Source of the DNA: Tubulanus polymorphus
Lineage: Eukaryota > Animalia > Nemertea
DNA: 64,000 nt
Assembly: GCF_964204645.1 (NCBI RefSeq)
Contig: NC_134025.1
Location: forward strand, 16,653,101 to 16,717,100
Direction: 5' to 3'
Shown: positions 1 to 64,000 of the stretch, piece after piece
Position numbering within the stretch: the stretch's first letter is position 1
Layout: each line of letters starts with the position of its first letter
Program-made: the position numbers and the translations under genes
The notes under the pieces: generated by a model
What the model saw: the letters and a program-made list of their open reading frames with translations, nothing else
Told to the model about the DNA's origin: nothing
Databases searched by the model: none

Positions 1-1089
1 TACATTTATTCTTAAATTATTATCTCTTTCTATCTTTGGGATGTCTTTAATTATAACAGGATACTTATCTATCTTATAATTATTTTCAAATGGTTTATAA
101 TGAGTTAATCTAAAACTATGTGTAATATCTTCTGTTGGATGTAAACAACTTATTATAGCCCATAGAAAACATTTATCATCTTCATTTTGTACATTTATTA
201 CAGCATTAGTTTTAAATGGTAGTTTAATATAACTCAATGCTTCAATATCTGGTTCTTTATAATATGATACATTATTTTCATCTATTGGTTTTGATTTAGT
301 TAACTTATTATATTTTGTGTTATAAACATGTAAAGTCATAAATATTATCTCATCAAATATTAAACCAGATCCTTCAAAATATTTCTCTTCTATTTTAGTT
401 TTTACTTCATTATAACATTTATCTAATTTATCATCTATATGTTGTTTAGATATAATATGTTGTGAATGAGAATTTATATTATATATTGGTTTATCTTCAG
501 ATTTTATAAATTTAACTTTTGATGAAATACTAATTTTAGGGTATTCAACATCAGTTATTATTTTTATTATTTCTTTCATATTTTCTAAATGTTTTTTATT
601 TTCTTCTATTGTTTTTCCTTTATGAAATTTAAACTCAATAGCGGCTGGCCCTATATCACTTTTAAATGCTTCGGTTATTTCTATATCTTTTTTATTATCT
701 AATGAATTAATATAATTTCTTACATCTTCCATATATGGTCTTTTATTGTTTAATTTATTTTTTATTCTTTTAATTGTCTTCTGTTTCTTATCGTTATCAT
801 TATCAAAATAATCTTCACCTAAAATATCATTATTCTTATTTCTAATATGACTTATAGATTTTAAATGTTCTTTATAATATCTTTTATCACTGAATGATTG
901 ATTACATGTATCACATTTGTATGTTTCTTTTTCATTCTTTAATTCTTCTAATTTAGTTTCTAATATATCATCTTTATATTCTAGTTTCAATTTATTCTCT
1001 AAATGTGTTTTAGTTTTATTGTGTCTTGCTTTTTGGGATTTATCTATATTGATATTACATGTTGGACAGTAGTACTTATTTGCTTCCAT
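1..1089 (-). CDS. N-terminal part of a Polinton protein-primed DNA polymerase B (element C), running off the window edge
   Basis: ATG at 1089 (MEANKYYCPTC...) with two C2H2-like fingers, then FEGSGLIFDE, YIKLP, NAVINVQNEDDKCFLWAIISCLHP and DIPKIERDNNLRINV. These match motifs in ORF 12276-13325 (EGSGW, VVNVKNRDDHCLKWSIL, VERQNGLAINV). Both ends fall in the same frame. Absent from the ORF track, probably because no stop lies in the window. Confidence 0.85.
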   Translation of the reverse strand, partial: MEANKYYCPTCNINIDKSQKARHNKTKTHLENKLKLEYKDDILETKLEELKNEKETYKCDTCNQSFSDKRYYKEHLKSISHIRNKNNDILGEDYFDNDNDKKQKTIKRIKNKLNNKRPYMEDVRNYINSLDNKKDIEITEAFKSDIGPAAIEFKFHKGKTIEENKKHLENMKEIIKIITDVEYPKISISSKVKFIKSEDKPIYNINSHSQHIISKQHIDDKLDKCYNEVKTKIEEKYFEGSGLIFDEIIFMTLHVYNTKYNKLTKSKPIDENNVSYYKEPDIEALSYIKLPFKTNAVINVQNEDDKCFLWAIISCLHPTEDITHSFRLTHYKPFENNYKIDKYPVIIKDIPKIERDNNLRINV

Positions 1090-1239
1090 TTTAATACTAA
1101 ATTTTTTATTAAAATTGAACATAACACTTACCTCTCAACGCGTCCCACCACGTGTGAGTCCTACCACGTGTGAGTCCCGCCTATTTATACTACTCAACAG
1201 TGGGGGAAACCCAGCTGCGTGTTGAGACTTGTAAATTAT

Positions 1240-1479
1240 GAGGCTTGTGATTGGCTAGTGTAATAGGGAATACTCAACTGTGATTGGATAGAGTAATACT
1301 CAACTGTGATTGGATAGATTAATAGTAAAATACTCAACTGTGATTGGATAGAGTAATAGGGAATATTCAACTGTGATTGGCTAATGTAGTTTTCTAGATG
1401 GGTTGTTCTAGAATCAACATGTAATACGCAATACTCAACGTGTTGAGGCTTGTAAATTATGAGACTTGTGATTAGATAG
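1240..1479. repeat. Subterminal short repeats carrying CCAAT boxes
   Basis: About six copies of (TACTCAA)CTGTGATTGG(A/C)TAG upstream of the element C pPolB start; ATTGG is CCAAT on the coding strand. Confidence 0.7.
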
Positions 1480-1686
1480 AGTAATAGGGGTTTAGTTGTT
1501 CTATATCAAAGGTTGAGAGGTTGAGGTTGATAAATTTTCCAAATGTTAAAATAATAATAATTTCTACTTGAATTAGGAGTGTACGCGACTAATTCAAGTA
1601 GAAATTATTGTTATTTTAACATTTTGGAAAATTTATCGACCTCGACCTTTCGACCTTTGGTATAGAACAACTAAACCCCTATTACT
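1480..1686. repeat. ~97-bp-arm foldback palindrome at the end of element C
   Basis: 1480-1576 is the reverse complement of ~1589-1686, with six substitutions and one indel around a short loop. Confidence 0.92.
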
Positions 1687-2737
1687 AATACGGTTCAAAT
1701 CCAGAACAGGTATAAGTAGATCTGCGCAGAATCTGATCACGGCGGACTGGTATTTATCCGCCAATATTGGACTGCTAATCGTCGACTGATTTAACTCGTC
1801 GACAATGGCTACAATCCTAAATGTCGGCCGATTCTACTCGTCGACGGTGTCTACAATCCTGATTGTGAAAATCAACTGGGATCATTGGGCGTAAACTGTT
1901 TCAAATCCCCGCTGTAGAGTTCGCTGGGGTCGTGGGGCGTTAAGTGTTTCAAATATTCCCCTGTTGTGTTGTGTCTTCTTTTCGCGCCAAAATAATACAC
2001 GGTACATGTAATAAGATTCAAGCCGCCGTTTATGATCGTTCATTTTTCTTCACACCAAGTAAATTTGATTATCCAAGTAAAGTGAGAGTGAGAACGAAAA
2101 ACTTTGTATATTACTTTTTTATCCTTTGGGAATTCCCCATTTCTCTCAATCATTCACTCTACGCTACATCGGGCCTGTCTAAATTACCAGCTCAAACGAT
2201 TGAATTGAATGGGAAAACGATGTTTTATAGTATACAAGTTGCGTTTTATTCTCTTAATTTATACAAATCTATGCAAATGCTACGGTAATCAATTTACAAA
2301 GTGAAGAAATTTATGACTACGGTATAATACACCCCTTGAGGGCTATTTCTGCCTATACTAGGCTAAGTATCAATATTTTTAGAATTTTCAAATAATCCGT
2401 ATGATTTTGCTACGTCCCACTTATACGGATTGACTTATACGAGTTGTCTGTATATCTATCATAGCGATCTTTCCACGTCAAATGAACATTTAGTTTTGAC
2501 AGAATATCTACGATAGCGATTTTGACGCGTCAATAATGAGTTATAACAGTATATCTACGATAGAGATTTGGTTTGGTCAGTTTATGAAAAATGATATTTG
2601 ACGCGTCAAATTCAATCATTTGACGAACATTTTAACAAGTTGACATAACGAGAAAATTCGATGTTTAATTTTGACGGGTAAAAATTGAAATTAAAATCAA
2701 TATAGATAAGGTGAGGAGGTATATCTTTTATTCGATT

Positions 2738-2778
2738 ACTACAAAAACGTTTCGGCCTACAAGCCTTCATCAATTGAG
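2738..2778 (-). ncRNA. Degenerate minimal hammerhead-like motif (Penelope type)
   Basis: The minus strand reads uUGAUGA-aggcuuguaggcc-GAAACGUU. The first C of the core is missing and stem I is not convincing. Confidence 0.35.
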
Positions 2779-4726
2779 AAATGAATTCGACGGTTTAAAA
2801 AACCATGAATAGTTGGTATGGGACATTAAACGCGCAGATTAAATCTAATTGGGCGAAAATCAAGGAATACAGCTAACGATAAGAAATTTTTTTCTCTGAA
2901 CTATCCTGAGAATGTCCTCTCAGGATCGCGCTTAACAAATGCCGTAGAATCAAAAGATCTACCACTGTAACCACTTTGAAAAGTTCCGAAGATAAAATTC
3001 CTCTAGTTCTTACTATGGAAGCCCTGAGACGACATATGACGTAAAGTTCATAACTTCCTGAGTTCTCAAGTTCATGAGTTCCTGAGTTGGTTTAAATAGC
3101 AAAAAGCCTACGATACCAAAACATCGAACTTTAACACCCGAGTTTCAGGCTAAGACGATACTGATCAATGGCCAGTGATTAGTGACATGTTTAAGAGAGA
3201 AAAGCGCTTCCGCAACGCAACTGGCAGGTAACTCGGGTGGCTCTGATTTTTATCGTGGCAAGTGAGGAGGTTGACTCCGTTTAACCGGCGACTCGCTAGG
3301 TATCCGCTCGTGTTTACATGATAACAAAGTGAACAAACGCTCATTATTAAAATTTGTAAACATCTATTTATATTCCTTGAACCATCAACAACACATGGCT
3401 GATGATAGACTGGTTGCCGGTCTGCCTATAGGCCGAACTCTTTTATCAGATCGGAGAATCCGTTTGCCTCCAATCGTACTCTTTTATTGGCCACGTGACT
3501 TTTTGGAGTCTCCGAAACCTCCTTTCTGTCGAGGTGGTGTGGTTCGCATTTTGTGTGGAGCCAACCGGAGATTTCGGACGGAGACTTCGGAGGTCATAAA
3601 AGAGTACGCCCTAGTTGACTGCCAGTGCTATCCCACTAGATGGCAGGTGTGTCAGCCATCTAGCGCCGACACGCCCGTCAAAATCTATTTAATTTTCAGT
3701 GGACTTTCTAGATTTTTAGCCTCCCTTATCAGGCTCTTTTTCAAGACATCGAGTTCGACAGCAGTAGCACGGGCGGACGTGTTCGGATTGCTCGAGATTC
3801 AATTTTTTGTAGTTTCCCGTTCAAGTCCCCCGGATCACCACCGACTTTGCGTACCAAGGATTTCACGATGTGGTCACCATATCGAAATCTGGGCCGCGTA
3901 AGCCTCGGCAAGGACCTCGATAGGGCAGTATCAATGCCTATCACCACTGCTCCTGTAACCATCGAAGTAGGATTCAAAAGTTCATCTGCGGCTTCCACTA
4001 ACTCTTGACTGTCAGGCCGTGGTGCAGTATCAGGCCGTTGCAGAATATCACATACGGCTCGACTGAATGCTCGCTTCTTTCGGATAACAGTAGAACTACA
4101 TTTTACTCGGTCTAATTCGACGGCTTCCATTTTACTTTCTCAAGGGTTCACTATGAGGAAGAAACAACAATTAATTCATTTAATAAAATACGTGGGTTAT
4201 ATACCAAAAACGCCTCAGTATATACATATGACTGTATTCAATTTTGATCAACCAGTCTTCAAGTGTGTGATCGGTTTCCCTAGTGAGCAAGTGCCAACTT
4301 TCGTAACTGAACTATGCAGCACCTAGACAACCATTCGAGGGTACTCGAGAAACCAGTTGAGCTTTCTTTCTGCACGGGGGATCCCGAACCCAAGCCAACA
4401 TTACTAAACCACTAACGGTAAGCACTGTTTGTCTACTTGACTGGTGACCTATTCATTTTCAGGGCCCTCGTGATCTCTCTACCCCTTTTCAGCCCGAATG
4501 GCTTTTGTTTCCAGATCCGGTCCACGTTTCCATCCAGACATCTTGGTCACTGGGAGCCACTAAGCGCACTACGTCCCGCTGCCATGTAGGACCCTTATTG
4601 CAGCTCGAGAGTGGAGTCGTACCGTCGTACCTATTGTCCCTTGTCTACCGATTCTCCGTCGGATTCACCTTGTTCTGAGGCGGTTTCCTCTATGGGCGGC
4701 AATCCCCGCCAAACAGACACTGAAGT

Positions 4727-4831
4727 CATCACGTGAAGGATAAACCCATAACGTGAAGTATAATGTAGTAACGTGAAGGATAAACTCATAACGTGAAGGA
4801 TAATGTCATGACGTGAAGGATCAACTCACGT
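4727..4831. repeat. ~20-bp tandem repeat
   Basis: About five copies of ACGTGAAGGATAA(A/T)..., related to the terminus of the adjacent MITE. Confidence 0.75.
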
Positions 4832-5297
4832 CATCAAGGATAAACCTATTGTGTCACCAGATGGCGTTCCGGTCAGAAATAGCCCGGCAACCAGTCTTAA
4901 ATAATTTCGGTTTAAATGCAAATTCATTTTATTCATCATACGATTCAAATTCAATTCAATTCAAAATAACTCTATACGATTAAGAAGCGTCGTAGGTTTT
5001 ACGGAGGACGAGTGGAGGTGAGAAAAGTTTATCTCGAAAAGTTGTGTATAGTATGTTGCCGGGGGAGTCCGATTGGACTCCAGCATTACAACGGCATCAT
5101 TAAATAAAGTAATTGATGATTCTCTGTAAGTGTTGTCGGCCGACATATTTTGCGCGTAATTTTCCGCACCGGAAATAAAAATTACCTCCACTCCACCTTA
5201 GAAAAATACGCATTTTAACCGAAATTATTTTAGACTGGTTGCCAGTCTATTTCCGACCGGCGCGCCATCTGGTAATATAATAGGTTTATCCTTGATG
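4832..5297. mobile_element. MITE-like element with ~90-bp imperfect TIRs
   Basis: CATCAAGGATAAACCTATT...CCAGATGGCG...GGCAACCAGTCT (4832-4920) is inverted at 5210-5297. No clear TSD; superfamily not assigned. Confidence 0.7.
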
Positions 5298-6480
5298 CCA
5301 TGCCTAGTGGAGGGAGGTTTGTTCAGGGAGACCTGGGGCTTTTCACCATCATCCACCCTTATTATGGCCGGTCTCCACCCGATAATCAATCACAGTGGGA
5401 CCATGAACGGGCCATTCCACTGCCTATGGAATTTTGGGACCTCCCCGGGCTTGATATAGTGACTGTGTATAGCCAGACTCTGTCACCCACGTGATGTGTC
5501 ATAGTATTGTCGCTGGTGCCGTTGGGCAACAGCCAATCTCCCCCTAACCGCATTATAGGCAGATTCAATTCGGCCTGCGACACCGGGCATATTATGTTGT
5601 GGAATGATCTGGCTCCGGGCTGCACACCATCAGATCAACCGGGAGACTCATTTCACGTCAAAATGTCAAAAGAATTGGGTCCCCAGTGTATTGATGACTG
5701 GACACTCGATCGTAATGCCATTAAACATCCAGGGAGGTGGTCATGTCATCCCAGTCTTTCCCATTCTCGTCAACTGTCACCGTCAGCATTGCTTTGATCG
5801 ATTTGTTATCTGAATGTAGTCTCTCCGGGCAACCATATCTGCAGATCCACTCGTCGATGAGTAACCGTACCACTGTTTTTACTTTCTGGTTCCTTTTCGG
5901 CCAGGCTTCCGGCCACAAAGTGAATGCATCCTGCACAATCAGTATATACTGGGCGCCTCTTCGTGTCCTAGGGTTTATCGGCCCTATCACGTCGATATGC
6001 AGACGCTGGTTTGATCCTGCAAGCCACGTTGATCCTGCAAGAGTCGCAAGCGCCGAGTCAACCCTTGGTAATGGATGAGCGTCTTAAACAGTGGCTTCAT
6101 CAAGTTTACGGTAGTCCACACAGAATATAAGTGAGCCATCTGCTTTCTTTGCGAGGACTATTGGGCTTGACCAAGCTCCATGTGACTCACGTATCAAACC
6201 CTGTTCGAGACGCTGATCAGTTGTGTCCGAAACAAATGTTTGCCAAAGAGGTGGTATCCGACGAGGGTTTTGCTTAATCGGACGAGTATTCTGGGTGTCG
6301 ATTTTGTGTTCTGATAGGCCGGTGCGCCCCAGATCAAAATCATCTGCCGAGAACACATCAATGTTGTGCCGGATTACACTGATCAATTCCTTTTTGGTCG
6401 CCTCCGGAATCTCCATGTCAGCAATCCGCAAATCCTCTAGCACGGACTACACCTTTTCTTCAGGGATCAGTCTCTGTGTG
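5298..6480 (-). pseudogene. Ty3/Gypsy pol remnant (RT N-terminus and integrase, with internal deletions)
   Basis: HKIDTQNTRPIKQNPRRIP...WSSPIVLAKKADGSLIFCVDYRKL (6084-6443) and GPINPRTRRGAQYILIVQDAFT...ICRYGCPERLHSD (5721-5990). Confidence 0.9.
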
Positions 6481-6575
6481 ACAAGACGGTCTTGGTCACT
6501 CACTCTTTTCGCCCTCATTAATCAGGGACAAGGTCAGGGATTCAATTGGGCTAAACCAGGCGATGGGTTGACCCC

Positions 6576-7196
6576 TTTTTAGCCCATTATAGTCACAGCG
6601 GGCTATTGAGCCCATTTTAGCCCACTTGGGACTTCAGTCACAGCGGGCTATTGCGTTTACCTATCGTCCGTTGTCCGTAGACGAAATCCAGTTATTGTGG
6701 GAAGTTTTGAAGACACTTCAAGGTAATGTCTTGATATTTGGTATATACATGTATCTACCCTAGACACATTTTCAGCCCAATAAATGGCCAAGTAGTTCCA
6801 AGATGGCCGACTGGCAGCCATTGTTGTTTGCCAAAATAAGCACTTTTTACACATTTTTGAAGATTTCGCGGGAAATTCAATTTGATCAATCTTTTGTTCT
6901 TTTGTATATATTTGTATCCCCAAGGACCATTAGGCATGAGAAAAAATTGCTTCGATCGGGCTCAAGATAGTCGCCCTAGGACCTTTTTGTGCCAAAAATG
7001 TCAATTTTGGCCTGAATTCTGAGTACTATAGCTTCCTACTGCTTTACCAATTTTCTTTGCAATTTGTGATGGGTATTCTTTGAAAAGGGATGTTTTCTAC
7101 CTGTGACAGGCATTTTTGATCAGCCAATTATGACGCAATTGGCGGCCATCTTCCTGTCACCTGTACTCATTCGTAGGTGGAAAAAGTTTTTCCACA
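6576..7196 (+). mobile_element. Non-autonomous Helentron/DINE-1-like element, 5' part
   Basis: Starts TTTTAGCCCA...GGGCTATTG followed by CGTCCGTTGTCCGT. Its body (6704-7196) is closely similar to 59650-60135 and 58690-59025. Confidence 0.6.
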
Positions 7197-7499
7197 TAAT
7201 AAGGCCAGCCGTAGGCTGAGCCTATAATTACTTTACAAATATAGCGAATTTAAATGACATGGTTTCCAGAGCAAAGGCTATTTTACTGTGCAACTGAGCA
7301 TATATTCATACAAATCATCCACTAAAGCATTATCCATTCTCCAAACACTACGTAGCTGAATTTTGAAAATAGGCCTCGTTAAAATTTATATGAGCTTTTT
7401 CGCAAATATCTGATCGCAAAAAAATTGGTTTTGAAAAGCCAATCAGAAAGCAAAGACTCCTCTATGATTGGCTTAGCCGCAGAAATCAGCAGGTGTTCA

Positions 7500-9050
7500 C
7501 GTGAACCCGCGAAATGACCTCCCACTTGACCGAACAAGAAATGATTTGGTGTCAACGGAACGTCATCATCTGGGTTAGCCGACTGGTATGTTAACGGCCT
7601 GGAGTTAATCAGAGCTTCAGCTCCAGTAAATGCCGACAATAACTCTTCATCGTTCACGTCTGCGTTCCCCAGTATAGCGTATATAGCACGTTTCGCTGAC
7701 TTGATCATCGTCTCATGGACTCCTCCAAAATGTGGTGCGAGTGGCGGATTGAAGTACCATTTTACACCTTGGTTTGCCGTTGTCCGTCTCATCTTTTCTT
7801 TGTCTAAAAGTGTCACCAATTCTTTGAGTTCGTTGTTGGCTCCAACAAAATTGGTTCTGTTGTCTGAGTTCATTTCTATTGGCAGCCCTCGTCGATTAAC
7901 CATTCGGTAGAATGCATTCAAAAACGCATCTGTGTCGAAACCGAATGCGAGTTCTAAATGGACTGCTCTGCTTGACAAACATGTGAAAAGACACAAGTAA
8001 CGCTTTTCTCTGCTCTTTCTGCGACCCTGTTTCGTGATGTATGGTCCACCAAAATCCACTGCTGTTCTCGCGAATGCGCGTATAGGCATCTTTACCCTAA
8101 GTTGTGGCAACGGTGCCATGACCTGTGTGGCAGCCTTAGCTCTTCGTTTCTTACATTTGCAGCATTCACGTTCAACATCTCGAATCACTTCTCTGGCGCT
8201 GATCACCCAGTATCGCGAGGATAAACTTGCCAACATTTGTACCACCAACATGATGGTATTTCTCGTGGTGGTGTCTTACTATCAACTTTGTTACGTGGTG
8301 ATGCCTTGGTAATATGATCGGATTTTTCACATCGTAAGCTAAGAACTCTGCATATTTTAATCTTCCTTCGCATCTTATCAAACCTTCCTCGTCTAATCTT
8401 GGCTTTAAACTGAGGACTTTGCTGTTTGATTGTAAACTCTTTCCTTTAACCAGCAAGGAGTATTCTTCTTTGAATCCTTCGATCTGACATCTTCGAATTA
8501 TCTCTTCTTCGATGTTTAGTAACTCATCTGCAGACAGCTCGCCTTCACTCCTCTCAGTAATCTACAATTGTCGATGAATCTGTGTACCCACGCATGAACG
8601 CGCAATAGACGATTACATTGTGAATATCGTTCTGGATTCAAACGCCAATCTTCGTCGGTTTCTTTAAGTTTGATAAGCATCGTGAATTCTGTTTCCCTTG
8701 AGATGAATTCTTTCTTCAGTCCTTGTTTGGCTACCTGGCTTGTCGCAACTCGATTCACTGGCCGTATCTCCATTGTGTTGGTCTGGTCTTACTTTGAATT
8801 TCACCGACTCTGTGTGCTATAAACGGTTTCTAATCCACCATAACACATCAAACTATCTGACCAAAAGATGACTTCTTTCATATTCATCTCGTAACCTTTA
8901 AACCTCAGTAATTCTTTAAACCAGTCGCAATCCTAGAATGGCTCCCATCATTTCAAGTCTTGGTATGCTACTAGAGATTAAAGGAGCTACTCGAGACTTA
9001 GCTGCGATCATTCGGCTTGAAACTTCGTCTGTACCCTTGTACGTGCACAC
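7500..9050 (-). pseudogene. BEL/Pao pol, 3' half (RNase H C-terminus and integrase), frameshifted
   Basis: AAKSRVAP...IPRLEMMGA, NPIILPRHHHVTKLIV, TAVDFGGPY, CLFTCLSSRAVHLEL, FNPPLAPHFGGVHE, INSRPLT, LTPNHFL. Confidence 0.93.
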
Positions 9051-9056
9051 CGCGTA

Positions 9057-9277
9057 AGTAATAGGAAAAGTAGGATTTCATACCAGAGGTCGTGAGGTCG
9101 AGACACCCCTCATCACCACAAATAATTTTTCCCCTTATAAATGGCAGATAGAAAAGCATTCTTAGCAACAATAAATAACAGAATTAAACCAGCAAAAAAA
9201 ATATTTGAAATAAAAAAGCAATTGAACATAAAATATTGAGAATCCGAAATGACTTATCTAAGCAACTTGATTGATCG
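9057..9277. repeat. Left TIR of element A (internally deleted)
   Basis: 9057-9210 matches 53753-53907. Later blocks TTGAACATAAAATATTGA and AGAATCCGAAATGACTTATCT match ~53180-53197 and ~52915-52935. Confidence 0.85.
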
Positions 9278-9453
9278 AGGCGCTGACGAGAACGGACGAT
9301 TGCTCTGTAATACACATATACAGTGGGTGCGCGCAACAACAGCTGCGCGTGGATAGATCGATACAGCGAGGTGCTACCGAGAACGGTTATTAACACGCGT
9401 GCTATTACTGTAGTACAGCGATTGCGCGTCAGCTGTGCTCGGATAAATAGATG

Positions 9454-11464
9454 CTGTTATCTAAATTTATGGCTGAGAATACATTATTAAAACATAAAGA
9501 ATTATGTGATAATAACGATTTTTGTAAATTAATAATGCCAACAAAAAAAGATTGTAAGCTGAAATTAACTAATCATAAATTTAAAAATATTGTTCCATTT
9601 GTAATTTATGGGGATTTTGAATCGTTGAATAAAGAATTAACTGATCAAGATAGAAAAGAAATATACAATGAAAAGCAATTTTTAAAATCAATATATAAAG
9701 GAAATGAATTAAATGAAGATATAATTCAAGATCCACCAATTATAAACACAATTAAAAAAGTTCATCAAAGAGCTGCCGCTTATGGAATTTACATAAAATC
9801 AAACTATCCTGAATTATATGAAAGTCAATATATTTCTCTTAGAGGTGAAGATGTAGTTAATGATTTTTGTAATAAAATAATTGAATTAGAAAGTGATTTT
9901 GCAAAATTATTAAACAAAAAAGAATACCATAAAAACTATTATTCATTAATTTGAAGAAATCTTTTTCAAAATCTGTTTTCGATATGGTTCTCTGTTGAGT
10001 ATTAAAATCTATATAGAGATTAAATTGTTGTTACTGTGAAAAACGTTTTTATTCATTTGATAAAAAGTTAGAGATCATGATCATTTAAATTCAAAATATC
10101 GTGGAGCTGCTCATGAACATTGTAATTTACAAGCTAAGAAAGTTAATTTCGTACCAATATTATTTCATAATTTATCAGGCTATGATACCCATCTATTTAT
10201 AAAACAATTATCGGGAAAATTGGGCGCAATTAATCAAGAAATAGAAGAATATAATGCTATGAATGGTGCAAATTTAAGAAAATATGATTTGAAACTATTA
10301 GCAAAGACATCTGAAAATTATATTTCATTACAATTTGGTTGCATTAGATTTTTAGATTCTTATAGATTTCTAGCAAGTTCATTAGATGATTTAGCAAAAA
10401 GTTTAGTTGATAATGATTTTATAATAACTCGACATTATTATCCAAATGAACAAGATTTTAAATTATTGAGATTTAAAGGTGCAATTCCTTATTCATTTTA
10501 TAAAACGCATGATGATTTTAATGTAACAGAATTATTAAAAGAACAATTTTATGATCAATTAAAAGAGGACTATGTGAAAGATGAAGTTTTTAATAGAACG
10601 TTAAATATTTTGAATCATTTTAAGACAGAAAATCATGGTGAATTAGTAGATTTGTACTTAAAATCAGATGTTATGATATTGGCTGAGATATTTGAAAAAT
10701 TTACAGAAGTTAATTTAAATCATTTTAATGTTGATCCTTGTTATTGCTACTCTAGTCCCGGTTTAATTTGGCAATGTGGTTTAAAATATACTAACGTAGA
10801 ATTAGATTTATTAAAAGAACCAGACATGGTTTTATTATTTGAAAAATCAATTAGAGGTGGAATTAGTGGTGTTATGGGAGATGATGAATACAAATTATTA
10901 TATATTGACGCCAATAATTTATATGGTTGGGCAATGATGCAACCTCAACCATACAAAAATTTTATATTAACAGAAGTTGAAAATGATGATAAAACTAATT
11001 GGGAAAGCGCAATTATGAGTTTAGAAGATGAAGCACCAATTGGTTATTTCTTTGTTGTTGATTGAGAATATCCTGATAACATATAGTTTAAAACAAGAAA
11101 CTTACCATATTGCCCAGAACATTTAACCGTAGATGATAGTTATTTAAGTGAATACCAGAAGAAAATAAAACCGAAAGATCAAGTTTTTACAGAGAAATTG
11201 ATATTAACACAAAATAATAAATATAACTATATTGTTCATTATAGAATTTTAAAATTTTATCTAAAACAGGGAATGAAATTAAAGAAAGTACATAGATATA
11301 TTGAATTTAATCAATCGAAGTGGTTAGAAAAATATATAGATTTTAATACTCAACAGAGAACCATATCGAAAACAGATTTTGAAAAAGATTTCTTCAAATT
11401 AATGAATAATAGTTTTTATGGTAAAACATGTGAAAATATTAGAAATAGAAATGATATTGAATTA
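9454..11464 (+). pseudogene. Element A pPolB, 5'-truncated first part
   Basis: VPFVIYGDFES, RDHDHLNSKYRGAAHEHCNL, FHNLSGYD, FLDSYRFL, YLKSDV, SIRGGIS, YIDANNLYGWAM and KLMNNSFYGK. Several stops and frameshifts; cut by element B after NRNDIEL. Confidence 0.95.
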
Positions 11465-12194
11465 AGTAGTATACAAAATAGCGGTTCTGGCGCAGCCCGA
11501 CCCTGGTTCTGGCGCAGCCCATCCTTACCCCGGTATACCGTGTACCCTCGCATAGCTTTATCTCCACCGAAATACCCTAAGAAGACAACCCCTGTGGACC
11601 GCGGTTCTGGCGCAGCCCATCCTTACCCCGGTATACCGTGTACCCTCTCAAAGCTTTATCTCCACCTAAATACCCTAAGAAGACAACCCCTGTGGACCGC
11701 GGTTCTGGCGCAGCCGATCCTTACCCCGGTATACCGAGTACCCTCTCAAAGCTTTTTCTCCACCTAAATACCCTAAGAAAACAACCCCTGTGGACCGCGG
11801 TTCTGGCGCAGCCCATCCTTACCCCGGTATACCGTGTACCCCCTCAAAGCTTTTTCCCCACCTAAATACCCTAAGAAGAAAACCCCTGTGGACCATGGAA
11901 AACACGCCAAGGGGCCGGCAAACCCCCTCCGGCCCCTATAAACCAACAGCTATAATGCACATACGACAAAGTGTTATTTACATAGATATTTACAGTATAT
12001 ACAAGTATGTGAAAGGCTCTGACCTGGAATTCACCTCTTAAGCTGACGCTATTAGCGGTGCGCTGCGACCTGATTGTCACTGATTGCGAAATAGCCTAGA
12101 AAGTTCTATGCTGACGCAGAAGCCGGCAAACAACCAAGACATCGGCAGGCAACCAGAGCCATGTCCCTTGGACATGGCCAGGCCCGGCCAACAC
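11465..12194. repeat. Left TIR of element B, with four 98-bp tandem units (~11503-11893)
   Basis: Reverse complement of 37823-38642. The unit GCGGTTCTGGCGCAGCCCATCC...CCCTGTGGACC recurs at 11601, 11699 and 11797. Confidence 0.95.
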
Positions 12195-12275
12195 TCGGCG
12201 TGTGCCGACTTCTGACGAGGGGCCCCCAAAAATTTCCATTTAGAGACATACATTTCTCATATATGCGAAAGCAAA

Positions 12276-15200
12276 ATGGACAGTGCGGTAAAAAGTCTGA
12301 CCGATTTACTTCGAGACGGGCAGATTACAGTCGCAACACAAGCCGATGCCATCAACCAGTTGACCCGCAGACCGACGCCACCTCCGAGAAAGCCAAAACC
12401 CGCCCCCAGAAAACCCAAGTACAAGGTAGAAAACATTATACCGGACGATGATCCGATTTGGGATGAGATTCTACCGGAGCCAGAACCCGCGTTTCATAGG
12501 GCCCCGTTTGCTATCCAAAATTATCTGAGGGCCTGGGTTTTGAGGCCAGTCACCGATGTGACTGATCCGTCGATATTCTTGCGCGAACAGCAGAACAATG
12601 TAAGGGAGAAGTTAGTCGAGGAGATCATTGACCTTAAGGGTGTAAAATTCTCCATTGCTCTGCGGGTTTCGTTGAGGAAGGAGAAGAACGACGGCACCTA
12701 TGCGCACGTCGAGCCGCCCTTCTGGTCGAAGCAATACGTTCTATCGAAGGCGGCTAACATAAATGAGGAGTTGGGTAAAGCTGAAGCTAGGGTTTTACAA
12801 AGTATTGAGAATTATATGAGAGAAGGTTCCGGATGGGCTGTAGAGAGGGGAGTCGAACTATTCCTGAATATCGCCAGATATCAACCGTTGAGAGGCGGTT
12901 CTTATATCGACCTCCCCGTCACAGTCAAGAGAAGACACGCCGTCGTAAATGTCAAAAATAGAGATGATCACTGCCTTAAGTGGTCAATACTGGCCTCGAA
13001 ATACCCCGTAGAGAGAGACCCCCAGAGGCCATCGAAATATGCGAATCACTGGGACCAGCTTGACTTTACAGGCATCGATTCACCGACACCATTGAGTCAG
13101 ATTCCTATGGTCGAACGACAAAACGGACTGGCAATCAACGTGTTCGGGTATGACAAAGGCGTGTACCCATTGCATATCAGCGATGGCCCGGCCCCCATTC
13201 CTAGAATTAACTTGCTACTCGTAGAGAGCGGTGAGAAAAAGCATTACACATGGATCAAAGACCTCAATCGCCTGTTGTTCACCAAGAGTAATGCAGCTAT
13301 CAATGTGAACCCTGACCCCCCCTAGTTCATCCATCGCCAGGATTTCGACGTGAAAATTGGTGGATCCTGAACGAAGACTTTTTTAGTAATTAACGAATCT
13401 CTGGCGAACCCAAAAGAAATGGGTGTCGTATCTCTATCGAATGCGTGACGATTATGTATTCATTGAGCATCGAATGTCTGGCGGATTCCAATCTAAACCT
13501 ACTTCGAAAGTCTGACGAAAAGCGGTTTGATATGCGGTTTGAACATACGGGACATATAGTCAGTTTACCTTCCGTTGTTACGCTCCCGATCGGATATGTC
13601 GCTTCACTAAAACGTCAGGTCGCCAGAGCCTCTATATCGTGGGAAATTCTCACAGAAGTTGTCACATTTAATTGTTAGCTTAGCATTATTTATCACTTCA
13701 ATCTTCATTAAAATAAACAGCATAAGTTCTATTTCAACTCTTTGGAGCTATTATATTACATGGTTCCCCTAAAGCCCAAACCAGCCACTTGACTGGTATT
13801 TCTTTTACAATGAAGTTTGATCTTGGAAGAAACATGACGTTGCTTCATCTATCATGTCTGCAGCATGTCACTGCTGTTTCAAAAGGCTTATAAAATGAGT
13901 TAAGTTTTGTTAAGATTTTATAGTTTTAATAAAAGAAATGAAATTAATAAACATGCTACATTGTGTCGAATACCTGGCGTATTGTATTTCTTAAGGAAAT
14001 CTGTCTAGTGGAAAGCTGTCGAAGCCCTGACGAGGTTATTCTATAAAAGTGACGAAAACCTGACTAATGTCATCTATGGTAATAGTGATAATCTGTCGAA
14101 ACCTGAGCGGAAAGATTTATGGTATGTGTCGAATTGGAGTCGAATGTCTGAACTAGGGGGGGGGGTCAGGGTTCACATTGATAGCTGCATAAGTTTGAAG
14201 GGAGGAAACACTTCTGCAAGCGGTGCCTTCATTGTTTCACCAGAGAAGATCTCCTGGAGAGGCACAGGTCAGATTGTCGAGGAGTCAACGGACGTCCAAT
14301 GCGTACCAGTATGCCCTCGGAGGAGGACAAAGTGTTGCGGTTCACCAATCATTACAAGCAGCTCAAGATTCCGTTCGTCATCTACGCCGACTTCGAAGCC
14401 ATTACAACCAAATTCGAGAGCCCCGGAAGGAACCCGAACCAGAAAGGTAGCGAAAAGACGCTGCGGCGGTATTTCTTCAGCACCTCCAAGGGGAAGAGGA
14501 GAAAATCAAGGGCGTGCTCGCCCATCCCGCGCCTATGGTAACTACTCGGGAGGAGCAAACGTCATTCGAGGAAGCGGAAAATTGCTACGTATGCGACAAA
14601 CTACTCTATGAGGATCGAGTCAGGGATCACGATCACATAACGGGTGACTACCGGGGCCCGGCCCACAACGAGTGCAACCTCAAGTTGCGACTGTCCGCGA
14701 AATACACGCCTATACCGGTCGTGTTTCACAACCTCCGCGGTTACGACTCTCATCTCATCATGCAGACAATCGGTCGGACTGAAGGAAAGATAACGTGCAT
14801 CCCGAATAACATGGATAAGTACATCTCATTCAGTCTCGGTAATTTGCGGTTCATCGATTCTGTGCAGTTCTTGCTGGCCCCACTTGACAGACTGGTTGCG
14901 TCAGCCGCTAAGGAGAGCTTTACGCTGACAGCCGCGGCCGAACCTGTACCCGAAAAACTAGAGCTGTTACTGAGAAAGGGCGTATACCCATACGAGTACA
15001 TGGACAGTTGGGAGAAATTCCAGGATACCCAGCTTCCGTCAAAAGAAGCCTTCTACAGCAAGCTATCAGAGGCGGGAATCAGCGATCAAGACTACGCCCA
15101 CGCGCAAAAGGTATGGGCCACGTTTCAGTGCCGTACTATGGGTGACTACCACGACCTCTATCTGAGGACCGATACGGTTCTTCTCGCCGATGTATTCGAG

Positions 15201-16541
15201 AATTTCAGGTCCACTTGCGTGAAGCAGTACGGCCTAGATCCTGCACAGTATTACACCAGCCCGGGTCTTAGCTGGGACGCTCTACTTAAGAAAACAGAGG
15301 TTAAACTAGAGCTCTTATTGGACTACGACCAGTTCTTATTCATCGAAAAGGGTCTGCGAGGTGGCATTTCCATGGTCAGCAAACGCCACTGCAGGGCCAA
15401 CAATCCTTTGGTTCCCGGTCACGATCCAAAGAAGCCGACGACACACATAATGTACCTTGACGCGAATAACTTATATGGCTAGGCTATGTCGCAACACCTG
15501 CCTACGGGCGGATTCCTGGAATACCCCAGGGGGCTGCACGACTCGCACAACGAGTACCCACTGGCACCGGAAAGGCTAAAGGTTCAAGAAGCATTGGATG
15601 TCGCAGTACCAGCAAGATCTGTTAGGAAGACTGGGGGGTTCGACCGAAACGGAAAAACTGGTGCCTAATCACCGCAACAAGGAGAGATACGTCGTTCATT
15701 ACAGGAACCTTAAGTTGTACCTGGAGCTAGGACTGAAGCTCACAAAGATTCATCGCGCCCTCGAATTCGACCAATCGCCGTGGATGGAGCCGTATATAAG
15801 ACTGAACACAAAACTAAGAAAACTAGCAACCAGCGACTTCGGGAAGGACCTGTACAAACTGATGAATAACTCCGTATTCGGCAAGACCATGGAAAATCTT
15901 AGACGCAGGGTAGACGTGAAGCTTGTCAGATCAAACGAGGAAGACAGGTTGAGGAAGTTGATAGCCAAGCCGAACTTCGCCAGGTCCAAGGTGTTTGACG
16001 ACGATCTTGCCGCGCTGCACATGTACAAGACTAATCTGTACCTGAATAGGCCCATTTACGTAGGGATATCCATGCTCGATCTCAGCAAGCTGCTGATGTA
16101 CGACTTCTACTATAACCACATGCAACAGGTATACGGCGATCGTACTCGATTGATGTACACTGACACCGACAGTCTCCTGCTAGAGATTGAGACGGAAGAC
16201 ATCTACGAAGACATGGAATCGAACAACGACCTTTACGATACTAGCGATTACCCGGGAAATCACCCGCTGCATAGCAACGTCAACAAGAAGGTTCTAGGTA
16301 AGATGAAAGACGAGTGCGCGAGGAATGTCTGTTCCAAAAGAAGGTCTTCCAGCACGGAATGAATATGCTGAGAAGCGAGGGTCACAAAATGTACGGCCTG
16401 CGTATGACAAAGCAGAGTCTCAGTCCCTTCGACAGTAAGAGGTGGATCGCCGACGATGGTATCGCTACGCTCGCTTACGGCCACAAAAATGCCAGGACTC
16501 CGTTGGACGAGTACGTTGAGGAATTGCTCAACGAACTTTAG
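12276..16541 (+). pseudogene. Element B protein-primed DNA polymerase B
   Basis: EGSGW, YQPLRGGSYI, PFVIYADFEA, CYVC..RDHDHITGDYRGPAHNECNL, FHNLRGYD, KGVYPYEY, YLDANNLYG, KLMNNSVFGK, YTDTDS, SLSPFDSKRW. Broken by a MITE, a TAG at 15480, frameshifts and deletions. Confidence 0.96.
13292..14189. mobile_element. 898-bp non-autonomous TIR element with a TAA TSD (PIF/Harbinger-like target)
   Basis: TIR TGCAGCTATCAATGTGAACCCTGACCCCCCCTAGTTCA at both ends; TAA at 13289-13291 and 14190-14192. Removal restores FTKSKFEGRKHFCKRCLHCF. Superfamily is inferred from the TSD only. Confidence 0.9.
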
Positions 16542-17564
16542 ATCGCAGGCTGTACCTGCTATTCGAGGGCATTACCGCTTCGGGTGACAAACCCTCCTTG
16601 TGCTTGATAGTCTGCTTTATCTTGTGCTCTTTGTCGGCTACGGACACAGCGTCTACCGTCGTCTTCTCTTCAGCTGGAGGTATCACTAGTTGCAGATCGT
16701 CCAACCTAGCTGATTCTCCATTATCGAGGACCCCTTTTAAGCCTTCCACAGACGCGAGGGAGTGCACTGTTTGGCCCCATATCTGTTTGTAACCCTTTTT
16801 GAACACGGGTCTTTTCAGCTTTTTCCTTACACTGTCGCCTGGCTTGAACGGGCTCTCAGGGGGTTCGGATTTGCCGATATTTTCGAACAGTAACCTTTCT
16901 TCATTTCGGGATTCTCCGGCCTATTCGGGAGTCATATCTGAAATACCCCCGTGAGGTGTAGCGTTGTAGCCATCTACGTAATCTTGCAAACGATCGTACC
17001 ACACGACGGTTTCTCTTTGGTGAAATCCTTGAAAATGATCTCCTTTATCGTCCTAGACAGCCTGTCGATGATGCCAAGCGCTTTGTGGTCGCCAACTTCA
17101 ACAGTCCTGTGTTCAATTCCCCGCGTCCTAAACATTTCTTGCATCGGTTTGTTTAGAAACTCCGATCCGGAATCGGTGACTAACAGAGTCACTTTCTCCT
17201 CGCCGAGACCTTCCATGATTGCCTCGAATCCCTCTTTGACGGCTTCCTTGCTCTTCTTTTTCAACGGCTGCGCGTAGGCCTTTCGAGTGAATACGTCAAC
17301 GCAAAGTAGAATCCACTTGTATCCCTTGTTTCGACGACCGTAGTTCGACAGATCCAGTAGGTCCGCGAACCAAAGGCAGTTTTCGCAGTTGGCTACGATA
17401 TGTCCTTGAATTTGTCTGCGCGTCTTTTTATGTAGCTGATAAGTCTTCTTCGCCGATACGAACTTGTCAACTTCTGCGAAGGTAACACCGGGATCACGCT
17501 TTTTCATAATTCTGTACAGTTTCAGGGCCGACGGGTAGCCGTGTTTCGTCCAAACCTCTTCCAT
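16528..17564 (-). pseudogene. Element B retroviral-like (RVE) integrase, frameshifted
   Basis: WFADLLDL, WILLCVDVFTRKAYA, LVTDSGSEF, IIDRLSRTIK, and FKKGYKQIW in a downstream frame. Confidence 0.93.
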
Positions 17565-17576
17565 CTTTCCCTATAC

Positions 17577-18005
17577 CTACTTCTTGAGAAAATGCACACC
17601 AGACGCTACGATTACTGCTGTACCTAACGCGAACGCTAGTTTGTCCTTTTGTCTGACCGTAAGAGGAGTGTTGGGAGGGTGGGAGGGCCTAGGTGGGGGA
17701 GGGGCCTCGCGTACCGCTGTTTGCATATCGCAAACCACTTTGCTCTTTTCCGTGGTAACTATTTTTGGCGGTGGCCGTGCCTCATTGACGTCATTGATTC
17801 CGAACTTCATTTTGTCGGTAGCCACTCTAATGTTGTTATTGTAGCGTACTAAGCTTCCCATTTTCAGCACCATGTCACTCGGCATCAGGTAGAGGTTTGG
17901 TCCGACAGCGAAATCGAGTTTACTGTGCGTCTGACTGATAGCGTTTTGATAGTGCCGAATGGAATCTACCAAAGTCTGAGAGCCTTCGCCGTGTACGGCG
18001 TCCTC
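17577..18005 (-). pseudogene. C-terminal half of a conserved Polinton protein (WQNQLNFA family, function unknown), split by AcademH
   Basis: EDAVHGEGSQTLVDSIRHYQ...AVGPNLYLMPSDMVLKMG...YNN aligns by eye with A's ORF 46685-47089 and ends in a hydrophobic helix. It joins 29329-30085 across the TSD. Confidence 0.88.
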
Positions 18006-19263
18006 CATCCTCGCTTGCCAGGGGTCCGGTATCACTCCCGAACTCGCTTCCACCAGCCCCCTGGCCTCACGAAGCGTGATTTCATTACTGGCGCTGCTGC
18101 GCATGACGTCATTATAACAAAGATGGCGGCGCCCACGAATGTCGAGCTGTGCTTCATTTGCGACGCTATTTGCCCACCGGGTAAAAGATTTTTGATTCTT
18201 CACAGTTCGTATGATAACTTGAGACCCATTTATAATGACATTAAGCAGGAATGTGTAGCTTTGAGTGGAGTAATTCATAATGAAAGTGGCGAAATTCAAA
18301 ATCGTGATGAAGTTTTCAAAAAAAAAAGAAAAACTCTGGCTCAGATTAGGGGGAGTCCCATCATCAACAACAATGTCAATGGCAACAACAACACCAGCTT
18401 TGAGTTCAACAACGAGTGGAGTAAAAAGAGAGCACAGGGGTTCCCCTGCATCTGATATTGATATACCATCGAACAAAAGACTTGCGCTTGGAAAAACACC
18501 ACCTCAGACACGGTGTCGGAGGAAGCTAATTGTATCACCGTCTCCGGTAAGTTAAGGCATATTATGATCTTATACAAAAAAAATTAAATTTTATTCAGTG
18601 AATAATCTGATAACAATGTAAATGATTGAGGCTGAACCGTATAGGCCTATAGAATTACAACACATGTGTTAAAAAGATTGAATATATACAAATAAGAGAC
18701 CTGTAAAACAAGTACAATGCTAACAAAATAACGAATGAAATTATAGTAGAATGTAGAACAAATTATGGTCATTGACACTGCATCTTGTTTAGATTACATT
18801 TTACTTTGTTTAATGTTTACTCATCTTACTAATATGCCTCTCGATGTTATGACTAGGCTTTAGCTACCAATAATTCACACAACCTTGTTATAATTTTCAG
18901 TCTAAGAAGTTGTTGATCCAGAAGAAAAAATCCAGCCCCGGTCAAAGAAAGTCAACTGTTCCATATGTTAAGGTAGGCCTATCATTGAAAGACAAATTTT
19001 TCTTAGTTTATTACCGATACTGAAATTGAGATTTAAAAAAGTTTCACTCTCGATGAAAATGCGTGTTTTGTTTCAATGCAGCCTTTTAAGAAGTCATTAG
19101 CTTATATATATTGTATATTTCCAGATCATTGTGAATTTCCCTTCACAAGTTAAATCGAAAATTGTGACAGACAAGTGCTTCCAAAAGATCCTGAAACTGA
19201 TGGTGTTTTCCAAACCCCGGCATTCCATAGCGAAGGCGTTAGTTGAATCAAGACTTAAAGATT

Positions 19264-21646
19264 CGGTTCCTGAACTTCGCTGAAAAAGCTGAAACACTGA
19301 AAAGCTGAAACGCTGAAATAAAAACGCTGAAATTTCAGGGAATTTCCGAAAAACGCCGAAATTTCAGGGAATTCCCGAAAAACGCTGAAATCGTGCTAGG
19401 TACCGACAATACACGTTTTGAAATGTTTTCCGGGCCGGTGTCCGCTGACGAGTCCTGAACCGTGTTTTATGCTCTACCTTCGGTTACAGAGACATGCCCG
19501 AAGGTCGTCGTCATGATCGACTTGATCGATTGCGGATTGCGTGGATTGTTAGATGTGTTTTTTGCCATAGTTTTATGTGCATATACCGGTACGATCTAAC
19601 AATGAAGTTATCACTTCATTTGAATAAATTCTTAATCACAGTAATATTAATTCACAATATTTTTTCTTATGTTTGGTGATTTCTTGCAACTTATCATTGC
19701 CAAGTCTCATACAAGTAGTAGCTGAATGAAAGTACAGTTGAAAGTACAGTTGGGTTATCAGGCTGAACCTGATAACCCAAATTAAGTGCTAGCATGGAAC
19801 TAATGATTATTTTGATTCTATTTTCGGTGTCATTGAAATTCGTTAATAAAGGTTCAACCGTCATAGTATACTGTACTTAGCATTGCTACAATTGGGTGCC
19901 ATATTTCTACAATTTCTACAAGGAGGAAGGAATCTTTAAGTGTCTTTGTTCCCGGGTAGGGTACGGGGTAAAACCTGGTTTACTTTCTCTTTCGACTTGC
20001 CGGAGACTACTATCTGCAATGTATTGCATGCTTTGATGTGTCTGGCCTATAGGAGTCGAACGATATTTTTTTCCCATACACAGGCATGGCTTTAGTGTAG
20101 ATGAAGGCTAGGCACTGCACATTGTGGATTGACTGGAACTCTTAACTCACAAAATTAAACGAGTCAACAAGAAAGATCCAATAATTGGACATTTGTCTAA
20201 CTATATTATTTAACAGCTTGAAATAATACATAACACATTCTGCAAGAGTATACAAAGGAAATCAGTTCTTACATTATATCAGAATCAATAGTTCGCTTAA
20301 CTAGAATTCTGGTTCCATTGCTTCATATTCTAATGAAATCCACTAGTATACCTTAGAATATCGCTTAGCTTAAGACTAAAAATTTGGTACCAGGAAACAG
20401 GGAAGAAAAGTGGGTGTACTGTACATCCGCAATTGACTTATTTCTCTCTGGTTGAATCAAGTTATAATTGAAATAGCATTCGAATAGCCATTTTATTTTT
20501 AAAAATTGTGTCATTCAGCTATCCTGCTGCAAATTTCGCAGTTGAAGTTTACTGGTGCCATCTGATTTCTCAGTATCTCAAAAAATTTGCACATTCTAAG
20601 CCTGAATCTAAAAATAGAAAAAGGTGCATTTTAGTCGGATATAAAAGAATAGTGGCTAATACACCCTGGACTATATAGCCTATGGGGTGGGCCTAGTTTG
20701 AAAGCACTGAGGTCCGAGAGAACAGCACTTAGTAAATAAATACTGAAATTAAACTTACAAAACACCCAGTACTTGAGATGATGTACTTGACAAGAAGTGT
20801 CACCAGCTAAGCAAATCAACTTTGTCTATGACTCCTCCTTTTATAGATTCAGTAGTAGTCTAAAAATAAGAATCTGTACATTTTTCTAACAGTTGGTATG
20901 TCATTTCTTCAAAAAAACTAATTATTATCACGCCACAGCAAATAAATTATTCACAGTTGTTGAATGGTTAGCCCGATTTAGATTAATTGGTTGACGCTAA
21001 TCAGTATGACCCATACGTAGGGGCCTACTGCATGCCATTGGCGTCAATCCATTCCATTCCATTCCACAGTGAATTAAAAAGAAATTTAGTTAGATCCCTT
21101 TTGTCCAAAAGCTGCATCATTTATATAACTAGCTGTCAAATTTAATTTACCTCCTTCAGAGAATACCATAGTGACATAGTCCGTCGCCCATCAACGTGTT
21201 GACAAAAGAAAAGTTGCTCCATGTTTTATACATGAACGTTCAAATAAGATATTTTGCGTCTTGCAGGGAATATTGAGCATAGTGTTTAAGTTGGCTTGCA
21301 CGGATTGTGAATGGGTTTTCCTCATTATGCTGCCTGTATGCATTAAAAATCCGGATTTCAAGCGAATTAATTTGTCCAACAAGTGGCCCTCTAAAAGTAT
21401 ACTCCACACATACTGTCCATGCGTGTCTCTGTAACCGAAGGTAGAGACTAAAACACGGTTCAGGACTCGGCAGCGGACACCGGCCCGGAAAATATTTCAA
21501 AACGTGTATTGTTGGTACCTAGCACGATTTCAGCGTTTTTCGGGAATTCCCTGAAATTTCGGCGTTTTTCGGAAATTCCCTGAAATTTCAGCGTTTTTAT
21601 TTCAGCGTTTCAGTGATTCAGCTTTTTCAGCGAAGTTCAGGAACCG
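19264..21646. mobile_element. Non-autonomous MULE/MuDR-like element with ~230-bp TIRs
   Basis: TIR CGGTTCCTGAACTTCGCTGAAAAAGCTGAA... and a 9-bp TSD TTAAAGATT (19255-19263, 21647-21655). Removal restores the exon frame ALVESRLKDSITEVF. Confidence 0.92.
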
Positions 21647-24600
21647 TTAAAGATTCCATCACTGAGGTGTTCATACAAATGTTGAATAAGGAGATTAAGG
21701 AACTTACACGAGATGGCGCTTATTCCCGAAAAACATCAGCCAAAGATATTATAGACTTCAACATCCAACTACTTGTTGATGAATGGCAAGCCAAGTCACC
21801 CATGTTTCATAAGATCATGATGTCCATCATGCCACCAAAGAAGGCCCAGATACCTGTGATAGCAATGTGTGGTAGTATCATGCTATTCAACAGGAACAAC
21901 CAGGCTAGCAGATTGCAACACATATTGGCATTACTTCTTGATAAAGCTGCTTAAGATGAGGTTAGTTTTCAGCTTACAGATTTTCAGCAGTGCATGAATA
22001 TACAAAAAAAGTGATTATGACATTTTAAGCCTTTTTGATTGTACACTAACTTTAATGATGACCGAATTCATGTACATTTTATATTTGGATTAGAGTATGA
22101 TGGTAAAGGTAACTTTCACAAGAATGAAATGTTTTTATGTCAATCTTGAAATTGTTATATGATGTATTATGATGGCTTTATTCTTTTCAGATATTCCATT
22201 TCCTGAACAAACTCGGTATTACTACTTCTTCAAAATCCATATATAGGATGAAGCACAAGTTAACTCAGCAGCACGATCATAAAAAGAAGGAATTCACAGG
22301 GTATGGTGAAGAGGTAAAAAAGGAACGCTCAGTTGAATATTATGATTCTAAAGTAAAGAATATTGGACCTACATCTCTAGTAATTGACCACCCTGTTGAT
22401 AGTACATGTACGCTTACACTTTGTAATACACATCCTACTGTGGGTGAGGTAGAAGTCAGAGAAACTGAAAGTGTTGACAGAGCTGTATCTTCAGTAATTG
22501 ATCGTATAGTTGATAGCACACCTATACCCTGTAATACGCCACCCTCTACATATCCCACTTTGGCTGGGGAAGAAACCGAAAGTGTTGTATCTGCCGTAAT
22601 GGATCGTGTAGTTGATAGTACATGTGATCATATACTTCATAATACATGTAATACGCCCTCTAAATATCTTACGGTTGCTGAGCCGGAAACCACCTCAAAC
22701 CGTCCTTCTTGTCCACCTTTTGAAATCTATGGTGATAATCTAGATCTAACTATTTCACCCTCGTACATGATGAAGAATGCGCAAAGGAAAAGCATACACT
22801 GGTTTTTGCTGCTTGCTGCTAAGAAGCGTGTACTTGGTATTGGTCTTGATGAAACAAAACCTAAGAGGGATATATCAACAGTGCCTGTGATTGAATTTCT
22901 TCCTAATAAACAGGAACTTACTTCGATTGAAAGACATTTTTCGATCCACATAGCCCGTGTCATGATCAAGAACCTGGGATTCTTAAAACAGTATCAGGAA
23001 CTTCAATCAGAGTTAGAAATAAAGCATCCCTACATAAATGAGATGGATAAAAAAAGTGAAATTCTCATCACTGATTTGCTTGAGGAGAATGAAAATGAAA
23101 CTGCCGGCATTATTAGGATACTCGAGTATGTTCAAGGGAACTTTGTGCCTCGTACAGACTCTAATCCTCCGAAGCTCCTGGGGAAGCTCGTCTTGGGAGG
23201 TGATGTGTGAACGAATGAGCGTGCTTACACAGCCCAGTTGGCTATGCTGAATGGTGAAACGGATGCACAGCGGCTTGGGGGCATCATACACAGACCGGAA
23301 GGCTTGCATCGGATCATGAACCTCACCCTGGTGACATTTTACATATCGTTCTATGTTCGGATAGATTAGCGTTGATCTTTTTCATAGAAGTAATTATTTT
23401 CATCCTAAAAAACCTGATATGAACATGTACTAACAACATCTTACCAATCAATTAGTAATTTTTAGTTTCATCAGGGGAATTGGGAGTACCTCTTCCTCTG
23501 CAATGCCTGCAGCCAGATGAAAACCTAATTACCCACTTTCTTGCATAAATGAAGAATGAGAACCTGGCTTTTGGCATAGTTTGTTGTAACTTACACTCCA
23601 TATTATCTTTGCTGCTTATGCGGTTGAAACAGCTAAATGATCTGATGAGGTTAATATAGTAGAACTCACACAATTCAGACTTTTCATTAAGGATTTTCAC
23701 TTAATTTGCTTAATTCAATTAAAACCATGTCAACTATTATTCATAATTCGGATTTTATTTGGAAATTCGAAGAAATCTGGCCAGTCCCTAGTCGTCTGAA
23801 TTAAGTGGGTTCCACTGTAATTTCCTGACATCAATTATCACCATACTAGCAAAGTACCCGTCCTGCCGGACGGGTAGAATAGAATAAATCACTAAGGTGC
23901 GGATAAAAATAATATAACATTTATTTATCGATATGAAATCTACACTATAAGTCAGGCATTAGAAACAAATATCAAAGAATAGAAAAATTATTAAAATATT
24001 TCGCTGTAAACTATGTTTTTGGTTTGTTTTTGAGGGGTGAGTACTGTAACACGATCACGGGTACCTACTCTGGAAAGGGAAACATAGAGCATGCCATGTG
24101 TGAATGGTGAATTCCAGTCCAATGTATCTGAGTCTCTGTAGAAAACCGAGCAACAGCTGATGCTCACATCGCAGTAATCTCTACTATTAGATTCCCCGCG
24201 AGGTCACCCGCGGCCGCTAGACTGATGCACCCATAGTATAGCTATATCCTTATTGAAACTAAGTTCCACTATAGTATATTAATGACATGCGTAACTGTGA
24301 TAAGAATCATTGATATATAATATATTAATTTTTCTTTCAGCTTATTTACCAACTGTTCTACAAGATGGAGAGTGCTGCTGTAAGGGGTTCCATGTACCAA
24401 CTGAGGAATGTTATAAATCGTAGAGATGTCACTGGACCTAAAAAGATCACAGACTCGTTTAGGTTAGTAGAGGTAGTGTCACCCTGATATAAGTCACCCA
24501 ATATCTACAATTTCATATTGAAATGTTTGTAATATTTCATATCTCTTACTACATGAAATACTTAATAATAATCAAAATCCTGCCAATACAACCAGCCAGT

Positions 24601-25427
24601 ACAGTAGCTAATTTTGTTCCAGTCATACCCATAATGCTTTCTCTACTGATGCCTGTACAAGTGTCATGTTTATTATGAAAGGATTATAAATTTCTACTTT
24701 CAGGGCCCATTATACATTTTTGATGGATGTTCTAGATGCTTACATATTGGCAGCATGTGTACAGCATTTCGATTTGAAAGATTCTGACCTCGATGCTGAA
24801 CCTAGAAGGAATGCGCCACTAACCGAATCATTCATTACAACAGATTGGATTCTCCATCAGAGTAGAGAAATTCTACAACATTTTGGTAAAGGACAATCAT
24901 TGTGTCAGGCATCGGAGATTCTCAAAACCACAGACGAAGAATTACTGCTCGCAGAATTCAAAGAGAGGACTGGTAAGTAAGAATCTCTATTGATTAATTC
25001 CTATCTATATCATACGAATCGCAATATACCATTACTGTAAACTACTTGTATTGTTATCAATCTAAAACACTTTTGATCTTGGCAAAGATAACTTAAATCA
25101 TACATTGAGCTATTGTTGCAGACTAATCTCGAAAATCTGTAAGTTGAAAGGCTTTTAGATTTTGAATGCGCTGATATTCACTCATACTTCTATCCTTTCA
25201 GGATATGTTTGTCTCTGTGGAAGGAAATATAAACTGACTAGTAACCTCAGGAAACATCTGACAGAAATACATGATTGGGTATTTGAGCAGGAACAGATTA
25301 AGACAGAGGACACTTGGCCAGCGGTGGCTGCTGCATTTATGCAGTGTGGACTCTTGCTTCGGGACACCTATGATGCATATCGTCATGAAGATGGAGATCG
25401 TGCATTCTTGAATGCTAAGGTCGAGAT

Positions 25428-26642
25428 GTTGTTAGGCTTGCAAGTGATACACCGGTCACAATCCTCTCTTTAATCGTTATCTATTAAAATACTTGAGTAA
25501 GGCCCTGGCGAGAGAACGTGTCCGTGCACAAATCCGAATGAATAAACTGAAATACCGGATGATAATATTGAAGATAATATATTTTATTTACCTTGAACCT
25601 GAGAATGATTTTCCTAATCCCTATTATATGAATCCCTATCGTTCCGAAGCTTCTCCTGTCCTGCTGTTGACACTCGTCTTACTAAGGTACAGATTCTCCC
25701 GATTGACTGCTCTCTCAAGATGCGGGTCCCTTTTATAGAAAGAATCGGCATTCTTAAAATACCGACTCTCCCACTCGACTTTTGGCAAGGAGCAGCAACC
25801 TTACTGTCATGACTGTTTTGGTCATATAGAATTTGGCCTTAATGATTCGCTGATCTAAAATTATTTTCAAAACTGATTTGCTAAACTAACTTTTTCCTTC
25901 CAACCCTCCTGTCATGACGCGTTGTGATTTACTCACTCCTTGCTAGTCGTTGTTGAGAGAGCAGCTATTGTCTGTGAATTACCAACGAGCGCATACAGAC
26001 AACAGAAACTTCAGACAGCTAGTTTTAACATTTAACACAAATTAATTTTTCTAAAACATTAGCGGTTATTAACAATTTGTTCTTAAACAACATCTAGATT
26101 ACTCAAATTAAATATCTTTTCAAAACTTTGTTTTCTTTTCTAATTACAGTACAAATTCATTGTTTCTTTTTTAATTATTATAATTAACTACGATTTGGAA
26201 TACATTGTGATTGATTATCAATTCTTAAATTATTTGAAATACTTATACTAATTATTTTATCTACAATTTAACTAATTCTATTTTAATACAGGATAAGCAA
26301 AACAACCACATCTTCCTAAACTTCCGGTTTTTCCTTTTACGGAAAGTAGCCGGGAATATCATCAAGTATCAGCGTGATCCCTTCACGAGCCTCATTATAA
26401 ATACACTCCATTGTTCCGACCCAACCAAATATGGTTCCAACTATTTAAAAGTTTTATATAAAGATTTTCTGAATGTTTGCCAGATCTCACAGCAGAAGAA
26501 CCGAGAAAGAATTGTTGTTTATAGACTGATTTATGGTTTGCGTTGGTAGATGAAAGCATCAAACAAGAACTTTCGTAATTCTTACTACTAGTACGTTCTT
26601 GTCAGACGGCTTTAACGTAACCCCCACGCATACGGAAACAAC
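25428..26642. mobile_element. Possible LTR-derived insertion replacing part of the AcademH transposase
   Basis: Transposase coding stops abruptly at KVEMLL. The segment is bounded by TGTT...AACA but has no TSD. Confidence 0.3.
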
Positions 26643-27353
26643 ATTAAGAACATTTCTAACATTTTTCAGTTACTACGAAAATCTAGCTGTGGATCACAAG
26701 TCTTGTGATATCTTAAATGAACTCTATAAAAACATGTTCGATCAAACAGGAGCTTGGGCTAGTGGTCAGAACCGCCCAACGGTTGATAAGGCTGTTGACA
26801 TCAAATTGATGATGAAGGAGATCGTTCAGGCAGATGTGTTTAATTTCCGTTCCGAGCGAAAGGTGACAGGGTTTGAACAATTCAAACATCCTATTGACAG
26901 GATAAACCCATCAACTCTTAAGACATGGTTCTGTTCTAAAAAGATAAGAGCAAAAAATGAAATGATTGACGTTGCATAATGTAGAGGCTTTTTTCTGTAT
27001 TTCTTTAAAACAAATCAAAGCTACAAAATTATAAAATGCGATAGTGAACTAATTATATATCAATTATAACCATAGTTAAAAGGACTTGAATTTGCTAGTT
27101 CTGTGAGGAAATACTTCAGTTGAGGATATGTTTCCAACAGCATCCATTCCATTGTTGTTGGTTCTTGTGAATAAGTAAATAATCATAAGATGATGGAGAA
27201 AAGAATTTGGCTTGTGTTAGGGGTACATGAATTTCTAAAACTCATCTCTGCTCAAGTTTCAAGAAAACCTTCACTCATAGATAGGCCCCCTGTGTCATCT
27301 ACCCCTAACATTAATCGGAGATTCTACCATATCCAGAAAGGAAACAATGAAAC

Positions 27354-29054
27354 CTACATGTGAACACCGAAAACTCTATCAATACAGTCCATACAAAAAT
27401 CAGCATGTTCCTCACTCCAAACTTCACATAAATCAATGATATTATCTCTATCTGTAATGTATTGAATGTTTTTTATTATACTATTAATTGATTGGTCAGT
27501 GAAATTTGCTACATGTACCGGTATCAAACTATCCATATCAGAACTTCGATATGACCTTAATAGAGTTTTTAGTCTTTGATCTCGTAATTATTGGGCTCTC
27601 TCACAATTATGAAGTTTTCAGTGGCATTCACTACAGTTGATGGATGAGGATCGCCATCAACTGAGGAACAGTTATCACAACATTCATCACTATTAACTTG
27701 TTGTTTCTGATCAGAATAGTATTTCAACATAATATCTCTCCGACACTGATCAGAACATAGATAACTGCGAATTTCTAAATCCTTAACACTTGACATCTGT
27801 TGTCCATGATAAATAACTAAATGTTCAGAAATAGAACCATCTCGCCCAGCTCTACCCATCTGCTGAACTAAAGTATCCATGTCACGAGCTGGGCCAAAAT
27901 TGATCACTCTGTTGACGCATTTAAAGTTTATGCCCATCCCTGCGGCCGATGTACCGATTAATATTTTAATGTTTCCATCAATCTTTGACATATCTTGACG
28001 GATATATTCCTTCACGCTATCTGGTGTTTTACTATGATACAACGAAAACTGATTAATATCGATCTCAGTCTTAAAAGTTGCATGTAACTCTGCTGTCTCC
28101 TTGATTGTAGTACAGAATATCAATGTTCTACTGAACTCGGCTGGATTTGCAGTGAGCTCATTGATAAGCCAACGAAACATGGAAGCTTTCGACAATTTAC
28201 CTGATTTCTGAAAGTAATGAAAAATATGTGACTCATTTGAAACAAAATCATTTCAATTGGGACATTATAGTAGGATATATGTACACACATAGGTCTAAAT
28301 ATGCAATGCATCTCATAGAATACAGTGCTCCATGAAAATATGTTCTCAAAAATTTTCAGTTGATTAAATATCTCCAGTACCAATTTTGAATTTTTTTTAG
28401 TTGACCAGTACATGGAATGGAATACAGTAGGGCACAGCGACCTTATCTCACCGACTCGACCATACCATTCTCTGAATACTTTTTCACCGTTTTCGCTGTC
28501 TCCCCTGAAAAATTTAAATTTCAAAAGAAAATACCCATTAAAAAGTAGCCCTAATTATAACAATAATGTATCATTATTGTTGATGTAATAAGAAGTATCG
28601 AAATGAGCCTACCAATCTTGTACGACGTGGGCCTCGTCAACTGCTATGACAACAAGATTTTCTTGTAAAATATCCGACATTAACATATTTCTGTATTTGT
28701 CCACACCAAGGATCTGTTCTGGAGAAGCAAACACATACATATACCACCCGGTTATGATATCATTTTCTTCTGATGAGTCCTTCCCAATATATGTGGCACT
28801 AAATCCAAGTCTCTTCAAATATTCGCATTGTTCCTGCATAATGGCTAACAGCGGAGTTATTATCATCACTATAGCGCTTTCCACCGATTCCGAAACATGT
28901 GGTGTGGCTTGATAGATCAACGACTTCCCGCCTCCTGTTCTAGTACTAACAAAAACATCCTTCTTATCAAAATAAAGGGCATGTATGGCTTTTTTTGAAG
29001 GTCCGTCAATTTTTCGATGTTAAAACGCCGTAGAATATTCTGGTAGATGTCCAT
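27354..29054 (-). pseudogene. AcademH RecQ-like superfamily 2 helicase
   Basis: ATG at 29054; DVFVSTRTGGGKSLIYQ (Walker A), ITPLLAIMQEQ, ASPEQ, VDEAH, FREWYGRVGEIRS, TSAAGMGIN, QQMGRAGRDG, CRR...CCDNC. One frameshift in a T-run near 28990; introns at ~28506-28612 and upstream of 28200. Confidence 0.92.
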
Positions 29055-29328
29055 TTCAATGATTTTGAAGATTGATTAGTAAAAAGATTCGGAGATTCCC
29101 CCAAATTATGCGAAAATACTTCCTTGTTCGCTAAAACGTTCGCTGATTGGTCCATTTAACGGGAATTCCAACAGAAGCCTAATGTCGTTTGTTACAAGCG
29201 CTGTGATTGGTACGACCTGATTCTGGTCGGCTAGTAACGACTCTAACGACTCGTGAGGTCAAGGGGTTCGGGGAACAGCTTTAGCGTAGTGGGTTCGAAT
29301 CCCTTGACGGGTGAAGATGGGCGTCCTC

Positions 29329-30085
29329 GAATAGGGCCAAGAATTGTGTCTGAGCGTCAAACGCGGTACTGGTGTCACCGACGATGACGTTTCGAGTTTG
29401 TGCTTGGGCTCCTAGGATGCAGTAAACGTACACCCGAATGGAGTCGTTCAGGCGTTCCACCCCGGTTTTGGTCAGACCGTGACCTTCGGGTGCCACGAAG
29501 TTAACCCACCCTTTTTCGTTCAGGTACTGTTTCGTGTACAGCGTGCCCAGATCGCCTGCTTCTCCGATCCAATACCTAAAGTCAGTGTTTTGGGGGACAT
29601 TGAATTCGCCGCAGATACGTTCAAACGCTAGTTCGTTCACGGGATTATCGAGCATGTTAAAAACCGTTGTTGGCTGGTACGGGACATTTCATCTCCGATA
29701 GGATCTTCCTCGTTTGAAAATAAACGTGAAATCGGAACAAACTGGTTACCAACGGAGAGGAGTTGTTCATGTGGTTCTTCCAGGAGACCCCGCAACCGCT
29801 TGTGGCGCACTAAATGGCAAAGTTGAGTTGGTTCTGCCAGAACTTCATGTTTGACGTGCGCCTCCAAACTCGAAACTCGCCGAGATTGTAAAAGCGGATC
29901 GGGTAAATCCTGAATATGTCCGGTACAGTTGTCTGAAAGTGATCGTCAACCCTACTCGACAATTGTATCCTCAACGACGTCAAAGCTTTGTGAATGTCAC
30001 CTCTGTAGTCGAGCTTGTCTTTGAATGGTACCACCGGTACGGAGTAACGCGACGATGGATCGTACACAAATTCTGGTGGAAACAT
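29329..30085 (-). pseudogene. N-terminal half of the conserved WQNQLNFA-family Polinton protein
   Basis: MFPPEFVY...KFWQNQLNFAI...GLTKTGVERLNDSIRVYVYCILGAQAQTR...FEDA, homologous to A's 45968-47089; frameshifted. Confidence 0.88.
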
Positions 30086-30113
30086 TTCCTGCGGTATATA
30101 TAGTAGAGACAAA

Positions 30114-30482
30114 ATGCATCCTGTGAGTTACTTGAGAGTATGGTATGCTACCGGGCAGCCTATTCAAGACAACGATCTCAGCAGAAAACTGAAAGGGAAT
30201 GTGGTCGCAGGCATTGAACGATACAGTTTGCAGTGCATGGCTCTGTCCGTCTTCGCCTGGGAGGAAATAAATCGGGAAGCGATTTGGAAGGAGATGTTCA
30301 CCGACAACCGCGTAAACTGGGGTCGAATAGTCACGTTAATCGCATTCGCTAGCTATCTGGCTAAGCATTTCTTCCGAGTCACCGATTACGTCGAAGAGAT
30401 CGCGTTTAGAACGAGGGAGTTCTTTAACGACAATCTCGCATACTGGGTTATCGAGCAAGGTAGCTGGTCAGAATTACCATGA
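30114..30482 (+). CDS. Bcl-2 family protein (vBcl-2-like), 122 aa
   Basis: BH1 EMFTDNRVNWGRIVTLIAFA and BH2 LAYWVIEQGSWSEL; no C-terminal membrane anchor. Confidence 0.88.
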   Translation: MHPVSYLRVWYATGQPIQDNDLSRKLKGNVVAGIERYSLQCMALSVFAWEEINREAIWKEMFTDNRVNWGRIVTLIAFASYLAKHFFRVTDYVEEIAFRTREFFNDNLAYWVIEQGSWSELP

Positions 30483-31723
30483 GACGGAAAAGCGAGTTTT
30501 TTCTGGCTTACAGTATAGCTACTATATCTGCATACGGTAAACACTTGAACTCTTCGAGACAAATTCGAACACCGCTAGGTGTCAAGGCGGATCGAGACCA
30601 CGAGGTTATTACCCACAACCCTTCGTCCGTGTCACCGGGGGAAACCCTTTACGTAAGGATACCAAAACTGCAGGTGAACACGCTGCTGGTACCCGGAAGC
30701 TTGAAACTCACGTTCGACCTCAGCAAAGAGGGTCCGGCTAATAACTTCTTCGTGAACAACATTTCGAGGAACCTTATGGCCAGAATCGTTGACAAACTGG
30801 GTGGTGAAATCTTATCGGATTTGAACTACAGCTTCGTCTTCCGGACCTACAAAGATCTGTGGCTTACGGAGAAAAGGCGAAGTAACATGATTCTGGAAGG
30901 AATCGGCAACGAGAACTTGAGGAAACTCAGATCGGATGCAGAAAGCGCCTTGAAAACCAACACCAAGGAAACGATGATCAAGTCGGTGTTTAAGAACAGG
31001 TACGCCATACCCATCGATTTCGAACTGTACACGGACCACGGTCCTTTCTATCCGTTCGCAATCAACGAGGACTGTGTTAGGGAGATCACTTTCAACGAAA
31101 TCAAGTTCACTGTAAACGGGAGTGCGGAGGCATGGGGATACTCCGTGAAAAATATAGCCCTCGAATACGACACCGTGCATTCGGCGGAGCTCGCCAGACA
31201 GATCGAAGCCGACCTGTCCGCCGGGGTAAGCTTCTTGTACGACTACGTCACGTTCTTCAGGAGTCAATCCACGGGAACCTCGACAATTCTGAACGTAAAC
31301 GTTAACGTTAACAACGGGCAGTACGATTCCGAAGCCACCTCGTTTCAGAACCCAAACATCAAGAACGTCGATGTCACGATCGAAGGAATATCTCACAAAG
31401 TGTACAAGCAAGGACTGAAACCTTACCAACAATGGGAAGAGTGCAGAAGATTTCTGATGCCAGAATCGGCCAAAGAAACCGACGAGTCGCACATAGACGA
31501 GTTCTCGTTCTTCGTCGACGACAAATACGCATTGTGGATCGATCTCAGAAGCACAGACGACAACTCGCTTCACGGATCTGGTCTAAGGTTGGTCAACACA
31601 AAGGACGGCGTTCAGTTAGCCATCACCCGTACCAGCACAACGGAGTACACGATGTTCATTTACGTCGTAGCCGACACCCAAGTAAACATCCAGAACAATC
31701 AATTAAAGGCGATTCTGTTCTAA
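30479..31723 (+). CDS. Element B probable double jelly-roll major capsid protein
   Basis: 414 aa, beta-rich, directly upstream of the ATPase. ITHNPSS...ETLYVRIP, YKDLWLT, LEYDTV and WIDLRSTDDNSLHGSG are shared with A's 48811-49922. The capsid call rests on size, context and family resemblance. Confidence 0.75.
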   Translation: MRRKSEFFLAYSIATISAYGKHLNSSRQIRTPLGVKADRDHEVITHNPSSVSPGETLYVRIPKLQVNTLLVPGSLKLTFDLSKEGPANNFFVNNISRNLMARIVDKLGGEILSDLNYSFVFRTYKDLWLTEKRRSNMILEGIGNENLRKLRSDAESALKTNTKETMIKSVFKNRYAIPIDFELYTDHGPFYPFAINEDCVREITFNEIKFTVNGSAEAWGYSVKNIALEYDTVHSAELARQIEADLSAGVSFLYDYVTFFRSQSTGTSTILNVNVNVNNGQYDSEATSFQNPNIKNVDVTIEGISHKVYKQGLKPYQQWEECRRFLMPESAKETDESHIDEFSFFVDDKYALWIDLRSTDDNSLHGSGLRLVNTKDGVQLAITRTSTTEYTMFIYVVADTQVNIQNNQLKAILF

Positions 31724-31735
31724 TGTATAGCGGAG

Positions 31736-32347
31736 ATGGATAGGCTTTGGTTACAGCCCCCGTTCAACATGATTGTGTCGGGGCAAACGAACTGCGGAAA
31801 AACGCACTACGTCCTCGACCTCCTACAATCTGTCTATCGCGGCAAATTCCACAATATAGTGATTTTCTGCCCGACTTTCCTCGAGAACACCACCTACGAT
31901 AGATCGTTTGTGATGAAGGACCCCAATATCTTCGTCATGAACCCGGATTCGGTGTTAAACGACCTAGACGGTTTGCTTTCCACGTGCACCAAAGTATACG
32001 GCGATCCTCATTGTCAAACTCTGTTTCTTATAGACGACTGCGCCAACTTGAGGGATACTAAAACCAAGTCGTCCGAATTGACGAAACTCGCGTTCTCGGG
32101 CCGTCATCTGAATATCTCAGTGTGGGTGCTCACTCAAAAATAGAACGCCGTTGTGAAATTCCGAGAAAACCTGAGAATGTTAGTCCTGTACCACCAAAAA
32201 GACGAGGATGGTTTAAAGGATGCTCTGCTTGAAAACAACATCGTCCCGAAAACCAAAAGGGAACGTGTGATCGCAGATCTCTCTGCTAGGAATCGGGCCC
32301 GTCTCGTCATGCGTCTCGAGTATCCATTCGCCTACGGGGTATTCTAA
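31736..32347 (+). pseudogene. Element B A32/FtsK-like packaging ATPase
   Basis: Walker A GQTNCGKT, Walker B LFLIDD, FSGRH..ISVWVLTQ; premature TAG at 32141. Confidence 0.92.
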
Positions 32348-32374
32348 ATTTTGGACGACTAACATATAGCGAAC

Positions 32375-32808
32375 ATGGACGAAGTCTACGACGAATTACT
32401 GAGTGACATTGGGTTGGATGTAGAATCACCCGAAGACGACGAGTCGGAAGGGCGCAGGCAGCTACTTGTCGGGCTTTCTCAGAGCGGGTTGCTCGCAAAA
32501 ATAGAGTACGAAAACCGTTACTCCGCCGCGGTTTCCGACAGTCTGATCAACAGCATGCTGTACGGTTATTCCTCTGCAAGTGGTTCAGACCTAACGTAAA
32601 CGCAGAACAGCTAAACAAGGAGTTGACTGAAAACTTTGTTATCACCGCCGAGACGAAAAACCAGCTCGGCCATCTGGGTAGGATTCTGAAGACTCCCATA
32701 CTCGCAATCGCGAACGTGGCGGTAATCACCGGGAAGAATATGGCAGATTCTGAGGAAAGTGACTTGTCCACTTGTCCGCAAGTAACTAGTCCACTTGCCG
32801 ATAAGTAA
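32375..32808 (+). pseudogene. Hypothetical protein, positional homolog of A's 51902-52440
   Basis: ATG preceded by the element's TATAG motif; fragments resemble A's post-ATPase gene. Confidence 0.5.
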
Positions 32809-32829
32809 CTTGTCCACTTTCCCGCAAGT
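32757..32829. repeat. Three 23-bp tandem units
   Basis: AAGT(G/A)ACT(T/A)GTCCACTT followed by 6 variable nt, three times. Confidence 0.8.
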
Positions 32830-32855
32830 CGTATTTTCCTCTCTTGCATATAGGG

Positions 32856-33086
32856 ATGAAACTTGAACAAGTGGAACAAGTGACGACTAACCCGCATAAA
32901 CAAAAGTCCCCTGGTCGAGTCGCATGGGGCAAAAAGCTTGCCGAAATTAGTAGGCAGCAGCGAGCCTCGAAGAAAACGGCTGCCCCGATTGTCGGTTCCG
33001 ACAACGAAAACAGAGCCCAGTCAAAACACCTGCAAGTGTGGATCGCGATAGGCGGGTTGTTAGTGGGCCTCGGAGCTCTATACTAG
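32856..33086 (+). CDS. Small basic membrane protein
   Basis: KSPGRVAWGKKLAE followed by the hydrophobic segment VWIAIGGLLVGLGALY. Confidence 0.6.
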   Translation: MKLEQVEQVTTNPHKQKSPGRVAWGKKLAEISRQQRASKKTAAPIVGSDNENRAQSKHLQVWIAIGGLLVGLGALY

Positions 33087-33204
33087 CAGAGAATGGCACT
33101 AAACCAAACCCAGAAACCCGAAGAAAGCACGGAACCAACACCCGAACCTTTGAATTGTCGCCTTGTGGAGATGACCTAAATTTTCTGGTGATAGATATTG
33201 CACG

Positions 33205-34227
33205 ATGGCAACGAATCCAGACTATGGAACAATCGCAAACCTGGATGACATGGAGCGGGCCCTGATGCGCCTGCAACTACGAAAACAAGACGACACCTGG
33301 TTCTTTCAGACGGAACTGAACGGTGATCCAGTTCGGGTGAAACTTACCGGTAGGAGCGGTCAAGTACTCGCCCATAGTACCATCTCGAAAGCGCAAAGGG
33401 GGCTCTGAGTTTTTCCATGCTCTGGGCCCTGACAGACCGGTGAGAATGGAACGAGACCCGTTGGAACCATCTATCGTGGATAGGTGGATAACGAGTTGAG
33501 TTTGCAGCAGGAAATAGAGGACATCGTCAATGACGACAGGGCTCCGCTGAGACCAGAAGACAGACGTGAACTCCGTGGGGTAGCTACTACTTTGGTTTCT
33601 ACGTCCAGCAAAATTAAGTCAGCAGCTGTAAACGTGGAATGGGCCCAACGAGAACTTGAAAAGGCTCAGAAAGAGCGCGATGACGCGGTGTCCGAACAAG
33701 ACATCCGATACTGGGACGACGAAGTAGAAAGGTTCGAAGCTCAGGAAGCAATATACAGGCGGACCTACGAGGCTCTACGGCAAGGGGAGACTTCTCAGAT
33801 CGAGACGTTGAAGAGGCTTCTGAAGAACGAAGATAATCGGCCCCTCGGCGTAAAGATCCGGGAGTTGTTCAAACAGGAAGGGATTACGTTGGTGAGCGTT
33901 GTCATGGCCGTCGTTATGACTATCACGAGCATCGGGCTCGCAATCGCGAACGGGCTCAAAAGCGTAGTAACACCCAGTCCGCCGGTTGGACCGGGAAAAG
34001 AACCCAAGTCCAGGATTCAAGAAGCTCTGAAACAGTTCGCGGCGTTTCTTATATATCTCGCAGGGAAAGGAGCTGCCGCGTTGCCGGGAATGATCGGAAC
34101 GGTGGTTAGCTTCCTGTTGAGGAAAGCCGGAGAAGTCGTCGGATTCGTAGCCGAGCACTTGGTGTTGTTGTTTATCGCTGCAGTCGGTCTGTCTTTCCAA
34201 GTCCTGAGCAGGAAATTTTCGCGTTAG
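33205..34227 (+). pseudogene. Coiled-coil protein with C-terminal membrane segments
   Basis: LFKQEGITLVSV...KGAAALPGMIGTVVSFLL..AG..V.F.AEH is homologous to A's KSSAALPGVIASIVGFILKSAGNILNFAAEH (48467-48733). Confidence 0.75.
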
Positions 34228-34238
34228 ATATAGGAAGG

Positions 34239-34952
34239 ATGTTAGTCATCCACTGTTACGGTAAGGATCCGACCGTGCGTCTAAAAACGCATCTCGACAC
34301 GGCTGGCTTCAAAACTGTGGCCTTAAGACGTGCTGTCATTCCTCTGGCTTACTTCAACGTTTCCGACAAACTGAACAACCACAGGTTTCGCTACATGACC
34401 GGAGAAAGGGTGGACGAGCACCAACAAAAAGTGTTCAACTTGATTATCAGGAATGGACTTAACACGGTTGAGAGTTTGAAAGACGAAATTCAGCGAGTCA
34501 TAACCCGAAACGGTCACAAACCGGGCTTCATTAACATAGCCTACGTGGAGGCGAGGGGGCGCATCGAACTCAACGTCAAAAAACCGTACCGAGTGCTCTT
34601 CAGCGGCTCCAACACCGATCTGTTGGGAGTCCCGGAAGGATATTACCCAAACGTCGAAGGTAAAGAGGTTAGCGTAAGGGGTACGAAAGAATGTAGGTTT
34701 ACCAGGCATACGGAATACCGCGTAACGTGCAATCTCGTTGACGAATCGAGAAACTTCCTAAACGGGGTGCCCTCGGACCTGATCGCCATTTTACATCCGA
34801 AAGCAGGTCAATACGGCGACTCATTCGAGTACGTTTACGGGTACCGATACCAATTAAGGAAGGCGGCTTCGCCGACGTAGTGGTCAAGGTTTTCAATCAG
34901 GACATGGATGAGATTCGATTCCAAGAACCGCTCCAAATTTTGCTCGCATTAG
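34239..34952 (+). pseudogene. Element B probable minor capsid (penton) protein
   Basis: YFNVS...G..T...L...YRVTCNLVD pattern shared with A's 43742-44500; frameshift near the 3' end. Confidence 0.65.
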
Positions 34953-34959
34953 AATAGAG

Positions 34960-35418
34960 ATGAACTTGTACAGGGGATAAGGGAAAACGCAGTCAACCAC
35001 AAAACCTGTGATAACCGTTTGGGCCGAGGAAAAAGGACCCCTCGGTGAGGGCTCTTACGAGTTCTCGTACGGTGATGGGTCGCGATCCCAGTACGCGGGC
35101 TACACGATGATGTGTCCGGGGAGAGTGCTAAAAATGGGCCTCTCCGGTGTTGACTTGACAACTAATACCACAGTAGTGTTGACCGTCAACAGGGTGGAAA
35201 AAGGAGAAATCACGAAAGAGGCTCGGCTTTTACAAGGCCCGATCAAACCCCAAGGTAAAGGAGTCTTCCAAGCCGCGGTCAAAACGTTCTCTCCACCAGT
35301 CGAATTGGCCGAGGGCGACGTCATCAATTTCAAGTCGTCGAGATCGCCCGCTACTCGAGCAATAGCTACGATAGCTTCACTCCTCATCGAGCTCGACATT
35401 TTCCCGCATAGTATATAG
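34960..35418 (+). CDS. Hypothetical beta-rich protein (possibly virion-associated), 5' end frameshifted
   Basis: ORF 35008-35418; the ATG at 34960 follows the element's upstream motif. Confidence 0.45.
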
Positions 35419-35419
35419 C

Positions 35420-36030
35420 ATGGATAGCGACACTAAACTTTACCCAATGGTTCTAACTGAGCCTAGTGCTCCAACCGAAGATGCGTCGAACTTCCGACTG
35501 CAAAGATATGCGAAGTCCAGAAAATTTTAGAGGCCGAGGGACAATCCCGCGCTGCGCTCTACAAGAAGTATAAAAGGGCGGTAAACACCATAGATGGATT
35601 TGACGCGGCTTTCTTGACGGCTAGCATAGCAGTCGCGGCTACGGGCGCCGCTGGCGTGCTTACAAACATAATCACGATCCCCGTTGCGACCGTCCTAGGC
35701 GTCTTAGGCGTGTCTGGGAAGATAGTCGGTCGGAAGCTTCTGATCAAGGCTAAAAAGCACGACGAAATTCGAGTGTTAGCCTCTTCCAAACTAAGCACCG
35801 TGTCAGATCTTGTATCGAGGGCAATAAGTGATGGAGTTGTTTCGGATGACGAGTTCAAGCTGATTCTAGCCGAACAGAGGAACTATCAGACTTTGAAGCA
35901 GGATATCAAGTCACAGGCTCGTAAAAAACACGGGTCGATCACGATCGACGAGGCTACAAAAAACGACCTCATCAGGCAGGGCAGGGAGCAGGCCAGGGCT
36001 TCCATCATCAAAAAGCTGGATGGAGGTTAA
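35420..36030 (+). pseudogene. Membrane protein with an N-terminal LYP...PSAP motif
   Basis: MDSDTKLYPMVLTEPSAPTE..NFRLQ, a frameshift, then RAALYKKYKRAVN, two hydrophobic helices and AISDGVVSDDEFKLIL. Confidence 0.7.
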
Positions 36031-36053
36031 CGTTAGAGTTTAACAGAGACACG

Positions 36054-36430
36054 TCACCCCCGGATTACTACTCCCGATTTAGCTAGTTGGTTCGCCATCT
36101 CATTCCCGTGTACCCCCTGGTGACCCCTGACGTATTTGAAAGATACGGAGACTCGGTTATTCAGACCATCCAGTTGTGTCCAGAGATCGCGGTTTTTGAC
36201 GTTTTTCCAGCACCTGGCTTTCCACGTCTTGATCCAATCAGTGATACCGTTTATAACGTATTTCGAATCGGTGAAAATTTTCAAGGAGTTAATACCAAGC
36301 TGGATGGCCTGATTGAGAGCCACGACGACCGCGGTTAATTCACCTGTGTTGTTGGTAGGTGGATAGACGACGCCACAGGTGTTTAAGGGACTGCACCGTT
36401 TCTCAGGCACGAGCCGTCTGTATACACTTC
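36054..36430 (-). pseudogene. RNase HI domain fused to the RT (frameshifted)
   Basis: EVYTDGSCLRNG at the end of the RT frame, then TNNTGELTA, IFTDSKY, WK.VKNRDLW and YVRGHQGVHGNEMANQLAK. Confidence 0.93.
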
Positions 36431-37750
36431 GGGTATATGCTCCGGATAGATGTCGAATACGTCGAACGCCTTAGAGCTACAGGGGAATTTTTCTGGGTCG
36501 GGGGTGGCGTGCGCGAATATTCCTAAGTAGTGGCCTTTTATGAACGCCTTCGAGTTTTTATGGTCGAGGGATTCGAAAGCGAGAACGAGATAATGGCTGT
36601 TTTCGAATTTCGAGATGGCCACTTCAACGATTTTTTCGTCGGGAGAAGTGATAAGGAAGTAGACCTTCAATGCATGAAGCCAGTGGTATACGGTGGACGG
36701 TACTTGAAAAGTGAGCAATCGACGGTGACCCCATTTATGTAGCGTGTTTACAAAGACACTGTCGATTAACTGCAAGCAATTATCAGACAGGTCGTTGATC
36801 ATGAGGTCATGGTAATCAGCTCTCAGCATATAGTCTATAGCGATATGAACCTTTGTCCCGCTTTGTATATCGGCGTTATCTATGTTTGCGAGTCGTTGCC
36901 TGAATTTTGTGAGGAGAATTTCACCCACCCCTTCCTGTCCATTGGGACTGAAAATTCGTTCGATTGAACCGAATGCATATTTAAGGTAAAATAAAGTCAC
37001 AGATGAGTCATTTTCAGTTTTTTCGGCTTCGATGATTTTAGTCTCTAATAATTCAGAATGTTCCAGTGTCCCGTGAAAACCCGACACGAATCCTTTTTGT
37101 ACGGCAGTGTCGATGAATCCGTTCCTAATGACGTGGCGTTCTATGCGTTTCGCCATTATCCGATGAAGGAGCCTCGAGATCACGCTTGTAACCGCAATCG
37201 GACGATAGTTAGCAGGATCCCGGCGGTCCCCTTTCTTGAATAGAAGCGTCACAATACTGGTGCACCACGCCGAGATTTTCGAAGGTGGCCTTCCCGTATC
37301 TAGTATGTCGTTGTAAAATCGCGCGAGTCGATGGGTGTGCTGACGGATATGTCCGTATTTGATCCTGTCTAGACCTTGAGCGGACTTTGGGTTGCTGCTC
37401 TTCAAGGCTTTTTCGATTTCAGCTGCGGTTATCGGTGACATATCGAACGGGAACACAACGTTCTGCTTACTAGAATACAGGTCCGTGAAGTATTCCTTCA
37501 CCCGTCGTTTAGTCGGAAATGCATCCTCCTGCGTTTGATTGCTCGGGGTAATAATCTGCTTGGCTGTTGTAAAGAACCGATTTGCCTTGTTGAGTTTGCT
37601 GATTTTTCTCACTAGGCCGAAGAATTCTTTCGAGCCGGCTTCATTCTTGAACAGCGTCTTCCGTAATTCACATTTCCGTTGTTTCAGGGTTTTCGGCAAC
37701 CCGGCTTTTATGTCACTCACCAGGTTTTGATAGATCAGATCTGTGTCCAT
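36383..37750 (-). pseudogene. Non-LTR (R2/RLE-clade-like) reverse transcriptase with the catalytic core deleted
   Basis: KSAQGLDRIKY, WCTSIVTLLFKKGD..DPANYRPIAV, QKGF..G..GTLEH and YLKYAFGSI, then a jump to a thumb-like region. QG, YADD and YLG motifs are absent. No APE or RLE endonuclease. Confidence 0.92.
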
Positions 37751-37822
37751 TTCTGACCACGCAGAATCTATATCCACCTTGGTGAGTGAACCAGGACTTT
37801 CACGAGACGCGCTTCACCTGGT

Positions 37823-38642
37823 GTGTTGGCCGGGCCTGGCCATGTCCAAGGGACATGGCTCTGGTTGCCTGCCGATGTCTCGGTTGTTTGCCGGCTTCTG
37901 CGTCAGCATAGAACTTTCTAGGCTATTTTGCAATCAGTGTCAAATCAGGTCGCAGCGCACCGCTAATAGCGTCAGCTTAGAGGTGAATTCCAGGTCAGAG
38001 CGTTTCACATACTTGTATATACTGTAAATATCTATGTAAATAATACTTTGTTGTAGGTGCATTATAGCGGTTGGTTTATAGGGGCCGGAGGGGGTTTGCC
38101 GGCGTGTTTTCCATGGTTCACAGGGGTTGTCTTCTTAGGGTATTTAGGTGGAGAAAAAGCTTTGAGGGGGTACACGGTATACCGGGGTAAGGATGGGCTG
38201 CGCCAGAACCGCGGTCCACAGGGGTTGTTTTCTTAGGGTATTTAGGTGGAGAAAAAGCTTTGAGAGGGTACACGGTATACCGGGGTAAGGATGGGCTGCG
38301 CCAGAACCGCGGTCCACAGGGGTTGTTTTCTTAGGGTATTTAGGTGGAGAAAAAGCTTTGAGAGGGTACACGGTATACCGGGGTAAGGATGGGCTGCGCC
38401 AGAACCGCGTTCCACAGGGGTTGTCTTCTTAGGGTATTTAGGTGGAGATAAAGCTTTGAGAGGGTACACGGTATACCGGGGTAAGGATAGGCTGCGCAAG
38501 AACCGCGGTCCACAGGGGTTGTCTTCTTAGGGTATTTAGGTGGAGATAAAGCTTTGAGAGGGTACACGGTATACCGGGGTAAGGATAGGCTGCGCCAGAA
38601 CCGGGGTCGGGCTGCGCCAGAACCGCTATTTTGTATACTACT
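37823..38642. repeat. Right TIR of element B, with five 98-bp tandem units (~38115-38602)
   Basis: Reverse complement of 11465-12194 with one extra unit. Confidence 0.95.
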
Positions 38643-38648
38643 GAATTA

Positions 38649-39757
38649 GTAAATAATTCTGAAAGATTAAGACATTTACAATCAAGTCCTAGACATTTAG
38701 GAAATTTAGAAGATTTGAAGATTATTTAGCTGCAGTTAAATTAAAAAGAACGTCAATGACATTTAATAAACCTATATTCATTGGTTCAACTGTTTTAGAA
38801 ATATCAAAATTATTAATGTATGATTTTTATTATAATGTTTTACAACCACTTTTTGGGGAAAAAAAATAGAAATCTTATATTTTGATTCTGTAACAGCTGA
38901 CACCCCAATATTATTAAAATGTAATGATAAAATATTGATAAGAAGAATTTCAGAAATAATTCCAAAACAAAATGAACGTTATATTTCATATGGTGAAAAA
39001 GAATTAATACAAATAAATGGATTAATGGATGTTTGGACAAGAAATGGATGGGAAAAATTAAAGAATATAATTAGACATAAAACAAATGAAAAGATTTATA
39101 GAGTTAGAACTAAATTAGGGTTTGTAGATGTTACAGAAGATCATAGTTTTATTAAACGAAATGGTGATGAAATAAAACAAACTGATATAAAAATTGGAGA
39201 TGAATTGTTACATAAAAGATTTTTCCAAAGAATGAATCATATGTCATTTGATGAAATAATTGATAATATTTATAATATAGAACCTGAAACATTAGAAGAA
39301 AAAGAATATTTTATCAAAGGATTTTTTATGGGAGATGGTTCAGCAGGTGTGTATAATTATGTTAATCGCACTCAATATTGCTGGAATATATGCAATCAAG
39401 ATTTGAAATTATTAGAAAGAATAAAGAAATACTGTGAAGTTTAAAGATGAATTAGGGGGTGATGAAATGATTGAATTTGTTGGGATAAGAAGTAAAATGC
39501 ATAGTTATAGAACAAAAGATCACGAAGCTAAAAAGTTAAAAGGAATAACAAAGCATGTGGTTGATAAACATATAGAATTTCAAGATTATATAAAGTGTTT
39601 ATATAACTCAATTGTAATGAAACATAAAATGAATTGTTTAAGATCAGAAGATAACGAGATGTACATTAATGAAGTTGAAAAAACTAGTTTGAATCCATTC
39701 GATGATAAAAGATATATTTTGGGTGATGGAATAAAAACATTGCCTGATGGTTATTAA
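38649..39757 (+). pseudogene. Element A pPolB, second part (with intein and a deletion)
   Basis: FNKPIFIGSTVLEISKLLMYDFYY...ILYFD, then the intein, then KFKDELGG..EFVGIRSKMHSY...KKLKGI...SLNPFDDKRYI. Confidence 0.93.
38887..39436 (+). other. Intein (N-terminal splicing region plus first LAGLIDADG motif), C-half deleted
   Basis: In frame after LYFD: block A SVTADTPI, VWTRNGW..L..IIRHKT..KIYRV.T..G.VDVTEDHS (block B TxxH), IKIGDELLH, and the endonuclease motif YFIKGFFMGDGS. Confidence 0.9.
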
Positions 39758-39809
39758 AACATAAAATCAAGATCATCATACTCGAAATCACTACTGGTTT
39801 CTTCATTTT

Positions 39810-42412
39810 TAGGACGTCGTGGTAACACGACGTCCTGTTGGAATCGTGTAAGTCAGTTTGTTAAGACGTAGTTAATTTCTCGGAAGTGACTGAAAGCTTG
39901 GAGCTGTAACTTGCACATTATTTTAGTCATGAATTTTAAAGGATTGAGATTTGTTTCCCGTGGAATTCTATGCGGTAACTGCGGAGAAATTTCTAAAAAA
40001 CATGCGATTTTGGCCCGTTTTGGTTGTACGTCGTGGTCGTAAGAGTTAACGCTATGCTGTTGTTATGGGATACCGCAATAAAAACTAATTATACAAATGA
40101 TGTTTGATGGAGATATGAATATTTATTAATTAAAGAATATATATGTTTTCAATCGGCATAAATTGGTGGCGTTTGTTTTTCATTTTATTGAAAAAAATAA
40201 ATATTTGCGGGACTGTTCTCGCTGGACAGGAAGTGGAGTAGTCGTAGCAGTACACGTACACGTGCGCCGTTTTCCAAGAATCAAGTTTCCGTTGTAAGTA
40301 TTGTTTAATTTATTTTGTGAATTGTGTATCTCACATGTCTCAAAACATCACACGCTTGCACTGCTTTATCGGGAAAACTTATGAGATCGTAAATTAAGAT
40401 GAGAAGCAGCACTTAATTCGCCGGGAATTAAGCCCGGAGGATCCATATTACTTTTAGTAGTTATAATATATAGGTCAAGTTAAGCGGTTGCGAAGCGTTC
40501 CTTAATTTCTTTGATATGCAAGTCGGTTTCGTCTCTTGTGAATAACAATTCGATCTACTGGGTTGAAATGAGACCTACGTAGTATGTGCTCGATCCTCCA
40601 CAGCTTTACAATACAGTCATAGCCTAAGAGTGACAGCACAGCGCACACAACACAGCATAGCAGTGAACTAGGCCTACACTATACAGCAGTATACACTGCC
40701 TATCTCGCTTGTTGATAAGACATCCCCCCTCAGCAGGGATTCGAACCTAATGGCCTCGGTACACTCAGCCACGGCAATTCAATTTAATTTATTCATAAAA
40801 TATGTACATACAAAGATTGTCAATGAACATAAGCAAGGAGAAAGAAAAGCAGTCACAAACAAATGAAATGCTTACAAAAAATACAATTGAGACATAACAA
40901 TGAAAATGGAGCACCAAGTTGAGACAGTTGATGCAACTGAGTTCTTAAAGGAGCCACACTTAACAACTCTATTTACAATATTATTTACAAGCAATTTGTT
41001 TAAAGCCGAATTTTGTCAAAATGCCTAGGTTTATCAGGCACGAACCCCCACAAATTTAGTATCAGTTTGAAAAAAAATTTAGAAAAAAGTTTTCATATTT
41101 CAAAGAAGAACAGGTTATAGAGCCAGGTTAAAAAAAATTACAATTATGTCCACACATACGTGACGCCATCTATCATGAAAACTATGTACTAAGTGTCAAC
41201 TCCAGTCAACGGGCTTTTCAAGCAATTATTTCGGACACTTTTATAACTTAGATTGCAGCTAATATTGAAAATGTGTGGACCAGAGGTACTAACGGTTAAG
41301 GTATTCATTTCATTAGTTAACCACTTCAGCAAGTTCTTTGAAGAGAAGTTCCTCAAATCATCCCCACTTAATCTTAAAAAATTAAGACAAAACTCTAGTT
41401 TTGCATTTTCATATCTACCAAATACAAGATGAAATATTTGTTGATTGATTTTGTTTTGTTTTTCAGACTCTGAGAGCACCAAGGGTAACAAAAAACTACG
41501 AGATTCTTGTCATTGAAAAGATAGATTCAACCGATGTAAACTTTTTATGCGACCTCGGTGAAAACACAGATTGCTTCAGTATTAAGATACCTAAACCTAT
41601 GCATTGTAATTATTACCAATTGCAAAAAGTATCATTCGAACTAAAACAGTTTTTGAAACATGGTTTAACACACATTCGGTACAATTTGATTAGGTGTCTA
41701 ATTAACATTATGTCTTATACATAACATGTACATCCACTTCCTGTGTTGTGAATAATCAGCAAACAAGATCAGTTGTTAAATCAGCAAATAAAACTATTTT
41801 TACATGTTTCTATATATTCAATCTTGGTGTTCTTCATGCATTTCAGCAGGATATCTGGCCGACACCTCCATCCATCAGCTTTCAAAATTGAGATTTTGAC
41901 ACTATATGGGATAACATTTTAGTCAAGATTTCAATTTCATGGATAACATTACCAAGGACTTGTATCAACATTTCTGTACAGTTCACATCTATTTTGAAAC
42001 AAATGCAGTAAAAATTACCGCTAGATTCCCTATCATACCTAGGGGTCTGCAGGCAAATGATCCCTGGTTTTGTTAATTTGATTTAAAAGTGTTTTGATAG
42101 AGATTTGTCCCTCCAATGAATTGATAATTTGCTGCGGCACATTTGAAATTGAAAAATGCTGCAGGTTTAAAAGAATTGACATGGGTTGCTGTCGCCACCT
42201 ACTGCATTCTATGATTGCTGTAGGTGAGATTTGCCCAGATTTTAGGCCTGGTACTGTTACAAATGACGCCAACTAGATCCACCTAATAGTTACCGTAAGT
42301 GTTTATGAAACTGCTTCTAGTCAGCATTGTTTGCTCCACCCATATAATATTTATGTTGCCCATGAAAGTAAGTGCATACATATACAAACGACGTCCTGTT
42401 AGAAAGTGTGTT
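39810..42412. mobile_element. Composite insertion in element A (piggyBac-like ends, SINE and LINE debris)
   Basis: Sharp change in composition; repeated ACGACGTCCTGTT ends, a GAGTTAA end at ~40049, a tRNA B-box-like GGGATTCGAACC at ~40736 and degraded LINE-like coding remnants. Confidence 0.5.
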
Positions 42413-42457
42413 TCTAGTTATTTAAATATTTAGGTTCTTCCATTTCATTTTTCTCAT

Positions 42458-43674
42458 TTAAAGTTCTACATTGTACCACATTTGATCTCTTTGTTTCTTT
42501 TTGTTTGTTAATTCATCAAATGGAATTATAATATCGATGTTTAAAAAATTTACAATCTTATTTAAAATGAATTCATAATTAATTGAATCTGTTATTCTAT
42601 TATCCACATAATATCTTAATATTTTTGTGAATGTTTTTTTTATATTTTCCATATCTTCTGTTAATTTAGGTTTCTTATAATAATCGTTAAATAATAGATA
42701 TAAATACATTTTCTTTTTTTGTGTGTTACATGTTGATGGAATAATTGTTTTTATTATATCTTTTTTAGTTATTTCACCATTTTTATTTTCAATCATTTTC
42801 ATTTTGTCAAGCTATTGCTTATATTCTGGTGTATGAAAATATTTTGAAAATTTCTTCTAGATATTTTAATTTTGGTTCTATAAGAATATCTCTAGTTTTT
42901 TCATCACCCCATAAATTCCTTTGCCATCCACATTCATTACAAAATATCACAGAACCTTCTTGTCTTAAGTACTTATAAATACATTGTGGGCATTTTTTTC
43001 TATCATTTCTTGGTAATAGATCTTCATTCAGCTCTTGGTATTTTCTTACGTTTTCTTTATGTTTTATTGTTCTATTATGTAGATTTGAATTACTAGTTGT
43101 AATAATCAATTTACAATATTAACAATAATATGTTTTTCTTACTAATTCATTATATTGTTTTTTCTAAATTTTCAACTGTTTCTTCATTATCTGGTAACGT
43201 TTTCTCATATTTCATTTTTACTAATATATTATTTTTTCTTTCATTGAATTCAGTTTCAAATTTATTAGAAATTTTATCTATATGTGCTTTACGAAATTGA
43301 TGATTCTCCCAATCTTCTATATTTTCAGGGCTATATTTAATTCGACAAGAATTAATCTTTTACAGAAATAATCTCACAGAAATAATCTTTTATATTATCC
43401 TTATCAAAGAATAAGAAAGGTCTTTTCCAAATATTTTCAGATTCAACTTCAACAGAATTACTATTACTTTCGTTACTATCAACATTAACCGTTGTGTCAT
43501 TAACTTAACACTTCTCTGAATGTTTTTTAACATCATTTCTTGAGAATAATTTATTACAATTTGGGCAGTTTATTTTAGGGGGTTTATAATTTTTATCATG
43601 TTTTTCATATGTCGAGCCATATTACTTTTTCTTAGAAGTTCACCACAAATTTCACATGGTATCTTCTCATCCAT
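42458..43674 (-). pseudogene. Zinc-finger / VLTF3-like late transcription factor region of element A
   Basis: N-terminal C2H2-like fingers, a CPQC...FCNECG ribbon, and C-terminal SINYEFILNKIVNFL..IIP..L.NKKKQRDQMW resembling the VLTF3 family end. Frameshifted; may be two genes. Confidence 0.65.
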
Positions 43675-43741
43675 TTATTTAGGAAAAATTTTATTAAAAT
43701 TAATTTTTAGTGATGAGCGGTAATTTTTTATGTTATAAATA

Positions 43742-44501
43742 ATGGTTGAATTAAAAGAATATAGAATATTTGTTGATTCAAGAAGACTTACTCATTATAA
43801 ATCACATAATTTACTAGTACAATTAGATCGAGAAATTAAGAATTGTGTAGATTTAAAATTAGTAAATGTAAGTTTATGCAACACATTTTACAATGTATCG
43901 AATAAAACTGTTGAACATAGAGCCTTTTTAATTTTTAATAAAAATAAAAATGAATGGGCCTATATATATTTAAAACTGGGTTATATAATTTAGATACATT
44001 GGCACAAGAAATTAATAGAAAAGCCTGGCACAAGTCGGGTAATAATTCCGGGTTTAATATTAGATTTTTAAAAAGTGAGAGTTCTAACAAAATAAAGATA
44101 AGGTTGGCTGATATTGAAAAACATAAATTTATGGTAAAAAAACCTATAGCTAAACTGTTAGGAAATCCTCCAGATAAATTTTTTTTACAAATATTGAAGC
44201 TACACCAAACTTAATATCTTTTACACACTTTTATATTTATTGCAATTTAATCGATCCTACAAATACATTTGAAGCAACTAAACATATAACTTGTAATTCT
44301 GGTTTATTAAACATTTTACCATTGAAGAATGTTAAAGAATTTGGAACTCAAATAAATTATAATTTAACAGAATGTGATTTCAAACCATGCATTCCTCAAT
44401 TTAATAATTTTAGATTAGAAATTAGAAATCATAATGGATATTTAATTGATTTTAATAACTTTCCTGTGATATATGAATTAGTTATAAGATGTAGAGAGTA
44501 A
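43742..44501 (+). pseudogene. Element A probable minor capsid (penton) protein
   Basis: YRIFVDSR, NTFYNVS, GLYNLDTL, FYIYCNLID and LIDFNNFP across frameshifts. Confidence 0.7.
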
Positions 44502-44517
44502 TTTTTTCACTATATAA

Positions 44518-45951
44518 ATGAATATAACTGTTGGACCGAGTATATGTTTTGGGTTTGATTTTAAACATGGTAAAGAAATGAGAATTAAACTAAATGATGT
44601 AATTACTGATATTAAACGTAAATCATTCAAAAGAAAATTATAATATAGAAAAAGTAATTGATTTAATTAAAACGCCTTTAGAATATTATGAATTAAATCA
44701 AGATGGAATTATCGATGATATTAAAGATATATTATCTAAAATATATGATAATCATAAAAGTAGTAATGAAATAAATGTTGAAATAATTATAACTAAGATA
44801 AATAAATATTTTGAAGATAGTAATTTTGATAAATTAATGAGTGATAATAAGTGGATAATAACTGGATTATATAATGAAGCATTATTATCAGTTGGAACTG
44901 TTGATTATTCAATGGTATCAAAAAAGGTATTTAAAATGGGAAGGGTTAATGTTGATAGATTTGATATAAATGATATCTTAAAATAAACGTTAGCGGTTAC
45001 TTTATCTAATTTAACTATTGATTATTTAGAAAAACAAAAATATATTCCTCCTGTATAAATGTCTAATTTTTTTACTAAATAAATGGCATCTGCAATTATA
45101 ACTATTATAGGATCGGCAATTGTTAACGCTTTAGCATTTACAGGTGGTGGGTATTTGTTTAAGCATATTGATAAAAATGGTTCATTATCAGAACAAAAAA
45201 GACATAACTTAGCATTAGAGAAATACAATAGAGCAGCAGAAGAACATAGAGAAAAGAGGCAAAACTATATGGATTACATCAATAAATAATTTTATGATCA
45301 GAAGATTTCACATCGAGATTTTCAATCAGTTGATGATGCAATGAGTTTATATAACGCGGTAACCAATAAAGAAAAATTACATCTATACAAACCTAAATTA
45401 TCAGATTATTATACCCCAAGGAAAGAACAACAGAAATATGAAATAATTTGGATTTTAGGTGGAACAGTTATTGTTATATTTGTAGCATATAAATTTACTA
45501 ATTAGTAATTTCTTTTCTAAATAAATGGATGATAAAGTTGATAATATTGATATTATTCCTCATGATATAAATAAAACCAAATTAAAAACATATTTAGAAA
45601 AACAAATATTAGAATTTGAAAATGATTTAAAAATAAAATGATTTTAAAAGTAAAATTATATATTATTTTATTATCAGTGGTTCAGTTACAATTAGTTCCG
45701 TAATAACATTTCTAGCAATATTCAGTCCATTAACACCTTTAGCTATATCAATTGGTGTGCTAGGATTATCATCAAGTGTATTAACTGGTATAAGTTCAAA
45801 ATTAAATATAAAAAGTAATAAAGAAAAAATTAAAACTAATATAAAAGAAATTAATAAATTAAAAAATACACTAGATTATATAATAAGTTTAAATGGTATT
45901 ATAACAGTTGAAGAACAAGTTAAATTATTAAAAGAATTAAAAAATTATTAA
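44518..45951 (+). pseudogene. Cluster of small hypothetical or membrane genes (starts at 44518, 45083, 45525)
   Basis: Each start follows TAAATG. Includes MASAIITIIGSAIVNALAFTGGGYLF...EQKRHNLALEKY and a decayed homolog of B's 35420 gene. Confidence 0.6.
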
Positions 45952-45967
45952 TTTTTTTATTATATAA

Positions 45968-47343
45968 ATGGTAGATAGTTTTCCGAAAGCTTTCCAATAT
46001 AATAAATCAATTAAATATAATATTCCTGCAATAGATTTTAATAAAGATATTTCATATAGAAATGAAGTTTTAAATTCATTAATTAATTTAGATATTTATG
46101 TTACTGAAACTAATAATTTTAATGTTAAGGTGGAAAATATATTCAATATTTACGTAATAAATTTTACAAATTTAAATGAGGCAAAACAATGGTTATTAAA
46201 ATCTAATATGAAATATTGGCAGAACCAATTAAATTTTGCTGTTTTTTGTGCAACAACAGGGTCTGGTATAAGTTGGAATGATCATTTGAATAAACCAAGT
46301 TTACCATTAATATTATCACTTTTTAGATTTCATACATATTTTCAAATAAAATTAATATTAGATGAATTAGAATGTCCTTTACCAGGTTCAAAATACTTTA
46401 ATAAACTAAATAATAATATTAATTTTTCTAAGTTTTATAAAATATGTAATGAATTTAATATTAATTCAAATAATGATTTTAGAGCAAAAACTGGAACAAT
46501 GGGTGGATTAGGAATATTATATACTAAAGAATTTGGAAAAATAATGACAAATTCAGATATAAGAACACTAGATTGGAATGAATTACCAAAATATTATAAT
46601 AATATACAACAATAAAATAATAATGGTAGGATTAATTTCATTTTAGAAAATAGTGAAGGTTTTACTAACTCAGGTATACAAAGAATGAATCAATCTATTA
46701 GAACTTGTTTGATATGTATTTTAGGTGCGCAAGTTGAAACAAGATCACCAATCGTTGGAAATGATAACACTTCATTTGATACACAGAAACAATTCAAAGT
46801 TTTATTTGAAGATTCAATTCATAATGATAAAAATAGATCGATTTCAGAAAATATAGTAAGATATCAAAATTATTTAGATAAATCACATATTAGATTAAAT
46901 TATTGTATAGGCCCTAATCTATTAATTATTTCTAATGATTTAATATTAAAGATGGGAAATATAATTGGTTATAATAATCTAATTAAGACTGCAACAATAA
47001 ATAATTCATTTGGATTGAGTGATATAAATAAAAAGATTATTACTGCTCCAAAATTAATGGAAGGTGAAAATAGAAGGTGTAAAAATTAAAAAACATATTC
47101 AATCAACAGAAACTAAAACTAAGAATATTAAATTAAATGATGATTCTAAAATAAAAGATTACAATACTACAGAAAATGGTGCCGTACGGCACCCACACGG
47201 TGATATAAAAACTGATAATATTCAACATGACATATTTAAAACTGATTATGATAATAAATCCCATGAAAATGCTAAATTAGCTATTACTTGTATAGGAATT
47301 GTAATAGGAGGAATATTATATTTTAAATTTTTTTATTATATAA
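45968..47343 (+). pseudogene. Element A WQNQLNFA-family conserved protein
   Basis: KYWQNQLNFAVFCATTGSGISW, FRFHTYFQ, CILGAQVETR, IGPNL; C-terminal hydrophobic helix. Confidence 0.85.
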
Positions 47344-47357
47344 ATAATTATAATTGG

Positions 47358-48790
47358 ATGTAAAAGGTGGAGAAGATATTGGAATGGATACTTTGATGGA
47401 CCCGGTATAACTGAAGAACAACCACCTGATTTTAATGAAACAAGTTTTAGTAACGATAATGAAACAGCATATAATTCTAATTTAGCAAGACCTGATACAA
47501 ATGAATATGTTAATAAAGCACGTTCAAGATTGGACATTGAAAATGAAAATCCAGATTTAATAAAAAAAGAATTAGAATATGAAGAATTAACTGAAAAATT
47601 TAAACCAATATTTTAAAAAATCTGGTTTCAATATAACTAATAAAGGTGTGAATTATTTAGTAAAAGATTTGAAATATTTAAATGGTGATTATTATTGGCA
47701 TTTGAAAGATGACTATTATTTTAAGATATCTTCTAATAAAAGTCTCGATAAAATAATAACAAAACCAACTTTAATTAAATTAGAACAATCTAGAATTAAG
47801 AAAATCAACAATGATGTTATAACTGATGTTACAGAACAAGAGATAAATCAAAATAGAACAGAATTTAATCGAAGAAATAATGATTTTTTGAAGATAATTA
47901 GTGAAAATTTAGAACCAGAAACAATTCCTAAAGAAGTTATTAATTCCAAAACTAGTAAACTTAAATCAACCGAAGTTCAAACTGAAAAACCTTTACAAAA
48001 TGGGTTACTAGATGCAACAGATCAAGAATTAGAAGATTTAAATATATTTTCTGATGAAGCAATTAGAGAAATTAAAGGTATAAGAAAGGAAGCTGATAAA
48101 ATTTCTGAGATAAAATTAGAAAGAGATCATAAAATCAGGTTTTTAGAAGATAAATTATCTAGTAAAAATAAAGAATTAGAACAATCAAAATCTGATTTAG
48201 ATCATCAAGCAATTGATGAAATGTAATATAGACAAAAGGAATTACGTTTAGAAAAAGAAATTGATGATTTAAAATATAACATAGAATTACAGAAAGAAGA
48301 AATTAAATTATTATTAAAAGAATATGGTAAAAATTTTAAAAGGTTAAAAGATGTTTTTAAAAGATATCTAATAAAACCAAATTCTGAAATATCATTGAAT
48401 GATAGAATAAAATTATGATTTAAGTTAGAAGGTATAACAATTCTTTCAATTCTAACAGCTGTTACTATGTTATTTACAACAATTGGTTTAGCGATATCAA
48501 ATCCATTAAAATCTACACCTACTCCCAATAAACCGGATAAACCTCCAGGTCATAATAATTCTCTACAAGACAAAGTTAAAGATGGTTTAAAAAAATTAGC
48601 AAAATATCTATGGGAACTATCTAAAAAATCTTCTGCAGCTTTACCTGGAGTTATTGCATCAATTGTTGGTTTTATATTGAAATCTGCTGGGAATATTCTT
48701 AACTTTGCTGCTGAACATATTATTTTATTTTAAATTACAGTTGTAAGTGCTATTATTTTTGGGTTAATGAATATGATAAAAAATAAATAA
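47358..48790 (+). pseudogene. Element A coiled-coil / membrane protein
   Basis: Homologous to B's 33205-34227 at the C-terminus; several stops. Confidence 0.7.
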
Positions 48791-48810
48791 TTAATTTTTT
48801 TGTTAAATAA

Positions 48811-49922
48811 ATGAGTGGGAGTTATATCAATCCTTCTAAGAATTCAATAATATCTAATGCTATTAAAGCAGAAGGATCTCATCATATAATTACTCATAAT
48901 CCTTCTAATATCAATCCTGATGAAACTTTATATGTTAGAATCCCGAGATTAAAAAATTAACTGCAAAGGTTGGACCAGAAACAGTTTTCTCATTAGATGA
49001 TTATGATTTATTTATGCATTATAAAGATTTATGGTTAACTAAAGAAAATAGAAATAATATGATATTTCAAGGCATCCAATCAGAAAACCATAATAAATTA
49101 AGATCAGAAGCTAATAATGCAATTATAACTAATGCTAAAGATAATTTGATAAAAAAGATTTATGGAAGCAAACATAAAATTCCATTAGATTTTGAATTGA
49201 TAAATAATAATGCACCTTTATATAAATACGCAATTCAAGAAGATTTTATATACGAAATAACATTTGCTCCTGTTAATGAAATTGTATCATCTAGCGTTGT
49301 TAAAGATATGGGTTATAAATTATCGAATATATGTTTAGAATATGATACAGTAACTGATGAAAATATTTCAAGTATAATTCAAACTCAATACAATCAAGGA
49401 TTTTCATTATTATATGATTATATTGATAAATTTAAAACTGTAACTATTAATGCAAGTGATGAAATAATTAATGAGAATATTAACTTCCCAAGAAGATCTA
49501 TTAAAGGTATATTAATATTTTTCACCATTGCTACATATTCTAATGGCACAATAAATGTTGACAATTATTATAATCCTGAAATAACAAAAGTAGAATTAAC
49601 TATTGAAGGTATAGCAAATAAAATATTTTGTCAAGGAATGAGAATGATCGATCAATGGCCAGAAATTAGAGAACATTTTATGAATGAAAGAAATAAATCA
49701 TCTGAAATTTGTAATATTAATCAAATTGATTATTATACCGGTAATTAATATGCATTATGGTTAGATTTTAGAACAACAGAGGATAATTCATTACATGGTT
49801 CTGGAAAAAAAAATTACAGAACACTAAAGATGTGATACAATTATTTTAAAATGCACATTTATATTATATCTGACGCGCAATTAAATGTTATAAATTCTCA
49901 ATTAGATAGTATTCAATATTAG
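48811..49922 (+). pseudogene. Element A probable major capsid protein
   Basis: ITHNPSNINPDETLYVRIP, YKDLWLT, CLEYDTV, RRSIKGIL, WLDFRTTEDNSLHGSG; has a deletion and stops. Confidence 0.75.
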
Positions 49923-49958
49923 AAATATAAGAAATAAGTTAAAATTAACGATATATAA

Positions 49959-51104
49959 ATGGGTGGTAAAAAAACTCCTAATACTAAAGATCTATATAAG
50001 AACTATATAATATTTAAGAAATTTATATTACAACCCTGAGAGTTCGGTTGCTTATTCTTCTGTAAAAAATATATGGCGCCAAGTAAAACAAGATAAATTA
50101 GATAAGATAATCCCACAAAATTTAGTTAAATATAAAGATATAAATGAATTTATGTTAGAACAGCCAACATATACAACACATAAAAAATTGTTAGAAAATA
50201 TAAAACTCGTAAAACTACGGTAAGTTATGTAGATCAACAGTGGCAAGGAGATTTAATTGATATGAAAAATGTTAAGAAAGATAATGATGATTATTGGTGG
50301 ATATTGAATATAATTGATATTTTTAGTCGTTATGTATGGAGCTTCCCACTTTATAGAACAGATGCTGTACAAACATCAAATGTTTAAAAAAAATTTCTTT
50401 CGGATGATAAATTAAAACCAGAAAAAATACAATTTGATGATGGAAAAGAATTTGATAATTCATTTGTTCATGAACTCTTAGATAATCATAATATTAGATA
50501 TTTTTCAACAAAATAAAACAGCAGCAGTTGTTGAACGATTTAATAGAACATTAAGAAGAAGAATGTGGAAATATTTAACAGCAAATAATACTTTTAAATG
50601 GATTGATGTTTTACCAAAATTGATAGAAGGTTATAATAAGCTTATCATTCTTCTATTGGAATGAAACCTATTGATGCTGATGAACCTATGAAAACCTGAA
50701 AATGCTGAAATTGTTTGGAATAATTTATATGGAGCATTTCTTGTAGATGATTTTGGTGAACCTAAATTTAAAGTTGGTCAAAATGTTAGAATTTCTAAAT
50801 ATTAAAAGATATTTGACAAAGGATACGATCGTAATTTTACTAGAGAAATATATAAAATAAAAAAGGTAATAACAACAAAACTATATGTCTATAAATTAGA
50901 AGATTTAAATGGTGAAGAAGTTTCTGGGTATTTTTATGAAGAAGAATTGAGTTTAACTACTGAAAATCTAGAACAAGAATATAAAATTGAAAAAGTATTA
51001 AAAACAAAAACTATTAATAGAAAAAATATTCTTTAGTAAAATGGGTTGGATGGCCAGATAAATTTAATGAATGGATATTATCAAGTAAAATTAAAAATAT
51101 ATAA
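49959..51104 (+). pseudogene. Element A RVE integrase with C-terminal chromodomain
   Basis: QQWQGDLIDM, IIDIFSRYVW, KIQFDDGKEF, VERFNRTL, HSSIGMKP, FDKGY and EYKIEKVLK...LVKWVGWPDKFNEWI, read across frameshifts. Confidence 0.9.
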
Positions 51105-51693
51105 ATGAATAAGGAATTATTTATATTTGAGCCTCATAATATGTTAATTTCTGGTGTAACAAATTGTGGAAAAACTTATTTTATATGAAATTTATTAGAA
51201 ACTATTTATAAAAACTATTTTGATAATGTAGTATTGTTTTGCCCAACGCATGCATTTAATCAGACTTATGATAGAAATATTACTAGAAATAATAAATTTA
51301 TTATATCTAAAATTTTGATAATGGTATTAAAATAGCAATTGATATATATAAAGGATCTAATACATTATTCATTATAGATGATTGTGCAAATTACATGATT
51401 CAAAAGTTAGAGAAAGTGAGTTATGTTATCTAGCTTTCTCTGGGAGACATTTTGGGATAACAACATGGGTTTTAAATCAAAAATATAATTTAATTGTTAA
51501 AGATTTTAGGGAGAATATAAGATTTCTAGTTTCATTTTATAACAAAGATAGAAAATCGATGAAAAATGCACTTGAGGAAAATGATATTATTCCACATGAT
51601 TTACATAATGAATATATGGGTAAATTGAAAAATAATAAAAGATCAAAATTACTATTTCGATTACAATACCCATTTAAATATGAATTCATTTAA
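51105..51693 (+). pseudogene. Element A packaging ATPase
   Basis: GVTNCGKT, LFIIDD, AFSGRHFGITTWVLNQ. Confidence 0.9.
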
Positions 51694-51694
51694 A

Positions 51695-51869
51695 TTCAAC
51701 TAGCTTGTTAATCTAGTATATTTTTAGTTACATTCTAGTTGAATTCTAGTTATTGGTAGTTGAAACAAAAATCAAATAAAATTCAACAAAAAATAAATAA
51801 AAACAACAATATTTCAACTAGCTTGTTAATCTAGTATATTTTTAGTTACATTCTAGTTGAATTCTAGTT
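51695..51869. repeat. 57-bp intergenic direct repeat, two copies
   Basis: TTCAACTAGCTTGTTAATCTAGTATATTTTTAGTTACATTCTAGTTGAATTCTAGTT at ~51695 and ~51813. Confidence 0.85.
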
Positions 51870-51901
51870 GCAACAAAACAACTAATTTGTTTGTTATATA
51901 A

Positions 51902-52793
51902 ATGGGAGGTGAAAAGAAAACGAAATCTAAAAATGGTTCCCATTGAAAAAACTTTAAATGATTTAGGAATAACAGAAACAAAATTAACTCCAGATGATGG
52001 TGCTTTAAATAATGTTACAACAAATGATAATTATGAATATTATCTTTATTGCAAACATCAATTAGAAATATTAATAGCATCTGGAAAATGTAAAACTTTT
52101 ATTGGTAAAAATTTACCTTATAATGAATTAGATACAATGAAACCAGATCAAATTATTAAATTATTTAAGATTTACGAAACTGCGAGAATCGCTAGAATTA
52201 ATGATGCGATATCAGAAAATGTAGTAAAAGGTTATAGTAAATTATGTAAATATATGCTACCAATTGAAGATGAAAATAGATTATATGCCGATTTAAAAAA
52301 ATGATTATTTAGTTATGACTGAATTAAATAAATGGATTGGATATTTATCATTTCAGTTAGGTGGATTTATGACATTATTATCAACTGGAGTTATAACATT
52401 TTCAAATATTGAAAGTAAAAATTTTTCTACTATAAATGAGCAAGGTGGAAGAAGTGAAGAAAAAAACCGAGAACTCCGAAACAAATTGAATGGTCTCGGC
52501 AATTAGGAATTAAATCACAAGAATATAAAAAAGCTGTAAAAGAAAAAATTAGTAATAAAAATGTTAATAAAAATGGTGAAAATATTGTTATTTCTACTCC
52601 TTCTAATAATAGAATATTTGATAAATATCTATATTTTACAGCTGGATTTGTAATTGTATTCATTTTGATTGGGTGTAGTTGAAGTGTATAAGAAATCAAA
52701 TAAAATTTATGATATTAATAATTCTGAAACAACTGCTATTAAAAATGAAAATACTTCTGAATTTCCAAAATTGACAATAAAAAAATGGATTAA
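51902..52793 (+). pseudogene. Two hypothetical genes after the ATPase (starts at 51902 and 52436)
   Basis: TAAATG starts; same order and similar character as B's 32375 and 32856 genes. Confidence 0.55.
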
Positions 52794-52896
52794 TATTTTA
52801 GAAAAAAAAGCAAAAAAATTTATTTTTTTAAAATTAATTCAATATCACCATGTGGGTGCCGTACGGCACCATCTCACTACTTTTGTCTATCTACGC

Positions 52897-53907
52897 GGAG
52901 CAATTAAATTGTCCAGATAAGTCATTTCGGATTCTAGATATTCATTATTGTAATTATTTTATTTTTTATTTAATCAACAATTTCTAAATCATGATGACTG
53001 TCTTCAATTTTTCCATGATAGATTATTTTAAATCCTTCTAAATCTTTTAATTCCTCTGTACTCAATGAAACCCATTTATCAGGTAAAAATACTTTAAATT
53101 CTCGCGTTGTACTAACGCTACAGTAACTTAAATTTGCAGATACTTTCTCTCCATATTTAGTTTTAATCTTTTCTAATTTCAATATTTTATGTTCAATTTC
53201 TTTTGTAACATCGGCTAACTTTTTTATTCGGACTTTTATTTCATACTTTTTTATTTCTGACTTTCGTCGAAAACCCTCTTGAAATTCTGTTGATTATTAT
53301 TATTATTATATATTTTCCGCCGATTTCGTCAAATAAAATTCATCTTCATTCAGATTCGGCAACTGACAGCTTCGAAACGAAATGTATAAATTGATACTGT
53401 AATAACGGTCTCTCTGAACCAACAGATTGTCTGAATGTACTTTCCATCCTATTTGAAACCTAAAATTACTTATTAGGTTACTGTAAATAAAGAATTGAAT
53501 TGAATTGTTAGACAACAAGCACCGGCGAAATAACAGTTTGTGACGTCATTTAGTAAGTAAATAAAGGAGGGCTCCGAGAATTTCCAAATCACGGGGGACT
53601 ATACTGGGGTTAGACCATTCAACCAAAAAGAGGATTGCTCCGATAATATCCAAATCATCTCATTTTATTTTTCCATCGAATGCCCGGTAATTAATTTTTC
53701 CTTTCGATCACATGCATCCAAAAAACCCGTTATCGCTGCTTTGAAGCTATATTTTCAAATTGTTTTTTTCCTGGTTTTATTCTGTTATTTATTGTTGCTA
53801 AGAATGCTTTTCTATCTGCCATTTATTAGGGGAAAAAATTATTTGTGGTGATGAGGGGTGTCTCGACCTCACGACCTCTGGTATGAAAGCCTACTTTTCC
53901 TATTACT
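52897..53907. repeat. Right TIR of element A, containing a small gene and a nested insertion
   Basis: Blocks match the left TIR. A minus-strand gene starts MADRKAFLATINNRIKP at 53822 and ends KTKYGEKVSANL...FKVFLPDKW...EIVD at 52970. Confidence 0.75.
53293..53752 (+). mobile_element. Non-autonomous Helentron-type insertion in A's right TIR
   Basis: Ends AAACCCGTTATCGCTGCTTTGAAGCTATATT, nearly identical to the end at 62797-62828; both lie in T-rich Polinton DNA. Confidence 0.55.
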
Positions 53908-53913
53908 CGCGTA

Positions 53914-55940
53914 TACAACTGCACGTTAACCATCTTGTGATGCGTCTACAAATGCGTGTAGTTGCACCTTCTTTGGTGTTGCCTCCGATGCGACTCGTAT
54001 GCACCTAGGTATTCTTATCTTGTGCAGATCGTCTAGTTCTGCAAACCATTTCTTTATCTTCTTCTCGAGATCTGGATTCAGCTCTTCGTCCCATTCTACA
54101 CCGTCCACCCACATCTCTTGCATGATTATCTTAGACCGTAAGATAAATGGAGTGAGACATCCGAGTGGATCAAACAATGAGGATATCTTTGATAAAACCT
54201 TTCTTTTGGTGTACGCAAATCCTTCATCTGGACTCTTAGCTTGGAATTGAATTGTATCTTTCTCTGCTTGCCATGTTACACGTCTTAATCTTAGGAAGAT
54301 TCCCATCATCTAGATTGATCTCCGCTACTCTATTTTCTTCAGGTATTTGTCGTAATACCTCTAAAGAATTCGACATCCACTTTCTTGCGTGCATGCCTGC
54401 CTTGCTCCACAACTGAAATAACTGAGAATATAATTCGATGGCTGTTTCGATATCTTCAACTGAATCCATACTATCATCCATATACGTCGAGTTGAGTACA
54501 GTCCTCGCTGCCAATGGATATCTATCTTCTTTCGAGATACATATTGAGCAAGGAATGGCGATGAATTTACCCCAAACACGACTCGATTAAACTCGTATAC
54601 ATCTGATGGCCTGTTCGTCTGCAGGTCCCGCCATAGGAGTCTGTGGTATTGCCTATCTTCAGGTGCTATAGATATTTGAAGGTACATCTCTGCGATGTCA
54701 CACACAATAGCTATCGGATATCTTCTGAATCTCAACAACACGTCAAACAAGTCTCCCTGTAGCTTCGGCCCTTGATAGATCGTATCGTTGAGTGATGTGC
54801 CTGCAAACTTCGCTGAAGCATCAAAAACTATTCTTGTTTTTGTCGTTCACCTATCTGGACGAATCACTGGAAAATGTGGTAAATACCAATGACCGCTGCT
54901 GGTGTCTTCTCCTTTAGGTATCTTTTCTATGTATTTCTGGATCGTCGTTTTATACGCCTCTGCTATTTCTGGATTTCTTCTCAACCGACTTTCTGTGTTC
55001 TCAAGACGTTTGAGTGCAACCTGGTAATTGTCTTCAAGTTTTCTTATTTCACCCTTCCATGGTACTGCTACTTCATAACGCCCTTCTTGGTATGTTAGCG
55101 ACCCTTCCACTGTCTTGAGCGCCTGTCGATCTTCGTGACTTAGGATTTCTTTTGTGGACCCAAAGTTCTCTATTTCCCAGAACTTCTCAACTGATGAACT
55201 AAGTTCTTGATCGGCTTTGCAGAAAGTATGTACTTACAAAGTTCGTCTGAATATTCGTTGTTCCATCCGTTTTTCCTGATGGACAACCAATACAAGTCCA
55301 CCCAAGTGGTGTTAATCTTGCCACTGGCTCTTTCGGTCTTCCGCGTATATCTCTATACGAATAATGTAGTTCAATGTTGTCTATACCTATTAACATGTCT
55401 ACAATAGGTCGTTTTCCTAAACGTCGGAACTGTATGCCTTTCAGATGATTCCACCTATCTCTATAGCCGTTCCAGTCAACTGCTTTCATCTGGCCTGTTA
55501 CTCTATCTGTGGTGTATACACTGACTAGGGTATCTACCTGTCCGTTCACACTCTCTAACTGTACTTCTACTGGTGTAGTTATAAACGTCTCCGTTTGTCC
55601 ATGATAACGTTTACCGTTAATTTTTCCATCGACCCCCTCAGCCCTAGTTCTGCAGCTACGTCACTGTTCAGGTATGTTTTGGTGCTTGCATCGTCTAGTA
55701 AGGCGTTGATTCGAAGTTTCTCACCAGTTTTCAAAATCACTGGTACTGTTCTCATGGTTATGAAGTTGCATCTGGTGTTCCGAGTTATCAAGCTTACGTC
55801 TTCTGATGGCTGCGTGTTGCAACGTTCCCCTTCCGTGGCAGCGCTCTGGCAGTAGCTCGCTCTAGGTGCGTCGACGTTTATTAGTTTTTCTCTATGCAAC
55901 AATCGGTTGCGTGTATCTTTACATTTTGTTGACTCCGCAA
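53914..55940 (-). pseudogene. BEL/Pao pol, 5' half (protease, RT, RNase H start)
   Basis: [71 protein letters not shown]. Confidence 0.93.
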
Positions 55941-55971
55941 AGAAATAATACTTTCTAAAGGTAACAATGAT

Positions 55972-56376
55972 TTGATTAACTTAAGAATTGAAAAACGTCA
56001 ATTATATTATTCTAATTTTGATAATAAACAAATTATTTATAATGAAAATTCATCAAATATTGGAATTCAATGTGATTTAGAAAGCAATAATTCTTTTAAA
56101 GATATTGCAATTCAATGTGATTTAGAAAGCAATAATTCTTTTAAAGATATGGCAATTCAATGTGATTTAGAAAATAATAAATCTTTTAAAGATATTGGAA
56201 TTCAATGTAATTTAGATAATGAATTTAATAGATTAAATCCTAATGAAAAAATCCATTGTTATTGCGGAGGTAAACATTTAAAATCACATAAATCAAAGCA
56301 TTATCAAACAATTAAACATAAAAACTGTGAAAAGAGTAACAATTCTACATTGAAAATAAATAAAGTCATCAAATAA
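55972..56376 (+). CDS. 5'-truncated AT-rich ORF with 15-aa repeats and a C2H2-like finger (Polinton-like fragment D)
   Basis: 45-bp unit encoding (D/N)(I/M)(G/A)IQC(D/N)L four times, then CYCGGKH..SHKSKHYQTIKH. Confidence 0.6.
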   Translation: MINLRIEKRQLYYSNFDNKQIIYNENSSNIGIQCDLESNNSFKDIAIQCDLESNNSFKDMAIQCDLENNKSFKDIGIQCNLDNEFNRLNPNEKIHCYCGGKHLKSHKSKHYQTIKHKNCEKSNNSTLKINKVIK

Positions 56377-56633
56377 TTATTGAAATTAAGTTAAATGATT
56401 TAGATATCTAATAGACTGTTAAAATGATAAATTGTTTTACTGTTAAAATAATAAATTGTTAGACTGTTGAAATGTTAAATTGTTAGACTGTTGAAATGTT
56501 AAATTGTTTGGCTGTAAATTTAATTGTTATTTGATTTAATCATTTAAAAGTTTAATATTTTTAAAATGATTATAAAATATTAAATTAAAAACTAGCAAAT
56601 ATTTATAATGTTTTTAATTTTTTTCGTAAATAA

Positions 56634-56822
56634 ATGGATGGTTTCATTCCAACTGGAAAAAGTGATTTAAAACATTATTTAGTTGCTGGAGGTTTAATTT
56701 TGGCTGCGCTATACTTTTATTATGGAAATATCAGTAAGGATTTGATTAATGAAAATAATAAATTAAGTAAGAAATTGAAGAAATTAAATATGTTAAGGTG
56801 TTTGGGTCCGCTGGACCGTTAG
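56634..56822 (+). CDS. Small membrane protein with a TAAATG start (fragment D)
   Basis: TTTTTTCGTAAATAAATG start like those of element A; hydrophobic segment YLVAGGLILAALYFYY. Confidence 0.45.
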   Translation: MDGFIPTGKSDLKHYLVAGGLILAALYFYYGNISKDLINENNKLSKKLKKLNMLRCLGPLDR

Positions 56823-57571
56823 AGGCTGGGCAACACAGCCAGTTCCACGAGGGTGTAGCAATATGTGCACATTAGTATGTAGTTTAAATATCCACAGTAG
56901 AAAAAGTTGTATTTAGGTCCGTAAGACCGTTAGAGGCTGGGTGACGCAGCCAGTTCACGAGGGTGTAGCAATGTAACAATTATATCATTCACAGTAGAAA
57001 TAAAAACGAGTAATTCATATTGAGAATGTGAGGTACACATTGTGTTGTTTCTTTTATATATAGTAAACAGGCGTCGGTGTATGACTGTATTATATTGCAA
57101 GTCATTGCAAATAGTACTGATAGCCTAATCAGATAGATGGCGTGTGTATCAGCAACACATTCGAGGCCTTACGGTGGCGGGTAGTGGTGAGAACCGATAT
57201 GGATGTTAGATTTGTGCAAAGGTGGGACGGGCTTTCCTCGTCTCGTGTGGCTCATTGGATTGAACTTCAAAACAAAATTTACGATATTTAGGTGGGTTGT
57301 TAAATTCAATAGGCCTACGACCAATCTGTCCGGATGTTAGGCCTACGCATATACATAGGCCTACATAGGCTAGTAGCCTCTACTAGGTTAAGCGTTCGCT
57401 GTGGGGGAAAGGAGATCGTTCGCTGTGTCGCTTGAAGTGTTTATCGAGTTTTACGCGACCTTAAGGCTTTAGTATGGTGGCTGATAAGGGCCATGCGTAA
57501 AAAAAAACATGTATATGCAAATGAGGGCGACATTATGACAAAACGACAAAACTTAAATAACGCGGCAAAAC

Positions 57572-58689
57572 AATAATTTTGGTTTTGTCGCCCGCGACAA
57601 TTCATTATTTTGGTTTTATCGCCCGCGACAATTCATTATTTGGTTTTATCGCCCGCGACAATTCATTAATTTGGTTTTGTCACCCGCGACAAAACAATAT
57701 TTTGGTTTTGTCGCCCACGACAATTCACCATTTTGGTTTTATCACCCGCGACAATTCATTATTTTGGTTTTATCGCCCGCGACAATTCATTATTTTGGTT
57801 TTGTCGCCTGCGACAATTCACCGTTTTGGTTTTGTCGCCCGCGACAATTCACCATTTTGGTTTTGTCACCCGCGACAATTCATTATTTTGGTTTTATCGC
57901 CCGCGACAATTCATTATTTTGGTTTTATCGCCCGCGACAATTCATTATTTTGGTTTTGTCACCCGAGACAATTCATCATTTTGGTTTTATCGCCCGCGAC
58001 AATTCATTATTTTGGTTTTGTCGCCCGCGACAATTCACAATTTTGGTTTTGTCGCCTGGACAATTCACAATTTTGGTTTTATCGCCAGCGACAATTCATT
58101 ATTTTGGTTTTGTTGACCGCGACAATTCTTCTTTTTTTGTTTTGTCACCTGCGACAATTCATTATTTTGGTTTTGTCGCCCGCGACAATTCACCATTTTG
58201 GTTTTGTCGCCCGCGACAATTCACCATTTTGGTTTTGTCGCCTGGACAATTCACCATTTTGGTTTTGTCGCCCGCGACAATTCATTATTTTTGTTTTGTT
58301 GCCCCCACAATTCTTTTTTTGGTTTTGTCGCCCGCGACAATTCATTAGTTTGGTTTTGTCGCCCGCGACAATTCAATATTTTGGTTTTATCTCCAGCGAC
58401 AATTCATTATTTTGGTTTTGTCGCCCGCGACAATTCTTCTTTTCATTTTGACGCCTGCGACAATTCATTATTTTGGTTTTATATTTTGTTTTTGTCGCCC
58501 GCGACAATTCATTATTTTGGTTTTATCGCCTGCGACAATTCAATATTTTGGTTTTATCGCCCGCGATAATTCATTATTTTGGTTTTATTGCCCTGTGACA
58601 ATTTATTATTTTGGTTTTGTCGCACGAGACAATTCATTATTTTGGTTTTATCGCCCGCGACAATTCATTATTTTGGTTTTGCCGCCCAA
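57572..58689. repeat. 31-bp satellite/minisatellite, first block (~36 units)
   Basis: Unit TTTTGGTTTTGTCGCCCGCGACAATTCATTA with period 31 (for example 57781, 57812, 57843). Confidence 0.97.
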
Positions 58690-61600
58690 AGAAAATTTTG
58701 AAGACGCTTTGATCAATTACCTTGATCTTTCGTTTATATTTGAATCTACCAAAGGCCCATCAGCATAAGAAAATTTGGTCGATCTGACTCAAGATGGCCG
58801 TCCTATGACCTTTTTAGTGCCCAAAAATGTCAATTTTGGCCAGAATTCTAGGTCCTGTAGCTTCCTACTGGTTTGCCATTTCTCATTGCAATTACTGATG
58901 GATATTTTTTAGAGAGGGATGTTTTATACCTGGGACAGGTATTTTTGATCAGCCAATTATGACGCAATTGGCGGCCATCTTGGTGTCATCAGTACTCATT
59001 CGTAGGTGGGAAAAAGTTTTTCCACAATTAATCGATACCTAAGCATATTGTGTTACTATATTCAATTGGAAAGTTGTAGCCCATGACGTGTTCTATGATT
59101 TTGGTGAGTTTCAAGGTCATTGGTTTTTGTATGTGGCCATCAGGGGGCGTTGAATAATACAATAACTTAGTATCGCTATATTATATTTGTACCAAGGCAT
59201 ATTTTGTTACCATGATCAATGGCAAAGTTGTAGTTCATGACATCGTCTATGATTGTGGTGAGTTTTTAAGGACATTAGTTATTCCATATAGTCACCAGGG
59301 GGCGTTGAATAGTAGAAAAGCTTAGTTTTTCCTTATTAGATTGGTACCTAGGCATAGTTTGTTACCATGATCCATTGCAAAGTTGTAGTTCATGACATCG
59401 TCTATGATTGTGGTGAGTTTTTGAGGACATTAGTTATTCCATATAGTCACCAGGGGGCGCTGAATAGTAGAATGGCTTAGTATTTCCTTATTAGATTGGT
59501 ACCTAGGCATATTTTGTTACTATGATCAATTGCAAAGTTGTATTTCATGACATGTACTACGATTGTGGTGAGTTTTAAGGTCATTGGGTTTTGCATATGA
59601 TCACCAGGGGGCGTTGAATAGTAGAATAACTTAGTATTTCCATATTAAAGTTTTGAAGACGCTTCAAGGTAATGTCTTGATATTTGGTTTATACATGTAT
59701 CTACCCTAGACACATCGTCAGCCCAAAAACTGGCCCTGTCAGATTCAAGATGGCCGACTGGCAGCCATTGTTGTTTGCCAAAATCAGCACTTTTTAAACA
59801 TTTTCGGAGTTTTCGTGGGAAATTTTGAAGACGCTTTGATCAATTACCTTGATCTTTCGTTTATATTTGAATCTACCAAAGGCCCATCAGCATAAGAAAA
59901 TTGGGTCGATCTGACTCAAGATGGCCGTCCTATGACCTTTTTTGTGCCCAAAATGTCAATTTTGGCCAGAATTCTAGGTCCTGTAGCTTCCTACTGGTTT
60001 GCCATTTCTCATTGCAATTGCTGATGGATATTCTTTAGAGAGGGATGTTTTATACCTGGGACAGGTATTTTTGATCAGCCAATTATGACGCAATTGGCGG
60101 CCATCTTGGTGTCATCAGTACTCATTCGTAGGTGGGAACAAGAAAATTAATTTTAGAAAATTATTTGACGCCTGCGAAAAAAATGTATAATTTCTGGGCT
60201 AAGCTAATGTGGAATTGCAAATTTGAAATCGAAGTTTTAAGAAATTTGGGGAATGATGAGATTTGGCGATTGGGTAGATGATACAGCGGGTCTTCGACTC
60301 TAGTAGTGGTTTAAATTTTTTTATTGAAAATTCTCAATAATTGATCGCGGACTTGCGACCGACTTCATTTACTTATGCCTCTAAGCTGGTCTGCAACTTC
60401 ATTGCCTCCATGGTTGAAGAACGAGCTCTTCTGATGTCTGCTTCATCATGACTTCGAGCATATCGTGTGGCCTAGCCAGCCGGCCCGGGCCACGGGTTTG
60501 GCTGTCACTCGATATCCTAGAGTCTTGAGTCTGGGTGGGTTGAAGTAGACATTGTCATTTAAAATAACATGCTTATGTTGTTCTGTATGAATTACCCGTG
60601 TGTCATGTATGTTGTATTAATTTATTTTAAAATTTGTATTTATTGAATTTGGGAATTTTATCCCGAAATTTCAATGTTATAAGGATCAATAAAGAATTGA
60701 ATTGAATTGTCACCTAATACACATGCCATCAGAGGACGCGGAGCCGTATATGATAGCTATGCTATTATAAATTGCTAATATCACGAAACCTGCATACTCC
60801 TAATATCAAACATTTTCTAAAACGTTTGAATATTGAAATTATATGTTTACACATTTTCATATTGACCGCTTTTAGCCGCTGATGAAATTCACGCCGGCCC
60901 TACACACATCGTAGATAGCTTCGTCATTCCACCGGCATGCCCACGTCAGGGTCTGACTTTTATATCAGACTTCCAAATCGTGTATACATCCGCCATTTAA
61001 CCGGATAATCCGATTTACTTATCATTTCTATTTATGCCTGCCCCTTCTGATATAATCATACATCCTTTACTATTACAATACGTCTTCTAATGATATTCAA
61101 TGCAATATAACATTTCGACGTTCAAATATAGGTCATTATATAATCACAGGAAGCCATTCTACATCTATGTCAATAATATTTTGCCAGATTGCTTGTTTGT
61201 GTACACATAGACCTGTGACGTTTTGCACATCGATTTACGGCTGTCGTTTGTAAAATGACGCTGAATGGTTAACATTGTTTAGGTTTCATAATGGTAACGT
61301 TTTATAAGGCGTCAAAAAAGTTTTTCCACAATTAATTGATACCTAAGCATATTGTGTTACTATATTCAATTGGAAAGTTGTAGCCCATAACGTGTTCTAT
61401 GATTTTGGTGAGTTTCAAGGTCATTGGTTTTTGTATGTGGCCATCAGGGGGCGTTGAATAATACAATAACTTAGTATCGCTATATTATATTTGTACCAAG
61501 GCATATTTTGTTACCATGATCAATGGCAAAGTTGTAGTTCATGACATCGTCTATGATTGTGGTGAGTTTTTAAGGACATTAGTTATTCCATATAGTCGCC

Positions 61601-62147
61601 AGGGGGCGTTGAATAGTAGAAAAGCTTAGTTCTTCCTTATTAGATTGGTACCTAGGCATAGTTTGTTACCATGATCCATTGCAAAGTTGTAGTTCATGAC
61701 ATCGTCTATGATTGTGGTGAGTTTTTAAGGACATTAGTTATTCCATACAGTCACCAGGGGGCGCTGAATAGTAGAATGGCTTAGTATTTCCTTATTAGAT
61801 TGGTACCTAGGCATATTTTGTTACTATGATCAATTGCAAAGTTGTATTTCATGACATGTACTACGATTGTGGTGAGTTTTAAGGTCATTGGGTTTTGCAT
61901 ATGGTCACCAGGGGGCGTTGAATAGTAGAATAACTTAGTGTTTCCATATTAAATTGGTAACGAGGCATATTTTGTTATCACAATCAATTACAAAATCATA
62001 GCTGCTCACATTTTCTATGATTGTGGTGGGTTTCAAGGTCATTGGTTTTTGTATATGGTCACTAGAGGGCGTTATGTATTGAAATTGTTAGATTGTTGAG
62101 CATTTGAAACCACTGCCCAAGTGAGCATGGTGTCCCTGGACCCCTAG
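58690..62147 (+). mobile_element. Helentron/DINE-1-like non-autonomous element with 155-bp internal tandem repeats and duplicated blocks
   Basis: Same family as 6576-7196. 58693-59010 repeats at 59820-60135, and 59010-59650 repeats at 61315-61950. The 3' end reads GTGAGCATGGTGTCCCTGGACCCCTAGTT. Confidence 0.7.
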
Positions 62148-62455
62148 TTTGGTTTTGTCGCCCGCGACAATTCATTATTTTGGTTTTGTCGCACGCAACA
62201 ATTCAATAGTTTGTTTTTTTCGTCTGCGACAATTCATTATTTTGGTTTTATCGCCCGCAACAATTCAATATTTTGGTTTTAACGCCCGCGACAATTCATT
62301 ATTGTGGTTTTATCGCCCGCGACAATTCATTATTTTGGTTTTATCGGCCGCAACAATTCATTATTTTTGTTTTGTCGCCCGTGACAATTCAATATTTTGG
62401 TTTTTTCACCCGCGACAATTCATAATTTTGGTTTTGTCGCCGGTGGTTTTGTCGG
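62148..62455. repeat. 31-bp satellite, second block (~10 units)
   Basis: Same unit as 57572-58689, resuming after the insertion. Confidence 0.95.
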
Positions 62456-62829
62456 AACATTAAGTTTTTGGTCGAACAGTGTGTTACTTGTTGTTTTGGA
62501 AATTTACTCGGTCTGGTATATTTTGGATTACTGTGTATGTCATTTGTCAGGACATTAAACAGAAGACGACTTAGGATACTACCTTGCGTGACTCCACTAG
62601 TTAGACCGTCTCACTCCAAGATGAGGCGTTCCGTTGATTTCGGTTACAAGTTTCCATTCACAGATAACTGCTGTGTCATTTGGGCGACCTATCATTGATA
62701 CTGTTTCCTAATAGCCTGTTCAGTAATGGCTGATGGTGAGCCTTATCAAATGCTTTGTTGAAATCCACCGTTGAACAGGATTCTAAGACTGTGCAGAAAA
62801 CCCGTTATCGCTGCTTTGCAGCTATATTT

Positions 62830-63342
62830 GTATTTATTATTTTGAGTAAGTATTAATTTGTCTGTAAAAACATGATCTTTCGGTTTTATTTTCTTCTGGT
62901 ATTCACTTAAATAACTATCATCTACGGCTAAATGTTCTGGGCAATATGGTAAGTTTTCTTGTTTTAAACTTTATGTTATCAGGATATTCTAAATCAACTA
63001 CAAAGAAATAACCAATTGGTGCTTCATCTTTTAAACCCATAATTGCACTTTCCCAATCAGTTTTATCATCATTTTCAACTTCTGTTAATATAAAAGTTTT
63101 GTATGGTTGAGGTTGCATCATTGCCCAACCATAAAGATTATATGCATCAATATACAATAATTTATATTCATCATTTGCCTTAAAATATCTATCTCCCATA
63201 ACACCACTAATTCCACCTCTAATAGATTTTTCAAACAATAATACCATGTCTGGTTATTTTAATAAATCTAACTCTACGTTAGTGTATTTCAAACCACATT
63301 GCCAGGTTAAACCAGGACTAGAGTAGCAATAACAAGGATCAA
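62830..63342 (-). pseudogene. pPolB fragment from a second copy of the element A family
   Basis: Near-identical to ~10732-11225 (SIRGGISGVMGD, YID..NLYGWAMMQPQPY), but keeps RYFKAN, which is deleted in A. Confidence 0.93.
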
Positions 63343-63344
63343 TG

Positions 63345-64000
63345 AGGAGAGAATCCCACAATGATAATGAAAAGTCCGAAAATGAAACTTCGAGATAGTA
63401 GTTTATTTCAACGTTTCGACTATATCCTAATACGTTTCGACTATATCCTAATAGTCATCTTCAGGAATAATGAGATACTACAGAAATTATGAGATATATA
63501 TACAATCCAGAGACAAAGAGACTAATTCAAGTAATCAGAGATGATACAAACTAAAGGAAAATTAACGTAGAAACAGTTACACGCTAAAATAGATTAAAGG
63601 GAAGCAAACAAAGGGGTAATTATAAACAACAATAGTGAGTATAAATATAAATGAAACTTAAAGTCAGTAGTAAAAAGAAAGACAAACTAGGGGGCACTTA
63701 AATTAAAACAAAGGTGAATACAAGTTAAGTCAGAGACGAAATTGATGAGAGAACAAATAACAAATAATCAAAGGGGAAATCAAGTGTTGAGTTTAACCAG
63801 TTTACAGAGGAATTTTGATATAAGTTTATTATGGGGTGAAAAACCATTGTTAAGGTTTACAACGTTGTTCGAATTTTCAATAATTAATGCAGATTCCAAA
63901 ATATGTCTTCTAGTTTTATCGCTGCAAGGGTAAATTAATTCAGCATTAGCAAAATCAAAATTGTGTGAAGTCTGAAAAACATGACTAGCAACTCCGCTTT
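63345..64000 (-). mobile_element. Penelope-like element, 3' end (GIY-YIG C-terminus and terminal repeat region)
   Basis: The minus strand reads SGVASHVFQTSHNFDFANAELIYPCSDKTRRHILESALI...NLNNG, followed by a hammerhead motif. Confidence 0.8.
63401..63472 (-). ncRNA. Minimal hammerhead ribozyme of the Penelope element, with an internal 21-nt duplication
   Basis: The minus strand reads CUGAAGA-u-GACUA-loop-UAGUC-GAAACGU. ACGTTTCGACTATATCCTAAT is duplicated at 63411 and 63432. Confidence 0.75.

Follow-up and report, generated by a model that had tools for sequence, protein, structure and literature searches.

In a Polinton of the nemertean Tubulanus polymorphus, here called B, a gene for a reverse transcriptase (RT) followed by an RNase H lies just inside the right terminal inverted repeat (TIR). 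Does this gene belong to the element, or is it a stray LINE that happened to land there? We analysed the window, a 64,000-nucleotide stretch of genomic DNA that contains B, and we put the probability at about 0.8 that RT–RNase H is an accessory gene resident in a Polinton lineage and maintained there by selection. The original prediction had already preferred a resident gene to a stray LINE, and that preference is now backed by sequencing depth, by the lack of an empty-site joint, by an intact orthologue and by a conserved neighbour gene.

B spans positions 11465–38642 of the window and has the genes and ends of a Polinton/Maverick, namely a protein-primed DNA polymerase (pPolB), an rve integrase, an A32-type packaging ATPase, TIRs ending in (AGT)2//(ACT)2 and a 6-bp target site duplication (TSD; Table 1). 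Once two nested blocks (~10.8 kb and ~0.9 kb) are taken out, its length is estimated at ~16 kb. Ends, TSD and size fit the Mavericks described in passages of PMC8097293; the same genes, as well as accessory genes beside the TIRs and Bcl-2 cargo, recur in the Polintons/Mavericks (adintoviruses) treated in excerpts of PMC8097293, PMC8502044 and PMC11131425. B differs from other Polintons in its RT–RNase H gene. In a Pfam scan that took in 40 window frames, no adenain-type protease was matched in the scanned frames of B, the short decayed ones being only partly covered. The polymerase domain scored above the cut-off (PF03175, E 3.7e-6), and the polymerase frame (14451–15479) also has, ahead of this PolB domain, a zinc-binding stretch like that of endonuclease VII (PF02945, E 2.4e-5). 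The pPolB gene is disrupted by a 0.9-kb insertion (13301–14179), stops and frameshifts. Its N-terminal part, which presumably belongs to the polymerase to judge by its motifs, also matches another polymerase-like N-terminal stretch at window positions 1–582. The gene that we take to encode the major capsid protein, which in Polintons is of the double jelly-roll type, is 36% identical to a gene of an outer Polinton (E 1.7e-68); it had no Pfam match, and its single-sequence fold reached only pLDDT 32.

Table 1 Coordinates of the features of Polinton B in the window
Feature	Position	Strand	Details
TSD, left copy	11459..11464	+	GAATTA, 6 bp
Left TIR	11465..12194		Four 98-bp units; AGTAGT at start
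Protein-primed DNA polymerase (pPolB) gene	12276..16541	+	PF03175 at 14451–15479
rve integrase gene, two frames	16528..17564	-	PF00665, E 4.5e-12
Intronless Bcl-2 family gene, captured host-type	30114..30482	+	PF00452, E 7.4e-14
Probable major capsid protein gene	30479..31723	+	Similarity to outer-Polinton gene
A32-type packaging ATPase gene	31736..32347	+	PF04665, E 8.3e-14; premature stop 32141–32143
Convergent neighbour gene, hydrophobic middle part	35421..36030	+	Frameshifted near start; homologue in L002
Remainder of RNase H1-like domain, other frame	36054..36389	-	After frameshift near 36,390; stop at 36054
RT frame	36383..37750	-	N-terminal extension, RT motifs 0–3, thumb, linker, first RNase H motif (YTDGS)
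GATATAG	37768..37774	-	TATAG gene-start motif of B before RT ATG
Right TIR	37823..38642		Five 98-bp units; ACTACT at end
TSD, right copy	38643..38648	+	GAATTA, 6 bp

The RT frame encodes 455 aa. RT and RNase H had been described as running directly into each other; both domains are present, but in place of a single open frame a frameshift near 36,390 splits them. The RNase H domain matched PF00075 at E 8.4e-27 and gave its highest scores with eukaryotic RNase H1, and the RT domain matched PF00078 at E 3.8e-4, under the Pfam cut-off because the RT is truncated. The assignment to an R2/RLE-like RT stands for the RLE type and falls for R2 itself: R2 is the nearest solved structure, and the nearest sequences are ~1000-aa single-ORF RLE elements. 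The supposed absence of an endonuclease agrees with Pfam, which detected neither an APE nor an RLE domain in either frame. The C-terminal CCHC knuckle and PD-(D/E)XK endonuclease of an RLE retrotransposon are missing, and no N-terminal APE domain is present in the window gene or in its intact relative P0003, which start at an equivalent residue.

The layout of the gene proved as described when it was measured. Its ATG lies 73 bp inside the TIR edge at 37823, and a gap of 23 bp (36031–36053) separates its other end from the convergent neighbour. RT and pPolB are placed as mirror images, starting 73 bp and 82 bp, respectively, inside their own TIRs and both pointing inward. Repeats common to the two borders of the gene do not exceed 5 nt, and T runs at the 3′ end reach 3 at most; as judged from these borders and from raw reads, a 3′ tail, a TSD and dispersed free-standing copies are all absent. 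The clean TSDs ascribed to the major nested elements hold for B and for one nested element (19264–21646, 9 bp), the two that were checked. This copy is dead, as had been recognized: ~150 codons (RT motifs 4–7) are missing relative to P0003, the RT frame has an internal deletion at the joint 36956/36958, the first catalytic Asp position is Tyr and the last RNase H Asp position is Asn.

An ordinary LINE insertion had been expected to reveal itself through sister copies of B with an empty site or through many free-standing copies of the RT. We looked for both in raw DNA reads labelled with the same species but taken from a different sample and study (X5); the stretch is contained in four of ten listed runs, all four from one study. 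Over 35400–37960 four joints were found, all of them local. None skips the RT gene and none connects the neighbour gene to the TIR, at a sensitivity that empty sites below ~5% of reads could escape. Depth was 63.3 in the RT bins (54.5–71.4, 6 bins) and 66.5 in the B genes at 30520–35991 (53.9–91.2, 18 bins), a ratio of 0.95 that is relative only and gives no absolute copy number. Because the RT is as deeply covered as the other B genes, there is no room for many free-standing near copies. The TIR bin was covered at 147.1, 2.2 times the depth of the B genes. Among the 14 of 43 loose-end rows listed, no row falls at the gene's 3′ border; at the other side of the gene, 52 X5 reads run on at 37823/37824 into other sequence, and the letters following the loose end at 37823 are the interior of the left TIR.

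An assembly artefact was ruled out, as reads and contigs cross both gene borders; contigs of a further data set (X3) span the neighbour gene to the RNase H (35423–36329) and the RT to the TIR (36435–37852). A single locus behind the flat depth was also ruled out: several distinct indel variants, each in 8–30% of X5 reads, imply more than one diploid locus. The main breaks of the window copy are absent from most of its sisters. One X3 contig carries 448 letters at the deletion joint, where 32 and 26 X5 reads run off at 36956/36958, and at the two codons with a changed catalytic residue the window reading is not shared by 49 of 61 and 53 of 67 X5 reads. Some sisters carry breaks of their own, such as the one seen in five reads joining 37689 to 37828. 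A 760-base record, the same in X6 and in X7 (the latter presumably RNA), holds a diverged match to RT motif 3 at 36958–37015 and is possibly a relative of B's RT under the same species label.

We then turned to protein relatives. Among 645 matches to the broken frame of the window, P0003 was outstanding (E 2e-58, the runner-up reaching 8e-12). It is an intact protein of 733 aa that has the same start and end residues as the window gene, is 40%, 32% and 46% identical to it in three blocks and keeps DLKNAFGS, YADD and the complete RNase H catalytic set; that set, D-E-D-H-D, is also present in P0124. P0003 and P0124 were top-ranked among 1.84 billion representatives, and only these two combine an RT with PF00075 among the 120 proteins listed for P0003. 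A profile search with an eight-member alignment gave no further protein with both domains among 120 listed. Four other long proteins with RT and RNase H (P0319, P0329, P0351 and P0371) scored at most 122 bits against P0003 and were left off the tree. An AlphaFold model of P0003 (pLDDT 85, pTM 0.72, 50-row alignment) best matched R2 proteins, with a C-terminal domain that matched human RNase H1, and the N-terminal extension region of the RT is alignable with R2. Human RNase H1 was likewise the best PDB match of the RNase H (E 2e-28), and its best stand-alone matches include 3 clusters of 10 with the name Ribonuclease H1. Judged by sequence, the RNase H domain resembles cellular RNase H1.

The RT tree was built over 418 columns from 32 rows picked by hand from 167 candidates (8 endonuclease-less, 18 of the RLE-bearing group and 6 more distant). 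The eight endonuclease-less RTs form one clade with support of 100/99, in which the window gene is sister to P0124 (99/93). This clade sits among RLE proteins of ~1000–1300 aa; proteins of the P0128 type are presumably HERO-like, going by their C-terminal motifs. CCHC knuckle and nuclease are missing from P0003, P0124–P0127, P0244, P0246 and the window gene, and no endonuclease motif occurs in any of the eight members. RNase H is missing in five of them: P0125–P0127 and P0246 end where RNase H begins in the alignment, with the palm motif intact, and P0244 ends earlier than that column. In P0126, an RT-only member, the N-terminal extension is interrupted by two C2H2-like zinc-finger repeats. 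Scans of viral contigs yielded one locus, L001, with an RT that is 26% identical.

Flanking DNA is known for one of the seven relatives, through L002, the 2116-base contig of P0124 and the sole locus from a motif scan of metagenome contigs. Its RT–RNase H is ~50% identical to the window gene, and its frame too is broken, in the N-terminal half of the RT. Downstream of the RNase H, convergent with it and across a 65-bp gap, lies a homologue of the last gene of B (35% over 112 aa, E 4.3e-13), and the intergenic sequence between the two genes differs from that of B. In the three RT/RNase H blocks compared between window and L002, pN is 0.32–0.35 and pS 0.67–0.88; synonymous sites are saturated or nearly so. 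A shared neighbour at such saturation means that the pairing of RT–RNase H with this gene is old. The neighbour gene has a pN of 0.48, and RT–RNase H is therefore the slower-changing of the two, despite the later decay of the window copy. Since L002 (2.1 kb) contains no TIR and no core gene, its assignment to a Polinton depends on the neighbour gene (an Atlas match of 0.83–0.84 is no more than a lead).

Gene-start motif and base composition had both been cited as being B-like. A TATAG is indeed present at the RT, but it lies 17 nt before the ATG, as against 1–10 nt at seven other B starts. Counting both strands, 29.8 kb of B contain 23 such motifs, and the chance of one falling within 22 nt is ~0.017; the motif mostly precedes the structural genes and the integrase, and the pPolB start is without it. 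Composition is similar overall, but in GC3 the gene stands at the low edge of B (RT frame 0.53, RNase H frame 0.59, nine B frames 0.56–0.66). CpG observed/expected is 1.23 for RT–RNase H, 1.05–1.20 for B and 0.66–0.72 for the nested block and the outer element.

Non-LTR elements with an RNase H have it, as the B gene does, in one protein with the RT, and the APE clades among them keep an endonuclease. In sequence and fold, N-terminal extension and thumb included, B's RT is like that of the RLE-clade non-LTR elements (R2 structures 9dou, 8gh6 and 9nl2; P0128 and P0387). Unlike them, the gene has an RNase H where the CCHC knuckle and PD-(D/E)XK nuclease stood, has neither tail nor UTR and keeps the same neighbour gene in two lineages. 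Passages of PMC4640811 place RNase H in the I group, plant L1, Proto1, Dualen and oomycete Utopia, the last being RLE-only with an archaeal-type RNase H upstream of the RT. The B gene is unlike Utopia in that its RNase H lies downstream of the RT and is RNase H1-like with the His, and in that the nuclease is gone. A downstream RNase H that replaces the nuclease is absent from the account of non-LTR clades in those passages.

The mere presence of an RT in a dsDNA virus has precedents. RT genes are on record in MsEPV (MSV061), lymphocystis disease virus-China, Bodo saltans virus and mimiviruses, and a 'MegaRT' of large DNA viruses is treated in part of PMC11071296. Like B's RT, these are of retroelement type, often short, and located in a dsDNA virus genome; unlike it, they belong to other virus groups and share just 16–21% identity, over alignments of 335–562 columns that suggest RT-only matches. 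For Polintons, the terms 'reverse transcriptase' and 'RNase' have 0 occurrences in PMC8502044 and PMC11131425, and no RT is named for them in passages of PMC6431247. RTs in PLVs are read as nested retrotransposons in passages of PMC12220804 and 10.64898/2026.07.28.741278. We found no description of a resident Polinton RT in the literature searched, of which some sources were available in part and to which supplements, Repbase and subscription journals did not belong.

What might such a gene do for a Polinton? R2-type RTs start synthesis at a nick that their own nuclease has cut, RNase H1 strips RNA out of hybrids, and a Polinton passes through a linear stage in which it has ends, and encodes a pPolB that can complete second strands. 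With no nuclease, B's RT would be unable to make its own primer and would need an existing 3′ end. Telomerase is an endonuclease-less RT that acts at DNA ends. EN-minus Penelope-like elements likewise encode endonuclease-less RTs acting at DNA ends (a passage of PMC8557442). B's RT resembles both in having no nuclease and in requiring an existing 3′ end, and by analogy may work as they do; it differs from them in being of another RT class and in sitting, together with an RNase H, inside a TIR-bounded element, whereas they act at chromosome ends.

We suggest that the gene goes back to a single-ORF RLE retrotransposon that found its way into an ancestral Polinton, where the CCHC knuckle and nuclease would have been lost and a cellular-type RNase H1 gained in their place, in either order. 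During the free linear stage of the element, the RT would prime on genome ends or breaks with the element's own transcripts as template, RNase H would clear the RNA from the hybrid, and pPolB would finish the second strand. Because RNase H1 takes RNA off hybrids, synthesis would yield either free cDNA or a DNA strand that has been repaired. Our best guess at the role, if a tentative one, is RNA-templated repair or end maintenance, with priming where the free linear genome ends or is broken; we favour it, ahead of counter-defence, gene capture, a selfish element, an RNA intermediate and a plain insertion, because the nuclease has been lost, RNase H clears RNA, and linear ends and pPolB are available. 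Two findings count against end maintenance. The TATAG motif sits before integrase and structural genes and not before pPolB, and no structured template RNA was found on the TIR side, where a 350-nt region folded no more stably than its shuffles (z -0.95).

A resident gene might instead serve to destroy RNA. It would copy host defence or competitor RNA into hybrids for RNase H to degrade, or would block related retrotransposons. We consider such a counter-defence role unlikely. The full RNase H1-type catalytic set is kept in P0003 and P0124, the TATAG start motif is common to the integrase and structural-module genes, and B holds another host-directed gene, Bcl-2, all of which would suit it. 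However, no target or guide RNA was found in the TIR-side fold or by Rfam, whose single match over 35900–38700 was at chance level, and four clade members stop just before RNase H with the palm motif intact, which indicates that DNA synthesis alone can be retained.

Less likely again is a resident gene for gene capture, in which cDNA of host mRNA would recombine into the element. This would account for the intronless Bcl-2 gene of B and for an RNase H domain that itself looks taken from a cellular RNase H1, and a gene-duplication role has been speculated for the RTs of large DNA viruses (in part of PMC11071296). Yet events so rare would be a weak source of steady purifying selection, and Bcl2/IAP genes are recorded in adintoviruses by a survey that makes no mention of any RT (PMC8502044).

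A still-selfish, nuclease-less retroelement, specialised on Polintons and kept intact by its own movement, we rate slightly lower. Such an element could explain why the RT retains an N-terminal extension region that aligns with R2; retrotransposons do nest in virophages and PLVs (passages of PMC12220804 and 10.64898/2026.07.28.741278), and the genomic context is known for just one of seven relatives. It fits poorly with a gene that has no tail, UTR or TSD, leaves no empty site and has the same 3′ neighbour in a lineage ~50% diverged, next to different intergenic sequence.

A cycle in which part or all of the genome passes through RNA, and in which RT, RNase H and rve integrase act as in LTR retroelements, is very unlikely. 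The three do occur together in one element, and the two polymerase genes are placed as mirror images beside the TIRs; against this, the element keeps pPolB and has genes on both strands, and related Polintons work without an RT (passages of PMC8097293). Last comes an ordinary truncated LINE insertion, private to the window copy or recent, which could appeal to the death of the window copy, to an RT-frame GC3 slightly under all nine measured B frames and to the nested RT elements common in PLVs (in the passages cited above on retrotransposons in PLVs), but which is already largely refuted by the flat depth without an empty-site joint, by the intact orthologue P0003 with the same borders, by the neighbour gene conserved in L002 and by an endonuclease motif in 0 of 8 clade members.

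As a resident gene, the RT behaves as the element's own, kept across deep divergence with an RNase H replacing the nuclease, and points to an RNA-to-DNA step that would be useful to a mid-size DNA virus. It is possible, though we hold this with the same reserve as the repair role, that a Polinton lineage domesticated an RT–RNase H1 and came to use reverse transcription routinely in its own DNA metabolism, whether to maintain ends, to repair DNA or to copy part of the genome from RNA. If true, one element would combine DNA polymerase, RT, RNase H and integrase and would function as a cross between a retroelement and a protein-primed DNA virus. P0003, to go by its sequence, would be a naturally occurring, intact enzyme of 733 aa that carries out R2-type reverse transcription independently of DNA nicking, and would allow a direct assay of priming and template choice.

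Several further observations concern B and its surroundings. A perfect 9-bp hairpin lies at the inner edge of both TIRs (37839–37859 and its left mirror). An X3 contig of 2847 bases matches only the inner TIR (37824–37888, 7 differences) before continuing into other sequence, and probably represents a second family with a related TIR. X5 depth is 13–17 at 29608–30215 compared with ~66 elsewhere in the right half of B; this stretch covers the 5′ end of the Bcl-2 gene and the start of a gene that we take to be PZ-like, and is either present in some copies only or more diverged. RecQ-like helicase fragments (DEAD, Helicase_C and RecQ zinc) occur at 27569–29019, in a block nested in B.

The outer Polinton (44497–56640) shares with B homologues of the capsid candidate, ATPase, integrase, polymerase and two other genes; the part of it present in the window contains no homologue of the RT or of the last gene of B. 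Its own gene-start motif, TAAATAAATG/TATATAAATG, differs from that of B. A weak match to an intein-splicing domain (PF14890, E 3.7e-4, below the cut-off) is located at 39025–39441 in this AT-rich outer element, immediately beyond the site at which its polymerase region is interrupted by B.

Follow-up and report, generated by a model that had tools for sequence, protein, structure and literature searches.

The window (the whole 64,000-nucleotide stretch of DNA that was analysed) contains a BEL/Pao retrotransposon broken by a Polinton, here termed A, the polymerase gene of which is itself divided by the insertion of a second Polinton, B. The mobile elements and their main genes, including those for the protein-primed DNA polymerases (pPolBs), are as follows:

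7382..9050 (-): BEL/Pao retrotransposon, integrase side, broken by Polinton A; matches Atlas clusters that are 99-100% Eukaryota, with Arthropoda the commonest phylum
9057..53907 (+): Polinton A, AT-rich, entire but decayed, with AGT...ACT ends, ~155-bp terminal inverted repeats and the 6-bp target duplication CGCGTA (9051-9056 and 53908-53913)
9451..11464 (+): upstream part of the pPolB of A, from the exonuclease to polymerase motifs A and B, carrying stops and frameshifts; PF03175 E=3e-15, 61-69% identity to P0248
11465..38642 (+): Polinton B, GC-rich, nested in the pPolB of A, with ~700-bp inverted repeats and the target duplication GAATTA; Pfam detects pPolB, rve integrase and A32 ATPase
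16156..16173 (+): empty intein site of the pPolB of B, LMYTD/TDS, seen in the sequence (a slash here and below marks the insertion point or splice junction)
39437..39757 (+): C-terminal end of the pPolB of A; 74% identity to P0248
48817..51483 (+): other genes of A, namely a homologue of a 419-codon ORF of B (48817-49913), an integrase remnant (50241-50501) and an A32 ATPase (51114-51483)
53914..55980 (-): BEL/Pao retrotransposon, protease, reverse transcriptase and A17 side; Peptidase_A17 E=2.6e-27, RVT_1, Asp protease

A has the AG...CT-ended terminal inverted repeats and 6-bp duplication of Polinton/Maverick elements, and encodes a pPolB, a retroviral-type integrase and an A32-type ATPase; the latter two were detected by tblastn with the proteins of B (E=3e-8 and E=2e-22 respectively), the ATPase also matching Pox_A32 at E=0.001. 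The 419-codon ORF common to A and B, which has no Pfam or PDB sequence match, is a probable candidate for the major capsid gene, and no cysteine protease was found among the ORFs of A scanned. The gene discussed below is part of an integrated virus-like element: the original prediction of an intein in an animal Polinton DNA polymerase stands as regards the Polinton pPolB, but the carrier is not a host gene. An assembly chimera with a viral contig is ruled out by the target duplications and by reads over the intein being as deep as those over the adjoining extein in the sample of a second study. The BEL/Pao flank makes an animal host very probable.

Several smaller insertions and fragments lie in the same region. 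This copy of A has a 2.6-kb insertion (39810-42428), skipped by two joints of 31-32 reads each, and within its pPolB positions 9925-10015 are a 91-bp inverted copy of 11333-11423 with 100% identity. Nested in B is a 2.4-kb Mutator-like element (19264-21646) with ~230-bp inverted ends and the 9-bp target duplication TTAAAGATT, and positions 22173-29019, which hold a decayed DUF6589 ORF (E=0.006) and, on the opposite strand, a RecQ-like helicase (DEAD, Helicase_C and RecQ zinc domains), are probably a further inserted transposon. Reverse transcriptase and RNase H fragments (36057-37813, minus strand) adjoin the right inverted repeat of B, and the inverted repeats themselves contain a 98-bp tandem unit, present four times on the left (11505-11894) and five times on the right (38115-38608). 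Two further A-like pPolB fragments (1-1134 and 62797-63382, both on the minus strand) end short of the intein site.

The interruption of the pPolB of A is made up of the following parts:

38649..38886 (+): pPolB segment directly upstream of the intein, its last residues being YFD (38878-38886), with frameshifts near 38700 and 38860
38887..39435 (+): N-terminal half of the intein, with Ser1 (block A), the Hint N-terminal domain and the first LAGLIDADG repeat; TIGR01445 above cut-off, 64% identity to the intein of P0001
39130..39144 (+): block B, VTEDH (Thr83, His86), seen in the sequence
39310..39342 (+): block C, first LAGLIDADG motif FIKGFFMGDGS, including the acidic catalytic position, seen in the sequence
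39435..39439 (+): deletion junction in the intein and pPolB, placed by comparison with P0001; 134 reads of run X5 depart there

The frame at 38836-39441 reads ILYFD/SVTADTPI, with Ser1 at 38887, where B reads LMYTD/TDS; this difference between the two polymerases, and the block A, block B and LAGLIDADG motifs, had all been claimed and were all found, the motifs at 38887, 39130 and 39310 respectively. The intein part comprises 183 codons free of stops. A chance ORF is ruled out because the score against NCBIfam TIGR01445, the intein N-terminal splicing region, exceeds the curated cut-off (35.7 against 24.5 bits, E=1.3e-8); the Pfam Intein_splicing family matches at E=1.1e-4, yet its score of 22.5 lies below the gathering score of 35.8. 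Among PDB sequences PI-PkoII is a match (E=6e-5). VTEDH is the sole T-x-x-H match resembling block B in a six-frame scan of the window, and G160 and F162 of the first LAGLIDADG motif are invariant in a 64-row alignment. The window copy thus has both the block A Ser/Cys1 and the block B TxxH of class 1 Hint domains. A Hedgehog-type or other animal Hint domain, with Cys1, at a protein C-terminus and without an endonuclease or extein ligation site, is rejected: the element has Ser1, is internal to a polymerase motif, includes a LAGLIDADG domain and is kin to PolB inteins. The original proposal therefore holds for 38887-39435: by its sequence, this segment codes for the N-terminal half of an intein of the LAGLIDADG type.

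The insertion point, YFD/S, lies inside the catalytic motif, DTDS, of the pPolB. That this is a known PolB insertion site, YxD/TDS, is borne out by the junctions and the tree grouping described below; we take it to be the pol-c site of the InBase naming. Alignment with the intact P0001 breaks after residue 1367 and restarts at 1584. Residues 1368-1583 are lost. They comprise ~170 aa of intein, among them the second LAGLIDADG repeat together with blocks F and G, and a polymerase stretch of ~45 aa that contains TDS; the C-terminal Asn followed by Thr, Ser or Cys is accordingly absent from the window copy. The original prediction had placed a deletion at ~39436, and the junction and the loss of the C-terminal half agree with this, the polymerase loss being ~45 rather than ~40 aa. 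There is an additional frameshift in an A-run at ~38860, immediately upstream of the intein. The window copy is a dead remnant, incapable of splicing and of yielding a polymerase.

Intact pPolB inteins that restore TDS, whose existence the prediction implied, do occur in relatives of other families. Altogether 291 longer proteins matched the window intein at E<=1e-3; the best eight were pPolB-type proteins or ORFs, 47-64% identical to it (45-64% for inteins in other pPolBs), and those from rank nine onward carry PF00136. A second search added P0149 and P0150. Six complete pPolB inteins, 40-65% identical between families, were delimited:

P0001: 354 aa, YGD/S...SN/TDS
P0004: 346 aa, YMD/S...HN/TDS
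P0006: 347 aa, YMD/S...HN/TDS
P0008: 350 aa, YLD/S...KN/TDS
P0149: 339 aa, ASD/S...HN/TDS
P0150: 337 aa, SSD/S...HN/TDS

All six have Ser1, TxxH, both LAGLIDADG motifs, the block F Asp with C-terminal Asn/Thr and an exact return to TDS, none is a mini-intein, and they are predicted to splice out of their polymerases. The LAGLIDADG profile PF14528 scored above cut-off in P0001, P0004, P0008, P0149, P0150 and P0005 (the six scanned). A model of P0005, a natural ORF, had a pLDDT of 92.6 and its fold matched TliVMA, PI-PkoII, PI-PfuI and PI-SceI (best E=2e-17, to TliVMA). A terminal HN-TDS had been expected of full-length copies; the return to TDS through Asn was found, but His is not required, since the last two residues of 187 extracted site-c inteins are KN in 117 cases, HN in 63 and SN in seven. 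The closest relative, P0001, ends in Ser-Asn and the mimivirus intein in Lys-Asn.

A profile search of representatives at 50% identity gave 2496 matches at E<=1e-3, the best 150 of which included 123 new proteins, none a full-length pPolB host, and nine short fragments nearest the P0004/P0006 clade. Scanning viral contigs with the window's own peptides gave 17 pattern matches, none confirmed, and a metagenome scan (593 stretches) found at least two weak loci, 30% identical over 92 aa, with the contig of P0001 not among the matches listed.

The position of these inteins among PolB inteins was examined in two trees, the first of 72 rows rooted on five inteins from another site, the second of 59 rows under a mixture model with an archaeal-intein root. 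Both are quick searches with SH-aLRT support and without bootstrap; motifs served to delimit the inteins of P0008, P0149 and P0150, and eight near-identical pPolB inteins were omitted. All nine pPolB inteins formed a single clade in each tree (SH-aLRT 100), inside a branch supported at 98-99 with viral-type PolB inteins. Within this branch they are sister to, not nested in, a 31-row clade containing mimivirus and ChoanoV1. The mimivirus PolB intein is 42% identical to the window intein over the part kept. The best viral locus reaches 45%, compared with 64% for P0001, and among the best 80 viral loci 79 lay in mimivirus-type polymerases and none in a pPolB. The proposed resemblance to the mimivirus-type PolB intein is thereby upheld, and the proposed tree with known PolB inteins places giant-virus-type inteins as the nearest outside kin.

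The bulk of archaeal matches are 23-32% identical, with a few MAG contigs (33-41%) placed among deep viral-type rows, and an archaeal donor is ruled out because archaeal inteins fall outside the branch uniting the viral and pPolB inteins. Many Nitrososphaerota genomes (L091-L113) have a related intein of 330-340 aa; five of these that were translated, and an unplaced Thermoproteota intein, have the junctions YGD/S...HN/TDS. Because all nine pPolB inteins are monophyletic, one old jump is indicated, with the intein of A received through the Polinton lineage, and we infer that an unsampled polymerase of Nucleocytoviricota type passed the intein once, long ago, to the homologous pPolB motif. Recent direct capture by A is ruled out by the same monophyly and by the GC content of the intein (0.25), which is as in the exteins of A (0.22-0.27). 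Of the claim that the intein came from a large DNA virus, then, the giant-virus-type kinship stands, but the jump was a single old one and the nearest relatives are other pPolB inteins.

Occupied and empty alleles, a survey of which had been proposed, were both found. Representatives of the 120 nearest pPolB clusters were occupied in four cases and empty in 100; four stopped short of the site, and for 12 the pattern gave no clear call. The exteins nearest that of the window (P0248-P0250, 65-81% identity) are empty, reading HIEIMYFD/TDS. The extein tree comprised 54 rows: nine occupied, 42 of the 100 empty proteins after thinning at 80%, and three added. Occupancy needs eight changes on it (mean when shuffled, 8.5), at least seven of them forced by starred branches, and holding the occupied exteins as one clade was rejected (p-AU 0.0006). 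In the P0004 cluster of 136 members, the 15 listed (94-98% identity) include seven occupied, five empty and three unclassified; members of 1537 and 1191 aa are 97-98% identical and differ by a single 346-aa gap, a precise in-frame insertion. When seven occupied proteins are compared with seven empty ones, all ten fixed differences fall between residues -7 and +44 relative to the site, though this block could be mere linkage to a large insertion. The four informative N-terminal variants are found in both classes, hence the intein block occurs on more than one extein background.

Against four pPolBs of group 1 the exteins of P0008 gave no significant match (best E=0.007). Its intein is nevertheless 46% identical to that of P0001 and falls inside the clade, which is best read as at least one lateral jump to a very distant pPolB. 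Across families, intein and extein distances are mostly parallel (e.g. 1.43 and 1.48, 0.52 and 0.56), which long vertical inheritance fits as well as homing within families would; for the window and P0001, however, the intein distance (0.62) is smaller than the extein distance (0.93). Occupied P0004 members vary more in the intein (2.1%) than in the N-extein (0.7%), a pattern unlike that expected of a very recent sweep.

Empty sites also differ between clades. In the clade richest in intein alleles DTDS is kept in 11 of 63 empty proteins, compared with 47 of 49 in other clades; the remaining 52 (25 YMDCDS, 15 DTDG, eight DTDA and others), set against two elsewhere, come from related rows, and the counts are not independent. 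The variants belong to P0260-, P0280-, P0299- and P0131-type pPolBs, and in the occupied members examined in this clade the intein is preceded by YMD and, wherever its end is retained, followed by TDS. The recurring changes to DCDS, DTDG and DTDA are possibly escape of the target site, although the rows are related and perhaps represent few host genomes.

Read data bear on the number of copies of the A family. Part of the stretch is contained in four of the ten listed runs, all from one study; run X5 is raw whole-genome shotgun sequence from another sample and another study under the same species label, 12% of the reads of which were used. X5 depth is 210-267 over the intein and 224-267 over the extein just upstream, compared with 11 in the lowest nearby 500-bp bin; taken as single-copy, that bin would imply some 20 copies or more. 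Undeleted intein copies are likely to dominate, and the deletion at 39435-39439 is likely to be private or rare because 134 X5 reads leave the window at 39439. Reads matching just 38792-38863 (depth 530, with 183 and 165 loose ends) indicate a more distant subfamily, one whose match stops before the intein, and in one X1 contig 38861 is joined to 39437 with unknown letters between; these fit intein-free relatives without proving them.

Our explanation, which we regard as probable, is that the window preserves a broken LAGLIDADG intein in a multi-copy Polinton pPolB of what is very likely an animal, and that complete copies would splice and home among related Polintons. Splicing would begin with an N-O acyl shift at Ser1, aided by the Thr and His of block B; attack by the extein Thr+1 and cyclisation of the last Asn would then rejoin YxD to TDS. 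This chemistry is proposed from what is established for class 1 inteins and from the residues that the text seen of PMC549080 gives for the intein of mimivirus. Because its catalytic motif is divided by the intein, the polymerase of any occupied element would require splicing. The endonuclease would cut DNA of the empty YxD/TDS site, and repair from an occupied copy would introduce the intein together with a little flanking sequence; the numerous integrated copies of a single nucleus, or replicating copies, could supply both alleles without meiosis, as cut targets and as repair templates. The lineage would go back to a single old jump out of the same motif in a family B polymerase of Nucleocytoviricota type, followed by co-divergence with Polinton families, cycles of invasion and loss, and at least the one jump to P0008. 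The fuller proposal, in which this intein lineage of one giant-virus origin is still actively splicing and homing in animal Polinton pPolBs, moves across copies and distant pPolBs, and drives the changes from DTDS to DCDS, DTDG and DTDA through an arms race, is put forward tentatively and is the less probable part.

Patchy occupancy might also result from a single entry into pPolB after which splicing was kept and homing lost, with repeated loss and ordinary recombination between copies. The nearly equal intein and extein distances across group-1 pPolBs and the greater variability of the intein than the N-extein in occupied P0004 members agree with this, and the linked differences beside a 1-kb insertion can be explained without a nuclease. 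It is nevertheless unlikely, as all six complete inteins retain both LAGLIDADG motifs at full length (337-354 aa), at least seven changes of state are forced, P0008 requires a lateral jump, and the inteins of the window and P0001 are closer than their exteins. Even less can be said for separate captures by every Polinton family, A included, from co-infecting large DNA viruses: giant-virus-type PolB inteins at the same site are the nearest outside relatives, and the YGD flank of P0001 is of the viral type, but the monophyly of all nine pPolB inteins, the lower identity of the best viral match than of P0001, and the agreement in GC content between the intein and the exteins of A make this the least probable history.

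The intein and its history could be as described and the host a non-animal eukaryote, in which case the claim of an animal genome would fail. No host genes were identified in the window, and virus-type polymerases with inteins are known from nuclear scaffolds in algae and in a labyrinthulid (PMC10710043). Nevertheless, A sits with its target duplication in a BEL/Pao element, a subclass described as metazoan in the part of PMC3118150 seen, and the integrase of that element matches clusters in which Arthropoda is the commonest phylum; such a host is accordingly improbable. The preferred reading remains an intein in a multi-copy Polinton of a very likely animal.

The closest known systems are the PolB inteins of mimivirus (site III, Ogata et al. 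2005, PMC549080) and other Nucleocytoviricota, which share with those described here the YxD/TDS position, Ser1, TxxH, two LAGLIDADG motifs, Asn/Thr, a length of ~350 aa and, for the mimivirus type, the same branch of the tree (98). The Nucleocytoviricota polymerases are RNA-primed (PF00136), unlike the protein-primed pPolB (PF03175) of an integrating Polinton, and the pPolB inteins differ in forming a clade of their own and in being present as numerous chromosomal copies, occupied alleles alongside empty ones. Archaeal PolB inteins (Thermococci, Nitrososphaerota) use the same site, YAD or YGD/S...HN/TD, but differ in identity and in tree position, as given above; the solved LAGLIDADG inteins TliVMA, PI-PkoII, PI-PfuI and PI-SceI have the same two-domain fold.

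Nuclease insertions of the HNH and VSR types have been described in pPolB2 of nematode, oomycete and mollusc Polintons (Jeong et al. 2023, PMC10748475), and one sentence of Krupovic et al. 2024 (PMC11071308) infers possible intein invasions from pPolB nuclease insertions. The former likewise place a nuclease domain within a Polinton pPolB, but the text seen shows no splicing domain, and the main text gave no matches for intein, Hint, homing or LAGLIDADG. The pPolB inteins, by contrast, combine a complete Hint domain and splice-junction residues with a nuclease of the LAGLIDADG type, lie in a catalytic motif and have precise empty alleles. Virus-like DNA polymerases that bear inteins, found on nuclear scaffolds of Klebsormidium, Tetrabaena and Hondaea (PMC10710043), and the inteins of iridoviruses (PMC549080, PMC5784728) similarly indicate, from the parts seen, that viral inteins enter eukaryotic nuclei by endogenisation and occur in animal-infecting viruses; those, however, are giant-virus genes in algae and a protist, or belong to free iridoviruses, whereas the carrier described here is a multi-copy Polinton of what is probably an animal.

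A 2021 review gives inteins as absent from metazoan genomes (PMC8529194), and a survey describes nuclear inteins as mainly fungal, with others in plastids and large DNA viruses (PMC5784728), both as far as their text was seen. No report of a splicing intein in a Polinton polymerase was found in the literature searched, which excluded subscription journals, Repbase and InBase, and the supplements of PMC10710043 and PMC11071308 could list one; the parts seen of PMC12220804, PMC3671162, PMC5718144 and PMC13768754 held nothing further on such inteins. By its sequence, the intein belongs among the ordinary PolB alleles of site III. What is new is a distinct, old and polymorphic lineage resident in Polinton pPolBs of a probable animal genome. 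If true, this would qualify the rule of metazoan absence, animals then having inteins within integrated mobile elements but none in genes of their own, and within the literature searched it would be the first clear splicing intein in a protein-primed polymerase. It would also record gene flow between large DNA viruses and Polintons, and with occupied and empty twins in one family, sequence data from a multicellular eukaryote could be used to test the homing cycle and the escape of the host from it. Intein-bearing pPolB genes are 350 aa longer, so mis-annotation or mis-alignment is possible.

A related intein was also observed outside DNA polymerases, in the type II topoisomerase-like protein P0073 (PF00521, PF00204), where the junctions DAD/S...HN/TDG resemble the polymerase site. 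This suggests that the intein family may be able to hop into unrelated genes with an xxD/TD motif.
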